The notes: generated by a model not told the origin, from the sequence alone. Shown: positions 1 to 64,000, counted from the first letter of the stretch. The stretch: DNA of 64,000 nucleotides from an uncultured delta proteobacterium (GCA_963771175.1 CAVYSY010000030.1:1-64000); one strand, 5' to 3'. Numbers and translations are program-made.

Positions 1-1018
1 GCAGCAGCTGTGGAACAACCGGATCGCCCAGGCCGAGCTGGCCAAGGACGAGAGCGTGGTGGTGGAGCTGCTGCGCCACTGGCTGAAGGCCGGGGAGTTC
101 GAGCTGCTGGCCAAGGCCATCTTCGTCTTCGGCGATCGGCTGTCCCTGGCCTTCACCTCGGACGGAGAGCTCGCCGTCCGCAAGGTGGAGTTCGCCGAGT
201 ATTTGAAGACGGTGGACGAGAAGGCGCTGCTCTCGGACGCGGAGTTCTTCCGCTTGCTGAACCAGCACGCCATCTCCTCCACGCTGATGGCCCAGGCGGA
301 CGCCGAGGTGTACCGCAGCCTCCGCGAGGAGTTCGGCTCCAACGGCGTGGCGAACCTGCTCGAGGGCCTGTCGCCACGTCATGGGGCGCTGCTGTTCGGG
401 CACGTGCCCACCGACTGCCAGCAGGACGTGGCGCGGATCATGTCGCCCGAGCTGCGGGTGCAGGTCGCCGACGAGCTGCTCGCATCCAACCGCATCTCGA
501 AGGACGAGACGGTCCACCTGTTCGAGGTGCTCAACGCCGCGCGCGCGGGGAAGCCGCTTCCTCCGGCGCCTCCGGCCCAGGGCATCCTGGACCGGGGTCG
601 CGAGTTCGACGCCGCCGGCGCGCTCTCGGTGCTGTTGCCGCTGCTTGAGTCCTCCGAGCGCGGTGCGCTGTTCGCGCGGGCGCTGGGGCGCTCCGGCGGG
701 ACGCTGCCGCGCTGGTACCAGGACATCCTCTACGGCGACATGCTGCTCAAGCTGCCCGACGAGCTCCAGAGGGACCTGCTGCTCGACATCGACGTCCGGG
801 GGCTCGCCGGCTGGTCTTCGGTGCAGCAGCCCGCGTGGCAGGAGAGCTTCATCGCGCGGCTCGCGCCGGCGATGCAGAACGCCATCCGCGCCAACATGTC
901 GTTCATCTCGCGCGAGGAGCAGCTCAGGGCCGCGCGGCGCGGCCAGAACGAGTTGATCTCTGCCGTGAAGAAACAGGTCGCGCGAGGGAAGGTCTCCTTC
1001 GCGGAGATCATCGCCTAG
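1..1018 (+). CDS. FliG-like protein (FliG middle and C-terminal domains), 5' end outside the window
   Basis: Frame is open from base 2. LEGLSPRHGALLFGHV..ELRVQVA..SNRIS resembles the FliG middle domain; ILYGDMLLKLPDELQRDLLLDID..GQNELISAVKKQVARGKVSF resembles the FliG C-terminal domain. Confidence 0.6.
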   Translation, partial: QQLWNNRIAQAELAKDESVVVELLRHWLKAGEFELLAKAIFVFGDRLSLAFTSDGELAVRKVEFAEYLKTVDEKALLSDAEFFRLLNQHAISSTLMAQADAEVYRSLREEFGSNGVANLLEGLSPRHGALLFGHVPTDCQQDVARIMSPELRVQVADELLASNRISKDETVHLFEVLNAARAGKPLPPAPPAQGILDRGREFDAAGALSVLLPLLESSERGALFARALGRSGGTLPRWYQDILYGDMLLKLPDELQRDLLLDIDVRGLAGWSSVQQPAWQESFIARLAPAMQNAIRANMSFISREEQLRAARRGQNELISAVKKQVARGKVSFAEIIA

Positions 1019-1032
1019 GTGGGGTGGACGGG

Positions 1033-3037
1033 ATGGACCGCGCGCGCCTGCTGATCATCGGTGTCACTGCCATCGCCGTCGCCGCCTGCGAGAAGGTGCC
1101 GATCGTCGACATCAACGCGGGCTTCTCGCTCGCGGACGTGGCCTGGTTCGAGGAGGAGGACACGCTCTTCGTCTTCTACCAGGCCAACGCCGAGCAGGGA
1201 CTGGGGCCCGAGAGCCAGCTCGAACTCGCGTTCCGCACCGATCACTTCGAGCTGCCCTGGACGCCGCTGTCACAGCTCAGCAAGGTGCACACCCACGTTC
1301 CGGTCGACTGCGGCCCCAAAAGCGTGTGCGGCAGCACCAGCCTGGCGCTTGCCGAGCCGCCGCGCGACGTGAGGTTGCGGCTGCGCTACCACCGTGACGG
1401 CGAGATGACGCTGAACGCGCCCGTGGCCCTCAACATCATCGGCAGGGGGCCGGCGCACACGAACCGGAGCCTGCTGGTGTACGGCGTGTTCGACGAAACC
1501 AACACGCACGTGCAATGGCGCGCCCGGCACCAGTTCCCGACGCTGCGGAACCACGAGGTGCAGAAGTACGGGCTGCGGCGCCACTTCTCCATCGCCGACC
1601 GGCGGCACGGCGCCATCGCCGCGAACTTCGGCGAGAACCCGTACGGCTACGGTTCGGTTCAGGGCTGTCCGGGAGCGCTGCTGCCGCTGGACTTCGGACC
1701 GGTGGAAACCACCGATCGGGCCGTGTTCGACGTGGGCACGCTTCCGCTGTCGGCGTCCGAGTCCCCGGTCGTCTGTGCGCGCTCGACCGTCACCGATGCA
1801 CAGGGGGGCACCTTCGATGCGGTGGCGCTGGCGCGGAAGAACCCGCAGGTCCGCCCGGCCTTACCCGGTCCTGCGCAGCCCGATCACCGAGAACACCCCG
1901 ATCAAGTTCATGTTGAGCCCGTGCCAACGGACGATCTCCTCGCCGCACTACAAGATGCAGGAGCAGCGCCTCTTCCTCGAGGACGCTCCGGAGATCTGCA
2001 TCGACGACTGGAACGCTCCCGGGTTCGCCGACGAGCTCGCCGCCCAGTTCCGCACGCGGATCGATCAGGTGCGGATGCAGGGGCGGGACATGGTCCTCGT
2101 GCTGGGTTTCCATCACGACGACACGACGGGCCGGCTGGGCGCCGTGCTCGAGGAGGCGCTCCAGAAAGTGCTGCCCTTCGAGCGGGACAAGAGCTCGCCG
2201 CGGGTCACCGGTGCCTTCGTCTATGACAGCGTGGTGCACGTCGTCGGGCGCCCGGAACTTCGGCGACTGGTGTTGTGGTGCCCACCCAACCACTCGGTCA
2301 ACGACCTCGACGAGGTCCCAGCAGAAGCGTCGAGCAATTGCCCCGCGGTGTCGGAGATCCCCGACCTCCAGCTCGGGCCGTTCCGCTTCAATCAGATCCC
2401 CATCCTGACAACCCGTGCGCAGTACCTCAGGTTCATCGAGAAGTACTCGGAGGTCCAGGCGGGGAGAATGACCTCGATGTCGTTCCGGGCTCCCGAGCAC
2501 ACGCCGCTCTCCGACAACATACCGGTCGGAGAGTTCGGGACCGCGACCTTCTACAACAACGAGCTCCTCACGGCGGAGCCGGGCGATGCGTTCTCCTATT
2601 GCCCGGACGCGGACACGAGGAAGATTGTGTTCCGCACCCCGCTCACGTCGGAGCCGGTAGGGCTCGAGCTGCTTCCCGAGCTGCACCAGTCGGCCCCGCA
2701 GCCCGCGTATGCGCTCGGGCTGTTCTGGGACTTCCCGTTCCTGTTGAAGGCGGAATACGAGAGCTATCTCGCCGGAGCCGCGACGGCCTACTCGTTCACC
2801 GTGCCGTTCGGAATCGTCAGCTCCCGCGAGGAGACCTGGGCAAGCGAGCTGTGGATGACGGGCGAGTTCCCCGTGGGCGACATCCTGGCGCAATGCACGC
2901 GCTTCTGCGCTCACCCGACGTTCGATACGAGCGTCACCTACAATGTTCAGGCGCTGTTCCGGGACGCCTACCGCATGCAGTGCTATCGCCCGATGTTCCC
3001 GCGACCGGGTGACGGAGGCTTCCCGCATGATCCGTAG
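1033..3037 (+). CDS. Large lipoprotein of unknown function (one frameshift near 1860)
   Basis: ATG 1033, lipobox IAVAAC. ORFs 835..2226 and 1775..3037 join at RPA/YPVLRS if one base is removed. Confidence 0.75.
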
Positions 3038-3842
3038 CCTCCTCGTCCTCTTCGTCCTCCTGTCGTTGCCGCGCGCCGTGCTGGCCGCGGAAGCGCAGGC
3101 CCCGGAACCGTCCCCTGCCGACCCCGAGAAGGTCGACGACACGCTGGAGGGCTTCCGCACGCCGCTCGACGCGCTCAACGAGCGGATGATCGGCGCAGCC
3201 TCGAAGTCGGTGCGTTTCGACTGGCGGAAGTCCACCCTCGGGTTTGGGCTGATCGGCAGCGAGCTCCTCGAGCGGAACAACTTCAGCAGCACCCGCCTTG
3301 GACTCATGGCGCGCAAGCCGTTCGGGAGCTTCGTGGGGGAGGTGGCCATTACCCGCGCGTTCACGTGGGGAACCGACAGCACCGAGAAGCTGGCGCTCAC
3401 GCCGTACCGCCAACACGGCCGCCCCAGCCGCTTCGAGCTCGACATCAACGTCGGGTACCCGTTGGCGGAGGGCGTGGTGACCACGCTGCCTGGCTTCTTC
3501 CCCGCGACCGAGCTGGTGTTCTCGGCCAACGCCGGCTTCCGCTACCTCTTCTACCCGGGCTCGATGGGCGGCATGAAGTTCCAGGAGGTCGCCACCTCGC
3601 TTCTCGCGCCGCGCCTCACCGACCACGAGCTGGGGCAGCTCGAGTCCTCGCGGCCGGGCGGCATGCAGATCGACCCTGCCCGGTATGGCCTCCTCGCGGG
3701 GCTCTCCGTGGACGTGTACTTCGGGTCCGGAGGTTTCCTTTCGCCGCGAGCGATGATGGCCGTGCCGCTGTTGGGCGGCGTCACCGGAACAGGCCTGGGG
3801 TTCTGGTGGGAGCTCTCGCTCGCTTTGGGCTGGACACTCTGA
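3027..3842 (+). CDS. Secreted, probable outer-membrane beta-barrel protein
   Basis: Signal peptide MIRSLLVLFVLLSLPRAVLA; amphipathic strands; C-terminus WWELSLALGWTL; overlaps the previous stop. Confidence 0.65.
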   Translation: MIRSLLVLFVLLSLPRAVLAAEAQAPEPSPADPEKVDDTLEGFRTPLDALNERMIGAASKSVRFDWRKSTLGFGLIGSELLERNNFSSTRLGLMARKPFGSFVGEVAITRAFTWGTDSTEKLALTPYRQHGRPSRFELDINVGYPLAEGVVTTLPGFFPATELVFSANAGFRYLFYPGSMGGMKFQEVATSLLAPRLTDHELGQLESSRPGGMQIDPARYGLLAGLSVDVYFGSGGFLSPRAMMAVPLLGGVTGTGLGFWWELSLALGWTL

Positions 3843-5751
3843 TGCGCTGGGTCGTCGCCCTCATCGCTGGCCTGTTGTCGAGCGCCGCGGCCGCGGAGGC
3901 GACGGCGTCCAGGCAGACCTTGGTCTTCTACAACGCGCGCCTCGCGCTCCGGGACGATCGTCCGGCGGACGTGCTCAAGCTGTGGCTGCTTCGCAACAGC
4001 CTTCTCCAGCAGGGCGAGCGCCCGCGAGATGATGCTGAGTTCCGCTCGGTGGTGTGGGCAGCGCTCGGGAGCCTCGGGCTGTGCCAGGACGGGTTCGATG
4101 ATGACGAGCGAGAGGGCGCGGGCCTTTGGCCGCTCGCGCTGCACAACTGGTCGTCCACGGGCTCAGCAGAGGCCCGCCGCCCTCGATGCCCGCGCCGTGG
4201 GACGTCTTCGAGGTCGGGCGCCAGCAGCGGTCCATCTCGCTGCAGGACGTGCTCTCGGCGGAGGAGCTGCGCTCGGTGACCTTCTTCCGGACCGACTGCC
4301 TGCTGCCGGCCACCACGGCGCTGCGGTTCGGACGGACCCCGTTCCTCGACCTCAAGGATCGACTGAGCGCGGGCTGGCTCCTGCGCGACCTGCTGGTGAA
4401 GTCGCGCGCCACCCTGGTGCGGGAGAAGGTCCGGAACCTGTCGGTGGTGGAGGCGCGCATCTTCGATCTCGACCTGGTGCTCGCGGACCTGGAGGCGCGC
4501 AAGGCGCGTCGCAACGCTCGGAGTATCGCGCAGCAGGCCCGGGTGGCCGGCGTCTCCGCGGCCGGCGCGGCGGAGCTCCGGGGCAAGCTGGAGACCCTCC
4601 CCGAGGACTCGCCGCAGGCGGCGTTCCTTCGACGAAGCCTGACCTGGACCCCGCAGGAGTGGCTGGCGCTGAACCGGGAGCGGCGGCTGTTCCTGTTCGC
4701 CCGGGCGCAACCGCTGTCGAAGGAGCCGGACGCGCGCCAGAAGCTCATGCTCGGGATCATCGACGAGCTGCTCCGCCGCAAGGACGGGAAGGAGCTCGAG
4801 GCATGGATCGGTTTCGTGGGAGCGAGCGACTCGACGGAGCTGCGCGGCGCGCTGACCTCGGGCGAACGAGGCAAGCGCCTCCTCGAGCTCGATGAGAGCA
4901 CCGGGTTCCGCGAGCGCGCAGTCGTCGCGCTGCACCGGGGTGTGGGCTTCCTGGAGGCGGGAGAGCTGCAGGAGTCCCTGCGCTCGTTCGCGTACGCCAT
5001 GCAGCAGGCCGAGACCTCGCGCGAGGCGACCGTCACCCTGGGTCTCGCACGGCGGTGGCTGTCGTACGTGCTCTCCCGCTACGAGACCAACGACGAGGTC
5101 ATCGCCACGCTGAAGGCGCTGGTTCCGCGACAGGAGTACAACGCGGTCATCGAGGATCTGGTCTGGCGCGCAGCGCTGCGCGCCGATGATCGCTCGTTCG
5201 AGCGGATAACCCGGACTGCCCGGCGCGGTGGCTCCTTCGACGCGACGCTCGCGCGGCTCCAGCCGCTGTCGCAGGGCAAGCCGGGAGAGCTCGCGACGCG
5301 GCTGCGCGACGCCCTCCCCGAGGAGCCCTCGTCGGTGCTGAGGTTCGTGCGACAGCTCATCGAGAACATCGAAGCGGAAGATGCGGACGTCCGCCGGGCC
5401 AACGTTCCGACGCTCGAGCGCGTGCTCGAGGTGCTCCGGCCCCTGACCGTCGAATCCAGAACGGCGAAGTCGCAGAGCCGGACGGCCGACGAGCTCATGG
5501 AGCGGACCCAGTCGATCCTCGACGGCCTGAGTCACCTCGACGACTCGATGAGCGGGAACGCGCGGGCGCTGTCACCCACGCGCTCGACCTTTGCCGGGAG
5601 CATCCGCCTCGCGCCGGCCGATCCGCTGCCATGGCCCTTCAGGCCGCCCGAGCCCGAGGCGCCGTCCGTCTTCACGCCGATCGTGCTCGAGCCGGTGGAG
5701 TGGCGAGACGCGAAGGGCGCACTCGTCTTCGGGTGGAGGCTCACCGAATGA
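3842..5751 (+). CDS. Secreted alpha-helical (TPR-like) hypothetical protein (frameshift near 4150)
   Basis: TGATG coupling; signal peptide MRWVVALIAGLLSSAAAA; continues in ORF 4126..5751. Confidence 0.7.
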
Positions 5752-6395
5752 CCCCCGGGGAGCTTCGGCGCGAGCTGCGCCGGCGCAAGAAGGAGCTGCG
5801 CCGCTCGGCAGGGCTCATGAGGCGGGCGGCACGCGAGCGGATGGAACAGGTCCCATCCGTCCGACGCGAGAAGAGGCGGAGACGTATTCGTCGAGCGGTG
5901 ATGATCGCCGCGCTGCTGCTCCTGGCGATGTTGATGCGCTGTGAGTGCGAGCCGTCGCCGCCCGCGCCGCCACCGGAGCCGGTGGTGAAACCCGCGCCGG
6001 AGGTGAAGCCGAAGAAGCCCGCGCCGCCCGCGAACAAGCCGAAGGCATTCAGCGATCGGATGGAGCGCCAGCGGCGGGGGAGCTACCAGAACGAGGGGCA
6101 GACCTCGCCGAGCTGGCTGGACGACTTCCGCCTTCAGGTCGCGGCGCGCAGCCCGCGCCTGGCCCAGTGCTTCAGTGGGACCGATCGACCCGGGGCTCTG
6201 CGCTGGACGGCCGCGGTGAACGCCGCGAGCGGCTCCGTCTCCGACCATGCGCTCGAGCTCGTGGGAATGGGCGGCGAGCTGAGCGGGAAGCAACGCGACT
6301 GCGTCCTGGGCGTCCTCTCCAGCCCGGGCTACCGGCTGAAGCCCGAGCAGAAGCAGGACCTGCCCAGTCGGGTCAGCATCGTCATCGAGTTCTGA
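5748..6395 (+). CDS. Membrane-anchored TonB/AgmX-like protein (TM helix, Pro/Lys linker, C-terminal domain)
   Basis: ATGA overlap; basic N-terminus, TM helix, PPAPPPEPVVKPAPEVKPKKP linker, C-terminal RLAQCF...CVLGVL..RVSIVIEF. Confidence 0.6.
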   Translation: MTPGELRRELRRRKKELRRSAGLMRRAARERMEQVPSVRREKRRRRIRRAVMIAALLLLAMLMRCECEPSPPAPPPEPVVKPAPEVKPKKPAPPANKPKAFSDRMERQRRGSYQNEGQTSPSWLDDFRLQVAARSPRLAQCFSGTDRPGALRWTAAVNAASGSVSDHALELVGMGGELSGKQRDCVLGVLSSPGYRLKPEQKQDLPSRVSIVIEF

Positions 6396-6434
6396 CGAGG
6401 GGCTCGAATCGGAGCAGCCGCGACTCGCCGACCC

Positions 6435-7021
6435 AGCAGGTGCGGAGGAGGCGAGCGTGGCGCTTGAAGCAGCGGTCAGCAAGGAGCCGATGAAGGAGAG
6501 GACGTCGGGAGTGGACTGGGCGGAGGTGCTCAGGAGGACGTTCGACGTCGACGTATGGGCCTGCGTGAGGTGTGGAGGCAGGCGGAGGCTCTTGGCTTAC
6601 GTGAAGGAAGCGGGAGTGGCCCCGCCGCTGTCCGATCCACGTGGGACTACGTCAGGAAGTCGTAGCCCACCACGGAACGAAGCTGGTTGAGCGCCACGGA
6701 GGGCGGCAAGGCCTGCATCAGCGGATCCCTCGCCCACCGCGCCACCGGGTTGCGGAGGTACCGGATGGACCCCGCTCGCACGCTCAGCTCGGAAATGTGT
6801 GCCGTGCGAGGTTGGCAGCAAGCCGGAGTCGTGCGAGCGATTCTGGAGCACCTGGACTTGCCCACTGCTGGCAGCACCGCCAGGGCCGACGTGTGCCTCC
6901 TGGGGCTGCACTCTGCGTGCTCCGGCATGGCTCACTTCTCTTCGGCTCCCCTCAGCACCCTTCCCCTGCCTCTCTGCCCCATCCCCTGCCCTCAACCGTT
7001 CCCCCATTTCTCTTATGCGCT
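6435..7021 (+). mobile_element. IS91-family transposase 3' remnant plus element end, interrupted by a foreign fragment
   Basis: Translates DWAEVLRRTFDVDVWACVRCGGRRRLLAYVKEAG ... VRAILEHLDLPTAG (CxxC tail typical of IS91-like transposases); ends in CCCATTTCTCTTATGC. Confidence 0.65.
6647..6820 (-). pseudogene. C-terminal fragment resembling an FAD-dependent monooxygenase
   Basis: QPRTAHISELSVRAGSIRYLRNPVARWARDPLMQALPP...stop, embedded in the IS91 remnant. Confidence 0.4.
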
Positions 7022-7209
7022 GGACCTCACGCTCGCCCGGGAGTAGCGCCGGGGCTCGGCCCCTCCTGTCGGGAAGTCGGTTGCGGCCTCACCCTCGCGG
7101 GCTTCGTACGCCCAGACGATGCGCGTGAGGGCGCAGGGGCCCGCCCTTTCCCCGTCCCACCCCCCACTGGGCCTCTTCGGCCCGTGTGGAACCCCGGAGG
7201 AAGCCTGTC

Positions 7210-8017
7210 ATGTCGAGAGCCTTCAGAGCCCCTGGAGTCGCGGCCCTCGTGTTGGCGCTGTTCGCCACCGCGGCCTGGGCCGTCCCCCCGCCCAATGACG
7301 ACATCACCGGGGCGACGCTCATCCCGAGTGTCCCGTTCACCACCACGCAGGACACCCGCGAGGCCACCGTCGCTCCGGATGACCCCCAGTGCTCCGGACA
7401 GTCGGCCACCGTCTGGTACGTGTTCACCCCGACCACCGATGTCACGTTGCGCGCCCATACGTTCGGGAGCAACTACGACGCCGCCCTCTCGGTCTACACC
7501 GGGAGCCCCGGGCAACCTGACGCAGATTGGCTGCAACGATGACTCGATCGGCCTTCAGTCGCAGGTCATCTTCACCGCCCAGGCCGGCGTCACGTACTAC
7601 TTCATGGTGAGCGGCTTCGATGGGGTTGGCGGCGGAGACCTGGTCTTCACGCTCGAGGAGTTCACCCCGCTCACCTTCGAATTGGATGTCAATCCCAGGG
7701 GCACGGTGTCGCCCCGTCGATGGCGTCGTGACGATCAGCGGCACGGTCACCTGCAACAAGCCCGCGTCCGTCTCCATCTCCATCTCCGGGACACAGCGCG
7801 CCGGCCGGCTGCTCATCCGGGGAGTTCCGGCGTCTTCCTGACCTGCGACGGCGTGACGCCCTGGAGCACGACCTTCACGGGCTTCAACGGTCGCTTCACC
7901 GCCGGACGCATCCAGGTGACCGCCACCGGCAGCGCCTTCTCCGAGAGCACGGGAGAGTTCCTGGAGGACTCGGAGACCCGGACCGTCCAGCTCACCGGGG
8001 CGAAGACCCTTCGCTGA
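7210..8017 (+). CDS. Secreted protein with PPC-like and DUF6299-like beta-sandwich domains (about 3 frameshifts)
   Basis: Signal peptide, then PPNDD..TVWY.FT..GSNYD..LSVYTG..CNDD..AGVTYYFMV and ISGTVTCNKP; pieces lie in three frames. Confidence 0.65.
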
Positions 8018-8120
8018 GCTTCCAGCGATTGACGGTGCGACAGGCCCCGCCGAGACTGCCCGAGGATCGGCGTCATCTCGGAGGGGAGTACCTTGCGCAC
8101 CGTCATCCTCAGCTCCCCCA

Positions 8121-8294
8121 AGCAGGTGCGGAGGAGGCGAGCGTGGCGCTTGAAGCAGCGGTCAGCAAGGAGCCGATGAAGGAGAGGACGTCGGGAGTGG
8201 ACTGGGCGGAGGTGCTCAGGAGGACGTTCGACTTCGACGTATTGTCTGCCCCATTCCCCTGCCCTCAACCGTTCCCCCATTTCTCTTATGCGCT
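8121..8294 (+). mobile_element. Second IS91-like remnant (near-identical to 6435-6556 joined to 6973-7021)
   Basis: Direct comparison: about 122 bp of transposase tail fused to the about 50 bp end motif. Confidence 0.75.
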
Positions 8295-8437
8295 CGTGGT
8301 GATGCACGACGTGGCGCTCGCGCGGGCCTTGGAGGTGGTGCTGGACCAGGGCCACCTCGTGGAATGGGCCCTCCCGCTCAGGTGCTGGATGCCCCCCAGC
8401 ACGAGGCCACGCGCCGGTTGCTCGCCCAGGCACACGG

Positions 8438-9350
8438 TCACCTGGGAGCGGCATTGAGGCGGCGGTAGTAGATATCGAAGTCGCCGCCCGAGTCGTCCGA
8501 CCAGACGAGGTGCGCCCGCGAGCCATTGCTCGCGGTCGCATACTCGAAGGACGTGCCCGGCGTACCGCTCAGGTTCTCGATGGGGCCCAGCTTCGGCCCG
8601 GCCTTCCGGGTGGCCCGGGAGTAGATGTCGAAGTCCGTGAAGCTCCCCTCAGCCAGAAGACCCGGACCCCAGAGCCCGCCCGAACGAGCTGCGGCGCGAA
8701 GGAGCCGCCCGGGCTTTCACTCACGTTCACGGGGGCGAGGAACGTCTCTCCCCGATCGAAGCTCTGGGTGAGCAGGATCTCCTGCCGGCCCTCCGCGAAC
8801 GAGGCTGTCGCGAGATAGACACGGTTGCCTCGGACCAGCAGCGGGGTGGGCGCGCCCGTGAGGCCCAGCGATTCGCTGAGGTTCACGGCGGGTTCGAACG
8901 TGGCGCCCTCGTCCAGGCTCCTCGCATGGAACACACCTCCGCCCGCCGGCCAGGTCACGTGGACGGCGTCCCCCTCCAGCGCGATGTCGAACCCGGAGGC
9001 GACGTCGGCACGAGGCCCACTGAGGAGGCGGGCGTCCTCGAAGCTCGTCCCCCCGTTGGGGCTTCGCCGGTAGAAGAGCGCGGGATCATCCGCGGAGCTA
9101 CTGTCGTCCCAGATGACATGCACCGTCTCGCCCCGAGCCGCGATCCTCGCGGGCCCGAACAGGGTGGTGCCCGGGGTGAGATCGAGGATGGAGCCGAAGC
9201 TCCTGCCGTAATCATGGCTCGCCCGGAACAGGACGTCTCCCCGCTCGTTTCCGACCGACCTCCGCCACCTCCTCACGAGCGTGAGTGAGAAGACAGTGAG
9301 GTCGTGAAGGCGGCTTGCGCCATCGGGCTCGGAGGTGGCGGAGGTGTCTC
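8438..9350 (-). pseudogene. BNR/Asp-box (sialidase-like beta-propeller) protein, apparently 5'-truncated and frameshifted
   Basis: Asp-boxes SHDYGRSF, SPNGGTSF, SLDEGATF, SFDRGETF; last blade HLVWSDDSGGDFDIYYRR in another frame; no clear start or signal peptide. Confidence 0.6.
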
Positions 9351-9351
9351 C

Positions 9352-9383
9352 GAATCCACCCTTACAGGAAGTCTCTTATGCGC
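9352..9383 (+). repeat. Degenerate IS91-like end motif
   Basis: TCCACCCTTACAGGAAGTCTCTTATGCGC shares TCTCTTATGCGC with the copies ending at 7021 and 8294. Confidence 0.45.
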
Positions 9384-9439
9384 ACGACAGGGGCGCACCG
9401 GAACCCGGCGCGCCCCCATGCTTCATGCTTCACCCGTGC

Positions 9440-10792
9440 TCACGGAGGAGCCGGGAAGCAGCCACCGTCGTACAGCGCCCTGCTGCCGACGTTGGTGTTC
9501 ATCGGGCTCGGCTTGGGCGACTGCACCGTCGAGGGGGACTCACCATTGGGGCAGTTGCCGCTCGCGGGCTTGCAGCGCGAGGAGCCACTCTTGCGCATGG
9601 TGAAGTGCAGGTGCGAATTGCCGCCGGCGCTGCCGCTCTGACCCACGTAGCCGATGACGGTCTGGTCGGTGACGCCCGTGCCACTGGTGAAGTTGCCGTA
9701 GCCCGACAGGTGCGCGTAGATGGTGGTCACGCCCGTGGTGCCGTGGACGATCTCGACGTAGGTGCCGTAGCCCGTCCCATCCGAGGTCGACTTCTTGTAC
9801 GCCGTGCCACCGGCGGCCGCGTACACCGGCTGGCCGGTGGAGTTGGTGGCGCCTCCGCAGCTCGAGTTGGAGAGGTTGAAGTCGACGGCGTAGTAATCGT
9901 TGTTGCAGTTACCGTGGTAGTAATTGCCCCAGAACGAGCCGACGCCACCCGCCATCCAATAGGTGCCCCAGGAGAAGGGCACGTTGAGGGCAATGGGCGT
10001 GTTGGCCGCGATGCTGCCGCTATCACTGCCGAACCACTGGGTGCACGGCGCCGCCGCCATGCTCTGCATCGGCAGCCGCAGGGGCTGGAGCGGAGCGGCC
10101 AGCACGGCCTTGTCGCGGCCCTGGATGGTCCCCAGGCTCGCCTGCTCCTCGGCCCGGGTGCGCATCGCATCGAGGATGGGCAGCGCCTCTTCCAGCGTCA
10201 CGCTGGTGGCGGGCAGGATCGAGACAGACAGCACTTTGTCCTGGCCCCAGGGCACCGCCATTTCCAGCGCCACGTCCATGCCCTGCATCATCCTGTAGGC
10301 CACACCCTCCCGCCGGGCGAGCTCATACACGAGCGGATTCAGCGAGTCCGCGGCGAGCGCCTGCATCTGCGCGCCCGAGCTGCGCGAGGCCTCCATGCGC
10401 GCCTGGGCCCACTGGGTCACCGTCTTGCCCTCCAGCGGCACGGCGATGATGTCCACCTTCACCCGCTCCGGCGACATGTAGTGGGCGGGGTCTCCCGTCT
10501 GGATGCGCGAATCGTAGTCCACGAGGGTGATCGGACCACCGGAGGCCAGCTCGGTGGGGACCACGGCGTACCAGCCCTTCGGCAGCTCCAGCACGACATC
10601 GTTGTGAGGGTTTGAAATCCGCTGCGGCCCCTCGACGTGGACGGCGCCCAGGCCGGCCTTCGCCGCCGCGCTCTCCGGCTGCTCCGCCTGGGTGGCCTCC
10701 TCGGCGGGACCACAACCCGTGCCCGCCAGCAGCCCCGTCGCCAAGACGCCACAGGTCACCAGCGCTCTGCTCTTTGCTCCCCTGTTTTTCAT
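9440..10792 (-). CDS. M23 family metallopeptidase lipoprotein (probable peptidoglycan hydrolase)
   Basis: Lipobox AGTGC; H...YAVDF, PVYAAAGG, GYGTYVEIVH, YAHL and HLHF motifs. Confidence 0.85.
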   Translation of the reverse strand: MKNRGAKSRALVTCGVLATGLLAGTGCGPAEEATQAEQPESAAAKAGLGAVHVEGPQRISNPHNDVVLELPKGWYAVVPTELASGGPITLVDYDSRIQTGDPAHYMSPERVKVDIIAVPLEGKTVTQWAQARMEASRSSGAQMQALAADSLNPLVYELARREGVAYRMMQGMDVALEMAVPWGQDKVLSVSILPATSVTLEEALPILDAMRTRAEEQASLGTIQGRDKAVLAAPLQPLRLPMQSMAAAPCTQWFGSDSGSIAANTPIALNVPFSWGTYWMAGGVGSFWGNYYHGNCNNDYYAVDFNLSNSSCGGATNSTGQPVYAAAGGTAYKKSTSDGTGYGTYVEIVHGTTGVTTIYAHLSGYGNFTSGTGVTDQTVIGYVGQSGSAGGNSHLHFTMRKSGSSRCKPASGNCPNGESPSTVQSPKPSPMNTNVGSRALYDGGCFPAPP

Positions 10793-10959
10793 GAATTCTC
10801 CCGATTACAACTTACGAGCGAGTTCACCGCATTGATGCGAATGCCAATTATCCTGGAAAATGAGAAATAGTCAAAATGTGGAAATTCAGGAGTCATCAGA
10901 GGCACACGCCAGCCGATGCCGCCGAGGAGGGGACAGTGCGTGTGAAAGGAGGGAGGGGC

Positions 10960-11076
10960 GAGCCCCTACGGCACCGCCACCGTCAGCGCAGGCTGGTCGG
11001 CGTGCTGGTCATCGGCTATTCCGGGCCGCGCCGCGTCTCCCCGGACGAGATGGCCCTGGCGCGCGCCTGCGCCAAC
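10960..11076 (+). pseudogene. GAF-domain-like fragment
   Basis: RLVGVLVIGYSGPRRVSPDEMALARACAN, fused directly to an IS91 tail. Confidence 0.4.
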
Positions 11077-11191
11077 TGGGCTTGCCCACGGCAGGTGCGA
11101 GCCTGACCCCGGCGCGAGGGCCACATAAGGCCGCGTGGTGTTGAGGCTTACGCCGCCACAGCCCACTGGCCCAAACCCATTTCTCTTATGC
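11077..11191 (+). mobile_element. IS91-like transposase extreme C-terminus plus end motif
   Basis: LGLPTAGASLTPARGPHKAAWC-stop followed by CCCATTTCTCTTATGC. Confidence 0.65.
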
Positions 11192-13120
11192 CCTGATGGA
11201 GCCGAAGGTCAGGACCTCGGCGGCTTCCTCCAGCGCCCAGGCCAGGTCTAGGAGCGTGCGTGTGAGGGTGGGCTCGCCGGCCTTTTCCGAGAGCCTTCGC
11301 ACCGACGCGGCGGTCTCCATTGGCCGCTCCACCGCGTCCCTCAGCACCTCTTGGATCTCTCGGATGACCTCCGCCAGCGGGAGTGTCCCGGCGTGCGCGA
11401 GCGCGGCCTCGTGGAGCTCCGCGATGGCGTGCCCCGCGCCGAGGACCGCGAGGCTTCCCGTGGGCATGTGCGCGCCGAGCTCCTTGGCTCGTCCGAGGTG
11501 GAGCGTCAACCGCAGGAGCTGCCGCGCGGACTGCGCGTGCCAATCCGCGGCCGTCGGCGTCCAGGTGCGCTGGATGAGGCGCCGCAAGTCCCGACGGAGG
11601 GCCTGGGCGGCCTCGAGCGCCTGCCGTTTGGCGCGGCGTGGGACGAGCATGAAGCTGCCGACCACCACCGTTGCCGCGATGATCAGCGCCAACGAGCCGC
11701 TCCACGCGGCGGAGGGGTCCACCACCGTCGGGAGGACGGCGACGCTCGCGAGCAGGAAGGACATGTTGTAGTCGATCGCCATCAAGCGCGTGCGCGTCGC
11801 CGCGCGGGCCAGTCCCCCCACCAGGAAGAAGGGCACCACCGACACCAACAGCTCCGGCAGCGTGGAGATGTGGGGCTGCAGCCACAAGCGATAGCCCAGG
11901 GCCGCGCAGGAGCCCGTGACAATGCCCGCCCACAGTTTGGGGGCGATGAGCTGGGGCACCGGCATGGTTCCCAGCACCATTGAGAAGATGCAGACGCCTA
12001 GCGCCACCAGCTCCGTGGCGGGCCGTGCGGACGCGTACGCCACCGCCGTGGCCGCGAAGGCCACCACCCCGGTGATGAGGCCGCTGCGAACCGCGAGTCG
12101 CCACTCGCGGTGCGGGGCCAGGTGGGCCACCCCTTCGTTGGACGCGCGTCCCGCGGCCGCCTCCGGCCTGGCGAAGAGCGCCTGCTCGGCGGTGATGAGC
12201 TGACCCACGGCCATGACGAATCGCCTCACGGTGGGGTCCGCTTCTTCCGCGCCCACCGTGAACTCGCGCCAGAGCGGGTCCGAGGGCGCTGTCGATCGCA
12301 GCTGCTCGGCCAGGCGCTCGAGGCGAGCCAGGAGCGCCTCCTCTACGGCCTGTCGTCCCTGCCGCACCCGCCCGCGCAGGACGAGGGCGCCAGACACCAC
12401 CGAGAGGGACGCCGCCACCAGTGCGTCGATCAGCGCCACGCGGCGGTAGCCCTCGATGGAGCCCGCGGTTGCCAGACGCGCGGAGGAATCCACGTCGCTG
12501 AGCTCCGAGAGGAGCCTCCGCTCCTCCTCGCTCGGGTCTCCCTCGTCGCGCAGGAGCCGGGCCGCCAGAGCGACCGCGTCCGCACCGAGGACGCGCGCGC
12601 GCTGGAAGAAGAGGGGAAGTGACTCCGCGGGGGTCAACAGCCCCGTCACCAGGGTGACGACGACCACGCCGATGAGCGTGCACTCCACGCGGGAGACGGC
12701 GGTCACGAGCGAGACGCCTCCATGGAGCACCGTGGGCAACACCACGATCGACGCCGTGAGCCCGGCCAGCAGCGCCCAATAGCCCTGGACCCCGCGCAGG
12801 ACGTGGTTCGTTCCCGTCATCGCGGCCATCCACCCGCCCATCAGCGCCAGCTGCACGTAGGGGCTGACCGGCAAGTGCACGAGGCCGAAGCCAACCCCCG
12901 CGCCCAGGAGCGTGCCGATGACACGGTAGAGCCCGCGCTCCAACATCACCCCCCGCCGAGGCTGTGCGACGACCCAGATGGGCATCGCCGCCCAGAACGC
13001 GTTGGGGATGCGCAGCCACGAGGCAATCGCGAAGGCAATCCATGCGGAGATCGACAGCCGCAGGGCCAGCCCCACCGCCGCGCGGTCCAACCCCAGGATG
13101 TTCCCTAGACGAGCAAGCAT
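11186..13120 (-). CDS. FUSC family (fusaric acid resistance/aromatic acid exporter) membrane protein
   Basis: ALRLSISAWIAFAIA..WAAMPIWVVAQP..G..LERGLYRVIGTLLGA; two hydrophobic halves. Confidence 0.85.
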   Translation of the reverse strand: MLARLGNILGLDRAAVGLALRLSISAWIAFAIASWLRIPNAFWAAMPIWVVAQPRRGVMLERGLYRVIGTLLGAGVGFGLVHLPVSPYVQLALMGGWMAAMTGTNHVLRGVQGYWALLAGLTASIVVLPTVLHGGVSLVTAVSRVECTLIGVVVVTLVTGLLTPAESLPLFFQRARVLGADAVALAARLLRDEGDPSEEERRLLSELSDVDSSARLATAGSIEGYRRVALIDALVAASLSVVSGALVLRGRVRQGRQAVEEALLARLERLAEQLRSTAPSDPLWREFTVGAEEADPTVRRFVMAVGQLITAEQALFARPEAAAGRASNEGVAHLAPHREWRLAVRSGLITGVVAFAATAVAYASARPATELVALGVCIFSMVLGTMPVPQLIAPKLWAGIVTGSCAALGYRLWLQPHISTLPELLVSVVPFFLVGGLARAATRTRLMAIDYNMSFLLASVAVLPTVVDPSAAWSGSLALIIAATVVVGSFMLVPRRAKRQALEAAQALRRDLRRLIQRTWTPTAADWHAQSARQLLRLTLHLGRAKELGAHMPTGSLAVLGAGHAIAELHEAALAHAGTLPLAEVIREIQEVLRDAVERPMETAASVRRLSEKAGEPTLTRTLLDLAWALEEAAEVLTFGSIRA

Positions 13121-13281
13121 GTCAGGCGCTCGGCGCCAGGTGCCACCAACGCCAATGTTTCTCTAGGGCGCGCCACGAGAAGGTGCAGCGCTTTGTGACT
13201 CGCCTGGCGCTGGCTCCAGCCCGATTCGACACTCGGGACCATCAGGTGGGCTCATGGTCCCGTCGTACTTCCTGCCTTCCG

Positions 13282-13308
13282 TTGGGCTTGCCCACGGCAG
13301 GTGCGAGC
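13282..13308 (+). repeat. Short IS91 transposase-tail copy
   Basis: TGGGCTTGCCCACGGCAGGTGCGAGCC matches 11077-11103. Confidence 0.6.
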
Positions 13309-13315
13309 CCACCAT

Positions 13316-14131
13316 TCAGAACGCGTAACGGGTGGACAGGGCCACCGAGCTGTACTGCTCGACCGCGGCGCCGCCCGCGGCCGAGAGTCCGGAGCCCTCG
13401 AACCGATCGAAGAAGGCCTGGTGGTCGAAGGCGAGCGCATAGCCCCAGCGTGAACCCGGAAGCTGGCCTTCGAGGCTGGCCAACGCCTTCGCTCCCCAGG
13501 ACGAGACGGACTGCTCGCCGAACAGCGCTCGCTCCTCCTTCCCAGGTGCCGCGAGGAAGATCGCCCCCGCGCGCACGCGCAGACTCGCCCAGCGCGGCAC
13601 CAGCACCACCCGTCCCTCGAGTGAGGCCTCCGGTGCGAGCTGACGGTTGCTCGACGGAAGCACCGGGTTGGTCGCCACCGTGAACGTCCGGTGGTGCACC
13701 CCGAGCGCGATCGCCACCTGCGGCTGAGCGAACGCCTGGCGAAACGCGTGGGCGTACACCAACGCGAGCCCGAAGCTCTGGTCGCTCGACCACTGCGCAC
13801 CGGCGCTGCCGACCCCGATGATGTGGGTCTGGACGAAGCCCCGACTGTAGCGACCCAGCAGACCGAGCCCGGCAAGTGGGCCTCGAACCTCACGGAACGG
13901 AAGCACGCGCGCTTCCACCCACGGGCCGAGATAGGGAGCACGGGTCTGGTACACGAGTGGCGTTCCATCGGCGGGGTGGCTCTTCTGCCCGCAGGCTGAA
14001 ACCCCGGGGCAGAAGCGGTACGTCCGCCAGAACGCCGCTGGCCCTGCTCGTACGTCGAGCAGCGCGAGCCCCTCCCCCTCTCCCGCCGAGGGCTCGACCG
14101 CGAGGGGGGTCGTCGCGGCGACCGGCGGCTC
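13316..14131 (-). pseudogene. Outer-membrane beta-barrel-like protein, 5'-truncated
   Basis: Amphipathic strands and C-terminal STRYAF; the 5' part is replaced by the duplicated segment 14132-14341. Confidence 0.55.
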
Positions 14132-14341
14132 GCCGAAGGCATTCAGCGAGCGGATGGGGCGCCAGCGGCGGGGAGCTACCAGAACGAGGCGCAGACCTCG
14201 CCGAGCTGGCTGGACGACTTCCGCCTTCAGGTCGCGGCGCGCAGCCCGCGCCTGGCCCAGTGCTTCAGGGGACCGAGCGACCCGGGGCCCTGCGCTGGAC
14301 GGCCGCGGTGAACGCCGCGAGCGGCTCCGTCTCCGACCATG
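14132..14341 (+). repeat. Diverged about 210 bp copy of the internal part (6038-6249) of the TonB-like gene
   Basis: Direct alignment shows high identity with a few substitutions and single-base deletions. Confidence 0.85.
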
Positions 14342-14352
14342 TTGAGAAGCGA

Positions 14353-15762
14353 TCAGCCTCCGCTGCGCGGAGACTTGTCGGTGCGGCCGTCGTCGTACAG
14401 CCCGGTCAGCCCCGTCACCTTGCCCGAGGCATCCTTCTCGATGCGGAAGCGAAGGATGTCCATGCCGTCGTCGAGCATGAGGGTGTCCGCCGTCATGGGG
14501 ACGGCCCGGATCCTTCTCTCGCTGTTCTGCCACTGGAGCCAGAGCGAGCCATTCTCGTAGATCAGCATGCGCGGCCCGTAGCTCCCCGCGAAGCTCTTCA
14601 GCACCTCGGCGGTCAGCGTCACCGGCCTGGCGAGCGCCTCCACCTTCTGGATGGACCACGCGAGCCGCCGCTTCCGCTCGTCGTCCTGGGCCTGGGACTG
14701 TAGCTTCTTCAGCGCATCCAGATGGGCGGTCTCGAGCGCCTTGTCCGCTGGCACCTGGATGTCCGGAGCAACGCCGGTGCCTTCCCAGTTGGTGCCGGTG
14801 ATGGGGTTCACCGCGCGGCCGAAGGGAATGAACACCAGCAGGTGCACGTCGGAAAGGAATTGGGCATCGACTGGATGGGCCCCGCCGCCGGTCGTCTCAC
14901 CGACAAGGGTCGCTCGCTTGAGGTGCTTCAGGTCGTAGGCGAACTCCTCGGCCGCGGAGAATGTGCGCTGGCTGGTGAGGACATAGACGGGAACTCCGGT
15001 CATCCGCTGGCCCGTCACGTGTGCCGAGGTCCAGAACTGCTGCGTGGTATTCCCCTTGCGGATGTAGAAGCCGTTGAGGTGCGTGGGCTTCTCGAAAAAG
15101 TAGCTGGTGATGAGCTGGACCATCGACGGCTCGCCACCGCCGTTCTTGCGCAGGTCGATGATCACCGCATCGGAGTTGGCCAGGAAGTTCATGGCGGCGA
15201 TGGCGGTCTCGCCCGCCAGCTCGGCGCCGATGAAGCCGCGCAGGTCCAGGTACCCCACGTTCCCCGCGAGCCGCTCCACCTTCTCGAAGCCGAAGTTCAT
15301 GGACGCCAACTCGCGGCGGAGCTGCTCGCGAGCGGCCGGATCGCCTGGCCCATTGGGGTCCATCGCCGGGGGCATCGAGGTCGCGTAGTGGATGCCCAGG
15401 TGCTTGTCCTTGCTCACCTCGCGGAGATCGCGGGTCAGCGCTTCAGCGAGCTCGGCCGAGTGGGTGAGCTTGTCGTAGGCGCCCGCCTTCAGCTTCTGGC
15501 GGATGCTCGCCTCCATCTTCTTGGCCACCTCCGGGAAGACATAGGTCTCGTTCAGTGCCGCCGAGACGCGATCCACGATCTTCGCGCGCGCCGCCGTGTC
15601 CACAGGCTCGCCGCGGCCGGGCCCCGGCTGGGCCCGCGCGGTGCCCGAGACCAGCAGGAGCGCCGCCGCCAACAGCACGGCCATCCCTCCGCGCGACACG
15701 CGCCCATCTCCGTTCTCACTGCTTGCCGTCATCACTGGAGTCCCCTCCGGGTTGGAGTTCAT
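14353..15762 (-). CDS. S41 family peptidase (IRBP-like), secreted
   Basis: DKHLGI, GNVGYLDLRGF, IIDLRKNGGG, TFSAAEEFAY, GETTGGGAHP, WEGTGVAPDI motifs. The start may be a downstream ATG. Confidence 0.9.
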   Translation of the reverse strand: MNSNPEGTPVMTASSENGDGRVSRGGMAVLLAAALLLVSGTARAQPGPGRGEPVDTAARAKIVDRVSAALNETYVFPEVAKKMEASIRQKLKAGAYDKLTHSAELAEALTRDLREVSKDKHLGIHYATSMPPAMDPNGPGDPAAREQLRRELASMNFGFEKVERLAGNVGYLDLRGFIGAELAGETAIAAMNFLANSDAVIIDLRKNGGGEPSMVQLITSYFFEKPTHLNGFYIRKGNTTQQFWTSAHVTGQRMTGVPVYVLTSQRTFSAAEEFAYDLKHLKRATLVGETTGGGAHPVDAQFLSDVHLLVFIPFGRAVNPITGTNWEGTGVAPDIQVPADKALETAHLDALKKLQSQAQDDERKRRLAWSIQKVEALARPVTLTAEVLKSFAGSYGPRMLIYENGSLWLQWQNSERRIRAVPMTADTLMLDDGMDILRFRIEKDASGKVTGLTGLYDDGRTDKSPRSGG

Positions 15763-15958
15763 CTTTGAACCCTATCCAATGGCGTTCACTGTGCAGGTTC
15801 GACCGCAAGAGCGGCAAGCGCAGTCGGAGCACTTCGTACGGGATCCGATCAGCGGCTTTCCCGCCTTCCGCTCCGGGGTGTGCCGCGTCGAGCCTCTGGC
15901 CGGGAGCTGAGGTTCACGCGGCCTCGTGGGTTCGCCTCACGGACTTGCACGAGTCACC

Positions 15959-16110
15959 TCAGCTGACGGTGTAGGCGACCTCCACGCCGAGAACGGTGAA
16001 GGCGCTCGTGTTCGTCTCGCCGTTCGAGGAGGCCGCCCCGCGCACGAAGGCGAAGTGCCAGAAGGGGTTGCTGCCGAACGAGTTGGCGGTGCTCGTGGGA
16101 CGGAGCTGCT
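15959..16110 (-). pseudogene. C-terminal fragment of an unknown beta-rich protein
   Basis: PTSTANSFGSNPFWHFAFVRG...VLGVEVAYTVS-stop with strong GC3 codon bias and no start. Confidence 0.35.
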
Positions 16111-16154
16111 GTCCGACTACGACTGGACCCCCTCAACAGGGCCCCCGCCGGCCA

Positions 16155-16778
16155 TCAGGGCCCTCTCGACGCCTGCTTCACCAGATGACCCGTGAAGTTG
16201 TACTCCAGCAGGTGGCGCTTCTGGTTTCCATCGCTGGTAGCGAACGTCTGGACGTAGTCCCCCTGATTCAGGAAGAGCGTGACGCTGTACACCCCAGTGT
16301 CCCGGTCCACGTGGCCCTGCCCGCTCATGGCGCGGCCCTTGGCCACCCCGTTCTTCAGCACATGGACGAACACATCGTTCGCGGTCGCGCCGTAGTAATA
16401 GGCATCCTTCACGAACGAGACGTTGAAGAAGTACAGGCCGGTACACGGAGCGATGAAGGTGCCCCCTCCCGCCCCCCAGCCTCCGCCCTCCAGGGTGTGG
16501 GCCGTCGGGTAGCTCAGCAGGGCGAGCCCCCCTTCCGAGACGTGGCCATTCCCACTCACACTGAAGGCAACGAGGCCTGACTCCGGGCAACGGGCGCCGG
16601 CCAACAGCTCGGCCTCCCGGGCGGTGGTGGGGTCCACCGTCTTGTATTGAGCGAAGAGCACCCCCTCCTTCTGGGGACCGGCCCGCCAGGCGGAGGCGAC
16701 GGGCTCCGCGGCCCACGCGGAGCCCGGGGTGAGGATGGAGACCAGGCCGGACAGCAGCATGAGCCACGACTTCTTCAT
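16155..16778 (-). CDS. Secreted C1q-domain protein
   Basis: Signal peptide; VAFSV..G.F.AP..GLYFF..V.V.KNG..L.LNQGD.V..FTGHLV matches the globular C1q pattern. Confidence 0.8.
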   Translation of the reverse strand: MKKSWLMLLSGLVSILTPGSAWAAEPVASAWRAGPQKEGVLFAQYKTVDPTTAREAELLAGARCPESGLVAFSVSGNGHVSEGGLALLSYPTAHTLEGGGWGAGGGTFIAPCTGLYFFNVSFVKDAYYYGATANDVFVHVLKNGVAKGRAMSGQGHVDRDTGVYSVTLFLNQGDYVQTFATSDGNQKRHLLEYNFTGHLVKQASRGP

Positions 16779-16959
16779 GAGAGCCTCCCTGCCCGGGTCT
16801 TCCGGGGGTTCGGGGAGGCTTGGCCTGGGAGGCCCCCACCACAACCTGTCCCCAGGGGAAGACAGGCCGTCGTTTACCCGACCGCTCGCGCTGTCAATCG
16901 AAGGCGCGAGGGCCCGCGACTGGTTCACACAGCTCGAGGAAATCGACGGGGGTGTCCCC

Positions 16960-17000
16960 GGTTTCCACGCGTGGAAACCCCAGGGCTCGACGCGTGGAAA
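16960..17000. promoter_or_regulatory. Perfect 20-bp palindrome with a repeated half-site; candidate operator between divergent genes
   Basis: GGTTTCCACGCGTGGAAACC at 16960-16979 and ACGCGTGGAAA at 16990-17000. Confidence 0.5.
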
Positions 17001-17173
17001 GTGCCGCGACGCGGAGGGGCCGGCGAGAACGCGCCCGCCCGTGGAGGCGGCCCCCCTCGTGTTCCGCGCTGAGAACGCGCGGCTCGACGGACTGGTACGT
17101 CGCTTGCTCGAGGCCCAAGCCCGAGACCTGCAAGGGGTCTCGGCAAGAACTCCCACCGCCACACCTCCCATTC

Positions 17174-18298
17174 ATGAGCCCGTCCCTCCAGATTCCGTTC
17201 TTCCGTTGGCTGTCTCCCCTTTCGAAGCTGGGGCTGCTGACGGCCCTGATGACCACGGCGACCAGCCACGCCTCGACGCCCGTGGTGGATCAAGCGAACG
17301 AGCCCTATTCGCTCTACTCCGTCCAGCTCTACACGGGAGCGGTGCCCGGCGGACAGACCTTCACGGTGGGCAAGGCCGGGACGCTCTCGCGGGTCTCGGT
17401 GTATGTGCAGAAGCAGTGCCTGCCAGACTGCCCGGACATGCTGGTGCAGTTCCGCTCGACCGCGGGCCAGGTGCTCGCCAGCGGCACGGTGAGCCAGGCC
17501 ATGATTCCTACCGGCAGCTACAACTGGATCGACGCCGGGTTCTCGCAGCCGCTCAGCGTCCTTCCGGGCGAGCAGTACGCCATCGTGGTCCAGAACGCCC
17601 AGCCGTACTTCTCGGGGGGGTATGACTGGAAGTACGAGGCCAACTCCTCCGTCGACTCCTATCCTGGCGGGATGCTGTTCCAGGTCGGGTACAACTCCCA
17701 CCCCGCGTATGATCTGTACTTCCGGACCTACGTGACCCCCAACGAGGTGCACAACTGCGCCGAGGTTCGCGCGCAGAACCCCGCGGCCCCGGATGGCACC
17801 TACCCGCTCACGCTCGGTGGCAAGCAGGTGGAGGTGTACTGCCACGACATGGCCGGCACGCCCCGTGAGTACCTCACGCTGAAGACGGGGAGCACCACCA
17901 ACTACTCCTACTACGGCCAGGGGCCGAACACGTCCGCCGGCGGGCAGACGACGTGGTTCACCAAGGTGCGCCTCGACCCCGCGACGCTCACGCTCGCGCT
18001 CGACGACACCACCTTCTCCACGAGCCAGGGCTGGATGAGCTTCGGAAGCACCTTCCTCTACACCAGCCCGCTGGGGAGCGCGGGCGACTGCGTGACCGCC
18101 TATTCCCAGACGGGCCGGAGCAACATCGACCTGACGGGCACGCCCTTCGACATCGCGCCCGGCCAGTTCCAGGTCGAGGGGTGGGTGCCGGCGGGCTCGA
18201 CCACCTACAGCGGCAGCCAGATCGTCAACCTCATGGGAGGAGGCTACTGCGGCGCCAACCACGACCCCGACAACCGCCTGCAGCTCACCTTGCAGTAG
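17174..18298 (+). CDS. Secreted protein with a C-terminal GON domain
   Basis: CAEVR..DGTY.L..VYCHDM..PREYLTL..T.FTKVRLD..D.TFS..AGDC..IDL.GT.F..GGYCG matches the GON domain of ADAMTS9/20. Confidence 0.8.
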   Translation: MSPSLQIPFFRWLSPLSKLGLLTALMTTATSHASTPVVDQANEPYSLYSVQLYTGAVPGGQTFTVGKAGTLSRVSVYVQKQCLPDCPDMLVQFRSTAGQVLASGTVSQAMIPTGSYNWIDAGFSQPLSVLPGEQYAIVVQNAQPYFSGGYDWKYEANSSVDSYPGGMLFQVGYNSHPAYDLYFRTYVTPNEVHNCAEVRAQNPAAPDGTYPLTLGGKQVEVYCHDMAGTPREYLTLKTGSTTNYSYYGQGPNTSAGGQTTWFTKVRLDPATLTLALDDTTFSTSQGWMSFGSTFLYTSPLGSAGDCVTAYSQTGRSNIDLTGTPFDIAPGQFQVEGWVPAGSTTYSGSQIVNLMGGGYCGANHDPDNRLQLTLQ

Positions 18299-18359
18299 TC
18301 ACCCCTGGAGCGCCGCTGCCATCCTTCACCGGCAGCGGAGAGACCACGAGGAAGGCCCC

Positions 18360-18553
18360 CACCGGAGGCTGGGCGTGCAGACCCTGCAGCCCACCCGGGG
18401 GCCTCTCGGTAGAGGTCGTTGAGGTTGTGGACGAGCGCCCAGAGGTCTTCCACCTCCCAGCACTCCGACGTCTCCCCGGCGAGGATGTGAAGTTCCAGGG
18501 CGGGGCGCTCGCGCACGTCGACGACCTTGAAGCGGTGCGCGGCACCGCCCATG
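18360..18553 (-). pseudogene. Fragment of a hypothetical gene, cut at a hairpin repeat
   Basis: RFKVVDVRERPALELHILAG..WEVEDLWALVHNLNDLYR has coding-like bias but no start. Confidence 0.35.
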
Positions 18554-18621
18554 GCCGGGGAAGGTGTCAAAGGATTCGTTCCGACGCCTCGCGCCCTACG
18601 AATCGTCTGACACCTTCGGCC
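18554..18621. repeat. Hairpin repeat R1 (GAAGGTGTCAAAGGATTCGT-N18-ACGAATCGTCTGACACCTTC)
   Basis: Imperfect inverted repeat; 68 bp identical to 21457-21524. Confidence 0.85.
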
Positions 18622-18640
18622 CCTTCGGCCAGCCCTCGTC

Positions 18641-18668
18641 TTCAACCGTCCTCCCATCTTTCTTATGC
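18641..18668 (+). repeat. IS91-like end motif
   Basis: TTCAACCGTCCTCCCATCTTTCTTATGC versus CTCAACCGTTCCCCCATTTCTCTTATGC at 6991 and 8264. Confidence 0.6.
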
Positions 18669-18705
18669 TTTGGCGTGTCCATGAGGTTTTGGACCTCGCG
18701 AGAGG

Positions 18706-20205
18706 TCAAGACATCGCCCGGGTCAGGTCATGAATCTGAAGCGCCTCCTGGGGCGAGCCCAGCCCATCATCCGCGTAGCGCAGACAGAAGTAGAAGAGCG
18801 CCCAGGACTGAGAGGCCTCTGGCGACAACGGAAAGCTCATTCTCGCGAGCGCGCCCACGGCCATGCCCAGGAGCTTGCTATCGAGAGCGAGCGCATAGGC
18901 CATACCGTGATGCATGAAATACTGCGGCGCGCCGCGTGGGACCTTCTCATGCACGGCCACGCGGTAGGTGAAACCGCGGCTCTCCTCCACCTCCAGGTCG
19001 AGATTCTGGTTGGGCGGAATCATCGGCGTGCCCACGGCGGTATGCGGGCCTCCCCTGCCCCAGCCCCGCTGCGCCAGGCCCTCGTAGTTCCTCCCCCACC
19101 GCCAGTGCAGGTGCAGGCAGTCGTGGACGCACACGGGAGCCATGGTGATGCGTTCGAGTGGCAAGTTGCGGAACTGCGCCTGCTGGCGGATCCGTAGCGG
19201 CGCGATCATGGTCGGCGCGATGTGGAGGTTGTCGAAGGCGCCCTGGCGCTCCACTTTGTGCACCGTGCGCGGAATGGGGTAGGGGTGCGAAGGGTAGACG
19301 CTCACCGCGCCGCCGATGCTGCGCTCCGCGAGCGAGGGAGACACCATGCGGTAGCTCCCGCTGGCAACGTGGAGCTTGTAGTAGTCGAACAGCGCGGACC
19401 AGAAGGGCTTCTCCAGGAAGAACTGGTTCGTGTCGGTGAAGAGGGAGAGGCTCTGGCGGCGACCCATTCCATCACTCTGGTCAGAGTGCAGACCGTGCGC
19501 GGGCGCGAGCTGCATGTCGGTCGTCTCGGGCCGCATGACGGTGAGCGCCGCGTCGAAGCCCTCCAGGTCCTGGTTGGAGACCAGCATGAGGTGCGGGCGG
19601 ATCCGCGACATGGTCGCAACGCCCAGCGGTTCGAAGTCAGCGCGCGGGGCGCACAGCGCGAACTCGACGAAGACGAGGATGCGCAGCGGAGAGGCCGGCA
19701 GCTTGAGCTGCTTGCCGCTCGGGACGTAGACGGGCCGCCCCGGGGGCGGTGGGGCGCCCGGCTCGGGCATGAGCTTGTCGCTCTCCAGCGCCTTGCGGTG
19801 CATGGGCCCGAGCTGCCCGCCGGGGTTCAGCTCGTAGCCGAAGACGAGCAGGCTCCCGGCCTCGAGCGTCGTGGGCAACCACCCGTGAGTGAGGGTGGGG
19901 ATCTCCCCGTGTGTCGCCGAGAACCGCCGCAAGAGGAAGTCCGGCTCGAGCCTCAGCGTGAAGCTCTTCTGCTTGTAGCGCACGGTGAGCGGGTGCCACT
20001 CGAGCCGCTCGCACACGCGCAGCCTGCCGCACGTCGCGTCGGGCACGTCACAGGCCAGGCCGCTCACATGGTCGAGCCTGGGGCGCTGCCAGGACCAGAG
20101 CCGGGTGCGGCCGCCCCCCGCGGAGCCGTTGCCCTCGCCCGCCACCAGCCCGGGCAGGGCCGTGCCCAGAAGTGTCTGGCGGAGCAGTGTCTTGAGATTA
20201 GGCAT
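18706..20205 (-). CDS. Hypothetical protein (499 aa)
   Basis: Long ORF with coding bias; contains FDNLHIAP and CVHDCLHLHWRW; overlaps the upstream gene. Confidence 0.7.
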   Translation of the reverse strand: MPNLKTLLRQTLLGTALPGLVAGEGNGSAGGGRTRLWSWQRPRLDHVSGLACDVPDATCGRLRVCERLEWHPLTVRYKQKSFTLRLEPDFLLRRFSATHGEIPTLTHGWLPTTLEAGSLLVFGYELNPGGQLGPMHRKALESDKLMPEPGAPPPPGRPVYVPSGKQLKLPASPLRILVFVEFALCAPRADFEPLGVATMSRIRPHLMLVSNQDLEGFDAALTVMRPETTDMQLAPAHGLHSDQSDGMGRRQSLSLFTDTNQFFLEKPFWSALFDYYKLHVASGSYRMVSPSLAERSIGGAVSVYPSHPYPIPRTVHKVERQGAFDNLHIAPTMIAPLRIRQQAQFRNLPLERITMAPVCVHDCLHLHWRWGRNYEGLAQRGWGRGGPHTAVGTPMIPPNQNLDLEVEESRGFTYRVAVHEKVPRGAPQYFMHHGMAYALALDSKLLGMAVGALARMSFPLSPEASQSWALFYFCLRYADDGLGSPQEALQIHDLTRAMS

Positions 20206-20998
20206 TCTTCAACTCCCAGGAGTCCATGGCCGCCAGCAGCACCTTGTCCTCCTCTTCATTCCCGGGCAGGCCCATCAAGGTAAACTGCTCATGCACCGGG
20301 CAGAGCAGGGAGATCTCCCCCTTCTCATCCGTGACCAGCGTGAGCGCGTTCCCGGCCGCGTCAGCGACCCGCAGGGGGACGCCGGAAAGGGGGCGCTCCT
20401 CGTCCGCCTCGTCCACCACCTGGATGACGGAGTACGAGAGCACGGGGCGCAGCTCGAGCTTGAACCTCGGCGGCTGCTCCCAAGGGAGGAGTTCGCAGCG
20501 CGAACCCACGAGCTCGAGCTCGACCGCCATGGGCTCGGCTGGCAAGGCTCGCGTCCCTTCGAACCACACTCCGTCCACGGACTCTTTCTCCGCCGTGCTG
20601 TCATTGCACTGACGACGACGCCGGGTCGTGAGCTCGAGCGAGACCTCCGCCCACAGGGAGTCCTCCTCCGGCTTGATCGCGATGCTGACGTTCACCGTCG
20701 CCGAGAGGACAGCAGTGACCTCTTCGACCGAGTGCACATCGTCCCCCGCCTCCGGGTGGCTCTGAACGAACTGCTCGAACCAATAGGAGAACTCCAACGG
20801 GACCTCCCTTTCGAGATTCCTGTAGCCGTATTGCGGTGAGCCCATGCAGCGGAGCAGGGGACGGGAGAGGCGGAGGCTGCTCTTCCATTCAGTGTGGACG
20901 AGCTCACCCCCGACGTAGCCGCTGCTCTTGTGATGGTGGGAATGCTCGATGCTGAAGGCACACTCCCACTTGCCCACGGCCTTCCAGGAATCGTTCAT
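20198..20998 (-). CDS. Hypothetical protein with a C-terminal carboxypeptidase-regulatory-like beta segment
   Basis: ATG 20998; IQVVDE..RPLSGVPLRV..TLVTDEKGEI. Confidence 0.6.
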   Translation of the reverse strand: MNDSWKAVGKWECAFSIEHSHHHKSSGYVGGELVHTEWKSSLRLSRPLLRCMGSPQYGYRNLEREVPLEFSYWFEQFVQSHPEAGDDVHSVEEVTAVLSATVNVSIAIKPEEDSLWAEVSLELTTRRRRQCNDSTAEKESVDGVWFEGTRALPAEPMAVELELVGSRCELLPWEQPPRFKLELRPVLSYSVIQVVDEADEERPLSGVPLRVADAAGNALTLVTDEKGEISLLCPVHEQFTLMGLPGNEEEDKVLLAAMDSWELKNA

Positions 20999-21169
20999 GT
21001 GGACGCCCGAGGTTGAACTTCGAGGAAAGCCCATCACGACCTGGTATTGCCTGGCCAGCGAAAGTGAGTACACGGAGCCACGGCCCGCTCCTCCTCCAGG
21101 GAGAGTGAGAGAAGCAGCGCCAGCAACCGCAGGAGAAACCGTTCGGCCTCCGCCAGGCGGGCAAAGGCC

Positions 21170-21267
21170 ACCAGCGTGGTGCTGTCCCACTCGGCGGTGC
21201 CGTCCGCCTCGGGCGCATCCGTGGGCATCTCGTACGCCCGAGCCTCGATGCGCTCGATGGGCACCAC
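21170..21267 (-). pseudogene. N-terminal fragment of a mandelate racemase/enolase superfamily gene
   Basis: VPIERIEARAYEMPTDAPEADGTAEWDSTTLV, then similarity ends abruptly. Confidence 0.55.
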
Positions 21268-21456
21268 CTCGCTGCTCCTCTGGCCGATGTGGCCGCGCCC
21301 CTCGCGTCGTGACTCACCGTAGGAATGGCTCGGGGCACACCGCAGCCCTCGCCGCTCGTCCGCTCCCTCTCCGAGCCACCGTGACGGCCCGGGCCTAGCG
21401 CTGGCGCACGCGCTGCGGAGATGTCTTCCAGCCGCGACTCCTCGCGCGCGCCCGGC

Positions 21457-21524
21457 GCCGGGGAAGGTGTCAAAGGATTCGTTCCGACGCCTCGCGCCCT
21501 ACGAATCGTCTGACACCTTCGGCC
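21457..21524. repeat. Hairpin repeat R2
   Basis: Identical to R1. Confidence 0.85.
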
Positions 21525-21777
21525 GGCGCGGCAGCCACACCTGCGCGGCATGCTCGCCGGTGAATCCGTCCACGGTGACGCGGACGAGGAAGGTGGGTTC
21601 GTCGGGTGGGTCCGCCGGGATGATGAGCTCGTAGATGAGGCCGGGCGGCTCCCGCGTCTGTCTCCAGCACCAGGTGGTCATGGCCTCGTGGAGGAGGCGG
21701 GTATCACATTGCTTGAGCTCCTCCGCTGCTCGCTTCTTGGCGATCGCGAGCTGGTCCATGACGTGAAGTCTCTTCAT
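21499..21777 (-). CDS. Small hypothetical protein (92 aa); stop codon lies inside R2
   Basis: GGAGG RBS before ATG 21777; bracketed by R2 and R3. Confidence 0.5.
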   Translation of the reverse strand: MKRLHVMDQLAIAKKRAAEELKQCDTRLLHEAMTTWCWRQTREPPGLIYELIIPADPPDEPTFLVRVTVDGFTGEHAAQVWLPRRPKVSDDS

Positions 21778-21812
21778 AGGCCTCTGCCTCCATCCGTCCC
21801 ATGCCCGTGAGA

Positions 21813-21852
21813 GTGTCAAAGAACTCAAGCGGCGTTTCGAATCCTTTGACAC
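21813..21852. repeat. Hairpin repeat R3
   Basis: GTGTCAAAG...CGAATCCTTTGACAC. Confidence 0.7.
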
Positions 21853-21879
21853 CAGTTCCGGAGAGTGGCGGACCACGCT

Positions 21880-22272
21880 TCAGCGAGTGAACTCTTCTCG
21901 CCGCAGGAGGCCGTCTTCAGGCACTTCGTAATAGTCGCCTTTGCTCCCCAGGTAGATATGTGCCTTCGGCCTCAGCCCAGTCGGGGCATCGAGGGTACCC
22001 GCGCAGATCGACATCTTCGGCTCGCCCTCTTCGTCCCATAGCAAGCTCGAGCCGCACTCGCCGCAGAAGCCCCTCCGCACGGTCGGCGACGCCGCGTACC
22101 ACCTGAGCCCGCGCTCCTCGGTGAGTTGAAAACCGGGGCGGTCGACGGCGGTGTAAGCCCCGACGTGTCCATGCCAGCGACGGCACTTCGAGCAGTGGCA
22201 GAACGTGACAGGGGTCAGCTCGAGGGTGACCGCGTACCTCACGGCGCCGCATGCGCATCCGCCCGTCTTCAT
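21880..22272 (-). CDS. GFA/CENP-V family protein
   Basis: GGCACGAVRY, CHCSKCRR and RGFCGECGSSL motifs. Confidence 0.92.
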   Translation of the reverse strand: MKTGGCACGAVRYAVTLELTPVTFCHCSKCRRWHGHVGAYTAVDRPGFQLTEERGLRWYAASPTVRRGFCGECGSSLLWDEEGEPKMSICAGTLDAPTGLRPKAHIYLGSKGDYYEVPEDGLLRREEFTR

Positions 22273-22356
22273 CGCTCCACTATACCCACAAGGTCCGGTG
22301 CCACTGCCAGCCGGACCGCCGAGACGCCGGGCGTGTCTGACCAGGGAAGGACTCCA

Positions 22357-22938
22357 ATGCCTCGGACCGCGCCCGTGGTGCTAGCGTGCGTGCTGATGAC
22401 GACCCCCGAGACGCGCCCCGCGCACACCGTGAGGATCCGCCCCGCGACGCTGGCGGACGCGGCGACCCTGACGGAACTCGGCGCGCGCACGTTCCGAGAC
22501 ACCTTCGCCGCCGACAACACCCCCGAGAACGTGGAGGCGTTCCTCGCCTCGCACTACCGGCCGGAACTCCAGGAAGCGGAGCTGAAGGATCCGCGCAACC
22601 TGTACCTGCTGGCGGAGGTCTCCGGAGTCCCCGCTGGCTTCGCCCTGCTGCGCGACGGAGCCTGCGAGCAGGGAGTGCAGGCCGAGCGCCCGCTCAACCT
22701 GTCCCGCCTGTACGTGGACCGGCCCTTCATGGGAGCCAGGGTGGGGGCCGCGCTCATGCTCCGCTGTCTTGAGGAGGGGCGCGCTCGGAGGCATGACGTG
22801 CTGTGGCTGGGAGTGTGGGAACGCAATGCCCGCGCACGGGCCTTCTACTCGCGTTGGGGCTTTACCGAGGTGGGCGAGATGCGCTTCCTGCTGGGGGACG
22901 ACCCGCAGCGCGATCTCGTGCTTGCCCTCGCGCTCTGA
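22357..22938 (+). CDS. GNAT family N-acetyltransferase (PaiA-like)
   Basis: LSRLYV..G..VGAALM; WLGVWERNARARAFYSRWGF. Confidence 0.9.
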   Translation: MPRTAPVVLACVLMTTPETRPAHTVRIRPATLADAATLTELGARTFRDTFAADNTPENVEAFLASHYRPELQEAELKDPRNLYLLAEVSGVPAGFALLRDGACEQGVQAERPLNLSRLYVDRPFMGARVGAALMLRCLEEGRARRHDVLWLGVWERNARARAFYSRWGFTEVGEMRFLLGDDPQRDLVLALAL

Positions 22939-22960
22939 ATTGTCGGTCTTCACACCAGCA

Positions 22961-23008
22961 GAAGGTGTCAGAGGATATGTACGGGCTCGAATCCTCTCTG
23001 ACACCTTT
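22961..23008. repeat. Hairpin repeat R4
   Basis: GAAGGTGTCAGAGGAT...ATCCTCTCTGACACCTT. Confidence 0.75.
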
Positions 23009-23127
23009 CCTGCAGGCTTCCGAAGGGCGCCGAGCCGCCCAGCACCCCCAGTCTCGAGACCGCCAGCAGGAAGCCCAGCGTGTTCGGGCCCCCTCCCAGC
23101 ATCTCCGAGGCCGTCACCGGTACGGCC

Positions 23128-23203
23128 GCCGGGGAGGTGTCAAAGGACTCGCTCCGACACCTCGCTCTCCACGAGTCGTCCTACGAATCGTCTGATACTT
23201 CCG
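23128..23203. repeat. Hairpin repeat R5 (diverged R1 copy)
   Basis: GCCGGGGAGGTGTCAAAGGACTCG...CTACGAATCGTCTGATACTTCC. Confidence 0.75.
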
Positions 23204-23211
23204 GAGACGCT

Positions 23212-23535
23212 TCACTTCATGCGTCTTCGCCGGTAGGAGGGCTTCCTGCGCTCATGGGCGAAGGCCACCACCTGAATCTCGTCCTCCAGTTGCCTGAAGA
23301 TGACGAAGTAGGGGAAGTCCCGCAGGCGCAGCCGCCGGACTCGAAGCCGCTCGGGGACGCCAGGAACCAGACTTCCGTGTGAGCCGACGGCGCTGCTCAA
23401 GTCCCGCAGGGCTGTGTCCACCGACCGCAAGAATCGGTCGCCGAGCCCTCTGCGCTGTCTTGCGTACCAGTCCACCGTCTGACCGAGATCTGCTTCTGCT
23501 TCGGTCGACAACAGGACACGCCGCTCAGCTCCCAA
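23212..23535 (-). CDS. RelE/ParE family type II toxin
   Basis: EAEADL..WY..GLG.RF; RLRDFPYFVIFR..IQVVAFAHERRKPSY. Confidence 0.85.
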   Translation of the reverse strand: MGAERRVLLSTEAEADLGQTVDWYARQRRGLGDRFLRSVDTALRDLSSAVGSHGSLVPGVPERLRVRRLRLRDFPYFVIFRQLEDEIQVVAFAHERRKPSYRRRRMK

Positions 23536-23764
23536 GGTACTCCCGCTGGATGCGTTCGCGCACCGTGGCCCAGTCGCTTAGCTTCGACTCGCCGGAGCTG
23601 ACCCGCTGGACCCGGGATTCGATCTCCTCCGCCCAGGCCTTCTCCACTTCTCCTGGCTCCTCGTCGCGTTCCACGCTCGCGCTCAGTTCAACCGCCAGGT
23701 GAGCCCGCTCCTCCACAGGAAGATGAAGCGCCTCATCCAGCAATCTGCGGGCCTTGTCGTCCAT
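23525..23764 (-). CDS. Addiction-module antitoxin
   Basis: LLDEALHLPVEERAHLA..L..S..AWAEEIESR..G..W pattern; directly upstream of the toxin. Confidence 0.85.
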   Translation of the reverse strand: MDDKARRLLDEALHLPVEERAHLAVELSASVERDEEPGEVEKAWAEEIESRVQRVSSGESKLSDWATVRERIQREYLGS

Positions 23765-23927
23765 GAACTCAAGAATAGGGCCGCCCCCCTCTGTCTGTCG
23801 ACCGCAGCGCCCACCTGGCAGGCAGCCAGGCCCAACGGAATGAACCTCCAAGGCATGGCGGGTAACAGCGCGTCATGCCTGGGGTTCCTCATCCCTTGTC
23901 CGCAGCTCCGAGTCCCGCGACCCGGGC

Positions 23928-24332
23928 CTACCTGTCGAGCACCATGGTGCGGATGAAGCCCTTGGGGTGCCGGGCGTAGGAGCGCAGGTGCATGGCCACG
24001 TCCACCATCCACGGCACCCAGTCCCCCGTGTCGATGACCGCGTCCACCGCCCTCTCCCGGTTGCGCGCGTACCACTCGCGCCAGTGCTTCACCTCGTCCG
24101 ACGACAGCCGGCCCGACAGGCCCTGTGCCCTCAACAGCAGCTCGAAGATGCCCCGGTGGCAGTAGATGTACTGGCCCCCGCCCTTCCACGCGAGCGCCTC
24201 GCGCGACACCTCGGCCAGCTGCGCCTCGTGGCCGCACGCCGCCTCGTACACCAGCAGCGGCAGCGGGCTTCCCCGCGCGATGTCGAACCCCATCTGGCTG
24301 TAGAAGCGCGGGTTGAAGTCGATGAGGAGCCT
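23928..24332 (-). pseudogene. C-terminal fragment of an ATP-grasp-like protein
   Basis: Similarity begins at LLIDFNPRFYSQMGFDIARG, immediately after repeat half R6. Confidence 0.5.
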
Positions 24333-24356
24333 GGAAAAGGTGTCAGATGTGTCAGG
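24333..24356. repeat. Hairpin-repeat half R6
   Basis: GGAAAAGGTGTCAGATGTGTCAGG. Confidence 0.55.
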
Positions 24357-24495
24357 AGGGGAGGGCGGGTCGAGAGGGCACCTGCGCGGTAGGGACACCC
24401 CGGATGCACCGAGCACCTCCTGGAGTAGGGGCTCGGCTCCATGCGAAGAAGAGCCTCGAGCCTTCCGTGGGCGGTGAGGCCAGCGAGGAGCACGC

Positions 24496-25299
24496 ATGGA
24501 CGAGGAGAAGAAGAAGTCCGAGGCGAGCTGGGAGGAGCGGGCGCAGTTGGGGCCCTACCAACTCGAGGAGCAGATGCCGCAGTCGGCTCACAGCCCGGGG
24601 GAACTCTACCGGGCCACGCACGAGAAGAGCGGGGCCACGGCCCTGGTGCTCAAGCCCGCCGCCGAGGAGGACGTGGCGGGGCTGAGGGACTGCCGGGCGC
24701 GCTTCATCTCCTCGGTCGCGCTGAGCTACGTCGCCATGGAGGTGGAGGACTCCCGAGGGGCCGTGGCCTCCAACAGGAACTCGGTGGAGTCGCTGGTGCT
24801 CCTGTTCGAGGGAGTGCACGAGGGAGTGCGGCGCATGGCCCGCGCCTTTGACGACGACCACGAGTCGCGCCGCCGGTGGCGCCTGGGGCTGGCGTTGGCG
24901 GGCGCCGCCGCGGTGTGCGTCCTGCTCCTCGCGCTGGTGCGTCTGGCTCTCGTGTCCCAACCGCCGAGCGGCCCGGAGTTCCTGGCGAACACCCCGCCCG
25001 CGCCCATGAGTCACGAGGTGCCCACGGCGGGCGGGAATGCGTACCCGTTCTTCAACAGTGCGCTCATGGACACCACGGACGCCGGGGAATCCGTGCTCGC
25101 CTGGCCGCTGCCGCGCGAGCCCTTCAAGGGGCAGAAGCGCCCTCCGTGCGCTCGCTACATCGAGGTCGAGCTGGTCGGCGGCTGCTGGGTGCCTCACGAG
25201 ATGAAGGCCCCGTGCCCGAAGGAACTCTTCGAGCACCAGGGCAAGTGCTACGTGCCCGCCTTCAGCGCGAAGCCACCGCCTCAGTCGTTCGAGCCGTGA
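24496..25299 (+). CDS. Membrane protein derived from a myxobacterial Ser/Thr kinase; catalytic core absent
   Basis: LGPYQL..LYRATHE kinase N-lobe start, TM helix, C-terminal PFKGQKRPPC..GGCW..PC..EHQGKCY; no HRD or DFG motif. Confidence 0.65.
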   Translation: MDEEKKKSEASWEERAQLGPYQLEEQMPQSAHSPGELYRATHEKSGATALVLKPAAEEDVAGLRDCRARFISSVALSYVAMEVEDSRGAVASNRNSVESLVLLFEGVHEGVRRMARAFDDDHESRRRWRLGLALAGAAAVCVLLLALVRLALVSQPPSGPEFLANTPPAPMSHEVPTAGGNAYPFFNSALMDTTDAGESVLAWPLPREPFKGQKRPPCARYIEVELVGGCWVPHEMKAPCPKELFEHQGKCYVPAFSAKPPPQSFEP

Positions 25300-25354
25300 G
25301 TGGTGCGGGCGCCTTCGCTCCTGGCGCCCGAGTTCGCGCGTCCTCCAGCTCGCT

Positions 25355-25372
25355 CCCTACGAGTCGTCTGAC
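25355..25372. repeat. Right arm of hairpin repeat R7, cut by IS21
   Basis: CCCTACGAGTCGTCTGAC abuts the IS21 left end. Confidence 0.6.
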
Positions 25373-25583
25373 TGCGTGCACCGGACCATGTGGAACACCG
25401 ATTCCGGGGCAAGTGGAACACTGATTCCGGAGCAAGTGGAACGCCCATTCCGGCCATGTGGAACACCGATTCCGGGCAAGTGGAACGCACCCTGGAAGTA
25501 GGTGGTGGGACGGGCGACCCAGTGGAGCGTTGACGGTGCTGGACGAGCCGCCGCCTCTGACCTCCCCCAAGAAGGAGGTCGTG

Positions 25584-27126
25584 ATGGCGGCAGAGAGGCT
25601 GTCCATGCGCAAGCTGAGAGAGTTGTTGAGGCAGAGGTTGGAGCTGAAGCTGTCGGTGCGGGAGATTGCCCGGAGCCTGGGAATCGGCGTGGGCACGGTG
25701 AATCGCTACCTGTACCGGGCGCAGGCGGCGAAGGTGACGAGCTGGCCGCTGCCGCCGGAGCTGGACGACGACGCGGCGCTCACGGCGCTGCTGTTCGCGG
25801 ACGAGGGCAAGGTGGTGGCGAGCCGGCCGGAGCCGGACTGGGCGCACGTGCACGTGGAGCTCAGGAGGAAGGGCGTCACCAAGCTGCTGCTGTGGCAGGA
25901 GTACCGGGAGGGCAACCCGGAGGGCTACCAGTACAGCCAGTTCTGCGAGCGCTACGCGCGGTGGGCGAAGTGCGTGAGCGTCACCATGCGCCAGGAGCAC
26001 CGGGCCGGGGAGAAGTGCTTCGTGGACTTCAGCGGCGACGGGCTGGAAGTCCACGACGAGGTGAGCGGAGAGGTGCGGGTGGCGAAGCTGTATCTGGCGG
26101 TGCTGGGGGCCAGCAACTACACGTACGCGGAGCCCGTCTTCAGCGAGGACATCGCCACGTGGGTGGGGTGCAACCAGAGGGCCTTCGCGTACTTCGGAGG
26201 GGTGGCGGAGCTGGCGGTGCCCGACAACCTGAAGGCGGCAGTCACGAGGGCCAACCGGTACGAGCCGGACATCAACCCCAGCTACGCGGACATGGCCAGG
26301 CACTACGGCTTCGCGGTGGTGCCGGCGCGGCCACGCAAGCCGCGGGACAAGGCGAAGGTGGAGAACGGAGTGCTGCTGGCCGAGAGGTGGATTCTGGCGG
26401 CGCTGCGCAACCGGCGCTTCACGTCGCTCGTCCGAGGTGCGCGAGGCGGTGGCGGTACTGCTGGAGAAGTTGAACACGCGGCCCATGCGCAAGCTGGGCA
26501 AGAGCCGCCGGCAACTCTTCGAGGAGGTGGAGAGGGCGGCCCTCAAGCCGCTGCCGGACAAGCCCTACGAGCTGGCGCACTGGAAGAAGGCGCGCGTCAA
26601 CGTGGACTACCACGTGGAGTTGGAAGGGCACTGCTACAGCGTGCCCTACGGGCTGGTGGGGCAGCAGGTGGAGGTGCGCTACACGCAGTCGTGCGTGGAG
26701 GTGTTGCTGGGAGGCCGGCGCGTGGCCAGCCACGTGCGCAGCGAGGAGCGCGGACGCTTCACCACGCTGGCCGAGCACATGCCGGCCAGCCACCGCGCGC
26801 ATGCGGAGTGGACGCCGAGCCGAATCCTCTCCTGGGCCGCCACGGTGGGCCCCAGCACGGCGACACTGGTGGAGGAGTTGATGAAGCGCCGGCCCCACCC
26901 CGAGCAGGGCTTCCGCTCGGCCCTGGGCGTCATCCGCCTCTCGCAGCGCCACGGGCAGCAGCGCGTGGAGAAGGCGTGCGCGCGGGCGCTGCGCCACCGC
27001 GCCTACAGCTACAAGTCCGTGGCCGCCATCCTCCAGCACCACCTCGAGGAGGTGGAGGCGGCGCACGAGGACAAGGGCCCGCTGCCCGAGCACGAGAACG
27101 TGCGCGGCGCTGACTACTACCACTGA
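25584..27126 (+). CDS. istA: IS21 transposase IstA (frameshift near 26430)
   Basis: HTH, YQYSQFC, FVDFSG, VPDNLKAAV, PRDKAKVE; ends HENVRGADYYH. Confidence 0.92.
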
Positions 27127-27270
27127 GGCTTCCCGCGCCCGGCCACGGTGCGCGGACAACTCTCCGCGGTGCCGGCCCTCGCGGCCCGGTGCCTCGGAGG
27201 ACGCCTGCGCGCGCCCTTCGGGCGCGCTCCGGCGGCGCAACACCCAACACCCCAACGAGGAGACGAGACG

Positions 27271-28029
27271 ATGCTGGTGGAGCAGACGCTGGAGAAGCTC
27301 AACGCGATGAAGCTGTACGGCATGGCCAACTACCTGCGCACCTGGATGGAGCGGACGCCCGACACGCAGCTGGGCCCGACGGACCTGGTGGGCCTGCTGG
27401 TGGACGCCGAGTGGGTGCACCGGGAGAACAAGAAGCTCACCTCGCGCCTGCGCAACGCGCGGCTGCGCCAGACGGCGTGCCTGGAGGACATCGACTACAG
27501 CCTGGCGCGAGGGCTGACGAAGGCGCAGGTGCTGGAGCTGTCCACCTCGCGCTGGGTGGCGCAGGCGCAGAACGTGCTGGTGACGGGCCCCACCGGCGTG
27601 GGCAAGAGCTTCCTGGCGTGCGCGCTCGGACAGAAGGCGTGCCGCGACGGCTACGGCGTGGTGTACCGCCGCGCCTCGCGTCTCTTCGACGAGCTGGCGC
27701 AGGCTCGCGCGGACGGCACCTACCCGCACCTGCTGCGCAGGCTCGCCAAGGCCCAGGTGCTGATTCTCGACGACTTCGGCCTGGAGCCCCTGGGCGCCAG
27801 CGAGCGCAAGGAGCTGCTGGAGGTGCTGGAGGACCGCTACGGCGTCGGTGCGACCGTGGTGACGTCCCAGCTCGAGCCGAAGGACTGGCACGCGGTGATT
27901 GGCGACGCCACCCTGGCCGACGCCATCCTCGACCGGCTGGTGCACAACGCCCATCGGCTCAAGCTCACGGGCGACTCGGTGCGCGACCCGGAAAGGAATT
28001 TGACCCGGTCCAAGAAGGGGGCGAAGTGA
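27271..28029 (+). CDS. istB: IS21 helper ATPase IstB
   Basis: GPTGVGKS Walker A, LILDDFG Walker B, ADAILDRLVHNAH. Confidence 0.95.
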   Translation: MLVEQTLEKLNAMKLYGMANYLRTWMERTPDTQLGPTDLVGLLVDAEWVHRENKKLTSRLRNARLRQTACLEDIDYSLARGLTKAQVLELSTSRWVAQAQNVLVTGPTGVGKSFLACALGQKACRDGYGVVYRRASRLFDELAQARADGTYPHLLRRLAKAQVLILDDFGLEPLGASERKELLEVLEDRYGVGATVVTSQLEPKDWHAVIGDATLADAILDRLVHNAHRLKLTGDSVRDPERNLTRSKKGAK

Positions 28030-28128
28030 ACCCCGGCCAGCGTCGCTGACGCTCCGACTGTTCCGCTTGCTCCGGAACGGGCGTTCCACTTCGTCCGGAA
28101 CGAGTGTTCCACATCGCCGGAATACGCA

Positions 28129-28285
28129 CTCCGAGCTCATCGCCCACCTCGAAGCGAGCTGGCCCGAGTACAACCGCCTCTACGCCCACCCATTCACTTG
28201 GTCCTGGACCCGTCCCAAAATGCACGATTGGGTGGACAGGCATCACTCCTGACTATGTCGAATTACTTCGCGGACAGTCCACTAG
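28129..28285 (+). mobile_element. IS630-family remnant (transposase C-terminus and right end)
   Basis: SELIAHL..EYNRLYAHPFTWSWT-stop, then an end ...GGACAGTCCACTAG. Confidence 0.6.
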
Positions 28286-30015
28286 GAGCTTGTCGGAGAA
28301 CCCCACCGCTGAGGGTGGGGTAGAGGGGAGACGCCCCAGGTGGTCCTTCAGAGTGGAGGCGAGTTCTGGTTGAAGCTGGAGGGTGAGCACCAGCGAGACG
28401 AAGAAGGCCGAGCAGAGCGTTCTGTTGGATGTGCCCGAGGCCCAGAAGCCGCAGCGGCAGGAGGAGACGAAGAGCTCCGCGCGCTTCAGCTCGCCGCGAC
28501 CGTTCCGGGAGTGGCAGCCGGACCAGGGGCAGCTGCTGCCGCAGTACGCGCGGGAGGTACTGGGAGAGGGGCACCTGGCGTGCTTCTTCGTGGAGCTGGT
28601 GAAGGTGCTGGATTTCGGTCCGATTCTGGGGGCGTACACCAAGGAGTGCGGCCAGCCGCCCTACCACCCGGTGATGATGACGTTGCTGCTCATGTACGCC
28701 TACGCGCGCGGCATTACGAGCAGCCGGGAGATTGAGCGGCGGTGCGAGACGGACATTGCGTTCCGCTACCTGACGGGAGGAGAGCAGCCGGACCACGACA
28801 CGGTGTGCGCCTTCCGGGTGAGACACCTGGAGGCTTTCCGAGCTCTCTTCGTGGACACGCTGCGGGTGGCCAGCCAGTCGGGGCTCAAGAAGGTGGGGCA
28901 CCTGTCGGTGGACGGCACGAAGATGAAGGCCAACGCCAGCAAGCACAAGGCCATGAGCTACGGGCGCATGGACGAGGCCATGAAGAAGCTGGACGAGCAG
29001 GTGGAGCGCCTGCTGGCGGAGGCCGAGGAGCTGGATGCACAGGAGGACGAGCGCTACGGCAAGGGACGGCGTGGGGACGAGCTGCCCGAGGAGATGAAGG
29101 ACCCGAAGAAGCGCGCCGAGCGGCTGCGAGAGGCGGCGCGCCAGGTGGAGGCGGAGAAGAAGGTGGCGCTGGCGGTGGAGAAGGAGAAGCGGCGGGAGAG
29201 GATTGGCCAGGCGAAGCAGGAGTTGGAGGAGCAGGCCAGGAAGAAGGCCGAGGCCGAGGGGAAGCAGCCCGAGGAGGCAAAGCCCTCGCGAGAAGGCGCA
29301 GTACAACTTCACCGACCCCGAGTCGCGAATCATGCCCAAGGGAGGCGCCTTCCAGCAGTCCTACAACGCGCAGGTGGCGGTGGACGCGGACACGCAGTTG
29401 GTAGTGGCGCAGGAGGTTGGGCAGAGCAGCAGCGACGCACGTCAGCTGGCGCCCATGGTGGAGCAGGTGGAGGCCAACACGGGGCTGGTGCCCGAGGAGC
29501 TGAGCGCGGACTCGGGCTACCTGTGCCAGGAGGACATTGAGAAGGTGGAGGACAAGGGCGTGGAGTGCTTCGTCGCCACCGGGCGCGACAAGCATGGGGA
29601 GGAGGCGCCGCCGGCTCCGAGAGGACGCCCGCCGGCTGGCCTGAGCTTCAAGGAGCGGATGAAGCGCAAGCTGTTGACGAAGCGGGGACGCAAGGCATAC
29701 GCGCGACGCAAGGTGACGGCCGAGCCGGTGATTGGGCAGGTGAAGAACACAGTCCTGCCACGCTTCTCGCTGCGGGGCCTGCTGAAGGTGCAAGGCGAAT
29801 TCTCGCTGGCGTGCGCCGTCCACAACCTCAAGAAGATGTGGAAGCAGGGCTGGGAGCTTCCCAGCCTGGCCGCGCAGGCCGCGTAGCGGCGAGGTCGCCG
29901 CGAGGCGGCACGACGAGTAGGTCGCTTCGTCCTCCCCCCATGACCACTGGGCCTGTAGCGCCATATGGCGCCTGTTATGCGCCACTGTCCCTCTGGCCGA
30001 TTCCCCGACACGCTC
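28286..30015 (+). mobile_element. IS1182-family insertion sequence with CTAG target duplication
   Basis: IRs GAGCTTGTCGGAGAA / TTCCCCGACACGCTC (13/15); CTAG at 28282-28285 and 30016-30019. Confidence 0.9.
28383..29886 (+). CDS. IS1182 DDE transposase (frameshift near 29285)
   Basis: GQPPYHP..SSREIE..PDHDT..VDGTKMKANAS; NFTDPESRIM, YNAQVAVD, ADSGY, RK..AEPVIGQVK. Confidence 0.9.
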
Positions 30016-30059
30016 CTAGTTCCGTCGGCGAGGCATCGGCCCGGAGGACCGGGGTTCGG

Positions 30060-30380
30060 CCCACTTCTCGTTCACAAGCGGAGTGTCGCTGGCAGGCATC
30101 ACGTTGGCGGTGAGCAGGCTGCATGCGGTGCGCCCCTTCTCGTGGTGGGTAGTGCCAGGGGGATGGAAGTCCGACAGGAGCGGAATCTGGATGTGGGGAA
30201 CTTCGTGGTGCGGGCGATGTGCGTCTACGAAGAGTCGACGGAGGGGCTGAACACCCGCGCGCCAAATCGGCTGAGCGCAGGAGGATCTTGTTGAAGATTT
30301 CCAGTTCGCCAGTGCAGACCGGAGTGAAGTTAGCTGGATAGAACACGAGTACGATCGGCGGGCCCTTGAGTTCCGCGAGC
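30060..30380 (-). pseudogene. Degraded peroxiredoxin/AhpC-like gene
   Basis: FYPANFTPVCTGEL and PLLSDFHP lie in different frames. Confidence 0.6.
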
Positions 30381-30746
30381 GATACCCCAAGCCCGTCGGG
30401 AGTGGACGGTAGCCCGAGCGCTGGTTCGCATACGCTGCCGAGCGGTAGCCCGTGCGAACAGATGCAAGAAGCGGGAGGAGCAGGAGTAACCCATGTGTTC
30501 CACCTCGTTTGATCCCTAATGTGGCTCTGGCCCCATAGCAGCGACTACCCCGACTCAATGGAATGAGCGGAAGCATGTCGGGCTGGCCGGTGTCAGGAGG
30601 CTCGGTTAGGGCACCGCTCCCCGTTCGCTCCCTGCCCCGGCAATGAACGGGCAATCCCTCGTATACTCGCCGAGAGGACGCCTGCATGCATGAGACGACA
30701 AGGAGGTGGGGGCGGGGACTTGCCTCCCCGTCGCGGCGGGGGCGGC

Positions 30747-32480
30747 ATGAGCTTCGGCTTTCCCTGGGGCCTGCTGGCGCTCGGCGCGCTGGTGCCGCTG
30801 GTGGCGGCGTACTTCCTCCGGCGCAAGCAGAAGCCGGTGGTGGTGAGCGCCCTCTTCCTCTGGCGCTCGCCCCGCCCTCGCGCCGAGGCCGGCCCCCGCT
30901 TCGAGCGCTTCACCCGCGAGGCCTCGCTGCTGCTGGAGGCGCTCGCGGTGGTGGCCGCGGCCCTCTTCCTCGCGGATGTGCGCTTCGGCGAGGCGGCGCG
31001 GGCGCGGCACCTGGTGCTGGTGGTGGACGGCAGCCTCTCGCTGTCCGCGCGCGGGCCCGACGGGCGCCCCGTATTGGAGAAGGTGCGCGCCGAGGCTGCC
31101 CGCCGTGTGGAGGAGGAGAAGGCCACGCAAGTGACGGTGCTGGTCAGCGGCACGGTGCCGCGCGTGCTGGCGGGGCCCGAGGCGGATCCCTCGCGGGCCC
31201 TGGCCGCCCTGGAGTCCTTCCGCGCGCTCGGAGCGGACCACGACGTGGCCCCCACGCTGCTGTGGGCGCAGGAACTGGCGGGTCCGGGCAGGCGGGTGCA
31301 CTTCCTCACCGATGCCATGCCCGCGCAGGGCGCGGCCGTGCCCCCGGCGGTGCGGTGGACGGCCCTGGGCGCGCCTCGGGACAACGTGGCGCTGGTGTCC
31401 GCGTGGCGCCGCGACGAGGGCTCCACGGCCACGGTGACGCTGCGGTTGGCACGCTTTGGCGCGGGGCCGGAGGAGACACAGGTGAGCGTGGTGGCCCGGC
31501 CCGGCCCTGGAGCGAAGGAGGGCACCGAGCGGCGCGAGCGCATGCGGCTGCCCGAGGCGGGCGCGGCCACGCTGCGCCTCACCTTCGAGAACGCCGGGGA
31601 CGTGGAGGTGTCCCTGCCCCCGGACGCGCTGCCCGAGGACGGCGAGGCCCGCCTCCCGCCCGCCCCGGAGCGTCGGGTGCGCGTGGCGCTGGCCGAGGGG
31701 CTGGATGCGCAGGCGCGCTCGGCGCTGGAGCGCTTCCTCGCGGTGGCCCCCGAGGTGGAGCAGGGTCCCGGCGAGGGAGCCGTGGTGCTCGGCCCTCGGG
31801 GGACGGACGCGCGGGTGACGGTGGGCGCGGGCGGCACGGTGCGCACCTTCGTGGGCCCCTTCTTCGCGGAGAAGGGCCACCCGTTGCTGGATGATGTGCA
31901 ACTGGGCGGCGTGCGCTGGGCGGCCGGCAGCGAGGCTCCCCCGGGTCGGCCCCTGGTGACGGCGGGCACCGTGGTGCTCCTCTCCGAGGAGGAGGGCCGC
32001 GTCCACCTCAACGTGGACCTCGCGCGCTCCAACGTGCAGCGCACGGCCGCGTGGCCGGTGCTGCTGGGCAACCTGCTGCGCGAGGCTCGGCGCGCCCAGG
32101 AGGGCTTCCCCCGGCGGCAGCTCTCCCTCGGCGAGCCCCTGTCGTTGGTGACGGTGGCGGGCGCTCGCTACACGCTGGCGGGACCCGAGGGGAACCGCCC
32201 CCTCTTCGGCGCGGGCGCCTTGAGCCTGCCCCCGCCCGCGGTGCCCGGCCGCTACGTGCTGGAGCGGGACGGCGAGCCGGTGGATGCGGTGGAGGTGCTC
32301 GCGCTGGATGCCCGCGAGTCGGACCTGCGCGGGCGTGGCGAGGGCGACAGGCCCGCTGAAGCCGAGGGCGATGACGACGGGGGCGAGTCCTCTTCAGGCC
32401 GGGCGCGCTGGCCCCTGCTGGTGCTGCTGGCGGCGCTGCTCGCGGACTTCTCCCTCACCCGGCGCGCGGAAGCGAAGTGA
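30747..32480 (+). CDS. BatA domain / vWA membrane protein
   Basis: MSFGFPWGLLAL..PLVAAYFLRR; LVVDGSLSL; C-terminal ESDL and TM helix. Confidence 0.85.
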   Translation: MSFGFPWGLLALGALVPLVAAYFLRRKQKPVVVSALFLWRSPRPRAEAGPRFERFTREASLLLEALAVVAAALFLADVRFGEAARARHLVLVVDGSLSLSARGPDGRPVLEKVRAEAARRVEEEKATQVTVLVSGTVPRVLAGPEADPSRALAALESFRALGADHDVAPTLLWAQELAGPGRRVHFLTDAMPAQGAAVPPAVRWTALGAPRDNVALVSAWRRDEGSTATVTLRLARFGAGPEETQVSVVARPGPGAKEGTERRERMRLPEAGAATLRLTFENAGDVEVSLPPDALPEDGEARLPPAPERRVRVALAEGLDAQARSALERFLAVAPEVEQGPGEGAVVLGPRGTDARVTVGAGGTVRTFVGPFFAEKGHPLLDDVQLGGVRWAAGSEAPPGRPLVTAGTVVLLSEEEGRVHLNVDLARSNVQRTAAWPVLLGNLLREARRAQEGFPRRQLSLGEPLSLVTVAGARYTLAGPEGNRPLFGAGALSLPPPAVPGRYVLERDGEPVDAVEVLALDARESDLRGRGEGDRPAEAEGDDDGGESSSGRARWPLLVLLAALLADFSLTRRAEAK

Positions 32481-33501
32481 GCAACTCTCCGCCTTCGGGC
32501 ACGAGGAGCGACTCCACCGCCGCTCGCGCCTTCTTGAAGCGCTCGTCCCACGAGCCGCTCAGCTTCACGTAGCGTCGGCCCCGCGAGCGCAGGGCGTTCT
32601 CGCAGCTCTCGAGGAACGAGGTGCGTTCGTCCGGCAGGTAGCGCACCGGGTCCGCCACCCACGGCACATCCACGTCCGTCAGCAGGTAGAGGTCGTAGTC
32701 ACGGCGCTCCGCCTCCTGGAGGATGGGCGCCGGGCACTCGCCGAAGAGCACCTCGCTCCAGATGCTCGTCTCCAGCACGTCGGTGTCGCAGATGAGGACC
32801 CGGTTCGCGCTCCGCGCCAGCGCGTCCTCCGCCGCCGCCTGCCCCCGTGCGATGCGCGGCATGTCCGCCAGCTCCACCTTGCCTCCCCGCGGCTCCAGCA
32901 GCAGTCGGGCGTACTCCGGCACCATCACCGTCTTGAAGTGCTCCGCCAGTTGCTTCGACAGCGTCGTCTTCCCCGTCGACTCCGGGCCGAAGACGCACAC
33001 TCGCCGAGCGAAGTAGGGCCGCACGCACCTCGGCAGGTAGTCCCAGTGTTTCCACGGGTCATTCCGGATTGCCGTGCCACTCACCGGCACCGCCCCCCGC
33101 GCGATGTCCACCGGGATGAACTCGGCCCCCAACACCTCGGCCAGCTTCGCGCCGTACTCCTCGGAGGCGAACACGTAGTCCGGCCGGCCCGGCAGCACCC
33201 GCCGCAGGCTGTCTCGCCAGATGTCCCAGAACTGGGGGTGCTCGTGGGGGTACTGCGGGTTCTCGTCCGTCAGGTGCACCACCCGCGTGTCCGGGAAGAG
33301 CTCGCGCATCCACCCGTGGCGCAGCTCCCCGGGAATGGGCTCGGCCTTCAGCGTGCCCACCACCACCGTGAGGTCCGCCACGTACTCGCGCGCGAACTCC
33401 ACCAGGAAGACGTGCCCGAGATGCGGCGGCATGAACTTCCCGAGCACCATGCCCGTCCCCTGGCGCACGCTGCTCGCCCCTCGAATGCTCCTCGTGCTCA
33501 T
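32455..33501 (-). CDS. NadR-like bifunctional nucleotidyltransferase / ribosylnicotinamide kinase-type protein (no HTH)
   Basis: GKFMPPHLGH (HxGH), SGTAIR, GPESTGKTT Walker A, PEYAR, LICDTD, WVADPVR. Confidence 0.88.
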   Translation of the reverse strand: MSTRSIRGASSVRQGTGMVLGKFMPPHLGHVFLVEFAREYVADLTVVVGTLKAEPIPGELRHGWMRELFPDTRVVHLTDENPQYPHEHPQFWDIWRDSLRRVLPGRPDYVFASEEYGAKLAEVLGAEFIPVDIARGAVPVSGTAIRNDPWKHWDYLPRCVRPYFARRVCVFGPESTGKTTLSKQLAEHFKTVMVPEYARLLLEPRGGKVELADMPRIARGQAAAEDALARSANRVLICDTDVLETSIWSEVLFGECPAPILQEAERRDYDLYLLTDVDVPWVADPVRYLPDERTSFLESCENALRSRGRRYVKLSGSWDERFKKARAAVESLLVPEGGELLTSLPRAG

Positions 33502-36500
33502 GCTGTGCCCTCTGCTTCCCGCGCGAACGTATACCCAAGATAGGTGTGCAGCAGCGCCTCGGTGACCGGTGGGCACGAGAGCCCCGAGCCCTCCAGCCCC
33601 GCGCGCGCGTGCTCCATGCCGAATTCCGCCCCCGTCGCCTGGAAGAGATCCATCGTCCGGTGTCGCTCGAAGGCGCCCCCGGACAGGCCCCGGCAGAGCG
33701 CCAGGTACGCGGCGGCCTCGGATGAGCCCACCTCCTCCCGTGCGAGCGCGGCGAGCCGGGCCCGCCACTCCTCCTCGGAGACGGTGGCGAGGGGGATTCC
33801 AAAGGAGCGCAGGGCGTCCACCAGCACGGGCAGCGACAATGGCCGGGGATTGGCGAGGTGGAAGGTGGACGAGCCCTCCGCCGGGGCCGCGTGCAGGGAC
33901 AGGTGGGCCACCGCCGCGGCGGCGTAGTCCACGGGGGTGATGTCGACCGCGAGCCCCTCGCCCGCACCGCGCGGGATGCAGCCGAGCGAGGCCACCCCTC
34001 GGAAGAACAGGGACAGGAAGTCGCTCGCGGAGGCGCGCCCCGTGCGCGTGTCGCCCGTGATGAGGCCCAGCCGGTAGTACGTGATGGGCCCGGCCTCGCC
34101 CCGAGCGGAGCGCAGGAGCGCCTCGGCCGCCCACTTGCTCTGCGCATACCCGCCGAAGATGCGCTGGGGGCCCTCCAGTGCGTCCGTCTCCTCCAGGCGC
34201 CCGGTATTCCTGTCCGTCGACACGAACACCGACAGGGTGGAGATGTGGTGCAGCGACTTGCGTGCCCCTTCCGCCTGCAGGCGCAGCACCTGCTCGGTGC
34301 CTCCGACGTTCGCCTCGCGCAGCGCGCGGTACGGGAGCACCATGTTGACGTGGGCCGCGCAGTGGTAGATGTGGCCGACCTCGCGAGTGAGCCGCTCCCA
34401 CTCGAGCTCGTCGAGCCCCCAGCGCGGGCGTGCCAGGTCTCCCCGGAGCGCTACCAGACGCGCGGCCTCCTCCCGCGAGGGCGGCGTGCCTTGTGCCTCG
34501 AGTGCGCCCAGCAGGCGCTCCCGGGCTTCCTGGTCATCCCGGGCCCGCACGAGGCAGAGCACCCGGGCCTTGGTGCGCCGGAGCAGCTCGTGCAGCAGCC
34601 GCGAGCCGAAGAACCCCGTGGCTCCCGTGAGCAGCAGGTCTCCACCAGGAGATGCCGCTGGCCGCTCGCGGGCGGTGTGCAGGAGGGCCTCCCAACCGGG
34701 CCCCAGTGCGACGTCCGCGCGCAGTTCGTCCGCGCTCATGCCTCCATCCGTGGACGGCTGCTCCGGTCCTCCGGCTCCCATGTGGGCCAGCAGCTCGGAG
34801 ATGGTCGGGTGCGCGAGCATCGCGGCTGGACGGAGGGGGAGCCCGAGCGCCTCGGCCGCCGCGACGACCTGAAGCACCCCGAGCGAGTCCCCGCCGAGCG
34901 CGAAGAAGTCGTCCGTCACGCCCACGGGCGCCACGCCCAGCACATCCTCCCAGAGCTCACACAGCAGCCGCTCCGGCCCGGTGGCGGGAGGGACCACTCC
35001 GTCCGCCTCCCGCCGGGCCGAGAGTGGCAGGCGCGAGAGCACCTCGAAGTCCACCTTCCCCGTCACGGTGCGGGGCAGGCGCTCCAGCGGCTCGAAGCGC
35101 TGCGGTAGCATCCACCGGGGCAGCACGCCCGACAGGTGCGCGCGCAGCGCGTCCGGCGCGGGAGTCTCCCCGGGGAGGCGGGGCACGACGAACGCCACCA
35201 GCACGGCGCGCGCCTTCTCCCCGTCCGGGACGAGCGGGCGCTTGAGGACCGCCACGTCTTGGATACCTGGATGGCGCAGCAGGTGCGCCTCCACCTCCTC
35301 CGGCTCGATGAGCAGGCCCCGGAGCTTGAGCTGGCGATCCACGCGGCCGAGGAATTCCAGCTCCCCGTTCGGGTGCTCCACCACACGGTCGCTCGTGCGG
35401 TAGAGGCGCTCGCCGCCCCGCTCGACGAAGCGGGCCGCGGTGAGCTCGGGGCGGTTCACGTACCCGCGCGCCAGCCCCACGCCTCCGAGGTACAGCTCCC
35501 CGGGAGTGCCCGGTGGCACGGGCTCGCCTCGCGCATCGAGCACATGCCAGGACATGTTGGGAATGGGCTGACCGAGCAGCGGGCGCGTCCACGTCTCCGG
35601 ATCGCACGCGCAGAGGCTGGTGCAGATGGTGGCCTCGGTGGGGCCGTAGACGTTCACCACGCGCAGGTGACGTGCCCAGCGTCGGACCACCTCGGGAGGA
35701 CAGGGCTCTCCGCCGATGACGAGGACCCGCAGGGTGGCGGCCAGGGCCTCCGGCTCGAACATCCGCAGGAGCGAGGGGGGCAGGTCCGCGTGCGTGATGC
35801 GCCACCCGTTGAGCAGCGCCACGAGTCCCGGCCCGGGCTGGAGCGCGTGCGCGGGTGGCAGGCAGAGCGTCGCGCCGGACAAGAGCGCCGTGCCGATGTC
35901 GGACAGCGACGCGTCGAAGCTCGTCGACAGGTAGAGGATGGCGCGGCTCGTCTCGTCGAGCGCGAAGGCTTCGATCTGCGCGAGCAGCAGGTTGACGAGC
36001 CCCCGGTGCGGTACGAGCACGCCCTTGGGTGTACCCGTGGTGCCGGAGGTGTAGATGACGTAGGCGAGGTCCTCGGGGTGCGAGGACCCGCTCGGAGTCT
36101 CGCCGGTCGGAGCGCTCTCCGGCACGTCCTCGAGCCGCACGACGCGGGCCTCCACTCCTTCCAGCCGGGGCTCCGCACCCCGCCGCGCCACCACCAGCCC
36201 GAGCCCGCAGTCGCGCGCCATGAAGTCAATCCGCGCGGGGGGCAGCGTGGGCTCCAACGGCACGAACGCCGCTCCCGCGGCCCACACACCCAGCAGGGCG
36301 ATGACGTACTCGGGGGACTTCTCGAGGAACAACCCGACGATGCACTCGGGTCCCGCCCCGAGCCGCCGCAGGTGCGCCCCGAGCGCGGTGGCACGCTGGA
36401 GCAGCTCCGCGTAGGTGAGGCGGTTGCCCTCCGACTCCAGCGCCACCCGGTGGGGATGCGCGGCGGCGACGGCTCGGAAGTGCTCCCAGAAGGTGCCGGT

Positions 36501-36512
36501 GGGCGGGCTCAG
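33498..36512 (-). CDS. Stand-alone NRPS-like enzyme: adenylation-PCP-thioester reductase (A-T-R)
   Basis: YVIYTSGTTGTPKG, YGPTEAT, GELYLGG, FFALGGDSL, LLTGATGFFG, YAQSKW. Start uncertain: CTG at about 36512 after GGAGG, or fusion to the upstream gene. Confidence 0.9.
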   Translation of the reverse strand: MSPPTGTFWEHFRAVAAAHPHRVALESEGNRLTYAELLQRATALGAHLRRLGAGPECIVGLFLEKSPEYVIALLGVWAAGAAFVPLEPTLPPARIDFMARDCGLGLVVARRGAEPRLEGVEARVVRLEDVPESAPTGETPSGSSHPEDLAYVIYTSGTTGTPKGVLVPHRGLVNLLLAQIEAFALDETSRAILYLSTSFDASLSDIGTALLSGATLCLPPAHALQPGPGLVALLNGWRITHADLPPSLLRMFEPEALAATLRVLVIGGEPCPPEVVRRWARHLRVVNVYGPTEATICTSLCACDPETWTRPLLGQPIPNMSWHVLDARGEPVPPGTPGELYLGGVGLARGYVNRPELTAARFVERGGERLYRTSDRVVEHPNGELEFLGRVDRQLKLRGLLIEPEEVEAHLLRHPGIQDVAVLKRPLVPDGEKARAVLVAFVVPRLPGETPAPDALRAHLSGVLPRWMLPQRFEPLERLPRTVTGKVDFEVLSRLPLSARREADGVVPPATGPERLLCELWEDVLGVAPVGVTDDFFALGGDSLGVLQVVAAAEALGLPLRPAAMLAHPTISELLAHMGAGGPEQPSTDGGMSADELRADVALGPGWEALLHTARERPAASPGGDLLLTGATGFFGSRLLHELLRRTKARVLCLVRARDDQEARERLLGALEAQGTPPSREEAARLVALRGDLARPRWGLDELEWERLTREVGHIYHCAAHVNMVLPYRALREANVGGTEQVLRLQAEGARKSLHHISTLSVFVSTDRNTGRLEETDALEGPQRIFGGYAQSKWAAEALLRSARGEAGPITYYRLGLITGDTRTGRASASDFLSLFFRGVASLGCIPRGAGEGLAVDITPVDYAAAAVAHLSLHAAPAEGSSTFHLANPRPLSLPVLVDALRSFGIPLATVSEEEWRARLAALAREEVGSSEAAAYLALCRGLSGGAFERHRTMDLFQATGAEFGMEHARAGLEGSGLSCPPVTEALLHTYLGYTFAREAEGTA

Positions 36513-37363
36513 GATGCGCCTCCGGCGGGAGCCGCCGCGGGGTGGACGTACTCCTCGAGCGTCGAGCCGGTCGAGCGGTTGTCCACGTCGGGAGCACCGA
36601 GACCCTGGCGGTGATCCTCGAGGTGGACGGAGCGGAAGTCGACGCTGAAGCGTGTGCGCCCCGAGGCGTGTGGTCGCGTGCGGTGCAGGTGCGCCGCGGA
36701 GAAGACGAGCACCTCGCCCGTCCGGCACGCGAAACCCCGCTCCTGGAGCCCGTCGAGTGGGACGAGGGACGTGGGGTACGCGGCGCTCGCCGCTCGCTTC
36801 GGGTTCTGCCACCCCGCCTGGGTGCGCCACGTCTGGTAGTCGAAGGTGGAGGAGGAGTTGGGCACCGGCTGGTCGAAGGCCTCGGGGAAGAAGGTGAACG
36901 TCTCCTCCTCGGTGCCGTCGTGGAGCGCGAGCCACCAGTTGAGCTGTGCCCGAGGATTGGCGTACCAGGTGTCGCGGTGGGCGAAGTAGACGGGCGCGGC
37001 CGCTTCAATCTCATGCCCCCGGTGCAGGACGCCGCGGAGCCGCGGCTTGTCGAGGGCGTACTCGTCCGGCGCCTGTCCCGCCGCCGCCAGCACCGCGCGA
37101 GCGCCCGCGAGGAAGCGCGCCTCCCCGGTCAGCACCTGGCGCACGCGCCCCAGGCGCTCGAGGTGCTCCGCCGCCGGTAGCCGGAACTGCGCCTCGCGCG
37201 GGTCTCCCACGTCCTGGAAGGTCTCCGCGAGCAGCTCGAAGACCTCGCGCGCCAGCCGCATCGATGCCTCGCTCGGGGCCAGCTTGAAGAGGGCCCCGGC
37301 GTAGAGCGCTTGCCGGAACTCCGTGGGGCGGGAGGGCGGTGGGGCGAAGGGGAGGGGGCTCAT
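36509..37363 (-). CDS. Fe(II)/2-oxoglutarate-dependent oxygenase-like protein
   Basis: HRDTWY (HxD), LNWWLAL, GEVLVFSAAHLH, TRFSVDFR. Confidence 0.7.
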   Translation of the reverse strand: MSPLPFAPPPSRPTEFRQALYAGALFKLAPSEASMRLAREVFELLAETFQDVGDPREAQFRLPAAEHLERLGRVRQVLTGEARFLAGARAVLAAAGQAPDEYALDKPRLRGVLHRGHEIEAAAPVYFAHRDTWYANPRAQLNWWLALHDGTEEETFTFFPEAFDQPVPNSSSTFDYQTWRTQAGWQNPKRAASAAYPTSLVPLDGLQERGFACRTGEVLVFSAAHLHRTRPHASGRTRFSVDFRSVHLEDHRQGLGAPDVDNRSTGSTLEEYVHPAAAPAGGAS

Positions 37364-37492
37364 GGACGCTCCGCCGAGGAAAGCACAAGGGAGGTGCTCC
37401 GATGAAGACGGGCCCCGGGGTCACCCCCCTTGGACGGCCAGACCCTGGTAGCATGGTGTACCTGTCTCCCCGGGAGCCCGGTTCCTCCACGC

Positions 37493-40242
37493 ATGAGCTT
37501 CTCCCTGCCCCAGGCGCTGGTGCTACTCGTGCCGCTGGGCCTCTTCCTGTGGAAGCGGGGCCGGCGCCCTGGCCCTCCCATGGCCCTGCGCTGGGCGCTG
37601 CTGCTGCTCACGGTGGGCGCGCTCGCCGGTCCCGAGCTGGTGCTCAGCCACGCGGGCAGTGACGTGGTGATGGTGGTGGACCGCTCGCGCTCCATGCCAG
37701 CGGACGCGGGACGGGTGGCCTCGGAGCTGGTGGGCCTGCTGGAGTCGCAGCGGCGGCCCGGGGACCGGGTGGGCGTCATCTCCTTCGGGCGCGAGGCTCG
37801 GGTGGAGCAGCCGCTGTCGCGAGGCGGGGCGCTTCGGCGGCTTCACCCGACCAGTGGACGCGGAGGCGTCGGACCTGTCGGCGGCGCTGGACTGCGGCGG
37901 GAGGCCTCATTCCTCCAGGCCGCACGGGCCGGGTGCTGGTGGTGTCCGACGGTCGGGCCACGGGCGCGGATGCTCGCGGCGCGGCCCGGCGACTGGCGGC
38001 CCGGGGCATCGCCGTGGACTTCCGCCACGTGGCCCGCGAGGACTCGCCGCTGGACCTGGCCGTCCTCTCGCTGGACGTGCCGGCCTCGGTGACGGCGCGC
38101 GAGCCCTTCCAGATGACCGGGGTGGTGCAGGCCTCGGCGCCCATCACCGGCACGGTGCGCCTGGAGCGCAATGGCCACGTATTGGTGAAGGGGCCCTTCG
38201 AGTTCCACACCGGGCCCAACCTGCTGCCCTTCCGCGACCTGGTGGACGAGCCGGGGCTGGTGGCCTACCGGCTGACGGTGGAGGCGCCGGGCGACGGAGT
38301 GGTGGAGAACGACGTCGGGCAGGCGGTGCTGCGCGTGGAGGGCCCGCCTCGGGTGATGCTGCTCACGGACCAGCCCGAGGGCACGCTCGCCAAGGCGCTG
38401 CGCTCGGCGGGGCTGCTGCTGGAGGTGCGCGCGCCCTTCCCCGTGACGATGGACGCGCTGGATGGCGTGGGCGCGGTGGTGCTGGAGAACGTGGACGCGA
38501 ACCGGCTGGGCGAGCCGGGGTTGAACGTGCTCGCCACCTACGTGGAGCAGGCCGGCGGCGGGCTGGTGATGACGGGCGGCCGGGCCAGCTTCGGCGAGGG
38601 CGGTTACCGCCGCTCTCCGGTGGAGCCGCTGCTGCCGGTGTCCCTGGAGATGCGCGAGGAGCAGCGCCGCACCGCGCTGGCCATGAGCGTGCTGATGGAC
38701 TGCAGCTGCTCCATGGGCATGCAGGTGCCGGACGGGCGCACGAAGATGGAGCTGGCCGCCGAGGGCGTGGTGGGGGCGCTCACGCTGCTCAACGAGAAGG
38801 ACGAGGCGTCCGTCCACATGGTGGACACCGAGGCGCACGAAATCTTTCCGCTGAGCCCGGTGGAGAACGGCCTGCCGCTGGACGAGGTGTCGCGGGGCTT
38901 CAGCGGCGGAGGCGGCATCTACGTGGGCGAGGCCCTGCGCGTGGGCCGGAAGGAAATCCTCCAGAGCGACAAGGTCACCCGGCACGTGCTGCTCTTCTCG
39001 GACGCGGCGGACTCGGAGGAGCCGGACGACTACCTGAAGACGCTGCGGGAGCTGCAGGGCGAGAAGGTGACGGTGTCCGTCATCGGCCTGGGGACGGAGA
39101 AGGACCCGGACGCGGAGCTGCTGAAGGAGGTCGCCGCGAGGGGTGGAGGCCGCATCTACTTCGCGGAGGACGCGACGAGCCTCCCGCGCATCTTCAGCCA
39201 GGAGACCATCGCCGTGGCGCGGGCCACCTTCGTGGACGAGCCCGCGTCGCTGGAGGCGGCGCCGGACCTGCCGCTGCTCGGGAGGCTGCCGGCGGTGGGG
39301 CTGCCCCAGGTGGGCGGCTACAACCTCACGTACCTGCGGCCGCGCGCGAGCGTGGCCCTGCGGACACTCGACGACAACGCGGCGCCGGTGCTGGCGCTGT
39401 GGCCGCGCGGGGCGGGGCGGGTGGCGGCCCTCATGGCGGAGGTGGACGGGGAGTTCACCGGCGAGCTGCGCTCCTGGAGCGGCCTGCGCGCGGCGCTGGA
39501 GGGCATGGTGCGCTGGACGATGGAAGGGGCGGGCGAGGCGGGCGAGGCGGTGGCGCGCTCGGAGCGGCGGGGCAACCTGCTGCGGGTGACACTGGACTTC
39601 GCGCCGGGAGAGGCCCTGCCGGGTGCGCTGCCCTCGCTGGTGCTGCTGCCTGGGGACGGGCGGGGCACGCCGGTGGAGGTGCCCATGCGCTGGGAGGACG
39701 AGGACCGGGTGGCGGCCGAGTACACCCTGCCGGGCAGCGGCACGTGGCACCCGGTGGTGAAGCTGGGGACGCGGGTGCTGCGGGCCCCTCCCGTGGCGCT
39801 GCCCTACGCGCCCGAGTTCGAGCCCGGCAACGCCCAGGAGGGACTGGAGGTGCTGCGCGCTGTCGCGGGCGTGGGCGGTGGCATGGAGCGGCTGTCCATG
39901 GCCGGCCTCTTCGCGGAGGCGCCGGAGTCGGAGGGGCGCGTGGTGCTGGCGCCGTGGCTGGTGGGGCTGGCGGTGGCGGTGCTGCTGTCGGAGGTGGCGG
40001 TGCGCCGCTTCCTCTCCGGTCCGAGGCCGAGGCGCGCGGTGGCTCCCTCGGCGGAGGCCGTGGTGGTGCCGGGCCTGTCGGCTTCGGCCGCCGTGCGCCC
40101 ACCCCCAAGGGAGAGTGGGAAGGGCACCGCGCCGGAGGCCCCAGCCGCCGCTTCGGGCGAGGCGACGCGCGAGACGGAAGGCGGCGTGGACTCGGCGCTG
40201 GAAGCCGCGCGGGAGCGGGCCCGGCGCCGCCTGAAGCGCTGA
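37493..40242 (+). CDS. Double vWA domain membrane protein (frameshifts near 37830-37900)
   Basis: VVDRSRSM, LVVSDG, LMDCSCSM, LFSDA, GGGLVMTGG, C-terminal TM helix. Confidence 0.85.
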
Positions 40243-40329
40243 GTGTGTTTCGCTCGATGATGGCCCAGGCGTAGAGTCGTCCGCCACCTCGGACAGAGGC
40301 GCGGGCCCGAGGTCGACAGGGGAGGGTAC

Positions 40330-41229
40330 ATGAGTCCCAAGAAGGTGGCCTGGGCACCGGGTGCCGGGTTCGAGGAGCCCTTCTGGCACCTCGCCGCACT
40401 CCAGGTCTCCTCGTTGTGGGAGGAGACCCGCGGCGAGGGCGTGGTGATCGCCATCCTCGATGGTGGGGTGGATGACGTCGTCGGCCTTCGGGGAGAGCGC
40501 ATCCAACATGTCGATTACCAGGGCCGGGAGAGCTCTCCCTGGGATGACAGCAACGGCCACGGGACCGCGTGTGCCAGCCTCGCCGCATCCAGCCACAAGC
40601 ACGCACCGGGCGTGGCTCCCGGGGCGAGCCTCCTCAGCATCAACGTCGCCGGGGTGAACGGAGAGCCCCTCCTCTACAAGGTGGAGTCAGGGCTGCGGGT
40701 GGCCATCGAGTCCGCGGACATCATCTCGTGCAGCTTCGTCATGCCGGAGGTCTCGCAGGCCATCTGGGATGTCCTCCGGGAGGCGCAGGCCCTCGGGCGC
40801 GTGGTGGTGGGCGCCGCTGGCAATGACGAGACGCTGACCTCCGCGTTTCCCGAGAACGTGCCCGAGGTCATCTCCGTGGCCGCGCTCTCGCGCCAGCTGA
40901 CGCCCCTCTCCGGCGGACGCTTCGGCCCGTTCGTCGACCTCGCCGCACCGGGTCAGGACCTCCGGGTGAGCACCTCCCTCGGCATCAAGAACTGGCGGGG
41001 CGCCACCTCCGGCGCGACCGCCCTCGTGTCCGGTGTCTGCGCGCTCGTGCTCTCCGCGGCGAAGAAGCACGGATTGAATGTCACCGAAGTCGGGCGCTCG
41101 CTCCCGGAGCTCCTCCTGTCCACCGCCACCGACCTGGGCGAGGTGGGGCCGGACGTCACGACTGGCGCCGGAATGATCAACCCCCCGAAGTTGCTGGAGG
41201 CGGTCCTCTCCCAACTTGGAGTCTCTTGA
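40330..41229 (+). CDS. S8 family serine peptidase (subtilase), no signal peptide
   Basis: IAILDGG, GHGTACAS, AAGN, GATSGATALVSG catalytic motifs. Confidence 0.88.
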   Translation: MSPKKVAWAPGAGFEEPFWHLAALQVSSLWEETRGEGVVIAILDGGVDDVVGLRGERIQHVDYQGRESSPWDDSNGHGTACASLAASSHKHAPGVAPGASLLSINVAGVNGEPLLYKVESGLRVAIESADIISCSFVMPEVSQAIWDVLREAQALGRVVVGAAGNDETLTSAFPENVPEVISVAALSRQLTPLSGGRFGPFVDLAAPGQDLRVSTSLGIKNWRGATSGATALVSGVCALVLSAAKKHGLNVTEVGRSLPELLLSTATDLGEVGPDVTTGAGMINPPKLLEAVLSQLGVS

Positions 41230-43328
41230 TGTCTCGAAGGCTTGCACGCCCGTTGTGCCTGGTGCTGTCCCTGTTCCTCGTCCCGCTCTCCGCGCGTGCG
41301 AACACCGCGAGCGAGGAGGAGTGCGCGGAGACCGGACGGCTCGTCATTCCCTCCGTCCCCCTGGAGCAGGACCGCTTCGCGTTGGCGCTGAACAGGTTCT
41401 GCGCGGACCTCCGGACGTCGAGGTTCGAGCCCGGCAACGTGACCGATCTTCCCCCCACGAGCCTCGCCCCGGCGCGAGCCGCCGAGCGGTTCGTGGTGGA
41501 GTCGCTGGTGGCCGCGGTCTCTTCCCTGGGCAATGACAAGGCCAGGGCCGGGGAGGCGGTCGCGTCGCTGAGCGCCCTCAAGAAGACGTGTGAGGCCATC
41601 GCCTTGCGGCGGCTCGAGGGTCAGGACATCCAGAACCTGAGGGCGTTCCACGGCCAGCTCCCCGAAGTGCTCTTCGTCATGGACCAGCTTGCCCTGAACC
41701 AGACGACGCTCCGGGGCCTCTTCACCGGGGTGAGCGGGCTCAAGTCCGGAGCCGAGGAGCTCGCCGCCGGGCCCTGGCAGGCACTGGAGGCGAACCTCGT
41801 CGCGGGAATGACGACGTTCGTGGTGGGACGCGCCAAGGCCGAGTCCATCCTCTACCTGTCTCAGCAGCTCAAGAAGACGCTGTGCGAGGGCAAGGCGCGG
41901 CCGTACTACCGCAACGTGTGCGTGGCCCTGGGCGATCTGGATGTGAAGCTCCAGCTCGCGGCCATGGGCGCCTACATCCAGGCCGCCGCGCAGCGTGACC
42001 TGGAGGATCTGCCCGATGCGCTCCTCGAGCAGACCGCCTGCAAGCCGTCCGCGCGCGTGCCCGAGCTGACCGCGGCCCGCCTGGGCCTGTCGTTCTACCG
42101 GGAGTCGAAGTCGAGCCGGCACCCCCTGGAGCTCTCGCGCAACCTCCAGCATGTGCAGCTCGCCTGTGCCACGGGGCCCTGCTCGGAGTTGATGGAGGTC
42201 ATCAAGGTGGGCTCCCGCCTGATGGAGGCCATCCAGCGGCAGAGTGGCTGGGAGCGACTGCCCCTGGCGGCCCCGGACGACATCAGGTGGCGGCACCATG
42301 CCCTCGGCACGCTGTTGTCGTTCGAGAAGCTCCAGCACATCACTCTCTCGGAGGGGGATTTCGCCACGGGGTTGAACTTCATCGACAGCGCGCTGCACGA
42401 GGTGGTGGACATCTCCTCGGCCATCCAGCAGCTCCGCGATGACCCGAAGGGCTCCAAGGCGTTGGACCTGGGAGTCCAGGTCTCGCGCTCGGTGTCCGTG
42501 TTCATCCAACTGGGAATCGAGGGCGGCCAGCGGTGGGCCGGGCTGAGCGCCACCCAGACGCGGCCGCTCCTGGTGGCGCGGGAGGTGGCGCGATTTGGCG
42601 AGCACGCGATGGATGACCTGCGGCCGGGTCCCCTCGCGCTGGCGCTGAGCGACCTGCTCGTGAGCCTGAGGACACACGTGCCGGAGCTCCAGCTCCCCCC
42701 GGCGGTGGGCCAGGTCATGCCCTTCGTGGTGGAGCTGGCGAACGCGACGACGAGCGATCATGTGGCCAAGGCGCTCGAAACGGCGGCGGCACCGGTGGGG
42801 GGCTACCAGGGCAAGTTCGAGCGCTTCACCGTGTCCCTCAATGCCCTGCTGGGGGTCTCCGGCGGCTTCGAGTGGCTGGATGACGGCACCCAGGTCACCA
42901 ACAGTCCCATCCTCGGCCTCATCGCGCCGGTGGGCGTGCATGCCGCCGGACCGGTGAGCGACAACGTGCACCTGGGCGTGATGGCCTCGGTCCTCGACCT
43001 GGGAAACCTGGCCGCTGTCCGGCTCGACAACGAGACCCAGACGGGGGCGACCCGCACGTCCGTGGAGAACCCGTCCCGGGTGAGCTTCGCGCAGGTGTTC
43101 GGGCCGGGCTTCTACGGGACGCTCGGGCTCGGGCTGGGGACGACACCCCGCTCGCCGTTCCTGATCGGCGCCGGAGTCTCCCTGGTCCCGGGTGGCCGTG
43201 AGGTGACCACCACCACCACGCGCACCACGCCCGAGGGCGGCGTGGAGACCGTGACCAGCACCACCACCGAGACGGCGGTGCGCGCCTCCATCTTCCTGGC
43301 GGTCGACGTCACCCTCCTCCCGTTCTGA
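41229..43328 (+). CDS. Secreted hypothetical protein (helical N-terminal part, beta-rich C-terminal part)
   Basis: TGATG coupling to the subtilase; signal peptide; C-terminal strands ending LLPF. Confidence 0.75.
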   Translation: MSRRLARPLCLVLSLFLVPLSARANTASEEECAETGRLVIPSVPLEQDRFALALNRFCADLRTSRFEPGNVTDLPPTSLAPARAAERFVVESLVAAVSSLGNDKARAGEAVASLSALKKTCEAIALRRLEGQDIQNLRAFHGQLPEVLFVMDQLALNQTTLRGLFTGVSGLKSGAEELAAGPWQALEANLVAGMTTFVVGRAKAESILYLSQQLKKTLCEGKARPYYRNVCVALGDLDVKLQLAAMGAYIQAAAQRDLEDLPDALLEQTACKPSARVPELTAARLGLSFYRESKSSRHPLELSRNLQHVQLACATGPCSELMEVIKVGSRLMEAIQRQSGWERLPLAAPDDIRWRHHALGTLLSFEKLQHITLSEGDFATGLNFIDSALHEVVDISSAIQQLRDDPKGSKALDLGVQVSRSVSVFIQLGIEGGQRWAGLSATQTRPLLVAREVARFGEHAMDDLRPGPLALALSDLLVSLRTHVPELQLPPAVGQVMPFVVELANATTSDHVAKALETAAAPVGGYQGKFERFTVSLNALLGVSGGFEWLDDGTQVTNSPILGLIAPVGVHAAGPVSDNVHLGVMASVLDLGNLAAVRLDNETQTGATRTSVENPSRVSFAQVFGPGFYGTLGLGLGTTPRSPFLIGAGVSLVPGGREVTTTTTRTTPEGGVETVTSTTTETAVRASIFLAVDVTLLPF

Positions 43329-43494
43329 GTCCAGCCACCCTGCCGCTCCAGTCCTATTCCTGACGTCTCCTGGACATTCCTCCTCATGAAGGAATTCCAG
43401 GAAGTCTCCGGGCTGGTGCTAAGACGCGCGTCCTCCCCCTGTCGTGGGGTCGGGCTCCCCCCGCCCGGCTCCTTGGCCCCAACCGAGGCACGCG

Positions 43495-44544
43495 ATGAAT
43501 CTCCGATACACGTTGTTCTTGATGCCGGCGCTGTACCTGGCGGGCTGTGGCCCCTCCCAGGACGAGGTCGTGGTGGATGAGCTCACGGGCCAGGTGCTCG
43601 AGGAGGCCACGACCGAGTACGACATGCATCGGCTGCTCGAGGACTCGGACATCACCGGCGGGCAGTGGATTACCACCGCGCAGGTGCAGGCGTTCCTGCA
43701 GCAGAAGGGCTCGTACCTGGCCACCTACAAGGACCCTGCCTGGAGCAACAAGACGGCGGCGGCGCTCATCGTGGAGCGCTCCAAGGCGTACACCATCAGC
43801 CCGCTCTACATGCTGGCGCGCATCCAGACGGAGTCGAGCCTCATCACCAGCGGCACCTCCACCAATCTGGCCAAGGCCACCGGCTGTGGCTGCCCGGACA
43901 GCGGTGGGTGCACCGTGTCCTACGCGGGCTTTGGCAACCAGATTGAGTGCTCGGCCAAGAAGATGCGCGGCTACCTCACGGACCTGGAGGCGGGCCGGGC
44001 CACCATCTCCGGGTGGAAGCCGGGCGTGACGAAGAGCACCTCGGATCCGTGCTCGGTGACGCCGGTCAACAAGGCCACCGCGGCGCTCTACACGTACACC
44101 CCGTGGGTGGGCGCGTACGCCATCCAGTGCGGCCGCACCGACATCGGCGGCTCGTCGCTGGTGGCGGTGAAGTACAACCAGTTCAAGGGCGAGTACGCCT
44201 GGGGCACCGGCACCACCGTCACGTGCTACTCGGGCACGGTGGACGCCAACGTGGCCGTGGGCGTGTGCGTGCAGAGCTCCTCGGATGCCATCTGGCGGCA
44301 GTGCCAGGCCGACGGCACCTTCACCGCGGGCACCACCACCAAGCCCACCAACTGCACGGCCTCGTGGCCGTGGTGCAGCTCGGCCACGCTGGGCAGGTAC
44401 GTGCCGGCGCGCACGTGCGTGCAGTCCAGCGGCGACCTGCAGTGGCACCAGTGCGGCTCCGAGGGGGCGTGGCTGTCCGCGCCGAACGCGTCGACCACCG
44501 GCAGCGGCCCGGTGGGCACCTGCTACGCCTCCTACGCGCTCTGA
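43495..44544 (+). CDS. Lipoprotein with a putative lysozyme-like domain and two Cys-rich C-terminal repeats
   Basis: Lipobox LAGC; LARIQTESSL, ATGCGCPD, ATAALYTYTP; repeats CVQSS.D..W.QC. Confidence 0.7.
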   Translation: MNLRYTLFLMPALYLAGCGPSQDEVVVDELTGQVLEEATTEYDMHRLLEDSDITGGQWITTAQVQAFLQQKGSYLATYKDPAWSNKTAAALIVERSKAYTISPLYMLARIQTESSLITSGTSTNLAKATGCGCPDSGGCTVSYAGFGNQIECSAKKMRGYLTDLEAGRATISGWKPGVTKSTSDPCSVTPVNKATAALYTYTPWVGAYAIQCGRTDIGGSSLVAVKYNQFKGEYAWGTGTTVTCYSGTVDANVAVGVCVQSSSDAIWRQCQADGTFTAGTTTKPTNCTASWPWCSSATLGRYVPARTCVQSSGDLQWHQCGSEGAWLSAPNASTTGSGPVGTCYASYAL

Positions 44545-44586
44545 GGCCCCGTGCCTCCCATGGCCCGGGGCCCCGAGGGCTCCGGG

Positions 44587-45798
44587 CTAGAAGGCCACGG
44601 GCAGGCGCTGCAGGCCATTCACGAGGATGCCGTCGCGCCAGCGCAGCTCGGCCGGGTCCACGGCGAAGCGCAGGCGCGGCAGGCGCTCCAGCATCAGATT
44701 GATGGCGATGGTGGCCTCGAGCCGGGCCAGCGGCGCGCCCAGGCAGAAGTGGATGCCGAAGCCGAAGGCGATGTGCCGGTTGGGCTCGCGGGTGATGTCG
44801 AACCGCTCCGGCTCGGAGAACTGCTCGGGGTCGTGGTCGGCCGCCATCAGCGAGGCCACCACGCCCTCTCCCTCGGGAATCACCTGGCCGCGGAACTCGA
44901 TGTCCTTCGGAGCGAAGCGGAAGGTGGAGGTCTCCACCGGGCCCCGGTAGCGCAGCATCTCCTCCACCGCCGAGTCGATGAGGGCCGGGTTGGCGCGCAG
45001 CCGCTCCAGTTGCTCCGGGTGCGTGAGCAGCGCCCAGGTGCCGTTGCCAATGAGGTTCACCGTCGTCTCGTGGCCCGCCACCAGCAGCAGGAAGAGCATG
45101 CTCATCAGCTCCATCGGCGAGAGCCTGTCTCCCTGCTCCTCGGCGGCCATCATCGCGGTGAGCAGGTCGTCGCGCGGGTCGGCCCGGCGGCGCGCCAGGA
45201 GGCCCTGGAAGTACTGGACGAACTGCATGCCGGCCCGCTGGATGGGCTCGAAGTTCCCCCCGACGGGTGGGGTGAAGATGGTGGTCGTCCAATCGCGGAA
45301 CTGGTCCCGGTCCTCTACCGGCACCCCGAGCAGCTCGGCGATGACGGTGATGGGCAGGGGGAAGGCGAAGGCGTCCAGCAGGTCCATGGAGCCATTCGCC
45401 TGGACCGAGTCCAGGAGCTGGGTGGCGATGGCGGTGATGCGCGGGCGCAGGTCCTCCACGCGGCGCGGGTTGAAGGCCTTGGACACCAGCGTGCGCAGGC
45501 GCGTGTGGTCCGGCGGATCCGCCATGAGCATGTGCTGGTTGAGCGCCTGCATCGTGTCGGTCCGGATCTGCCGGGCGCGCGACGCCTCGGGGAGCTTGCG
45601 CATGTCCTTGGTGAAGCGCGGGTCTCTCAGCAGCTCCACCGCGTCCTTGTAGCGGGTCGCCACCCACACCGGCAGCTGCTGGTGGGGGTCGAACAGCCGC
45701 ACCAGGGGCGCCTCCTCCCGCATGCGCGCGTAGAGGGGCAGGGGATTGGCGCGCGTCTCCGGCGCCCACAGGTCGTAGCGATTGGGGTTCGTGCTCAA
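44587..45798 (-). CDS. Cytochrome P450
   Basis: DPPDHTRLR, AGHETT, EEMLR, FGFGIHFCLG; TTG start after GGAGG. Confidence 0.95.
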   Translation of the reverse strand: MSTNPNRYDLWAPETRANPLPLYARMREEAPLVRLFDPHQQLPVWVATRYKDAVELLRDPRFTKDMRKLPEASRARQIRTDTMQALNQHMLMADPPDHTRLRTLVSKAFNPRRVEDLRPRITAIATQLLDSVQANGSMDLLDAFAFPLPITVIAELLGVPVEDRDQFRDWTTTIFTPPVGGNFEPIQRAGMQFVQYFQGLLARRRADPRDDLLTAMMAAEEQGDRLSPMELMSMLFLLLVAGHETTVNLIGNGTWALLTHPEQLERLRANPALIDSAVEEMLRYRGPVETSTFRFAPKDIEFRGQVIPEGEGVVASLMAADHDPEQFSEPERFDITREPNRHIAFGFGIHFCLGAPLARLEATIAINLMLERLPRLRFAVDPAELRWRDGILVNGLQRLPVAF

Positions 45799-45860
45799 GG
45801 TGTGCCTCCAGGGGGTGAAGCGAGGGGCCCGGCCCGTCCTCGCGCGACTCCCTGGATAGC

Positions 45861-47183
45861 CTAGAGCAGCGTCCCGCGCAGGATGAGGCTGGCGACGGTG
45901 AAATAGATGACGAGACCGGATACATCCACCAGCGTGGCCACGAAGGGCGCGGAGGCGCTCGCGGGGTCGAAGCCCAGCCGGCGGAGCAGGAAGGGCAGCA
46001 TGGAGCCGGAGACGGTGCCCCACATCACCACGCCCACCAGGGACAGGCCCACCGTCAGCGCCACCAGCAGGGCGTGCTCGCCGTAGCTGTGGAAGAGGGA
46101 CTGCCAGAGGAGGATGCGCGCGATGCCCACCGAGCCCAGGACGGCGCCCAGGGCCAGCCCCGCGCCCACTTCGCGCCGCATCACGCGCCACCAGTCGCGC
46201 AACCGCACCTCGGAGAGCGCCAGCGAGCGGATGATGAGCGTGGTGGCCTGGCTGCCCGAGTTGCCCCCGGAGCTGATGATGAGCGGGATGAAGAGGCTGA
46301 GCACCACCGCCCGGGCAATCTCCTCCTCGAAGTGGCCCATGGCCGTGGCCGTGAGCATCTCGCCCAGGAAGAGCACGAGCAGCCAGCCCGCCCGCTTCTT
46401 CAACATGGCGAGGAAGCCCACCTCGAAGTAGGGCGCGTCGAGGGCCTCCATGCCGCCCACCTTCTGGATGTCCTCGGTGGCCTCCTCCTGCACCACCTGG
46501 ACGATGTCGTCCACGGTGACGATGCCCTTCATCCGCTGCTCGGCGTCCACCACCGGAATCGCCATCAGCCCGTGCTCGGCGAAGAGCCGGCTGACCGCCT
46601 CCTGGTCGGTGTCCTCGGAGACGGTGATGAGGTCGCGGCTCATCACGTCCACCACGCGCTTGTCCGGGGCCGCCTGGAAGAGCTGGCGCAGTGACACCAC
46701 GCCCCGCAGGTGCTGCTGCCCGTCCAGCACGTAGGCGTAGTAGACCGTCTCCACCTTCTCGCGTGTCTGCTTGCGCAGGTAGCTGATGGCCTCGTCGATG
46801 GTCATCTCCGGCCGCACGCGCGCGAAGCGGGGATTCATCAACCCACCCGCGTCGTCCTCGGCGTAGGCCAGCAGGGCGTGCACCTCGCGGCGGGTGGTCT
46901 CGTCCAGCTCCCTCAGCAGCGGCTCCCGCGCCTCCCCGGGGGCGGACTGGATGACGTCCACCGCGTCGTCCGGGGCGAGCAGCCGCAGCCACGTGCGCCG
47001 CTCGCCCGGGGCCATGGCGAGGATGAGCTCCGCCTGCTCCTGCGAGGACAGCGAGAGGAAGAAGTCGTCCGCCGTGCCGTGCGGCACCAGCTTGAAGCTC
47101 TCCACGCGCTCTTCGCGCGAGAGCGCGGGCCAGGCATCACGCAATTCGTGCGGGAAGATGGGCTCGGGGTCCAGCGTCGCCAT
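45861..47183 (-). CDS. mgtE: Magnesium transporter MgtE
   Basis: CBS pair, GIVTVDD, GGNSGSQ, DPASASAPFVATLVD. Confidence 0.95.
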   Translation of the reverse strand: MATLDPEPIFPHELRDAWPALSREERVESFKLVPHGTADDFFLSLSSQEQAELILAMAPGERRTWLRLLAPDDAVDVIQSAPGEAREPLLRELDETTRREVHALLAYAEDDAGGLMNPRFARVRPEMTIDEAISYLRKQTREKVETVYYAYVLDGQQHLRGVVSLRQLFQAAPDKRVVDVMSRDLITVSEDTDQEAVSRLFAEHGLMAIPVVDAEQRMKGIVTVDDIVQVVQEEATEDIQKVGGMEALDAPYFEVGFLAMLKKRAGWLLVLFLGEMLTATAMGHFEEEIARAVVLSLFIPLIISSGGNSGSQATTLIIRSLALSEVRLRDWWRVMRREVGAGLALGAVLGSVGIARILLWQSLFHSYGEHALLVALTVGLSLVGVVMWGTVSGSMLPFLLRRLGFDPASASAPFVATLVDVSGLVIYFTVASLILRGTLL

Positions 47184-47246
47184 GGCGGCTGCTCCTCTGC
47201 GCGGCGGGGCACCCTTCATCCAACTCCCGAGGATTGTCCAGCCCGT

Positions 47247-48643
<1,397 letters not shown>

Positions 48644-48647
<4 letters not shown>

Positions 48648-50107
48648 GCCTCAGCCCCCTGTGACTCCTGGGTCTCCTTTGGAAGGAAGATGGAGAAGCA
48701 ACTGCCCCGCCCGTGCTCACTGCTCACGGAGATCCACCCCCCGTGGTCCCGGATGAGCCCATAGGAGACGGACAGGCCCAGTCCCGTGCCCTCTCCCACG
48801 TCCTTGGTGGTGAAGAAGGGCTCGAAGATGTGGGGGAGCGTCTCCGGGGGGATGCCCTCGCCCTCATCCATCACGTCCAGCCGCACCCAATCGGCCTCCG
48901 GGCCACCCGGGTCCGATGGCGGCAGGGCACGCGCGGAGCCCAGGCTCACCCGCAGCGTGCCCGGGCGCTTCATCGCCTGGAGGCCGTTGACCACCAGGTT
49001 GGTGAGCGCCTGTTGAATCTGCCCGGCATCCACGTGCAGGTTCACCGGGCCCGAGGCCTCGAAGGCGAGGATGATGTTGCGTCGCGCGGCCAGGGGCCGC
49101 AGCAGCTTCAAGCTCCGTTCCACCAGCTCGGCCAGGTCCTCCGGGCTCCGCTGGGGCGTCCGCCGCCGGGCGAAGTCCAGGAGCTGGCGGATGATGCCCG
49201 ACATGTGCTGCACCTGCTGGGAGATGATGCGGGCGCACTCCTGTATCTCGTCTCCCGCGGCGTCTCCGGAGGCAATCATCTTCGCCCGGCCGAGCACCAC
49301 GTTGAGCGGGGTGCCCAGCTCGTGGGCCATGCCGGAGGCGAGCTTGCCCACCGTGCCCAGCCGATCCGCGTGCCGCAGGTGCTCGAGCGTGGCCAGGCGC
49401 GCCGCTGTCTCCGCCGCCACCTGCGCGCGCGCGGTCGCCAGCCCCGCCGCCATCTGGTTCATCGCGTCGGCCAGGGTGGCCAGCTCGTCCTTCTGCTTCA
49501 GGTTCACCCGCGCCTCCAGGTCTCCCTGGCCAATGCGGTGTGCCAGCCCCACGAGTTGCTCCACCGGGCGGCCCACCAGCCGGCGGCCCATGGCCATGGC
49601 CACCAGCAGGAAGGCCAGGGTGATGGCGCAAGTGGCCAGTGCCGTGCCCACCACTGTCTGGCGCACGTGCAGTCGCTGCTCCGTGAGGGGCTCGATGATC
49701 TCAATGGCGCCTCTCCTCGGACCGATGACCACCGGGGTGTAGGAGCGCAACAGGCCCGGTCCGATGTCGTCGTCCACCAGGGAGGTGTCCCGACCGGCGA
49801 GCAGCTCCTCCTGCTGGGCTCGCGGCAGCTCCCTCGCCTCCGGCGAGTCCAACCACAGCCAGCTCAGTTGCACCTGCTCCTGGAAGCGGTTGGCCTCCGC
49901 CAGCAGCGTGAGGGCCTGCTCCTCGCCCTCCGTCTCCCAGGCTCGGACGAAGGAGCCGCCCAGCGAGTGGCCGAGCAGGCGATGATCATGCTGCATGTCC
50001 AGCGCCGAGCGGGCCAGCTCTCGTTGGACCTCGACGGTCTCGAGCCCCGCGATGACGGCGAAGGCGAGCAGCACGAGGGCGAGGGTAATCTTCCGAGCGA
50101 GATTCAT
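48644..50107 (-). CDS. HAMP sensor histidine kinase
   Basis: Two TM helices, AHELGTPL H-box, N/G1/F/G2 boxes. Confidence 0.95.
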
Positions 50108-50330
50108 TCGGCCTGGGTATCCGGGAGCGACCGTGGGCCCCAGAACAGCTCCTGCTCCACCAACAACTCGCACACCTGCCCTGGTCCACGGTCAGTGGGG
50201 GAGGGAAGAGGGCATGGGCCAGGATGGGGGTGCAAGCAGGAAAGGGGTCGCCTCCTGAGCATGGCCCGTGCCACCAGGGCTTCTCCTCGGGCCCCCGGGA
50301 GGTGGTGGGGAAAACGGGCTCCGAGGCCTG

Positions 50331-50361
50331 GGGCACAATGCCCCGTGGGGCAGGATGCCCC
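50331..50361. promoter_or_regulatory. Tandem palindromic sites; candidate enhancer for the sigma54 activator
   Basis: GGGCACAATGCCCC and GGGGCAGGATGCCCC, about 45-75 bp upstream of the -24 box. Confidence 0.5.
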
Positions 50362-50405
50362 GTGCGTCCCACGGGGTGAGCCCCTCCGGGTCGGGTTGTT
50401 CACAC

Positions 50406-50421
50406 TGGCATGCGCCATGCT
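50406..50421 (+). promoter_or_regulatory. Sigma54 (-24/-12) promoter
   Basis: TGGCATGCGCCATGCT with correct GG-N10-GC spacing, upstream of 50459. Confidence 0.6.
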
Positions 50422-50458
50422 GTGCAGGGGCTGACCCCTCCCGCTCTGGTCGTGCGCC

Positions 50459-50887
50459 ATGATGCCACCCCTGCCGTCCGAACCCCGCCCCCTGCGCATC
50501 CTCCTGGCAGAGGATGATGACGAGATGCGCGCGCTCCTCACGCTGGCGCTGGCGCGGGCGGGCTACGCGGTGGTGGCGCTGGAGGACGGCTTCGAGCTGG
50601 CCGACTACGTGGCGCTGACGCAGGTGTGTGGCGGTCCGTTGCTGCCGCCGGACGTCATCCTCTCGGATGTGCGGATGCCGGGGCGCACCGGGCTGGAGGT
50701 GCTCGCCCAGGCTCATGCGGCCGGGCTCTCCTGCCCGGTGATCATCCTCTCGGCCTTCGCGGACGACGAGACGCGGACGGAGGCGCGGCGACTCGGTGTG
50801 TGCGCCGTGCTGGACAAGCCGGTGGACCTGGAGGTGCTGAGGGATACCGTGGTAGAGGTGGCCCGCTCCGGGAGCAGGCCCCGCTGA
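50459..50887 (+). CDS. Single-domain response regulator
   Basis: LLAEDD, ILSDVRMPG, ILSAF, KP. Confidence 0.9.
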   Translation: MMPPLPSEPRPLRILLAEDDDEMRALLTLALARAGYAVVALEDGFELADYVALTQVCGGPLLPPDVILSDVRMPGRTGLEVLAQAHAAGLSCPVIILSAFADDETRTEARRLGVCAVLDKPVDLEVLRDTVVEVARSGSRPR

Positions 50888-50964
50888 TCCTCCGCTGGCC
50901 CACCGTGTGCAGTGGGTGGCTGATCCCACGAGGACCTTCCCGCTCCACCTCGCGCGCCCCCCGC

Positions 50965-53013
50965 ATGCCTCGCTCCCGTACGCTCGTCCTCGCGATCTCC
51001 GTTCTCCTCCTCCTGGCCGCCGGGGCCGCGGTCTGGCGTCCCGCCGCGGCCAAGACTCCGCCCGTCGCGCCCCCCCAGGCGCCAGTGGCCCAGGCGCCAG
51101 TGGCCTCGTCGCCCGCGCCAAAGGAGGAGCTCCTCTCTTCCGCCGCTGGCTACGTGGGCTCGGAGAAGTGCTCCGAGTGCCATGACGAGGAGCACGCCGC
51201 GTGGAGCAAGGACTGGCATGCCCGCGCGCTCTCGCCGGCCACTCCGCGCTTCGTGGTGGGCGACTTCGCCAACGCCCATTACAAGGGCGACTCCAGCGAG
51301 GCGTGGATGACCCGGCGGGACGAGCGCTCCTTCATGCGCACCCAGGGGCCCACCGGCGCCGTCTCCGAGTACCCGGTGGACTGGGTGGTGGGCGGCAAGC
51401 GGATGCAGGACCCCATCACCCGGATGCCGGACGGCCGCTGGCAGGTGCTGCCCATCTACTTCCACGTCACCGGCAAGGGCGAGTGGGTGGACTACTCCGA
51501 GTCCAAGCAGGGCGCGCTGTCGACGGACCACCCCTTCTTCTGGTCCAACTGGCAGCGCAACTCCCAGCACTCGTGCCTGGACTGCCACGTCACCGGCCTC
51601 AACACGCGCTACGACCGGCGGAGCCACCGCTGGAGCACCGGCTTCGCGGACGCGGGCGTGGCCTGCGAGAGCTGCCATGGCCCCGGCGCGCGCCATGTGG
51701 AGACGCAGCTCGAGAAGGACATCGTCCAGCCCTCGAAGCTCCCGCCGCAGAAGGGGATGGCCGTGTGCGCGCAGTGCCACGGGCCGCACCGCACGCTCTT
51801 CCCCCTGCTGGACGCGCAGCACCACTTCCAGCCCGGGGAGCGCTACGAGGACCACTACCAGCCCATGGTGGTGCTGATCAGCGGCAGCGATCGCTCCGGG
51901 GACTTCTTCGAGGACGGGCGCCCTAAAACCTCCAGCTTCGAGTACCAGGCCCTCTCCCAGTCGCGCTGCGCCATGCAGGGCGGCGCCACCTGCCTCACCT
52001 GCCACACCGCGCCCCACGTCCCGCACGCGGCCAATGAGGTGAAGCAGCCGAAGCACCCCACGCCGGGGGTGACGGTGGGCTCGGCGAGCTGCCAGGGGTG
52101 CCACGCGAAGGTGTTCGCCGAGGGGCAGAAGCACACGCACCATGCCTCGGCCGAGGCGCAGGACTGCGTGGCCTGCCACATGCCGCCGACCGTCTCGGGC
52201 GTGCTGGACCACCTGGCGGACCACGCCATCGACGTGCCGGTGCCGCGCAACACGGTGAAGCACGGCATCCCCAACGCGTGCAACGCGTGCCACACGCACG
52301 AGAAGGCCACGCCCGAGTCGATGGTGGAGGCCCTGGAGAAGTGGTGGCCCAAGGCGGGGCAGCGGCAGGCGCGGCGGCTGCGGCTGGCGGACGCCATCGA
52401 CGTGAAGACCGCGGAGGACAGCCGTCAGCCCCTGGAGCAGGTGCTGGCGGACAAGAAGGAGGCGCCGACCCTGCGTGGCGTGGCGGCCCGGTTGCTGGCC
52501 CAGCGCTTCCGCAAGGACGCCGTGCCCGCGCTCAAGGCGGCCCTGCCCACGGCCACGGACCCGGTGCTGCGCTCCGATCTCGTCGAGGCGCTGGCCGCGA
52601 CGGGCACGCGCGAAGTGGCGGACGTGCTCGCCCCGTTGCTGCAGGACAAGTCGCTCTGGGTCCGCCAGGCCGCGACCCTCCCGCTCGCCAGCGTGGGGGA
52701 CCCGCGCGGGCTCGCCGCCCTGGAGGCGCTGGCGCGCCAGCCGGAGTCGGAGGGGCTGCCGATGCCGCACGTGGTGCTCGGGCAGTTGGCCTTCCGACGG
52801 GGCGACCTGGCCACGGGGACCCGGGAGCTGGAGCGGTCCCTGGAACTGCAGCCGTACAATGTCGAGGTGCTGGTGCTGCTGGCGGACGCCTATGCCCGCC
52901 AGGGCGACATGCCGCGGGCGAAGGACCGGCTGGAGGAGGCGCTGCGATTCGACCCGCGGCACCGCGGCGCGAAGCAGCGGATGGGCCTCATGCAGCGCGG
53001 CCCGGGGCGCTGA
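50965..53013 (+). CDS. Multiheme (8 CxxCH) cytochrome c with HEAT and TPR repeats
   Basis: CSECH, CLDCH, CESCH, CAQCH, CLTCH, CQGCH, CVACH, CNACH; C-terminal HEAT/TPR repeats. Confidence 0.9.
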   Translation: MPRSRTLVLAISVLLLLAAGAAVWRPAAAKTPPVAPPQAPVAQAPVASSPAPKEELLSSAAGYVGSEKCSECHDEEHAAWSKDWHARALSPATPRFVVGDFANAHYKGDSSEAWMTRRDERSFMRTQGPTGAVSEYPVDWVVGGKRMQDPITRMPDGRWQVLPIYFHVTGKGEWVDYSESKQGALSTDHPFFWSNWQRNSQHSCLDCHVTGLNTRYDRRSHRWSTGFADAGVACESCHGPGARHVETQLEKDIVQPSKLPPQKGMAVCAQCHGPHRTLFPLLDAQHHFQPGERYEDHYQPMVVLISGSDRSGDFFEDGRPKTSSFEYQALSQSRCAMQGGATCLTCHTAPHVPHAANEVKQPKHPTPGVTVGSASCQGCHAKVFAEGQKHTHHASAEAQDCVACHMPPTVSGVLDHLADHAIDVPVPRNTVKHGIPNACNACHTHEKATPESMVEALEKWWPKAGQRQARRLRLADAIDVKTAEDSRQPLEQVLADKKEAPTLRGVAARLLAQRFRKDAVPALKAALPTATDPVLRSDLVEALAATGTREVADVLAPLLQDKSLWVRQAATLPLASVGDPRGLAALEALARQPESEGLPMPHVVLGQLAFRRGDLATGTRELERSLELQPYNVEVLVLLADAYARQGDMPRAKDRLEEALRFDPRHRGAKQRMGLMQRGPGR

Positions 53014-53116
53014 GCGGCCCAGCCTGGGGCCTCCATTTCAAGCAGGCAGCCGGGCGGGAGCTGGCGCGAGCGCATTGCGCATTCCGGGGAGATGGCGGAA
53101 GGATGCGGCCACTTCT

Positions 53117-53962
53117 TTGACCCCCTTCCTCTTCACCGTCGTGGTCTTCGTCGTGTCCCTCGGGGCGGGGCTGATGGGCTCGCTCCTGGGGCTCGGCGGT
53201 GGGCTCATCCTCGTGCCGGTGCTCACCCTGGTGCTCGGGGTGGACATCCGCTACGCGGTGGGGGCCTCCATCGTCTCCGTCATCGCCACCTCCAGCGGCG
53301 CGGCGGCGGCCTACGTGCGCGAGCGCCTCACCAACCTGCGCGTGGCCATGTTCCTCGAGCTGGCCACCACCGCCGGGGCGCTCACGGGGGCCTCGCTCGC
53401 GGGCTTCATCCGTGGCCGCTGGCTGTACCTCGTCTTCGGCATGGTGATGGCGTACTCGGCGCTCGTCATGCTCCGCAAGCTGCGCGGGGGCTCGTCCGCG
53501 GAGGGGGAGCCTCCCTCCGACGCGCTCGCCGACCGCCTGGGGCTGCATGGCAGCTATTGGGACGAGGAGACCGGGCGCGAGGTGCCCTACCGCGTCACCC
53601 GCCCGCTGACGGGCCTGGGCCTCATGTACGGGGCGGGCATGGTCAGCGGGCTGCTGGGCATCGGCTCGGGGGCGCTGAAGGTGCCGGCGATGGACCTCGC
53701 CATGGGCCTGCCCCTCAAGGTGTCCACCGCCACCAGCAACTTCATGATCGGCGTCACCGCCGCGGCCAGCGCGGGCGTCTACTTCGCGCGGGGCGACATC
53801 GACCCGTTCATCGCCGGCCCCGTCTGCGCCGGTGTGGTGCTGGGGGCCTTCGCCGGCTCGCGCTACCTGACGAAGGTGAAGGCCTGGTGGCTGCGCGCGC
53901 TCTTCGTGACGGTGCTGCTGTGGGTGGCCTTCCAGATGCTGCGCAAGGGAGTGAGCCCGTGA
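53117..53962 (+). CDS. TauE/SafE (TSUP) family sulfite exporter
   Basis: GSLLGLGGG..VP, SGLLGIGSG..KVP, STATSNFMIGVT. Confidence 0.9.
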   Translation: MTPFLFTVVVFVVSLGAGLMGSLLGLGGGLILVPVLTLVLGVDIRYAVGASIVSVIATSSGAAAAYVRERLTNLRVAMFLELATTAGALTGASLAGFIRGRWLYLVFGMVMAYSALVMLRKLRGGSSAEGEPPSDALADRLGLHGSYWDEETGREVPYRVTRPLTGLGLMYGAGMVSGLLGIGSGALKVPAMDLAMGLPLKVSTATSNFMIGVTAAASAGVYFARGDIDPFIAGPVCAGVVLGAFAGSRYLTKVKAWWLRALFVTVLLWVAFQMLRKGVSP

Positions 53963-54393
53963 GCGTGGAACCCGCCCGTTCCTCCACCCAGGTCGCCACG
54001 GAGGCGCTGGAGCAGGGCGCCGCCAGCCCGGAGCTGCTCATCAGCAACCTGCTGCGCTCCGGCGTCGTGCTCAGCCTCACGCTGGTGACGTTCGGCATGT
54101 CGCTGACCTTCTTCCACCACCCCGACTACTTCTCCTCGGAGCAGGCGCTCCAGCGACTCACCGCCCCGGAGCGCGGGCCGCATGACCTGTCGGACGTGCT
54201 GGCGGACGTGATGAACGCCCGGGGACAGGCCTTCGTGATGGTGGGGCTGCTCGTGCTGATGGCCACGCCGGTGTTGCGCGTGGCCCTCTCGCTGCTCGTC
54301 TTCAGCCGGCAGCGCGACCGGGCCTTCGTCACGGTGACGTCCGTGGTCCTCGGCCTGCTGCTGCTGTCCTTCCTGCTGGGCGGCGTGGAGTAG
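53959..54393 (+). CDS. DUF1634 family membrane protein
   Basis: ISNLLRSGV..GLLVLMATPVLRV..D..F; usual TSUP partner. Confidence 0.85.
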   Translation: MSVEPARSSTQVATEALEQGAASPELLISNLLRSGVVLSLTLVTFGMSLTFFHHPDYFSSEQALQRLTAPERGPHDLSDVLADVMNARGQAFVMVGLLVLMATPVLRVALSLLVFSRQRDRAFVTVTSVVLGLLLLSFLLGGVE

Positions 54394-54397
54394 GGCG

Positions 54398-57300
54398 TCA
54401 GTAGTCCTTGCTCCAGATGACGTCCGCGCCACCCTGCTCGGCGTCGCCATACTCCCCTTCGACGCTCCAGCGAGGGCTGAACTGGTACTCCAGCCGCACG
54501 GCGTTGTTGTTCTCCCGCCGGGTGGTGGACTGGTTCTGCGGGGTGCCGAGGCGGCCCCGGTAGCCCAGGTACAGGTCGTCCGTGAGGTACTTGCCCACCT
54601 CCAGCCGAGCGCCCGTGAGGCCCTCCTCGCCGGCCTCGATGGAGAGCACGTCCAGTGGCAGCTTCGCCGCCAGCGCCTTGCGCGCCTGCGAGGCCAGCAC
54701 CGAGCCCAGTACCGAGGCCACCTGCCCCTGGTCCATCGACGCGCCCGAGCCCACCTTCAGCGTGCGCCGGCCCGTGGCCAGCAGCGTGTAGATTTCCGTC
54801 TCCGGCAACGGCGGCTCGCTGGTGGACTTGATGGTGAACTCCTTGCCCTGCCCGCGGACGTTGACGAACACCTTCACCCCGGCACGCTCGTTGTTGTACT
54901 CGGCGGTGGCGTTGATGTACGGCGTGAGCGCCGGGCCGGTGAAGCGGAGCTGGCTGGAGTTCTGCACCGTGAAGCGCCGGCCCATCACCTCCACCTCGCC
55001 GCGCAGCACGCGCACCTCGCCGTAGATGGAGGTGGTGTCCGCGTACTCGATGCGCAAGTTCTCCGACAGGCCGAGCTCCGCGTTGACGTCCGTGCCGTGA
55101 ATCCAGATGTTCTTCGGGGCATTCACGTTCACCCAGTACTTGAGCTGCGCCTCCGCCTCCTCCTCGGCCGAGCCGGCGCCGCCCTGGGCCGTGCCCGTGG
55201 CGGGCGCACCCTTCTTGCGCTTGCGCTTCTCCAACGGCACCCCGTTGCGCACCAGGACGATGCCCTCGGGCCTGTCCAGCGCCTGGACGTCCTTGCGCCT
55301 GGCCTCGGGCAGGGTGATGTGGGCCTCGGGGATGGTCACGTTGCGCAGGTTGACGAGCTCGTTGGACACCTCGCCCTCGATGTTGGTGCGCAGGGTGAGC
55401 TCGGCCAGGAGCTGGTCGTCGATGACAAGCGGGAAGTCCTTCAGCTCCCCCTGGCCGGTGAGGGCGAATTGGCCGGACCTGGTGCGGTTGGCCTGGGCGG
55501 TGAGACTCAGGGTGCCGCGGCCGCTGCGAGCGGAGAGCTCGGAGAGCTTCATGCTCTCGTTGTCGACGTCGAGCGCCACCTGGATGTCCCGGTACTCGCC
55601 GTAGCTCTCCAGGGCGAGCTGGCCGTCCTTCCAGTGGATGTTGCCGCGGAAGATGGGGTCGCCGACGGTTCCCGTCAGGTGCGCGTCCGCCTGCAGCATG
55701 CCGCCGAGGGTGCGCACCATGGGGAGCTGCGAGCCGGACAGGAAGGACAGGTCGAACTGCCGCGCGTCCAGGTCCACCTCCAGGGGCGCGCGGTCGAAGG
55801 ACACGCCCTGCCGCAGCGTGGGCAGGGACAGCTCCTGCGTCGCCTGGCCCCGCACCAGCAGCGTGCCGCCGTTGGGCGAGGTGAGGAGCGCGTCCAGCAC
55901 GGAGCGGGCTTCATCGTAGGTGTAGTGGAAGCGCGCCTGGCCGAGAGCGAACTGACGGACGCCGAGCTGCTGCAGGCCGGCGGTGAGCTCCAGCTCGGGG
56001 TCGTTCAGCGTGCCACGCGCGGCCAGCTCCAGCGAGATGGCGCCCTGGACGAGCTGCTGGGGCGTGCCGGTGGTCGGCGGCGGAACGGCCATGGCCTGCA
56101 GCTCGCTCATGGGAATGGGGCCGCCGCGGGCCTTGAGCGTGAAGGGCACGTGCCCCACCACCTCCTGGTCCTGCAGCGCGGCGATGGGCGCGTCGACGGT
56201 GGCGTCCAGGTCCACCAGCAGCGTGTTCTCGCGCCGTACGGTGAGCTGGAGCTTCACATCCGAGGCGCTCGTGAGCAGGGCGAGGTTGCCGTCGAGAGGC
56301 TCGAGGCCATCCACCGTCGCCCGCCGGGCGTCCACCTTCAGCTCGCCCACGGGGGCCAGCAGCGGGCCGGTGAGGTTGGCCGCCAGCGACACCATGCCGC
56401 TCGGCCCGGTTGGCCAGACCGAGCTGAGACAGCAGGCCCAGGGGCGCCTCCGTCACGCGCGCCTCCATGTTGCGCATGGGCGTCTCCATCACCTGCGCCG
56501 CCGTGGGCGGGTTCGACAGGAGCTGGCCCAGGGTGAAGGGCGTCTCGAGCGCGGCGTAGGCCTCCGAGCCGATGCCCTGGAGGTCCAGGCGCGCGCTGAG
56601 CCAGCCGTCCTTCTCGTCGGAGCGGGCGGTGAGCTCGATGCCGAGGGGTTGGGCGCGCAGCTCCGGAGGGAGCGCGCCGGGGGCGAGCACCACCGGGGGC
56701 GGCTGCTGGGGAGGGACGCCCCAGTAGCGGAGCTGCGAGCCCTTCAAGGAGAGCGCCAGGCGCGGGTCGTTCGCCATTCCCTGCAACTTCATGCTGCCGG
56801 AGAGGATGCCGGTGGCGGACTCCGGCTGGCCGGCCATGCGCAGCGCGGGGCCGATGTCCACGCGGTCCATCGTCACCGTCAGGGACACGGGCTCGCGGCG
56901 GCGCTTCATCAGCCCCTGCACCGGCACGTCGAAGTCGGCGGCGACGCGGCCGGCGGGAGCGTTCGCGGCGAAGGTGCCGGTGGCGCGGTCTCGCACGTAG
57001 CGGCCCTGGAGGTCGAAATCCAGCTCCGCGTACTGCTGGTAGCGCCCACCCCGCAGGGTGAGGTTCACCTGGGCATCCGGTCGGGGCAGGCGCCCGCTCA
57101 CCGCCACGGTGCCGGCGAGCTGTCCGTCCAGTTGCAGCGACGGGGGCAGGAAGGCCTTCGGCAGCATTCCGAGGTCGAAGGCCCGCAGCTCCGTGGCCGC
57201 GTCGAGGCGCTCGCCCACCTTCAGCAGAGACAGCGAGAGGCGCTGGGGCCCCGAGGTGAGAGTCAGAGGCGCATGGGGCGTCGCCACCGCCACGCGGCCG

Positions 57301-59081
57301 TTGCTCCAGCCCACGTGCGTGGGGTCCTGGAGCGTCCAGCCTGCCTCGGGGTAGCGCAGGGTGAGGGCGTCGAGCTCGAGGCCCTGGCGGTCCTTGTCCA
57401 CGGTGCCCCGCAGCGAGACGAGGAGATTCGTCGCGCCCCCGGTGCTCACGGTGGCCTCCAGCGCCCGGCCCTGGGTGGCGAGCGAGGCGTGGAGGTCCTC
57501 GAAGGTGCGGCCGCCAGTGGTCAGCGTGGTGGCCTTCAGCGTGGCGTTCGTGGTGAGGGGATGGGTGACGTCCGGCACGCGGGCGTCCAGCGTGAGGCCC
57601 TGCACGGCCGTGTCCGCCCAGGCGAGCGCCTCGAAGCCGCCCGAGGCGGTGACGGCGGGCTGGCGGGCGGGGCCGGAGACGGTGAAGTCCAGGGCGCCGT
57701 GGCCCGAGAGGGGCAGGGGCTTGCCGTCACCCAGTCGGCCCACGGTGTTGGCGAAGGTGTCCAGGTCGGAGGCGACGAGCCGGCCCTCGAGCCGGAGGTC
57801 CTTCAGCGTGCCTCCGCCGCTCGCGGTGAGGCTGGCACCGGGGGCCTGGGCCTGGAGCTGGGAGAGAGTGAAGGTGCCGTTCTTCGCGCTCGCGTGCAGC
57901 TCCACCGGCCCGAGCGGCCGGCCGGCGATGCGCGAGGGCGGCACGGTGAGGTCCACCGTTCCATCGAGCGTCTCCAGGCTCTTGCCGCCGCCGGTGACGC
58001 GCAGGTCCGCCCCGAGCTTGGAGCTCGGCCCGCCGCCCAGCAGCTTCGCGAGGTCCAGCTCGCGCACGCGGGCGGTGAGGCCGTCCGTGCGGAGCCGCGC
58101 CATGTCGAGAGAGCCCTCCACCTCGGCGGTCCCCCCGGCGGCCTGGCCGTCCAGGTCCACCCGGAGCGTGTCCCCCGCCTGGGCCACGGTGCCTGAGAGG
58201 GTGACGGGAGCGGTCACGGGGTACGAGGGCAGGAAGGCGCGTGCCGTCTCCGGCGCGAGGGTGAGCTGCTTCACCTCGGCGCGGGCCTGCTTCTCGCCCT
58301 CCAGCCCGCCCTTCGCCTGGAGGGTGAGCCCCGGGGCGGTGAGGTCCACGTCCGCGTTCAGCTTGCCGTCCTCGCCCTGGCCCTGGAGGGAGAGGCGTAC
58401 CGGGCCCGCGAGGGGACGGGCGAGGCTGGCGGTGGCATCGAGCTTCACCTCGAGCGCCTCGGTGGCCGCCGCCCAGGAGGCCGCGCCGTTGGCATCGAGG
58501 TCGTCGAGGCGTACCTCGCGCGTGCCCTCGGGTGCTTGCACCGTGTAGTCGACGGAGCCGTCCTCCAGGTGGACGTCCTTCAGGGTGAGGCGCAGGGTGC
58601 CGCGCGGCGCGTTGGGCGGCTCCTCCGGCTTGGGCTCCCGGGGGGCGATCGCGCGCGAGAGGTTGAGGCCACGCTCGTCCTGGCGCAGGTAGAGGTGGGG
58701 CTGCTCCACGCGCGCGGAGCGGAGGACGATGTGCTTGCGCAGCAGGGGGGCGAGCGCCAGTCGCGCCTCCACCCGGTCCACCTCCGCCACCAGTTCGCCC
58801 TCGGGGTCGTACAGCTTCACCCCGGTGAGGACGAGGGAGTTCAGGCCCAGCTCGAGCCCCCCTACCTCCAGGCGGCCGGAGAGCTGGGTGTTCGCCTGCT
58901 CGACAACCAGGGCGCGCACGCGCACTTCGCCCGCCGGCGAGGTCAGGTAGAGGAGCGCACCGACGACGAGCACCAGCACGAGTCCGAGGACACCGAGCAG
59001 GCTCCACAGGAGCCACCGCCCCCGGCGCCGCGGGGGCGGAGCGGAAGGGCTCTCAGGACCGGGGCCGTTGCCGCTGCTCAA
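54398..59081 (-). CDS. tamB: Translocation/assembly module TamB (frameshift near 56400)
   Basis: N-terminal anchor, long beta-taenia region, C-terminal LEVGKYLTDDLYLGY..GGADVIWSKDY. Confidence 0.85.
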
Positions 59082-61316
59082 AACGCCTCTCCAATCGACA
59101 GGAAGAAGGTGCAGAGACCTTCCGGGGCCCCCGCGTATTCCTTGCCCACGAATCTACCCGTGACGGGGTCCTTCTCCTCCGTTCCGCCCAGGCCGAAGCA
59201 GTCCCCCAGTCCGCCGACGGTGGTGGCTCCTCCGGTGGTTGGGTCGAAGATGGGCAGGGGCCGACCGACGTTCAACCGTCGGGCGAGATCCAATCGCAGG
59301 GGCCCGACGATGGTGAGGTAGCGCACACCGATGCCCACCGCCTGGTAGTGGTAGTCCCCGAAGACACGGCTGCTCTCCTCGCGGACGTCGTCCCGGCGGG
59401 AGCCGAAGTTCAGCGGACCGGCGCCAGCGAGGCCGGAGTCGTGGAAGGCGACGAGCACCAGATCCCCGAACAGCTTGTAGCGCAGCTCCACGGTCGTCTC
59501 GAGGAGGCTGTTACCGCCGATGGGGACGACCCGATCCGGGGGCTGCTCCGCGTCCGGGTTGCTGATGTTCATGGGGGAGAGCCGCTGGCTGTTGAAGCCG
59601 CGCATGGAGGAGCCGCCGCCCGCGAAGAAGCGGTTGACGATGGCGCTCTCCTCGCGGATGCGCTCGCCCGTCTCGTTGGTGGTGATGGGGGTGAGGAGCG
59701 TGCCCATCCGCAGCCGCGCCGCGAGGGTGATGCGATCCTTCGCGCCGAACGTCTGGTAGACGCGCATGTCCGGCAGCACGCGCAGGAAGGTGAAGTCTCC
59801 CTGGAGCGGCCCACCGCCCTCCTGCAGCGACAGCGTGGCGTAGTAGCCGCGGCTCGGTGCGATGGGATCATTGCGCCGGTCCCACTCGGCCACCTGCTCC
59901 AGGTAGCTCACCGAGATGTTGCAGGTGTCCTCCAGGCTCGTGCCCGCGGGGCAACCCAACACGAGGGTGGGCACGGTCGTCTGGTCCTCCAACCCCCGCT
60001 GTCCTTGGAGCCGGTAGAGCTCCAGGTTGTAGGTGGAGAAGAGGGACAGGTACGGCTGCGGTCGCCAGACGACGCCGCCCCGTGCTCGCCCGCCAATGTA
60101 ATTGTACGCCTGCTCCAGCCCGCGCTCCGCGACGAGGGAGGCCTGCAGGCTCAGGTCCCGAGCGAGGAATCGGGGTTGCTCGAATTGGATGGAGAGCTGG
60201 CCCAGGGGGCCATGGGGCGTGCTGAGGTTGGGCTCGTCTCCCTGGCCATCTCCATTCGTATCGATTTTGTCGAAGGCGGCGGTGATGTTGGGGATGAAGG
60301 CGTAGCCCACCCGGCCGCTCACGGTGAGCCGGCGCAGACCGCCAAAGAAGTTGCGGTTCGTCCACTCGCCCAGCACGCGGATTTCCTGTCGGGCCGCGTC
60401 CACGCCGATGCCGCCACCCAGACGGATGGAGCGGAAGGGCGCCTCGCGCACGTCCACCACCACCGGCACCGTGAGGTTCTCCCGGTCTGGCGAGCCGCGG
60501 TTGACCTTCACCGCGCCGAAGACGCCCATGCGGAAGACGCGCGACTGCGCCTCGGCCAGGGCCGACTCGCTGTACCAGTCACCCTTGCGCACCGCGCCCT
60601 TGGTCTGCTCGATGATGCGCTTGGGCGCCACCTGCGGGTTGGCGTCCGTGGCCACGAAGATATTGCCGAAGCGGTAGCGCGGGCCCGGTGTCACCTGCAG
60701 GTCCACCTGGGCTCCCCGCGTGACCAGGTCCACCCGGACCTCGCCGCCCACCTCCGCCTCGGCGTAGCCCAGCTCGCGCAGTCGCTGCCGCACCGTCTCC
60801 TGTCGTCGACTCCCAGTCCGCCTCGCGGAACACCTTCCCCTGCACCAGCGGCAGCTCCGTCAGCGCCTTCTCGCGGTGCTCCGGTGGCAGCTCCTCCATC
60901 CCCGTCACGTTGAGGGCGATGACATGGGTGGGCGCCCCCTCGCGCACCTTCACCTCCAGCGCGACGGCGTCCTCTCCCTCGGGCCGCACGTTCTCGGAGA
61001 CGACCTCGGCCTGGTAGAAGCCCTGCGACTGGTAGTAGCGCTCGATGCGCCGTAGGTCCGCCTGCCACGCATTGGCGTCGAAGTAGTTCGGCGGGACGAA
61101 GGGGTTGAGCGGCTCCCACCAGGGCGTCTCGCTGGTGACGATCTTCTCCTTGATGTCGGAGGCTCTGACCTGGTCGGTGCCCTCGATGTCGAGGTCCACC
61201 ACCTTGGGCTGGTCCGGCTGCCGGGCGGCGCCCGAGGAGGTCGCGCACCCGGCCGCGAGGGCGAGGAGGACGAGGACGGGGAGGTATTGGTGGCGATGTG
61301 AGTCGGCGACGTCCAC
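59078..61316 (-). CDS. tamA: BamA/TamA family outer-membrane lipoprotein (frameshift near 60800)
   Basis: Lipobox LAAGC, POTRA repeats, FFAGGGSSMRGF, GPLRLDLA, terminal IGEAF. Confidence 0.85.
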
Positions 61317-61484
61317 GGTGGGTTCATAACCTGGACGTCACCCTGTTGACTCGCAAGGTGTGCGGGGTCTCGTGCAGCGGACACTGGACACGCCTCGGAC
61401 GCGCGCTCTGTCTGGTGGCACGCGGTGAAGAGCCCTTGGAGCGTGCATCACGGGCCCGTCTGCTCCACAGTGGCGCCGTATGCC

Positions 61485-61802
61485 ATGGCGAAACAGAGGA
61501 CTCCTGGGCGCGGCGGCACTGGTGGCACTCAGCGCGTGCGGCGTGACCGAGGGCGAGGCGGTGCGGCTCAAGGAAGGCGCGAAGCTGTTCCCCGAGGATA
61601 TGCCGGAGCAGTACAGGTATTGCTCCACCCTGGGCTGCGCCTTTGAGGGACAGGCCTGCCTGGAGGTGTTCTTCGAATACGGTCGTTCCCCCGCGCTGTG
61701 CCTCTTCCTGGACGTGTGCGACAAGCTCGATTGCGAGAAGGAGGGGGGCGCTGCGCCATCTTCGATGGCTTCCCCGGCCAGGTGAAGTGCATCCGCGACT
61801 AG
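61485..61802 (+). CDS. Small Cys-rich lipoprotein (two apparent indels)
   Basis: Lipobox LSAC; C-terminus CAIFDGFPGQVKCIRD lies in another frame. Confidence 0.6.
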
Positions 61803-61833
61803 GGCGTGGGGCCCATGCGCGGGGCCCTCGTGC

Positions 61834-62232
61834 TCAGGGCGTGCCCGCGTCGGGGCTGGTGGTCTCCTCGCAGGCGTAGACGGCGTCCCAGGCCTCGCGG
61901 CACGTGTCGAACTGGGTGAGGGTGCGCCCGCCGCCCTCCTTGGGGACACAGAACCAGGAGTGGTCCGCGCCGCAGCCATAGGCCTGCACCAGGTTCGTGC
62001 GGCAGGCCTCCTGGGCGGCGTCGATGTCCCGCTCACAGGTGCGGACGCAGTCGTCCCAGTAGTGGTCGTCGGACGCCTCGCAGGAGGACGCCCCCTGGGT
62101 GGGGACGGCCTGGATTTGCCCGTAACAGTAGCGCTGGCAGAGCCGCAGCTCGGAGGTGGGCTGCTCCAGGCAGGCGCTTCCCAGGGCCGCGAGGCCCGCC
62201 GTCAGCAGAGGCGCGAGGAGGCGAGTCTTCAT
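61834..62232 (-). CDS. Small Cys-rich lipoprotein
   Basis: Lipobox LGSAC, multiple Cys. Confidence 0.7.
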   Translation of the reverse strand: MKTRLLAPLLTAGLAALGSACLEQPTSELRLCQRYCYGQIQAVPTQGASSCEASDDHYWDDCVRTCERDIDAAQEACRTNLVQAYGCGADHSWFCVPKEGGGRTLTQFDTCREAWDAVYACEETTSPDAGTP

Positions 62233-62297
62233 GGCAGGTCCCTGGGTAGCGAGGCACCGGGCGCCCGCGGGGGCGGCCCGGGCTGGCGGAGTGGGCT

Positions 62298-63849
62298 TTA
62301 GCGACGGGCCGAGGCGGTGAGGAGGCCGAGCCGCTCGGCCGCCGAGCGCGTCTCCGGGGTGGTGAGGAGGTCCTCCACGTCCTGGGCGATGCGGTAGGCC
62401 CAGTTGGTGTCACTCATGGTGCCCGGCAGGTTGATGCGGTCGCGCGTGCCGAGCACGTCCTGCCAGGGCAGCACGCACAGGTCGCTGCCCGCGTTGAGCG
62501 CGGAGGCCAGCATGGCGCGGTGCACCTCGGGGGTGAACTCGCGCGTGGCCGCGACGCCCTGGAACTCGGGGTAGACGCGCGCGGTGCCCAGGCGCTCCTC
62601 CTCGGAGGCCGCCTCCCACCACTCGGCCACCGTCTCGGTGTCGTGGGTGCCGGTGGTGACGAGCGACACGGCGGGGAACTGGTGCGGGTCGCGGTAGTGG
62701 CTGTCGTCGCGCTCCCAGCGCATCACCCGGTAGCCCGGCAGCCCCAGGTCCTTGAGGATGGTCGCGGACGAAGGGGGGAATGACGCCCAGGTCCTCGGCG
62801 ACGATGCCCGCGTCCTCCGACAGCAGGCGGAAGTGCCGCTCGCCGAGCGCTCTTCCACGGCCTCCTCGGTGTCGGGGATGAAGCGGCCGGTGGGCGTCTT
62901 CTCGTCGCGAATCCACTGGCGGAAGTAGCCCACCGCGTGGTCCACCCGGCGCAGGTCGTAGTAGCTGGCCGCCTTGGTGGCGCGCGACTTGAGCCAGCCG
63001 TAGTCGTCCTTCTCCATCTGCTCGAAGTCGAAGTAGGGCAGGCCCCAGTCCTGGCCCGTGGCGGAGAAGTCGTCCGGCGGCACGCCCAGGCGCGCGTCGC
63101 GCCGCAGCACGTCCCGGTGCGCCCACACGTCCGCGCTGTCCTGGCCGATGATGAAGGGCTCGTCGCCGCACAGGAGGATGCCGCGCGCCTTGGCCAGCGC
63201 GCGCACCGCGTTCCACTGCACCTCGGCCACCCACTGCAGCCAGGCGTGGTAGCGCACCTCGCGCTCCAGCCGCGCCGCCTCGGCGCCCAGCGCGTCCGGG
63301 TGCCGGTTGCGCAGCGGCTCCGGCCACTCCCACCAGGCGCTGCTGGTTCCGCTCGTGGGAGATGGCGGTGTAGAGCGCGTAGCTCTCCAGCCACTCGCCC
63401 TGCTGCTGGCGCCACGTCATGAACTCCTGGGCGCGCGGGCTGTGGGGCCACTCGGTGCGCTCGAAGTGCTCGAAGCAGCGCCGGAAGGCGGCGTCCTTGA
63501 GGCGGAAGACGAGGTCGTAGCGGACGCGGGGCGCGGCGCGCGCCTCGTCCAGCATGCGCTTGTCCTCGTCGGAGAGCGCCGCCTCGCCGCCGGTGGCGTG
63601 GAACTCGGGCAGCATCTCCAGGTCGATGAAGAGCGCGTTGAGGCCGAACGCCGAGCGCGTGGAGTAGGGGCTGGGGTCTCCCGGGGCCGTGGGCAGCAGC
63701 GGCAGCAGCATCAGCAGCCGCTGGCGCGCCGCCTCCATCCAGTGGAAGAGGCCATCGAGCCCGCCGAAGTCGCCGATACCGAAGTCGGTCTTCGAGCGGA
63801 GGGAGAAGAGCGGAAGGAGGAGACCGGAGATGCGGCCGGTGGAAGCCAT
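62298..63849 (-). CDS. malQ: 4-alpha-glucanotransferase (amylomaltase, GH77); several frameshifts
   Basis: GIGDFG, SPYS..SAF.LN, GVPPDDFSATGQDWGLP, RVDH..G, AEDLG, TGTHD, INLPGT..NW. Confidence 0.92.
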
Positions 63850-64000
63850 GGTGGGCGCACAATGCACCACGTCCCCGCGCCTGTGAACTGTCCTGGCGCG
63901 CAGACGGGGGATTCCGTGCAGGCTTGCTTCCCGGGGGAGCGCCGGGCCCCGGGCGCCACCCCGGGCATTGACGGAGGGACGGGCCGGCGGCATCCGTTCC

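Follow-up and report, generated by a model that had tools for sequence, protein, structure and literature searches.

The locus lies in a 295-kb contig of a 9.83-Mb genome, assembled as a draft of 58 contigs (completeness 81.66%, contamination 4.52%); the window referred to throughout is the whole 64-kb stretch of DNA that was analysed. Synteny with nine relatives, at 92-96% identity, extends to 6397-6410 and stops there. Beyond that point all nine relatives are unlike the window and mostly unlike each other, and synteny returns near 30724, at another chromosomal place. The array lies in a strain-specific region of 24 kb, where IS21 and IS5-type (DDE-type) elements also occur; the region is made up of gene scraps, pseudogenes, a FUSC gene and a relocated GON gene. 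Some of its patch boundaries, including ones inside the last module (a module being cargo together with its closing end), coincide with no IS91 end. A metagenome contig independently covers 6300-6550 only, and has the same junction.

Table 1. Features at and beyond the left border of the variable region (positions counted from the first nucleotide of the window; mini positions refer to the 487-nt element described in the text).
Feature	Position	Strand	Remarks
Last conserved gene before variable region	5631..6395	+	
YTCTTATGC matches	7010-7018, 8283-8291, 9373-9381, 11183-11191, 18660-18668	+	
Unit A, mini relic	6432..7018	+	
Gene scrap in unit A	6653..6811	-	Final 159 nt, stop included; the gene is conserved in relatives
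Frameshifted ORF, pseudogene	7210..8017	+	Signal-peptide-like start; first labelled PPC/DUF6299
Unit B	8111..8291	+	Mini 1-127 fused directly to 441-487
ABC-transporter ATPase gene, 3' fragment	8292..8445	+	Starts at the base after the unit B motif
Beta-propeller (BNR-like) gene fragment	8441..9276	-	N-terminally truncated, frameshifted
Relic C	9355..9381	+	Certain only for about the last 12 nt (9370-9381)
M23 peptidase gene	9443..10792	-	Open frame of 450 aa; Pfam M23, E = 5e-15
Unit D	11073..11191	+	Mini 206-311, then last 16 nt of the end
FUSC-family membrane protein gene	11189..13120	-	Pfam FUSC, E = 2e-77
D', 27-nt tail scrap	13283..13309	+	Mini 210-236
ORF ending ...RYAF	13319..14131	-	No Pfam or NCBIfam match
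Scrap copy of 6020-6249, within the conserved gene	14114..14341	+	212 nt, 96.7%
S41 peptidase gene	14356..15762	-	Pfam S41, E = 1e-24
C1q-domain ORF	16158..17171	-	Pfam C1q, E = 2e-5
GON-domain ORF	16820..18295	+	Pfam GON, E = 9e-25
5' scrap of a small multi-copy gene family	18396..18556	-	From the start codon
Hairpin repeat, about 65 nt	18554..18621		45 genome copies, unrelated to the IS
Relic E	18627..18668	+	Terminal 27-42 nt or so (TCAACCGTCCTCCCATCTTTCTTATGC)

The content between the ends is strain-specific, foreign or relocated DNA, in agreement with the first-pass annotation, which had described it as unrelated cargo. The scrap inside unit A matches one locus each in two relatives (G001 and G015) at 89-90% identity, and no second copy of its gene was found in this genome (82% complete). 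The frameshifted ORF that follows had no match in Pfam, which leaves its PPC/DUF6299 label unsupported there, and no DNA relative in 17 genus genomes; the BNR label rests at a sub-threshold Pfam match (E = 0.003), and the labels M23, FUSC, S41, C1q and GON all stand. The ABC fragment is 84% identical to C38:18596-18754, a paralogue that carries LSGGQ and Walker B motifs. The closest genus relative of the M23 protein is 48% identical. The FUSC gene, whose stop codon (11186-11188) falls within the end motif of unit D, has no match at E <= 1e-20 in 16 of the 17 genus relatives, and a scan of 185,579 species genomes returned no close relative of it. Other pieces have counterparts in relatives: the scrap copy at 14114 is 90-96% identical to the relatives' orthologues, the S41 gene has 85-94% identical copies at unrelated loci of relatives, and the patch 16143-16852 (C1q) matches relatives at 86% identity. 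In two relatives the orthologue of the patch 17092-18301 stands beside a block that is now found on contig C57 in this genome, so the GON gene has been relocated from the C57 locus. The hairpin repeat matches no Rfam family.

The motif YTCTTATGC was found five times in the window, on the + strand only, against an expectation of 0.12 (none of 100 shuffles gave five), and just 12 times in the whole genome. The set of five same-strand ends described earlier is therefore real; its last two end positions (11191 and 18668) were exact and its first three 2-3 nt too high. Comparison with copies elsewhere identifies YTCTTATGC as the terminus on the right, oriIS side of an element of the ISCR/IS91 family, as had been proposed. 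At other loci of the genome the right end of intact copies lies about 290 nt 3' of the transposase stop and reads ...CTCAAC..TCCTATGC. When six intact tails are aligned they finish together at ...CTCAACAGGCCTTCAATCCGTCCTATGC, and their flanks diverge 2-4 nt further on; at 20 ends in this genome the alignments between copies stop 0-4 nt after ...TATGC. A genome search for a full transposase of the family did find an intact copy, with TCCTATGC as its end; none ending exactly in TCTTATGC was found. The tetranucleotides flanking the five window ends are CGCT, CGCT, CGCA, CCCT and CTTT, the flanks of family ends follow C-N-Y-N, and the target at the one clean junction, in a relative (G008), is CGCG.

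The full copy at C25:39811-41373 encodes an HUH-type transposase (Y2_Tnp, E = 2.5e-28) with an N-terminal zinc-binding domain (Zn_Tnp_IS91, E = 1.3e-16; both Pfam), and the conserved oriIS terminus, at which homology ends, lies 3' of the transposase stop; both features are those by which IS91/ISCR elements are recognized. The protein scores 296 bits on the NCBIfam ISCR clade Ia model versus 108 on the IS91 model, both below the NCBIfam cut-offs, and because 296 bits is far below the 925 of the ISCR clade Ia model it is a distant relative and not a named ISCR. The left ends of the four longest copies have no boundary in common, and blastn with full elements found no terIS-side left-end sequence in the window's contig. 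In DNA folds of the right end hairpins form only 100-200 nt from the terminus; the last ~80 nt are pyrimidine-rich and unpaired, and subterminal palindromes are not evident. Neither the window nor its 295-kb contig contains a full transposase (tblastn, blastn), as stated for the window in the first-pass annotation: tblastn matched the contig at 6415-6603 and 8113-8253 only, and blastn with full elements returned tail pieces only.

Across the genus the family is abundant as a 487-nt non-autonomous derivative (the mini), the left edge of which is a site internal to the transposase gene, (C/T/G)TCC followed by CCCAAGCAGG, near residue 429. An alignment of 17 sequences has a sharp common left boundary with unrelated upstream flanks, complete 487-nt copies are present in two relatives, and all 56 copies sampled (loci from four relatives) begin at mini positions 1-11. 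Loss of the right end is common in the genus, since 23 of the 56 retain only the left 92-228 nt and have no ori-like motif within 900 nt. No empty site retaining its two flanks turned up, so that simple insertion of the minis is presumed rather than shown.

Aligned with this mini, the window units prove to be decayed copies of it, and not the ori-only units first proposed: they are broken pieces of an element with a fixed left boundary. Unit A consists of mini 1-185 (6432-6616), a foreign insert (6617-6816), mini 174-228 (6817-6871) and mini 327-487 (6859-7018), and its sister, unit B (98% identical), has the canonical left boundary between CTCCC and CCAAGCAGG. Unit D, with left edge TGGGCTTGCCC, holds the transposase C-terminus with its stop; D' has the same left edge, is identical to 11077-11103 and has no end motif. 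Relic C is the weakest of the five ends, its support being ~12 nt (TCTCTTATGCGC) and 71% identity across 34 nt. Pieces coding for the transposase C-terminus precede the ends at 7018 (6432-6616 and 6817-6871), 8291 (8111-8244) and 11191 (11073-11178), so that the three tail-preceded ends reported earlier are recovered, as is the additional tail piece placed near 13282 (D'). Such fragments are the only transposase sequence in the window, and the units are non-autonomous, as first proposed. The right terminus is kept exactly in five of the six IS-derived pieces, in a single orientation. Four of the five ends retain only ~12-47 nt of the right end, and since IS91 requires its last 82 bp (PMC13181058) these four are, at that length, unlikely to act as origins.

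Arrays of this kind are not peculiar to the window. Neighbouring copies within 15 kb of each other point the same way in 23 of 29 pairs among the relatives and in 7 of 7 in this genome, and an architecture like that of the window is also seen in complete single-contig relatives. Sister copies in five of eight arrays of the relatives are 97-99.8% identical, over only ~480-500 nt. In the array of G008 a foreign chromosomal segment spans exactly from the ori junction of one copy to the left boundary of the next mini, the flanking copies being 99.8% identical; in G003 the GON orthologue is followed, after 160 nt, by a complete mini of like orientation. The sequence switch that had been claimed at the motif holds where it can be tested: it falls exactly at the ori terminus at 8291/8292, where the ABC fragment begins, and at the G008 junction.

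In sum, the seams of this strain-specific mosaic are marked by five broken copies of a small rolling-circle transposon in a single orientation, an element of a type already known. The explanation preferred here, at roughly even odds (about 0.5), is that the ends are oriIS termini of decayed minis and that the seams arose mainly by rearrangement at or between copies. Rolling-circle copying from oriIS would halt early at an internal ter-like site and so yield minis, which, moved in trans, would tend to land close by on the same strand, giving same-orientation arrays in dispensable DNA. The window copies (the sister pairs A/B and D/D', the latter 100% identical) would later have been broken by internal deletions and insertions, and their termini would have become patchwork seams, chiefly through rearrangement; candidate processes are ori-adjacent deletion, inter-copy recombination, and import or relocation of copy-bounded segments. 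Most window ends would now be dead relics. Against rearrangement, five exact same-way termini among six pieces are more order than random decay predicts, one foreign gene (FUSC) lies exactly between the unit D end and D', as a captured module would, and the near-identical copies that flank foreign DNA in relatives are not simply explained by recombination.

These same observations favor the interpretation offered in the first-pass annotation, of which element identity and orientation are upheld and gene capture is not: a rolling-circle gene-capture array. As worked out here, each module would have been mobilised by the family's transposase, either by one-ended transposition reading through the weak left boundary or between successive ori nick sites, and the ori junction of the preceding unit would then have taken in each new module, building up a head-to-tail series. 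Besides the order of the termini, the switch of sequence at them and the genus-foreign FUSC gene, it draws on two different cargoes closed by the same truncated D-type unit, on the G008 segment and on the G003 mini. Precedents also exist: one-ended transposition by IS91 and IS1294 and trans-mobilised mini-IS are established (PMC13181058), captures of 290-1431 nt by IS801 occurred in vivo (PMC3189936), and cargo circles borne by ISCR/IS91 are reported (PMC5737581, PMC7758954). For this family, low-depth metagenome contigs yielded no joints informative on circular intermediates. Yet no module was seen with the element a second time in 17 genus relatives, in this genome or, for FUSC, in the scan of 185,579 species genomes. 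Nor did any of 20 ends in this genome or any of 56 loci in four relatives share with another the adjoining ter-side flank by which one-ended capture is recognised, a comparison of limited power that leaves aside longer transposase-bearing copies. The repeated deposition of cargo by one-ended transposition that had been proposed finds no support in these counts. Much of the supposed cargo consists of scraps and pseudogenes cut within genes, the last module has the boundaries lacking an IS end, and four ends are as short as noted, with loss of right ends common in the genus; moreover, hypervariability of the left border extends to all nine relatives, with or without an IS91 piece. Gene capture by the array is accordingly not demonstrated; such an array is plausible but less likely than rearrangement of minis, and true one-ended capture of some modules (M23, FUSC) is possible.

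It is unlikely that the ends and the mostly minus-strand genes arrived independently, minis having entered gaps of a pre-existing, horizontally acquired gene run and then decayed. The BNR, M23, FUSC, 13319..14131, S41 and C1q frames do all lie on the minus strand, three right ends fall 0-60 nt past a stop codon, and minis with both canonical boundaries occur in the genus. However, right ends elsewhere in the genome are not preferentially placed at gene 3' ends, no 5' half matching the ABC fragment at 8292 lies across unit B, the BNR gene is cut at its 5' end beside relic C, and the flanks of the units are unrelated scraps and not halves of one sequence. A chimeric contig joined at short repeats is a very improbable source of the pattern: the assembly is a draft, and repeats do occur at the seams, but these are short (27-126 nt) and partly diverged, both outer flanks come from the same genus, the metagenome contig repeats the left junction, and single-contig relatives are built alike.

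Rearrangement of decayed minis can be set beside several known systems. The resemblance to Helitrons is one of working only (non-autonomous copies, a gene fragment inside unit A, an orderly 3' terminus); membership was rejected, the transposase having only Zn_Tnp_IS91 and Y2_Tnp and no helicase domain (Pfam), and the host being bacterial. IS91, as described in PMC13181058, has an ori end that differs from its ter end, with a tetranucleotide (CTTG, GTTC or GTCC) next to oriIS, traits that the present family may share, and one-ended transposition in IS91/IS1294 is put there at 1-14%. The left ends of the four longest copies here have no common boundary, position 2 is not the conserved T in most of the window tetranucleotides, and the last 80 nt show no evident subterminal palindromes. 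With ISCR, on whose clade Ia model the transposase has its best score, and specifically with the ISCR1/ISCR2 units described in PMC13393415 and PMC7758954, the locus shares an oriIS downstream of the gene, variable DNA abutting the ori end, and complete and truncated copies in the same orientation around cargo; it differs in its large-genome environmental host, its non-resistance cargo and its context, which is neither integron nor 3'-CS. A parallel also exists with the miniatures of IS801 (IS91 family, Pseudomonas syringae). According to PMC3189936, right-end fragments of 229, 360 and 679 nt transposed in vivo, yet most of the IS801 fragments found in genomes were attributed to reorganisation, a caution that holds for the window copies too. 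Like those miniatures, the minis are anchored at the right end, are non-autonomous and probably moved in trans, with an internal, tetranucleotide-like left edge, and truncated copies adjoin accessory genes (PMC3189936). By its intact right end, unbroken sequence and left edge at a ter- or target-like tetranucleotide, the 487-nt class of the genus fits the IS801 description of a mobile right-end miniature; none of the five window units does, as they carry internal deletions or insertions or keep only 12-47 nt. What sets the present family apart from IS801 is one size class, known here from sequence, multiplied to many copies in each genome across the genus and disposed in same-orientation arrays.

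Both the identity of the element and the existence of the array are firmly established. The motif YTCTTATGC matches five times in the 64-kb window, always on the + strand (the matches ending at 7018, 8291, 9381, 11191 and 18668), versus an expectation of 0.12 by shuffling, and five matches were reached in 0 of 100 shuffles; genome-wide, the 9.83-Mb draft of 58 contigs holds 12. The five same-strand ends described in the first-pass annotation are thus present, as are the transposase-tail coding pieces that it placed before three of them and the additional 27-nt tail scrap (D' in the table below), and its statement that no full transposase lies nearby holds for the window's entire 295-kb contig. 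A candidate sixth end (21787–21804), which agrees at 15 of 18 bases, ends in CCCATGC and has no CTCAAC box, is probably not an end and was not counted. No clear origin hairpin was seen in DNA folds of the ends.

A full transposase is encoded elsewhere in the same genome, on contig C25 (521 residues; Pfam domains Zn_Tnp_IS91 and Y2_Tnp). When this ORF is used as a tblastn query against its own genome, 35 HSPs are obtained, representing one complete copy, another that is nearly so and ~30 fragmentary ones. The protein scores 296 bits with the NCBIfam model for ISCR clade Ia versus 108 bits with the IS91 model, and since both scores are under the curated cut-offs it is classed here, on its sequence, as a distant ISCR/IS91 relative. 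Intact tails can be aligned 3' of the stop codon as far as ...CTCAACAGGCCTTCAATCCGTCCTATGC (in the full copy, ~290 nt beyond the stop) and diverge 2–4 nt further on; in a census of ~20 right ends of this genome, with variants TCCTATGC or TCTTATGC, every pairwise alignment halts at +0 to +4. Because the tails align to a common end and all end-to-end alignments stop there, the motif is the oriIS-side terminus of the family (the right end, past the transposase stop), in agreement with its original reading as an IS91-like end. The expectation of a full transposase ending in the motif was borne out in part: the family does include the full C25 transposase, but no full-length copy with a terminus of exactly TCTTATGC was found, the longest such copies seen beginning at residue 359 or 429.

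Nine of the 35 HSPs start at residues 421–431, and alignment of 17 copies from this genome and relatives reveals a sharp common left edge, falling between (C/T/G)TCC and CCCAAGCAGG, upstream of which the flanks are unrelated; the left-edge sequence is also found inside the full transposase gene, there preceded by GTCC. Complete copies of the resulting 487-nt non-autonomous right-end derivative (mini-element, or mini), from the left edge to ...TCTCTTATGC, occur in two relatives. Fifty-six tail-bearing loci, picked from the list of tail matches in four complete relatives, were sampled: all 56 start at mini positions 1–11, 28 extend to position 432 or further, and 23 end at position ≤228 and lack an ori-like motif within 900 nt. 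The end points of these left-only copies cluster at positions 115–127 and 152–180, zones that may be hot spots of insertion or breakage. Right-end-only relics recur at ~36, 110 and 145 nt, and a 2.1-kb unit present in three copies in the relative G001 is a mini into which an ordinary DDE IS has inserted, with inverted repeats and a target duplication. Units B and A of the window are interrupted in the same two internal zones (at 8244 and 6616, respectively), and in G001 a DDE IS is inserted beside GTTC at one such internal break site.

Features of the window; mini positions refer to the 487-nt mini-element
Feature	Position (strand)	Content
Unit A	6432–7018	mini positions 1–185, 174–228 and 327–487; 200-nt foreign insert after position 185
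Gene scrap in unit A		3' part of a gene that is conserved in both G001 and G015
Pseudogene	7210–8017	frameshifted ORF
Unit B	8111–8291	mini positions 1–127 joined to 441–487
Gene scrap	starts 8292	ABC ATPase 3' end
Relic C	9355–9381	~final 12 nt
M23 gene	9443–10792 (-)	
Unit D	11073–11191	mini positions 206–311 plus final 16 nt
FUSC gene	11189–13120 (-)	
D'	13283–13309	mini positions 210–236
Gene scrap	14114–14341	copy of 6020–6249
Gene scrap		5' end of small gene family
Pseudogene		cut, frameshifted propeller
GON patch	17092–18301	
Relic E	18627–18668	~final 27–42 nt
Hairpin repeat (~65 nt)	18554–18621, 21457–21524, 23128–23180	
IS21-family element	25373–28133	Mu-transposase C-terminal domain and IstB; multi-copy in relatives
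DDE element	28283–30020	DUF772/DDE_Tnp_1; multi-copy in relatives
Large ORF	33501–37004 (-)	AMP-binding, PP-binding and terminal reductase domains (carboxylate-reductase or NRPS-like); lies where synteny has resumed

Within the window, unit A has its closest copy in B and vice versa (98% identity, versus ≤94% to other copies), and D and D' have 27 identical nt in common as well as an unusual left edge. As IS91 requires its final 82 bp according to PMC13181058, by analogy only unit A could still serve as an origin.

Just before the array lies a border that is hypervariable across the genus, with or without a following IS91 piece (6393–6410). Nine relatives are 92–96% identical to the window up to 6397–6410, just 3' of a stop codon, and are then unlike the window and mostly unlike one another, synteny being lost within ~15 nt past the stop of the gene at 5631–6395; it returns near 30724, but at another chromosomal place. 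Among the cargo labels of the first-pass annotation, M23, FUSC, S41, C1q and GON are upheld by Pfam, BNR is seen only below threshold, and 'PPC/DUF6299' falls away, its ORF being frameshifted and without a family match. The M23 and FUSC genes are apparently intact and strain-specific: the best genus relative of the M23 protein is 48% identical, FUSC is missing at E ≤ 1e-20 in 16 of the 17 relatives, and a scan of the contigs of 185,579 species genomes found no close relative of the FUSC protein. The GON patch is orthologous to a gene of the relatives G001 and G003 that adjoins a block now on contig C57, where this genome lacks it; the gene has been relocated from the block that was its ancestral neighbour. 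A palindromic promoter piece of 45 nt (TTCCACGCGTGGAA type) is found both at 16961–17130, where it is inverted, and at C57:184190–184240, and the ATG start codon of the relatives is AAG in the window. The ~65-nt hairpin repeat has 45 copies in the genome, many of them densely clustered on contigs C49, C44 and C28, and lies just 5' of members of a small (~100 aa) gene family; Rfam matched no family over 6000–24000, this repeat included.

Across the genus, 132 tail copies listed for 17 relatives form 29 neighbour pairs within 15 kb, and 23 of these pairs are co-oriented (binomial p = 0.002 among the matches listed, the pairs not being independent); in this genome neighbouring ends are co-oriented in 7 of 7 pairs. 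A replichore cause of the orientation was rejected, since in the complete genome of the relative G008 the orientation of copies, among the matches listed, switches back and forth along the chromosome. Nor do right ends in this genome generally favor the 3' ends of genes. In five of the eight relatives' arrays fetched, neighbouring copies are 97–99.8% identical across only ~480–500 nt, and in three cases a mini corresponds to the 3' portion of a longer copy located on its ter (left-end) side. Of the modules found whose two seams both coincide with element boundaries, the cleanest is in G008 (L041, G008:C1:10883000-10901000; locus 9877–15120), where a foreign chromosomal segment separates a long copy from its sister mini. 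The segment starts exactly at the ori junction of the long copy with a 354-nt scrap of gene X and finishes exactly at the left edge of the mini with a 571-nt scrap of gene Y; both genes are intact elsewhere in G008 and only 95.6–95.8% identical to the scraps. Three other species have X without interruption, and the relative G015 has Y so. At this junction the element terminates in ...TTCTTATA and the target starts CGCG; by analogy, the window elements would end ...TCTTATG, with flanks CGCT, CGCT, CGCA, CCCT and CTTT. Comparison of the eight arrays with this genome recovered no empty sites, because the arrays lie in non-shared DNA.

We favor, with a probability of about 0.5, a reading in which rolling-circle copying of the element would terminate early and so multiply minis, the minis would insert close by in the same orientation, and their termini would become seams as the region, dispensable and rich in IS elements, was rearranged at and between copies. 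The gene-capture array originally proposed for these ends is a less likely but still serious alternative: the FUSC module and the G008 segment are its best support, whereas scraps are abundant, left-only relics are frequent, no module of the window occurs a second time in this genome or the genus, and an all-against-all comparison of ter-side flanks (5 kb upstream of 20 ends of this genome, 3 kb upstream of 56 relatives' loci) gave no pair with a common flank contiguous with the element, longer transposase-bearing copies aside. In G003 the GON orthologue is followed, at a distance of 160 nt, by a complete, co-oriented mini of another subfamily, which is suggestive of capture, though without a shared junction.

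Independent insertions into an island that was already there would be an unlikely origin of the array, and its creation by faulty assembly is highly improbable. Same-orientation ori ends might also double as start and stop sites of the rolling-circle transposase, so that an ori-to-ori stretch would be an excisable single-strand circle reinserting at another ori junction already resident. On that view the genus would possess an integron-like gene-cassette platform based on HUH chemistry, and accessory islands would be assembled from foreign and relocated chromosomal segments, a scheme that we regard as a long shot. In public sequencing runs ≤0.16 of sampled words are present. From four metagenome runs came low-depth contigs with pieces of the M23 module and of the first junction, and three weak joints whose sides are only 24–36 nt at 90% likeness. 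The M23-module pieces (9421–11077), from runs of different studies, carry 0–4 mismatches each, and none in these four low-depth runs spans an IS end.

If the arrays are graveyards only, the case is an ordinary one: a large environmental genome in which an ISCR/IS91 relative has a miniature derivative that has been successful. Even so, the genus pattern (abundant minis, local co-oriented sister copies, foreign segments bounded exactly by termini) is useful: it suggests that in very large bacterial genomes these elements mark, and perhaps make, the seams of the accessory genome, and it offers natural material, outside clinical resistance plasmids, with which to test how ISCR-type elements build gene arrays. 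IS91 is not mentioned among the literature matches listed for myxobacteria. In known systems, IS801 right-end fragments of 229, 360 and 679 nt, whose left boundary is a ter-like tetranucleotide, are able to transpose in vivo (PMC3189936), and the mini pattern of this genus matches them; it also fits the copying of IS91 from oriIS to terIS outlined in PMC13181058.

Follow-up and report, generated by a model that had tools for sequence, protein, structure and literature searches.

Chloramphenicol-type biosynthesis follows a logic in which a hydroxylase and an adenylation-thiolation-reductase (A-T-R) enzyme together lead to an amino diol. A stand-alone A-T-R enzyme has been described in Xenorhabdus, where ATRed makes a pyrazine (PMC7586950). 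In a different branch of metabolism, the nicotinamide riboside salvage pathway depends on a pnuC-nadR pair ('salvage III'); according to PMC2330246, the HTH of NadR is restricted to Enterobacteria, and the NadR and NadV/NadM routes to NAD bypass NadD and NadE. Here, we describe a locus in which these two branches meet. The DNA analysed, hereafter referred to as the window, is a stretch of 64,000 nucleotides from an uncultured delta proteobacterium (GCA_963771175.1, CAVYSY010000030.1:1-64000), and it codes for an oxygenase (OXY), an A-T-R enzyme (ATR) and a NadR protein next to each other. The literature searched contains no description of this combination, which the original prediction had likewise been unable to recognise as a characterised pathway, and none of the known A-T-R systems covered there is paired with NadR.

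ORF analysis of the window confirmed that the three genes are co-directional, lie on the minus strand and overlap by four bases at each junction. OXY, a PhyH-type Fe(II)/2-oxoglutarate oxygenase of 284 amino acids, is encoded at positions 36509..37363 from an ATG start with GGAG upstream, followed by ATR, a stand-alone NRPS-like enzyme of 1004 amino acids (33498..36512), and NadR, an HTH-less NMN adenylyltransferase / ribosylnicotinamide kinase of 348 amino acids (32455..33501), for which an alternative in-frame ATG is present at 33450. The stop codon of OXY, a TGA at 36511-36509, overlaps the CTG start codon of ATR at 36512, giving the sequence CTGA (36509..36512), and the stop codon of ATR and the start codon of NadR share an ATGA (33498..33501). 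No in-frame ATG, GTG or TTG is found in the ATR start region between 36728 and 36446. The CTG start, with a GGAGG 6 nt upstream, was assigned by aligning the OXY/ATR junction in six Archangium copies, which have GGAGG upstream and read CTGA or, in one relative, GTGA. The three genes constitute a single operon with translational coupling, which is bordered on both sides by plus-strand genes that lie outside the pathway, were identified with Pfam and are each present in 17 of 18 Archangium genomes: a BatA/VWA_2 gene on the left (30690..32480), which is convergent with NadR, the ORF ends overlapping by 26 bases, and a VWA-domain gene on the right (37843..40242), which is divergent from OXY.

Neither Pfam nor NCBIfam returned a match for the OXY protein of the window, which does not reach the gathering score of PF05721, a family that is annotated in precomputed form on some of its homologues and on the fusion protein P0128. 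A profile built from 20 OXY homologues retrieved no solved structures by sequence. The AF2 model (pLDDT 91.6) matches the double-stranded beta-helix fold of solved PhyH-type members, and Foldseek returned PtlH, proline hydroxylase H11, ThoJ, EvdO2, PHYHD1 and EctD with a probability of 1.0 and a TM of about 0.5. The HxD...H iron-binding triad is present, and residues H129-x-D131, H227, R238 and S240 are invariant in the 20 homologues; R238 and S240, which follow the distal histidine, presumably bind the 2-oxoglutarate carboxylate. OXY thus has its fold and iron site in common with the PhyH-family hydroxylases PtlH, H11, EctD and PHYHD1, but is only about 15% identical to them and falls under the Pfam threshold. 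Judging from these features, OXY is a distinct subfamily of PhyH-type Fe/2OG enzymes, of which the protein library holds 404 representatives at E<=1e-30.

ATR is composed of AMP-binding, PP-binding and NAD_binding_4 domains, and no C domain was found in the Pfam and NCBIfam searches. Its adenylation (A) domain scores 395 bits against TIGR01733 (cut-off 317) and has the equivalents of D235 and K517, and the thioester reductase domain scores 316 bits against TIGR01746 (cut-off 213). The serine of the GGDS motif in the carrier domain (PP-binding, 5e-14) and the residues of the TGxxGxxG and YxxxK reductase motifs (G126/G129/G132, Y285 and K289) do not vary among 33 orthologues. By these sequence criteria, the A domain, the carrier serine and the reductase motifs are all intact. 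Among the NCBIfam profiles, ATR scores best against the A-T-R part of MxcG (607 bits, profile positions 459-1434), and it has the same architecture without a C domain as this part of MxcG and the Xenorhabdus ATRed enzyme, likewise combining an amino-acid-type A domain with a thioester reductase that scores over the NCBIfam cut-off. ATR nevertheless stays far below the equivalog cut-off of the myxochelin synthetase MxcG (NF038078, 607 bits versus 2300), lacking the C domain of its C-A-T-R architecture, and also below that of carboxylic acid reductase (NF041592, 206 bits versus 1300).

The specificity code of ATR obtained from a motif-anchored alignment, DASDVGVICK, is identical to the one that had been read by eye in the original prediction. 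Read from the same columns, the 23 other A domains of this genome yield ten-letter codes that are recognisable as standard ones of the Phe, Tyr, Asp, Val, Gly and Ser types. The best agreement between the ATR code and these other domains is six out of ten positions. DASD[VI]GV[VI]CK is found in 67 of 68 ATR orthologues despite an overall identity of 32-59%, and with so little variation in the substrate pocket, all cassettes probably act on one and the same amino acid. No code starting with DASD is present in the supplement of a 508-signature catalogue; the ATR code is nearest to the Arg and Glu/Gln types, a substrate assignment that is read from the ten-residue code only. Two loci encode OXY and ATR as a single ORF and the protein library adds two further OXY-A-T-R proteins. 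These natural fusions suggest that OXY acts on the amino acid of ATR, possibly while it is bound to the carrier, before its reductive release, and the domains of the two proteins are consistent with the order of hydroxylation and then reduction proposed earlier. In this pairing of a hydroxylase with an A-T-R enzyme the cassette resembles the chloramphenicol-type logic, but its hydroxylase belongs to the PhyH-type Fe/2OG enzymes, and it has a different substrate code.

NadR aligns over its full length with the solved NadR entries 8x7f, 1lw7, 9x6f and 6gye. Both motifs reported in the original prediction are intact: H27-x-G-H30 in the N-terminal nucleotidyltransferase domain, together with S141...R146 of the ISxTxxR-type motif, and the Walker A sequence G172-E-S-x-G-K178 in the C-terminal P-loop kinase domain (AAA_28, 2.8e-38) are invariant in 33 orthologues. 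The score against TIGR01526 is 301.5 bits and hence under the cut-off of 341.15, which the NadRs encoded in the cassettes of four other genomes also fail to reach. The HTH is absent, as had been remarked; this is, however, not unusual but normal outside the Enterobacteria, at least by the account in PMC2330246. No pnuC gene is present within the window, in line with the earlier claim, none was found in this genome (82% complete), and none in any of the five cassette genomes searched. The protein has the same HTH-less two-domain architecture as the NadR of pnuC-nadR pairs, with all conserved motifs in common, but the gene upstream of nadR codes for an A-T-R reductase and not for a transporter.

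Sixteen close metagenomic NadR homologues are encoded directly behind pnuC, and NadRs in this position are 59-66% identical to the protein described here. When 75 cassette NadRs were compared with 14 pnuC-linked NadRs, no alignment column separated the groups at 75% or more, whereas 34 columns show conservation of 90% or more in each of them. In a FastTree phylogeny the two groups interleave, and the pnuC-linked NadRs of loci L146 and L153 branch within the cassette clade; several nodes of this tree are weak, with a value of 0.64 for the two nested cases, and the locus collection is biased, as cassette loci were seeded with OXY and pnuC loci with NadR. In the four further cassette genomes and in the Archangium genomes, the cassette NadR is the sole match to the NadR family. 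We conclude from these sequence comparisons that NadR is orthologous to the ordinary pnuC-linked NadR and not a new type of enzyme. The identity, the nesting and the lack of separating columns weaken the earlier idea that NadR was re-tooled to phosphorylate or adenylylate a pathway product. The protein does group with ordinary salvage NadRs, but its gene is evidently tied to the NRPS-like one.

OXY relatives occur at 178 places in species-representative genomes. Among the 80 loci kept, a methyltransferase gene (MT) is present in 72, ATR in 71, NadR in 69, an AsnB-type amidotransferase gene (AsnB) in 54 and a Zn-ADH-like gene (ADH) in 49, and 41 contain all six genes. For 45 loci, 6 kb or more of sequence is available on either side; 39 of these contain both ATR and NadR, and ATR is directly followed by NadR in 61 of 77 same-strand pairs. 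MT, an N-methyltransferase, is usually adjacent or fused to OXY (fused in 12 loci, and in four additional proteins of the protein library), and the ADH-like/AsnB pair, fused in three loci, is the usual companion of the trio. Hence, the trio is the short form of a six-gene cassette that is spread over many bacterial phyla, and these data support the view that OXY, ATR and NadR form a functional unit. The first objection foreseen in the original prediction, a trio without counterparts in other genomes, therefore does not apply. The original prediction of a minimal operon was right about the three genes and about the trio as a unit, but the operon is minimal only as a reduced form of the cassette; the ADH, AsnB and methyltransferase genes, the ADH-AsnB pair at a second locus of this genome and the neighbouring NAD genes had been overlooked. 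The window contains no methyltransferase gene of this kind, and a search of the genome did not reveal one either. Its closest solved relative is NmbA (PDB 9RI2, E 8.7e-21, nearly full length), an N-directed natural-product methyltransferase that acts on a free alpha-amino group, methylating the cysteine amine of bacillithiol, as described in PMC12719100; the relationship is only moderate and the substrate is surely different. A weak mad2 match of the cassette methyltransferase was the sole PADLOC result, and OXY, ATR, NadR, ADH, AsnB and the tandem NadD protein described below matched none of the known anti-phage defence families.

Within Archangium, the trio is found in five of 18 genomes, in a variable hot spot in which the gap between the BatA and VWA genes is 0.4 kb in two genomes that lack it. 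OXY and NadR are present in exactly the same four of the 17 other genomes. The ADH of the ADH-AsnB pair, located away from the trio, is found in four of the five trio genomes and in none of the other 13. Several cassette loci also contain further NAD genes. An NrtR-like regulator, under the NCBIfam cut-off (162 versus 400), is encoded directly upstream of the ADH gene in seven of the 80 loci, from different phyla. NadV is present in five to six loci and NadM-Nudix in five, and in Acetobacteraceae-type loci NadV/NadM belong to the same operon as the cassette. A tandem NadD protein is encoded in nine loci. In the Obscuribacterales genome G061 the cassette NadD is accompanied by several other NadD-family matches (seven in all). 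Quinolinate synthase NadA is present in five of five cassette genomes, so that NAD is not obviously in short supply. Where pnuC is missing, nicotinamide riboside has no evident source; the kinase domain is nevertheless conserved, which a purely housekeeping role explains poorly.

We propose, with a probability of roughly 45%, that a horizontally mobile small-molecule pathway coupled to NAD has the trio at its core, and that this pathway hydroxylates one amino acid and releases it by reduction. The substrate would be an amino acid whose long side chain is polar or basic, as suggested by a pocket between the Arg and Glu/Gln types. OXY would hydroxylate it, and after loading on ATR it would leave the enzyme reductively, as an amino aldehyde or amino alcohol; where the cassette is complete, it may also be N-methylated, and oxidised/amidated by ADH-AsnB. 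NadR would retain its normal chemistry, from nicotinamide riboside to NMN and NAD, and provide the cassette with its own NAD-forming step independent of NadD and NadE. Its purpose could be the upkeep of the pyridine-nucleotide pool drawn on by the pathway, or the protection of the producer from the product, a role that the original prediction had also named. Speaking against this reading, none of the cassette enzymes is a known NAD consumer, and no conserved exporter or resistance-type gene was found among the cassette neighbours. The presence of NadA and the missing source of nicotinamide riboside, both noted above, also weigh against it.

Alternatively, along the lines of the main idea in the original prediction, the alcohol released by ATR might resemble nicotinamide riboside closely enough to be phosphorylated by the NadR kinase and joined to AMP by the adenylyltransferase, yielding an ADP-linked conjugate or an NAD analogue. 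The ATGA coupling and the adjacency of ATR and NadR, which are even a single ORF in locus L067, would fit such a scheme, as would the natural chemical order from carboxylate to alcohol, phosphate and ADP-ester, the invariant Walker A motif of the kinase in genomes without pnuC, the extra adenylyltransferases (tandem NadD, NadM) in the cassette of some lineages and the absence of any other finishing enzyme. However, a long-standing change of substrate is hard to reconcile with the nesting of pnuC-linked NadRs in the cassette clade, no column tells the two groups apart, no cassette gene could attach a ribose, and the ATR-NadR fusion is confined to one locus, ATR and NadR being unfused in its closest relatives L063 and L070. 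We consider a NadR acting on the ATR product unlikely. A form of this idea that leaves NadR ordinary, in which a cationic, hydroxylated amino alcohol would take the place of nicotinamide riboside and be converted into a non-canonical dinucleotide by an NRPS-like route, appears rather unlikely; if true, it would mean a new class of nucleotide-conjugated metabolite and NAD-regulatory genes tuned to an NAD analogue.

The product could also be an antimetabolite that blocks NAD synthesis, for instance at NadD or the glutamine-dependent NadE, with NadR, NadM/NadV or an extra NadD serving as a protective bypass or spare. Three mononucleotide adenylyltransferase families (NadR, NadM and NadD) have been recruited beside the same cassette in different lineages, in G061 on top of the other NadD-family matches, neither the NadR nor the NadV/NadM route passes through NadD or NadE, and the sporadic, hot-spot-borne distribution is that of antibiotic clusters. 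Against this stand the lack of a conserved exporter, the need of a NadR bypass for NMN or nicotinamide riboside, neither of which has an apparent source in the absence of pnuC, and data that indicate no target. It also overlaps with the NAD-coupled pathway proposed above, being one of its two branches, and as an explanation in its own right we regard it as doubtful.

Yet another route to NAD is conceivable, in which the cassette replaces the PnuC importer and nicotinamide riboside, NMN or an immediate precursor is made or unmasked intracellularly. ATR indeed takes the place that pnuC has in an ordinary pnuC-nadR pair, immediately ahead of nadR and in many cases overlapping it, next to an apparently unchanged NadR and in genomes in which no pnuC was found; the NrtR-like regulator and the NadV/NadM genes point in the same direction, and an AsnB-type amidotransferase could in principle make the carboxamide. 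But we can reason out no way in which these enzymes would plausibly turn an alpha-amino acid into a 3-carboxamido-pyridinium riboside, the core lacks a ribosyl- or phosphoribosyl-transferase, and a methyltransferase has no place in NAD synthesis. With NadA in all five cassette genomes and a sporadic occurrence, as for accessory genes, such a new precursor route is a long shot. Finally, that NadR is an unrelated salvage gene and a chance neighbour of the NRPS-like gene, which its orthology to ordinary NadRs might suggest, is scarcely credible and already contradicted by the adjacency kept across phyla, the co-distribution of NadR and OXY within Archangium, the overlapping start and stop codons and the correlation of NadR and ATR distances (r = 0.58, above the maximum of 0.45 in 1000 permutations).

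Taken together, each enzyme of the trio comes from a familiar family, and it is the fixed link between the NAD salvage enzyme NadR and a pathway built on a stand-alone amino-acid reductase that is undescribed in the literature searched. This link recurs in hundreds of lineages that belong to at least ten phyla, in genomes lacking the customary nicotinamide riboside importer. The locus also cautions that an 'NRPS-like' singleton picked up by genome mining may belong to a pathway split over several loci, as is the case in this genome. With its six genes, the cassette is compact, sharply delimited and easy to express; its A domain carries one nearly invariant, uncatalogued code, and the cassette may yield a new NAD-related metabolite or analogue, a new wiring of secondary metabolism to the pyridine-nucleotide pool, or a new antimetabolite together with its bypass resistance.

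The genes for a PhyH-type Fe/2OG oxygenase (OXY; 37363-36509, 284 aa), a stand-alone A-T-R NRPS-like reductase (ATR; 36512-33498, 1004 aa) and a NadR-type NMN adenylyltransferase/ribosylnicotinamide kinase (NadR; 33501-32455, 348 aa) form a self-contained three-gene operon on the minus strand of the window. Pfam identified the genes bordering this trio as BatA/VWA_2 (30690-32480), which is convergent with it, and VWA (37843-40242), which is divergent from it. The ATR stop codon overlaps the ATG of NadR in an ATGA, and a CTG at position 36512 has three bases in common with the OXY stop codon TGA. Since no in-frame ATG, GTG or TTG was found for ATR between positions 36728 and 36446, and since six aligned Archangium copies have either CTGA (five) or GTGA (one) here, with a GGAGG six bases 5' of it, we propose that ATR starts with the CTG. 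A scan of positions 32000-38200 for sigma-70-like promoters and intrinsic terminators returned no site of either kind, which says little as the DNA has a G+C content of 72%.

The trio represents an accessory insertion within the genus Archangium. OXY and NadR were sought in 60 relatives and each detected in four of 17 other Archangium genomes, these four being identical for both genes. All four have the gene order OXY-ATR-NadR, with identities to the window proteins of 76-89% for OXY, 83-92% for ATR and 86-93% for NadR. In four of the five trio genomes, a single contig holds both flanks, and the BatA and VWA genes are 5.4-14 kb apart; in the fifth, the flanks are on separate contigs. In trio-less genomes, the gap measures 0.4 kb (two genomes), 1.6-2 kb (three genomes) or, filled with other cargo, 5.6-67 kb (seven genomes). 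The gap can thus be empty, filled by the trio or filled otherwise, and the BatA-VWA junction, assessed at window positions 32480-37843 and in 16 other Archangium genomes, is a hot spot for variable cargo. Just left of BatA, positions 25458-29886 contain two insertion elements, namely an IS21-type pair, in which IstB accompanies a transposase that carries a Mu-transposase C-terminal domain, and an IS5/DDE_Tnp_1-type transposase that spans two ORFs and includes a DUF772 domain. On the other side, positions 40330-50191 code for an S8 subtilase, two large proteins without Pfam match, MgtE and a sigma-54 response regulator together with its histidine kinase, and no connection of these genes with the trio is apparent to us. 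Window positions 30738-37419, covering BatA and the trio, recur on contig C47 of the same assembly (4320-11002, locus L015; 98.7% identity), where 11 gap positions disrupt the OXY, ATR and NadR frames. In this assembly of 58 contigs and 82% completeness, the additional copy probably represents a second strain or an assembly duplicate.

The original prediction had left it to other genomes to show whether the three genes belong together, and they do so widely. Searching species-representative genomes with a profile of 20 OXY homologues gave 178 places, of which 80 loci were kept; these come from Myxococcota, Planctomycetota, Verrucomicrobiota, Acidobacteriota, Obscuribacterales, Armatimonadota, Actinomycetota, Clostridia, Alpha- and Betaproteobacteria and others. 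Full-length ATR orthologues (32-59% identity) are present in 71 and NadR in 69 of the 80 loci. In the subset of 45 loci where OXY is flanked by 6 kb or more in both directions, both accompany OXY in 39, NadR alone in three, ATR alone in two and neither in one. A SAM methyltransferase (MT) is encoded immediately ahead of OXY in 72 of the 80 loci. An AsnB-type glutamine amidotransferase (above the TIGR01536 cut-off, with the N-terminal Cys retained) is present in 54 and a zinc alcohol dehydrogenase-like protein (ADH) in 49. All six genes are found in 41 loci, and many of the others end at contig borders; beyond these six, wide conservation was not seen, the next commonest family occurring in 12 loci. 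The genes move as three pairs of varying order, ADH-AsnB, MT-OXY and ATR-NadR, and same-ORF fusions exist for MT-OXY (12 loci), OXY-ATR (two), ADH-AsnB (three) and ATR-NadR (one). In one of the 80 loci, from a Planctomycetota genome, a gene for a calcineurin-like metallophosphoesterase lies between the methyltransferase and OXY genes (L022, 8445-8933). PADLOC gave no match, and we rejected the cassette as a defence system. No description of it was found in the largely open-access literature searched.

The genome under study has a split version of this cassette. Using tblastn with the cassette proteins, a full-length ADH-like gene (37% identity; L099, 8150-9073) was located on contig C33, directly followed on its 3' side by an AsnB gene (46%), and no cassette methyltransferase was found in the whole assembly. 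With ADH-AsnB on C33 and the trio in the window, the pathway here comprises five of its six genes, distributed over two loci. The C33-type ADH is present in four of 18 Archangium genomes, that is in four of the five trio genomes and in none of the 13 trio-less ones. The cassette ADH, examined in L099 and 43 orthologues, is short (about 307 aa). Both zinc motifs, catalytic and structural, are retained, but a G-x-N-R-I-A sequence replaces the usual dinucleotide-binding motif GxGxxG and Pfam detects the N-terminal domain alone, and the enzyme may bind its cofactor in an unusual way.

The OXY protein of the window gave no match in Pfam and NCBIfam; its homologues are annotated as phytanoyl-CoA dioxygenase family proteins, some with PF05721. 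Residues H129-x-D131, H227 and R238 are invariant in these homologues, and the confident structural model (pLDDT 91.6) matches the folds of PtlH, proline hydroxylase H11, ThoJ, EvdO2, PHYHD1 and EctD, which confirms the initial assignment as an Fe/2OG oxygenase. A sequence search for a solved relative with the profile of 20 homologues yielded nothing below an E value of 0.25, and the fold search alone succeeded. Among 1.84 billion representatives, 404 relatives were found at E<=1e-30, and the best 150 of these include two OXY-A-T-R and four MT-OXY proteins. On plasmids, only three distant relatives were found (28-31% identity), all of them from rhizobial megaplasmids, and the cassette was absent. 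A distant relative in genome G049 has no cassette partner nearby.

ATR lacks a C domain; it contains AMP-binding, PP-binding and NAD_binding_4 domains and scores above the NCBIfam cut-offs for both the amino-acid adenylation and the thioester reductase domain. At full length, it matches the A-T-R part of the myxochelin synthetase MxcG better than any other family; membership of the MxcG family (607 versus a model cut-off of 2300) and of the CAR family (far under the cut-off) was rejected. None of 33 orthologues deviates in the carrier serine, the TGxxGxxG motif or the YxxxK pair. To derive the specificity code, 68 full-length orthologues were aligned with MAFFT, the core motifs serving as anchors, and the ten pocket residues were taken from this alignment, with positions numbered by the GrsA convention. 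The code DASD[VI]GV[VI]CK was obtained for 67 of the 68, the single deviating code probably reflecting a misalignment. As a control, the same columns gave ten-letter codes for the other 23 A domains of this genome, which are of the standard Phe-, Tyr-, Asp-, Val-, Gly- and Ser-types, and the ATR code agrees with these at six of ten positions at best. In a survey of 2051 bacterial A domains, the arginine consensus is D-[AV]-E-D-[IVL]-G-A-[VI]-[TD]-K and the code for glutamate and glutamine DAQDLGVVDK (PMC12283262). The ATR code has the frame D-A-x-D-[ILV]-G-x-[VI]-x-K in common with both, and carries the small, neutral residues Ser and Cys at the two positions reading the side-chain end. Judging from this pocket, the ATR substrate would be one long-chain polar or basic amino acid, the end of which is possibly modified. 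Codes starting with DASD are absent from one text supplement of the 508-signature catalogue in the same source (PMC12283262), and none was found in the largely open-access papers searched.

NadR is an AAA_28 protein that scores just below the TIGR01526 cut-off (301.5 versus 341) and aligns end to end with four solved NadR proteins. As just 16 residues precede its nucleotidyltransferase domain, it has no HTH, which is normal outside Enterobacteria (PMC2330246). Metagenome contigs scanned with the window protein gave 64 loci. Of 128 NadR genes sorted by context, about 86-90 are cassette-linked, 16 have pnuC, the gene for the nicotinamide riboside (NR) importer and usual partner of nadR, directly upstream, one or two are in another context and 21 are on contigs too short for a call. 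The pnuC-linked group includes proteins 59-66% identical to the window NadR. After cleaning, the alignment comprised 75 cassette-linked and 14 pnuC-linked sequences. Conservation reaches 90% or more in each of the two groups at 34 columns, and no column distinguishes the groups at the 75% level or above. In a FastTree phylogeny, in which some nodes are weak and the sampling is biased by two different seeds, pnuC-linked clades are basal to one large, mostly cassette-linked clade (support 0.94), within which the pnuC-linked L146 and L153 (0.64 each) and L142 from another context (0.93) are nested. The cassette proteins do not group apart from pnuC-linked NadR, and nothing suggests an altered substrate. 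Pairwise ATR and NadR distances correlate with r = 0.58, and all 1000 permutations were lower (maximum 0.45). The Archangium genomes and four further cassette genomes gave no NadR-family match besides the cassette NadR, and pnuC was found in none of the five cassette genomes searched, with control genomes as expected. An ordinary-looking NadR stands where the partner of pnuC would. Distant NadR-like genes in three genomes (G022, G030 and G039) have no cassette partner nearby. At locus L126 (3354-8981), a pnuC-nadR pair is preceded upstream by genes for an A-T didomain protein, a DUF1295 protein and a CMAS-like methyltransferase, a different arrangement that may likewise connect NadR with adenylating enzymes. 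At L109, such a pair sits between two ADP-ribosylglycohydrolases, a macro-domain protein and a DUF1152 protein (3915-11566), with an NrtR-like/NadM-Nudix-like match further upstream (1196-2071).

NAD genes have been recruited to the cassette repeatedly. An NrtR-like Nudix regulator (below the NCBIfam cut-off) is encoded immediately upstream of ADH in seven of the 80 loci. In five to six Acetobacteraceae/Burkholderiaceae loci, a NadV-type phosphoribosyltransferase and NadM-Nudix are part of the operon, together with a split A/T-R pair and NadR. A protein with two NadD domains adjoins NadR in nine Obscuribacterales loci; G061, the genome of locus L030 and the one complete genome searched from this group, has seven NadD-family matches in total, two of them tandem domains of one 512-aa ORF beside the cassette NadR. 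Quinolinate synthase NadA is present in all five cassette genomes, and we therefore rejected the cassette as a necessary replacement of de novo NAD synthesis.

The cassette is conserved, mobile and translationally coupled, with one invariant A-domain pocket. We propose that OXY would hydroxylate the amino acid loaded by ATR, which would then release it reductively; in full cassettes, the amino acid would also be N-methylated and oxidised or amidated, the closest solved relative of the cassette methyltransferase being NmbA, which methylates a free alpha-amino group (PMC12719100). That NadR acts on the resulting product, as the original prediction suggested, seems rather unlikely to us: two facts speak for it, namely that the kinase domain is conserved where the genome lacks an NR importer and that ATR and NadR are tightly coupled, but no re-tooling of NadR is visible in its sequence. 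A cassette serving as a new internal source of NR is attractive by operon logic, but has no chemical support and is highly improbable. We favour, with a probability of roughly 45%, that NadR carries out its normal NR/NMN-to-NAD chemistry, as it lacks such re-tooling and different lineages have attached different NAD enzymes to the cassette. NadR may thereby serve the pathway by maintaining the NAD pool or by protecting the producer.
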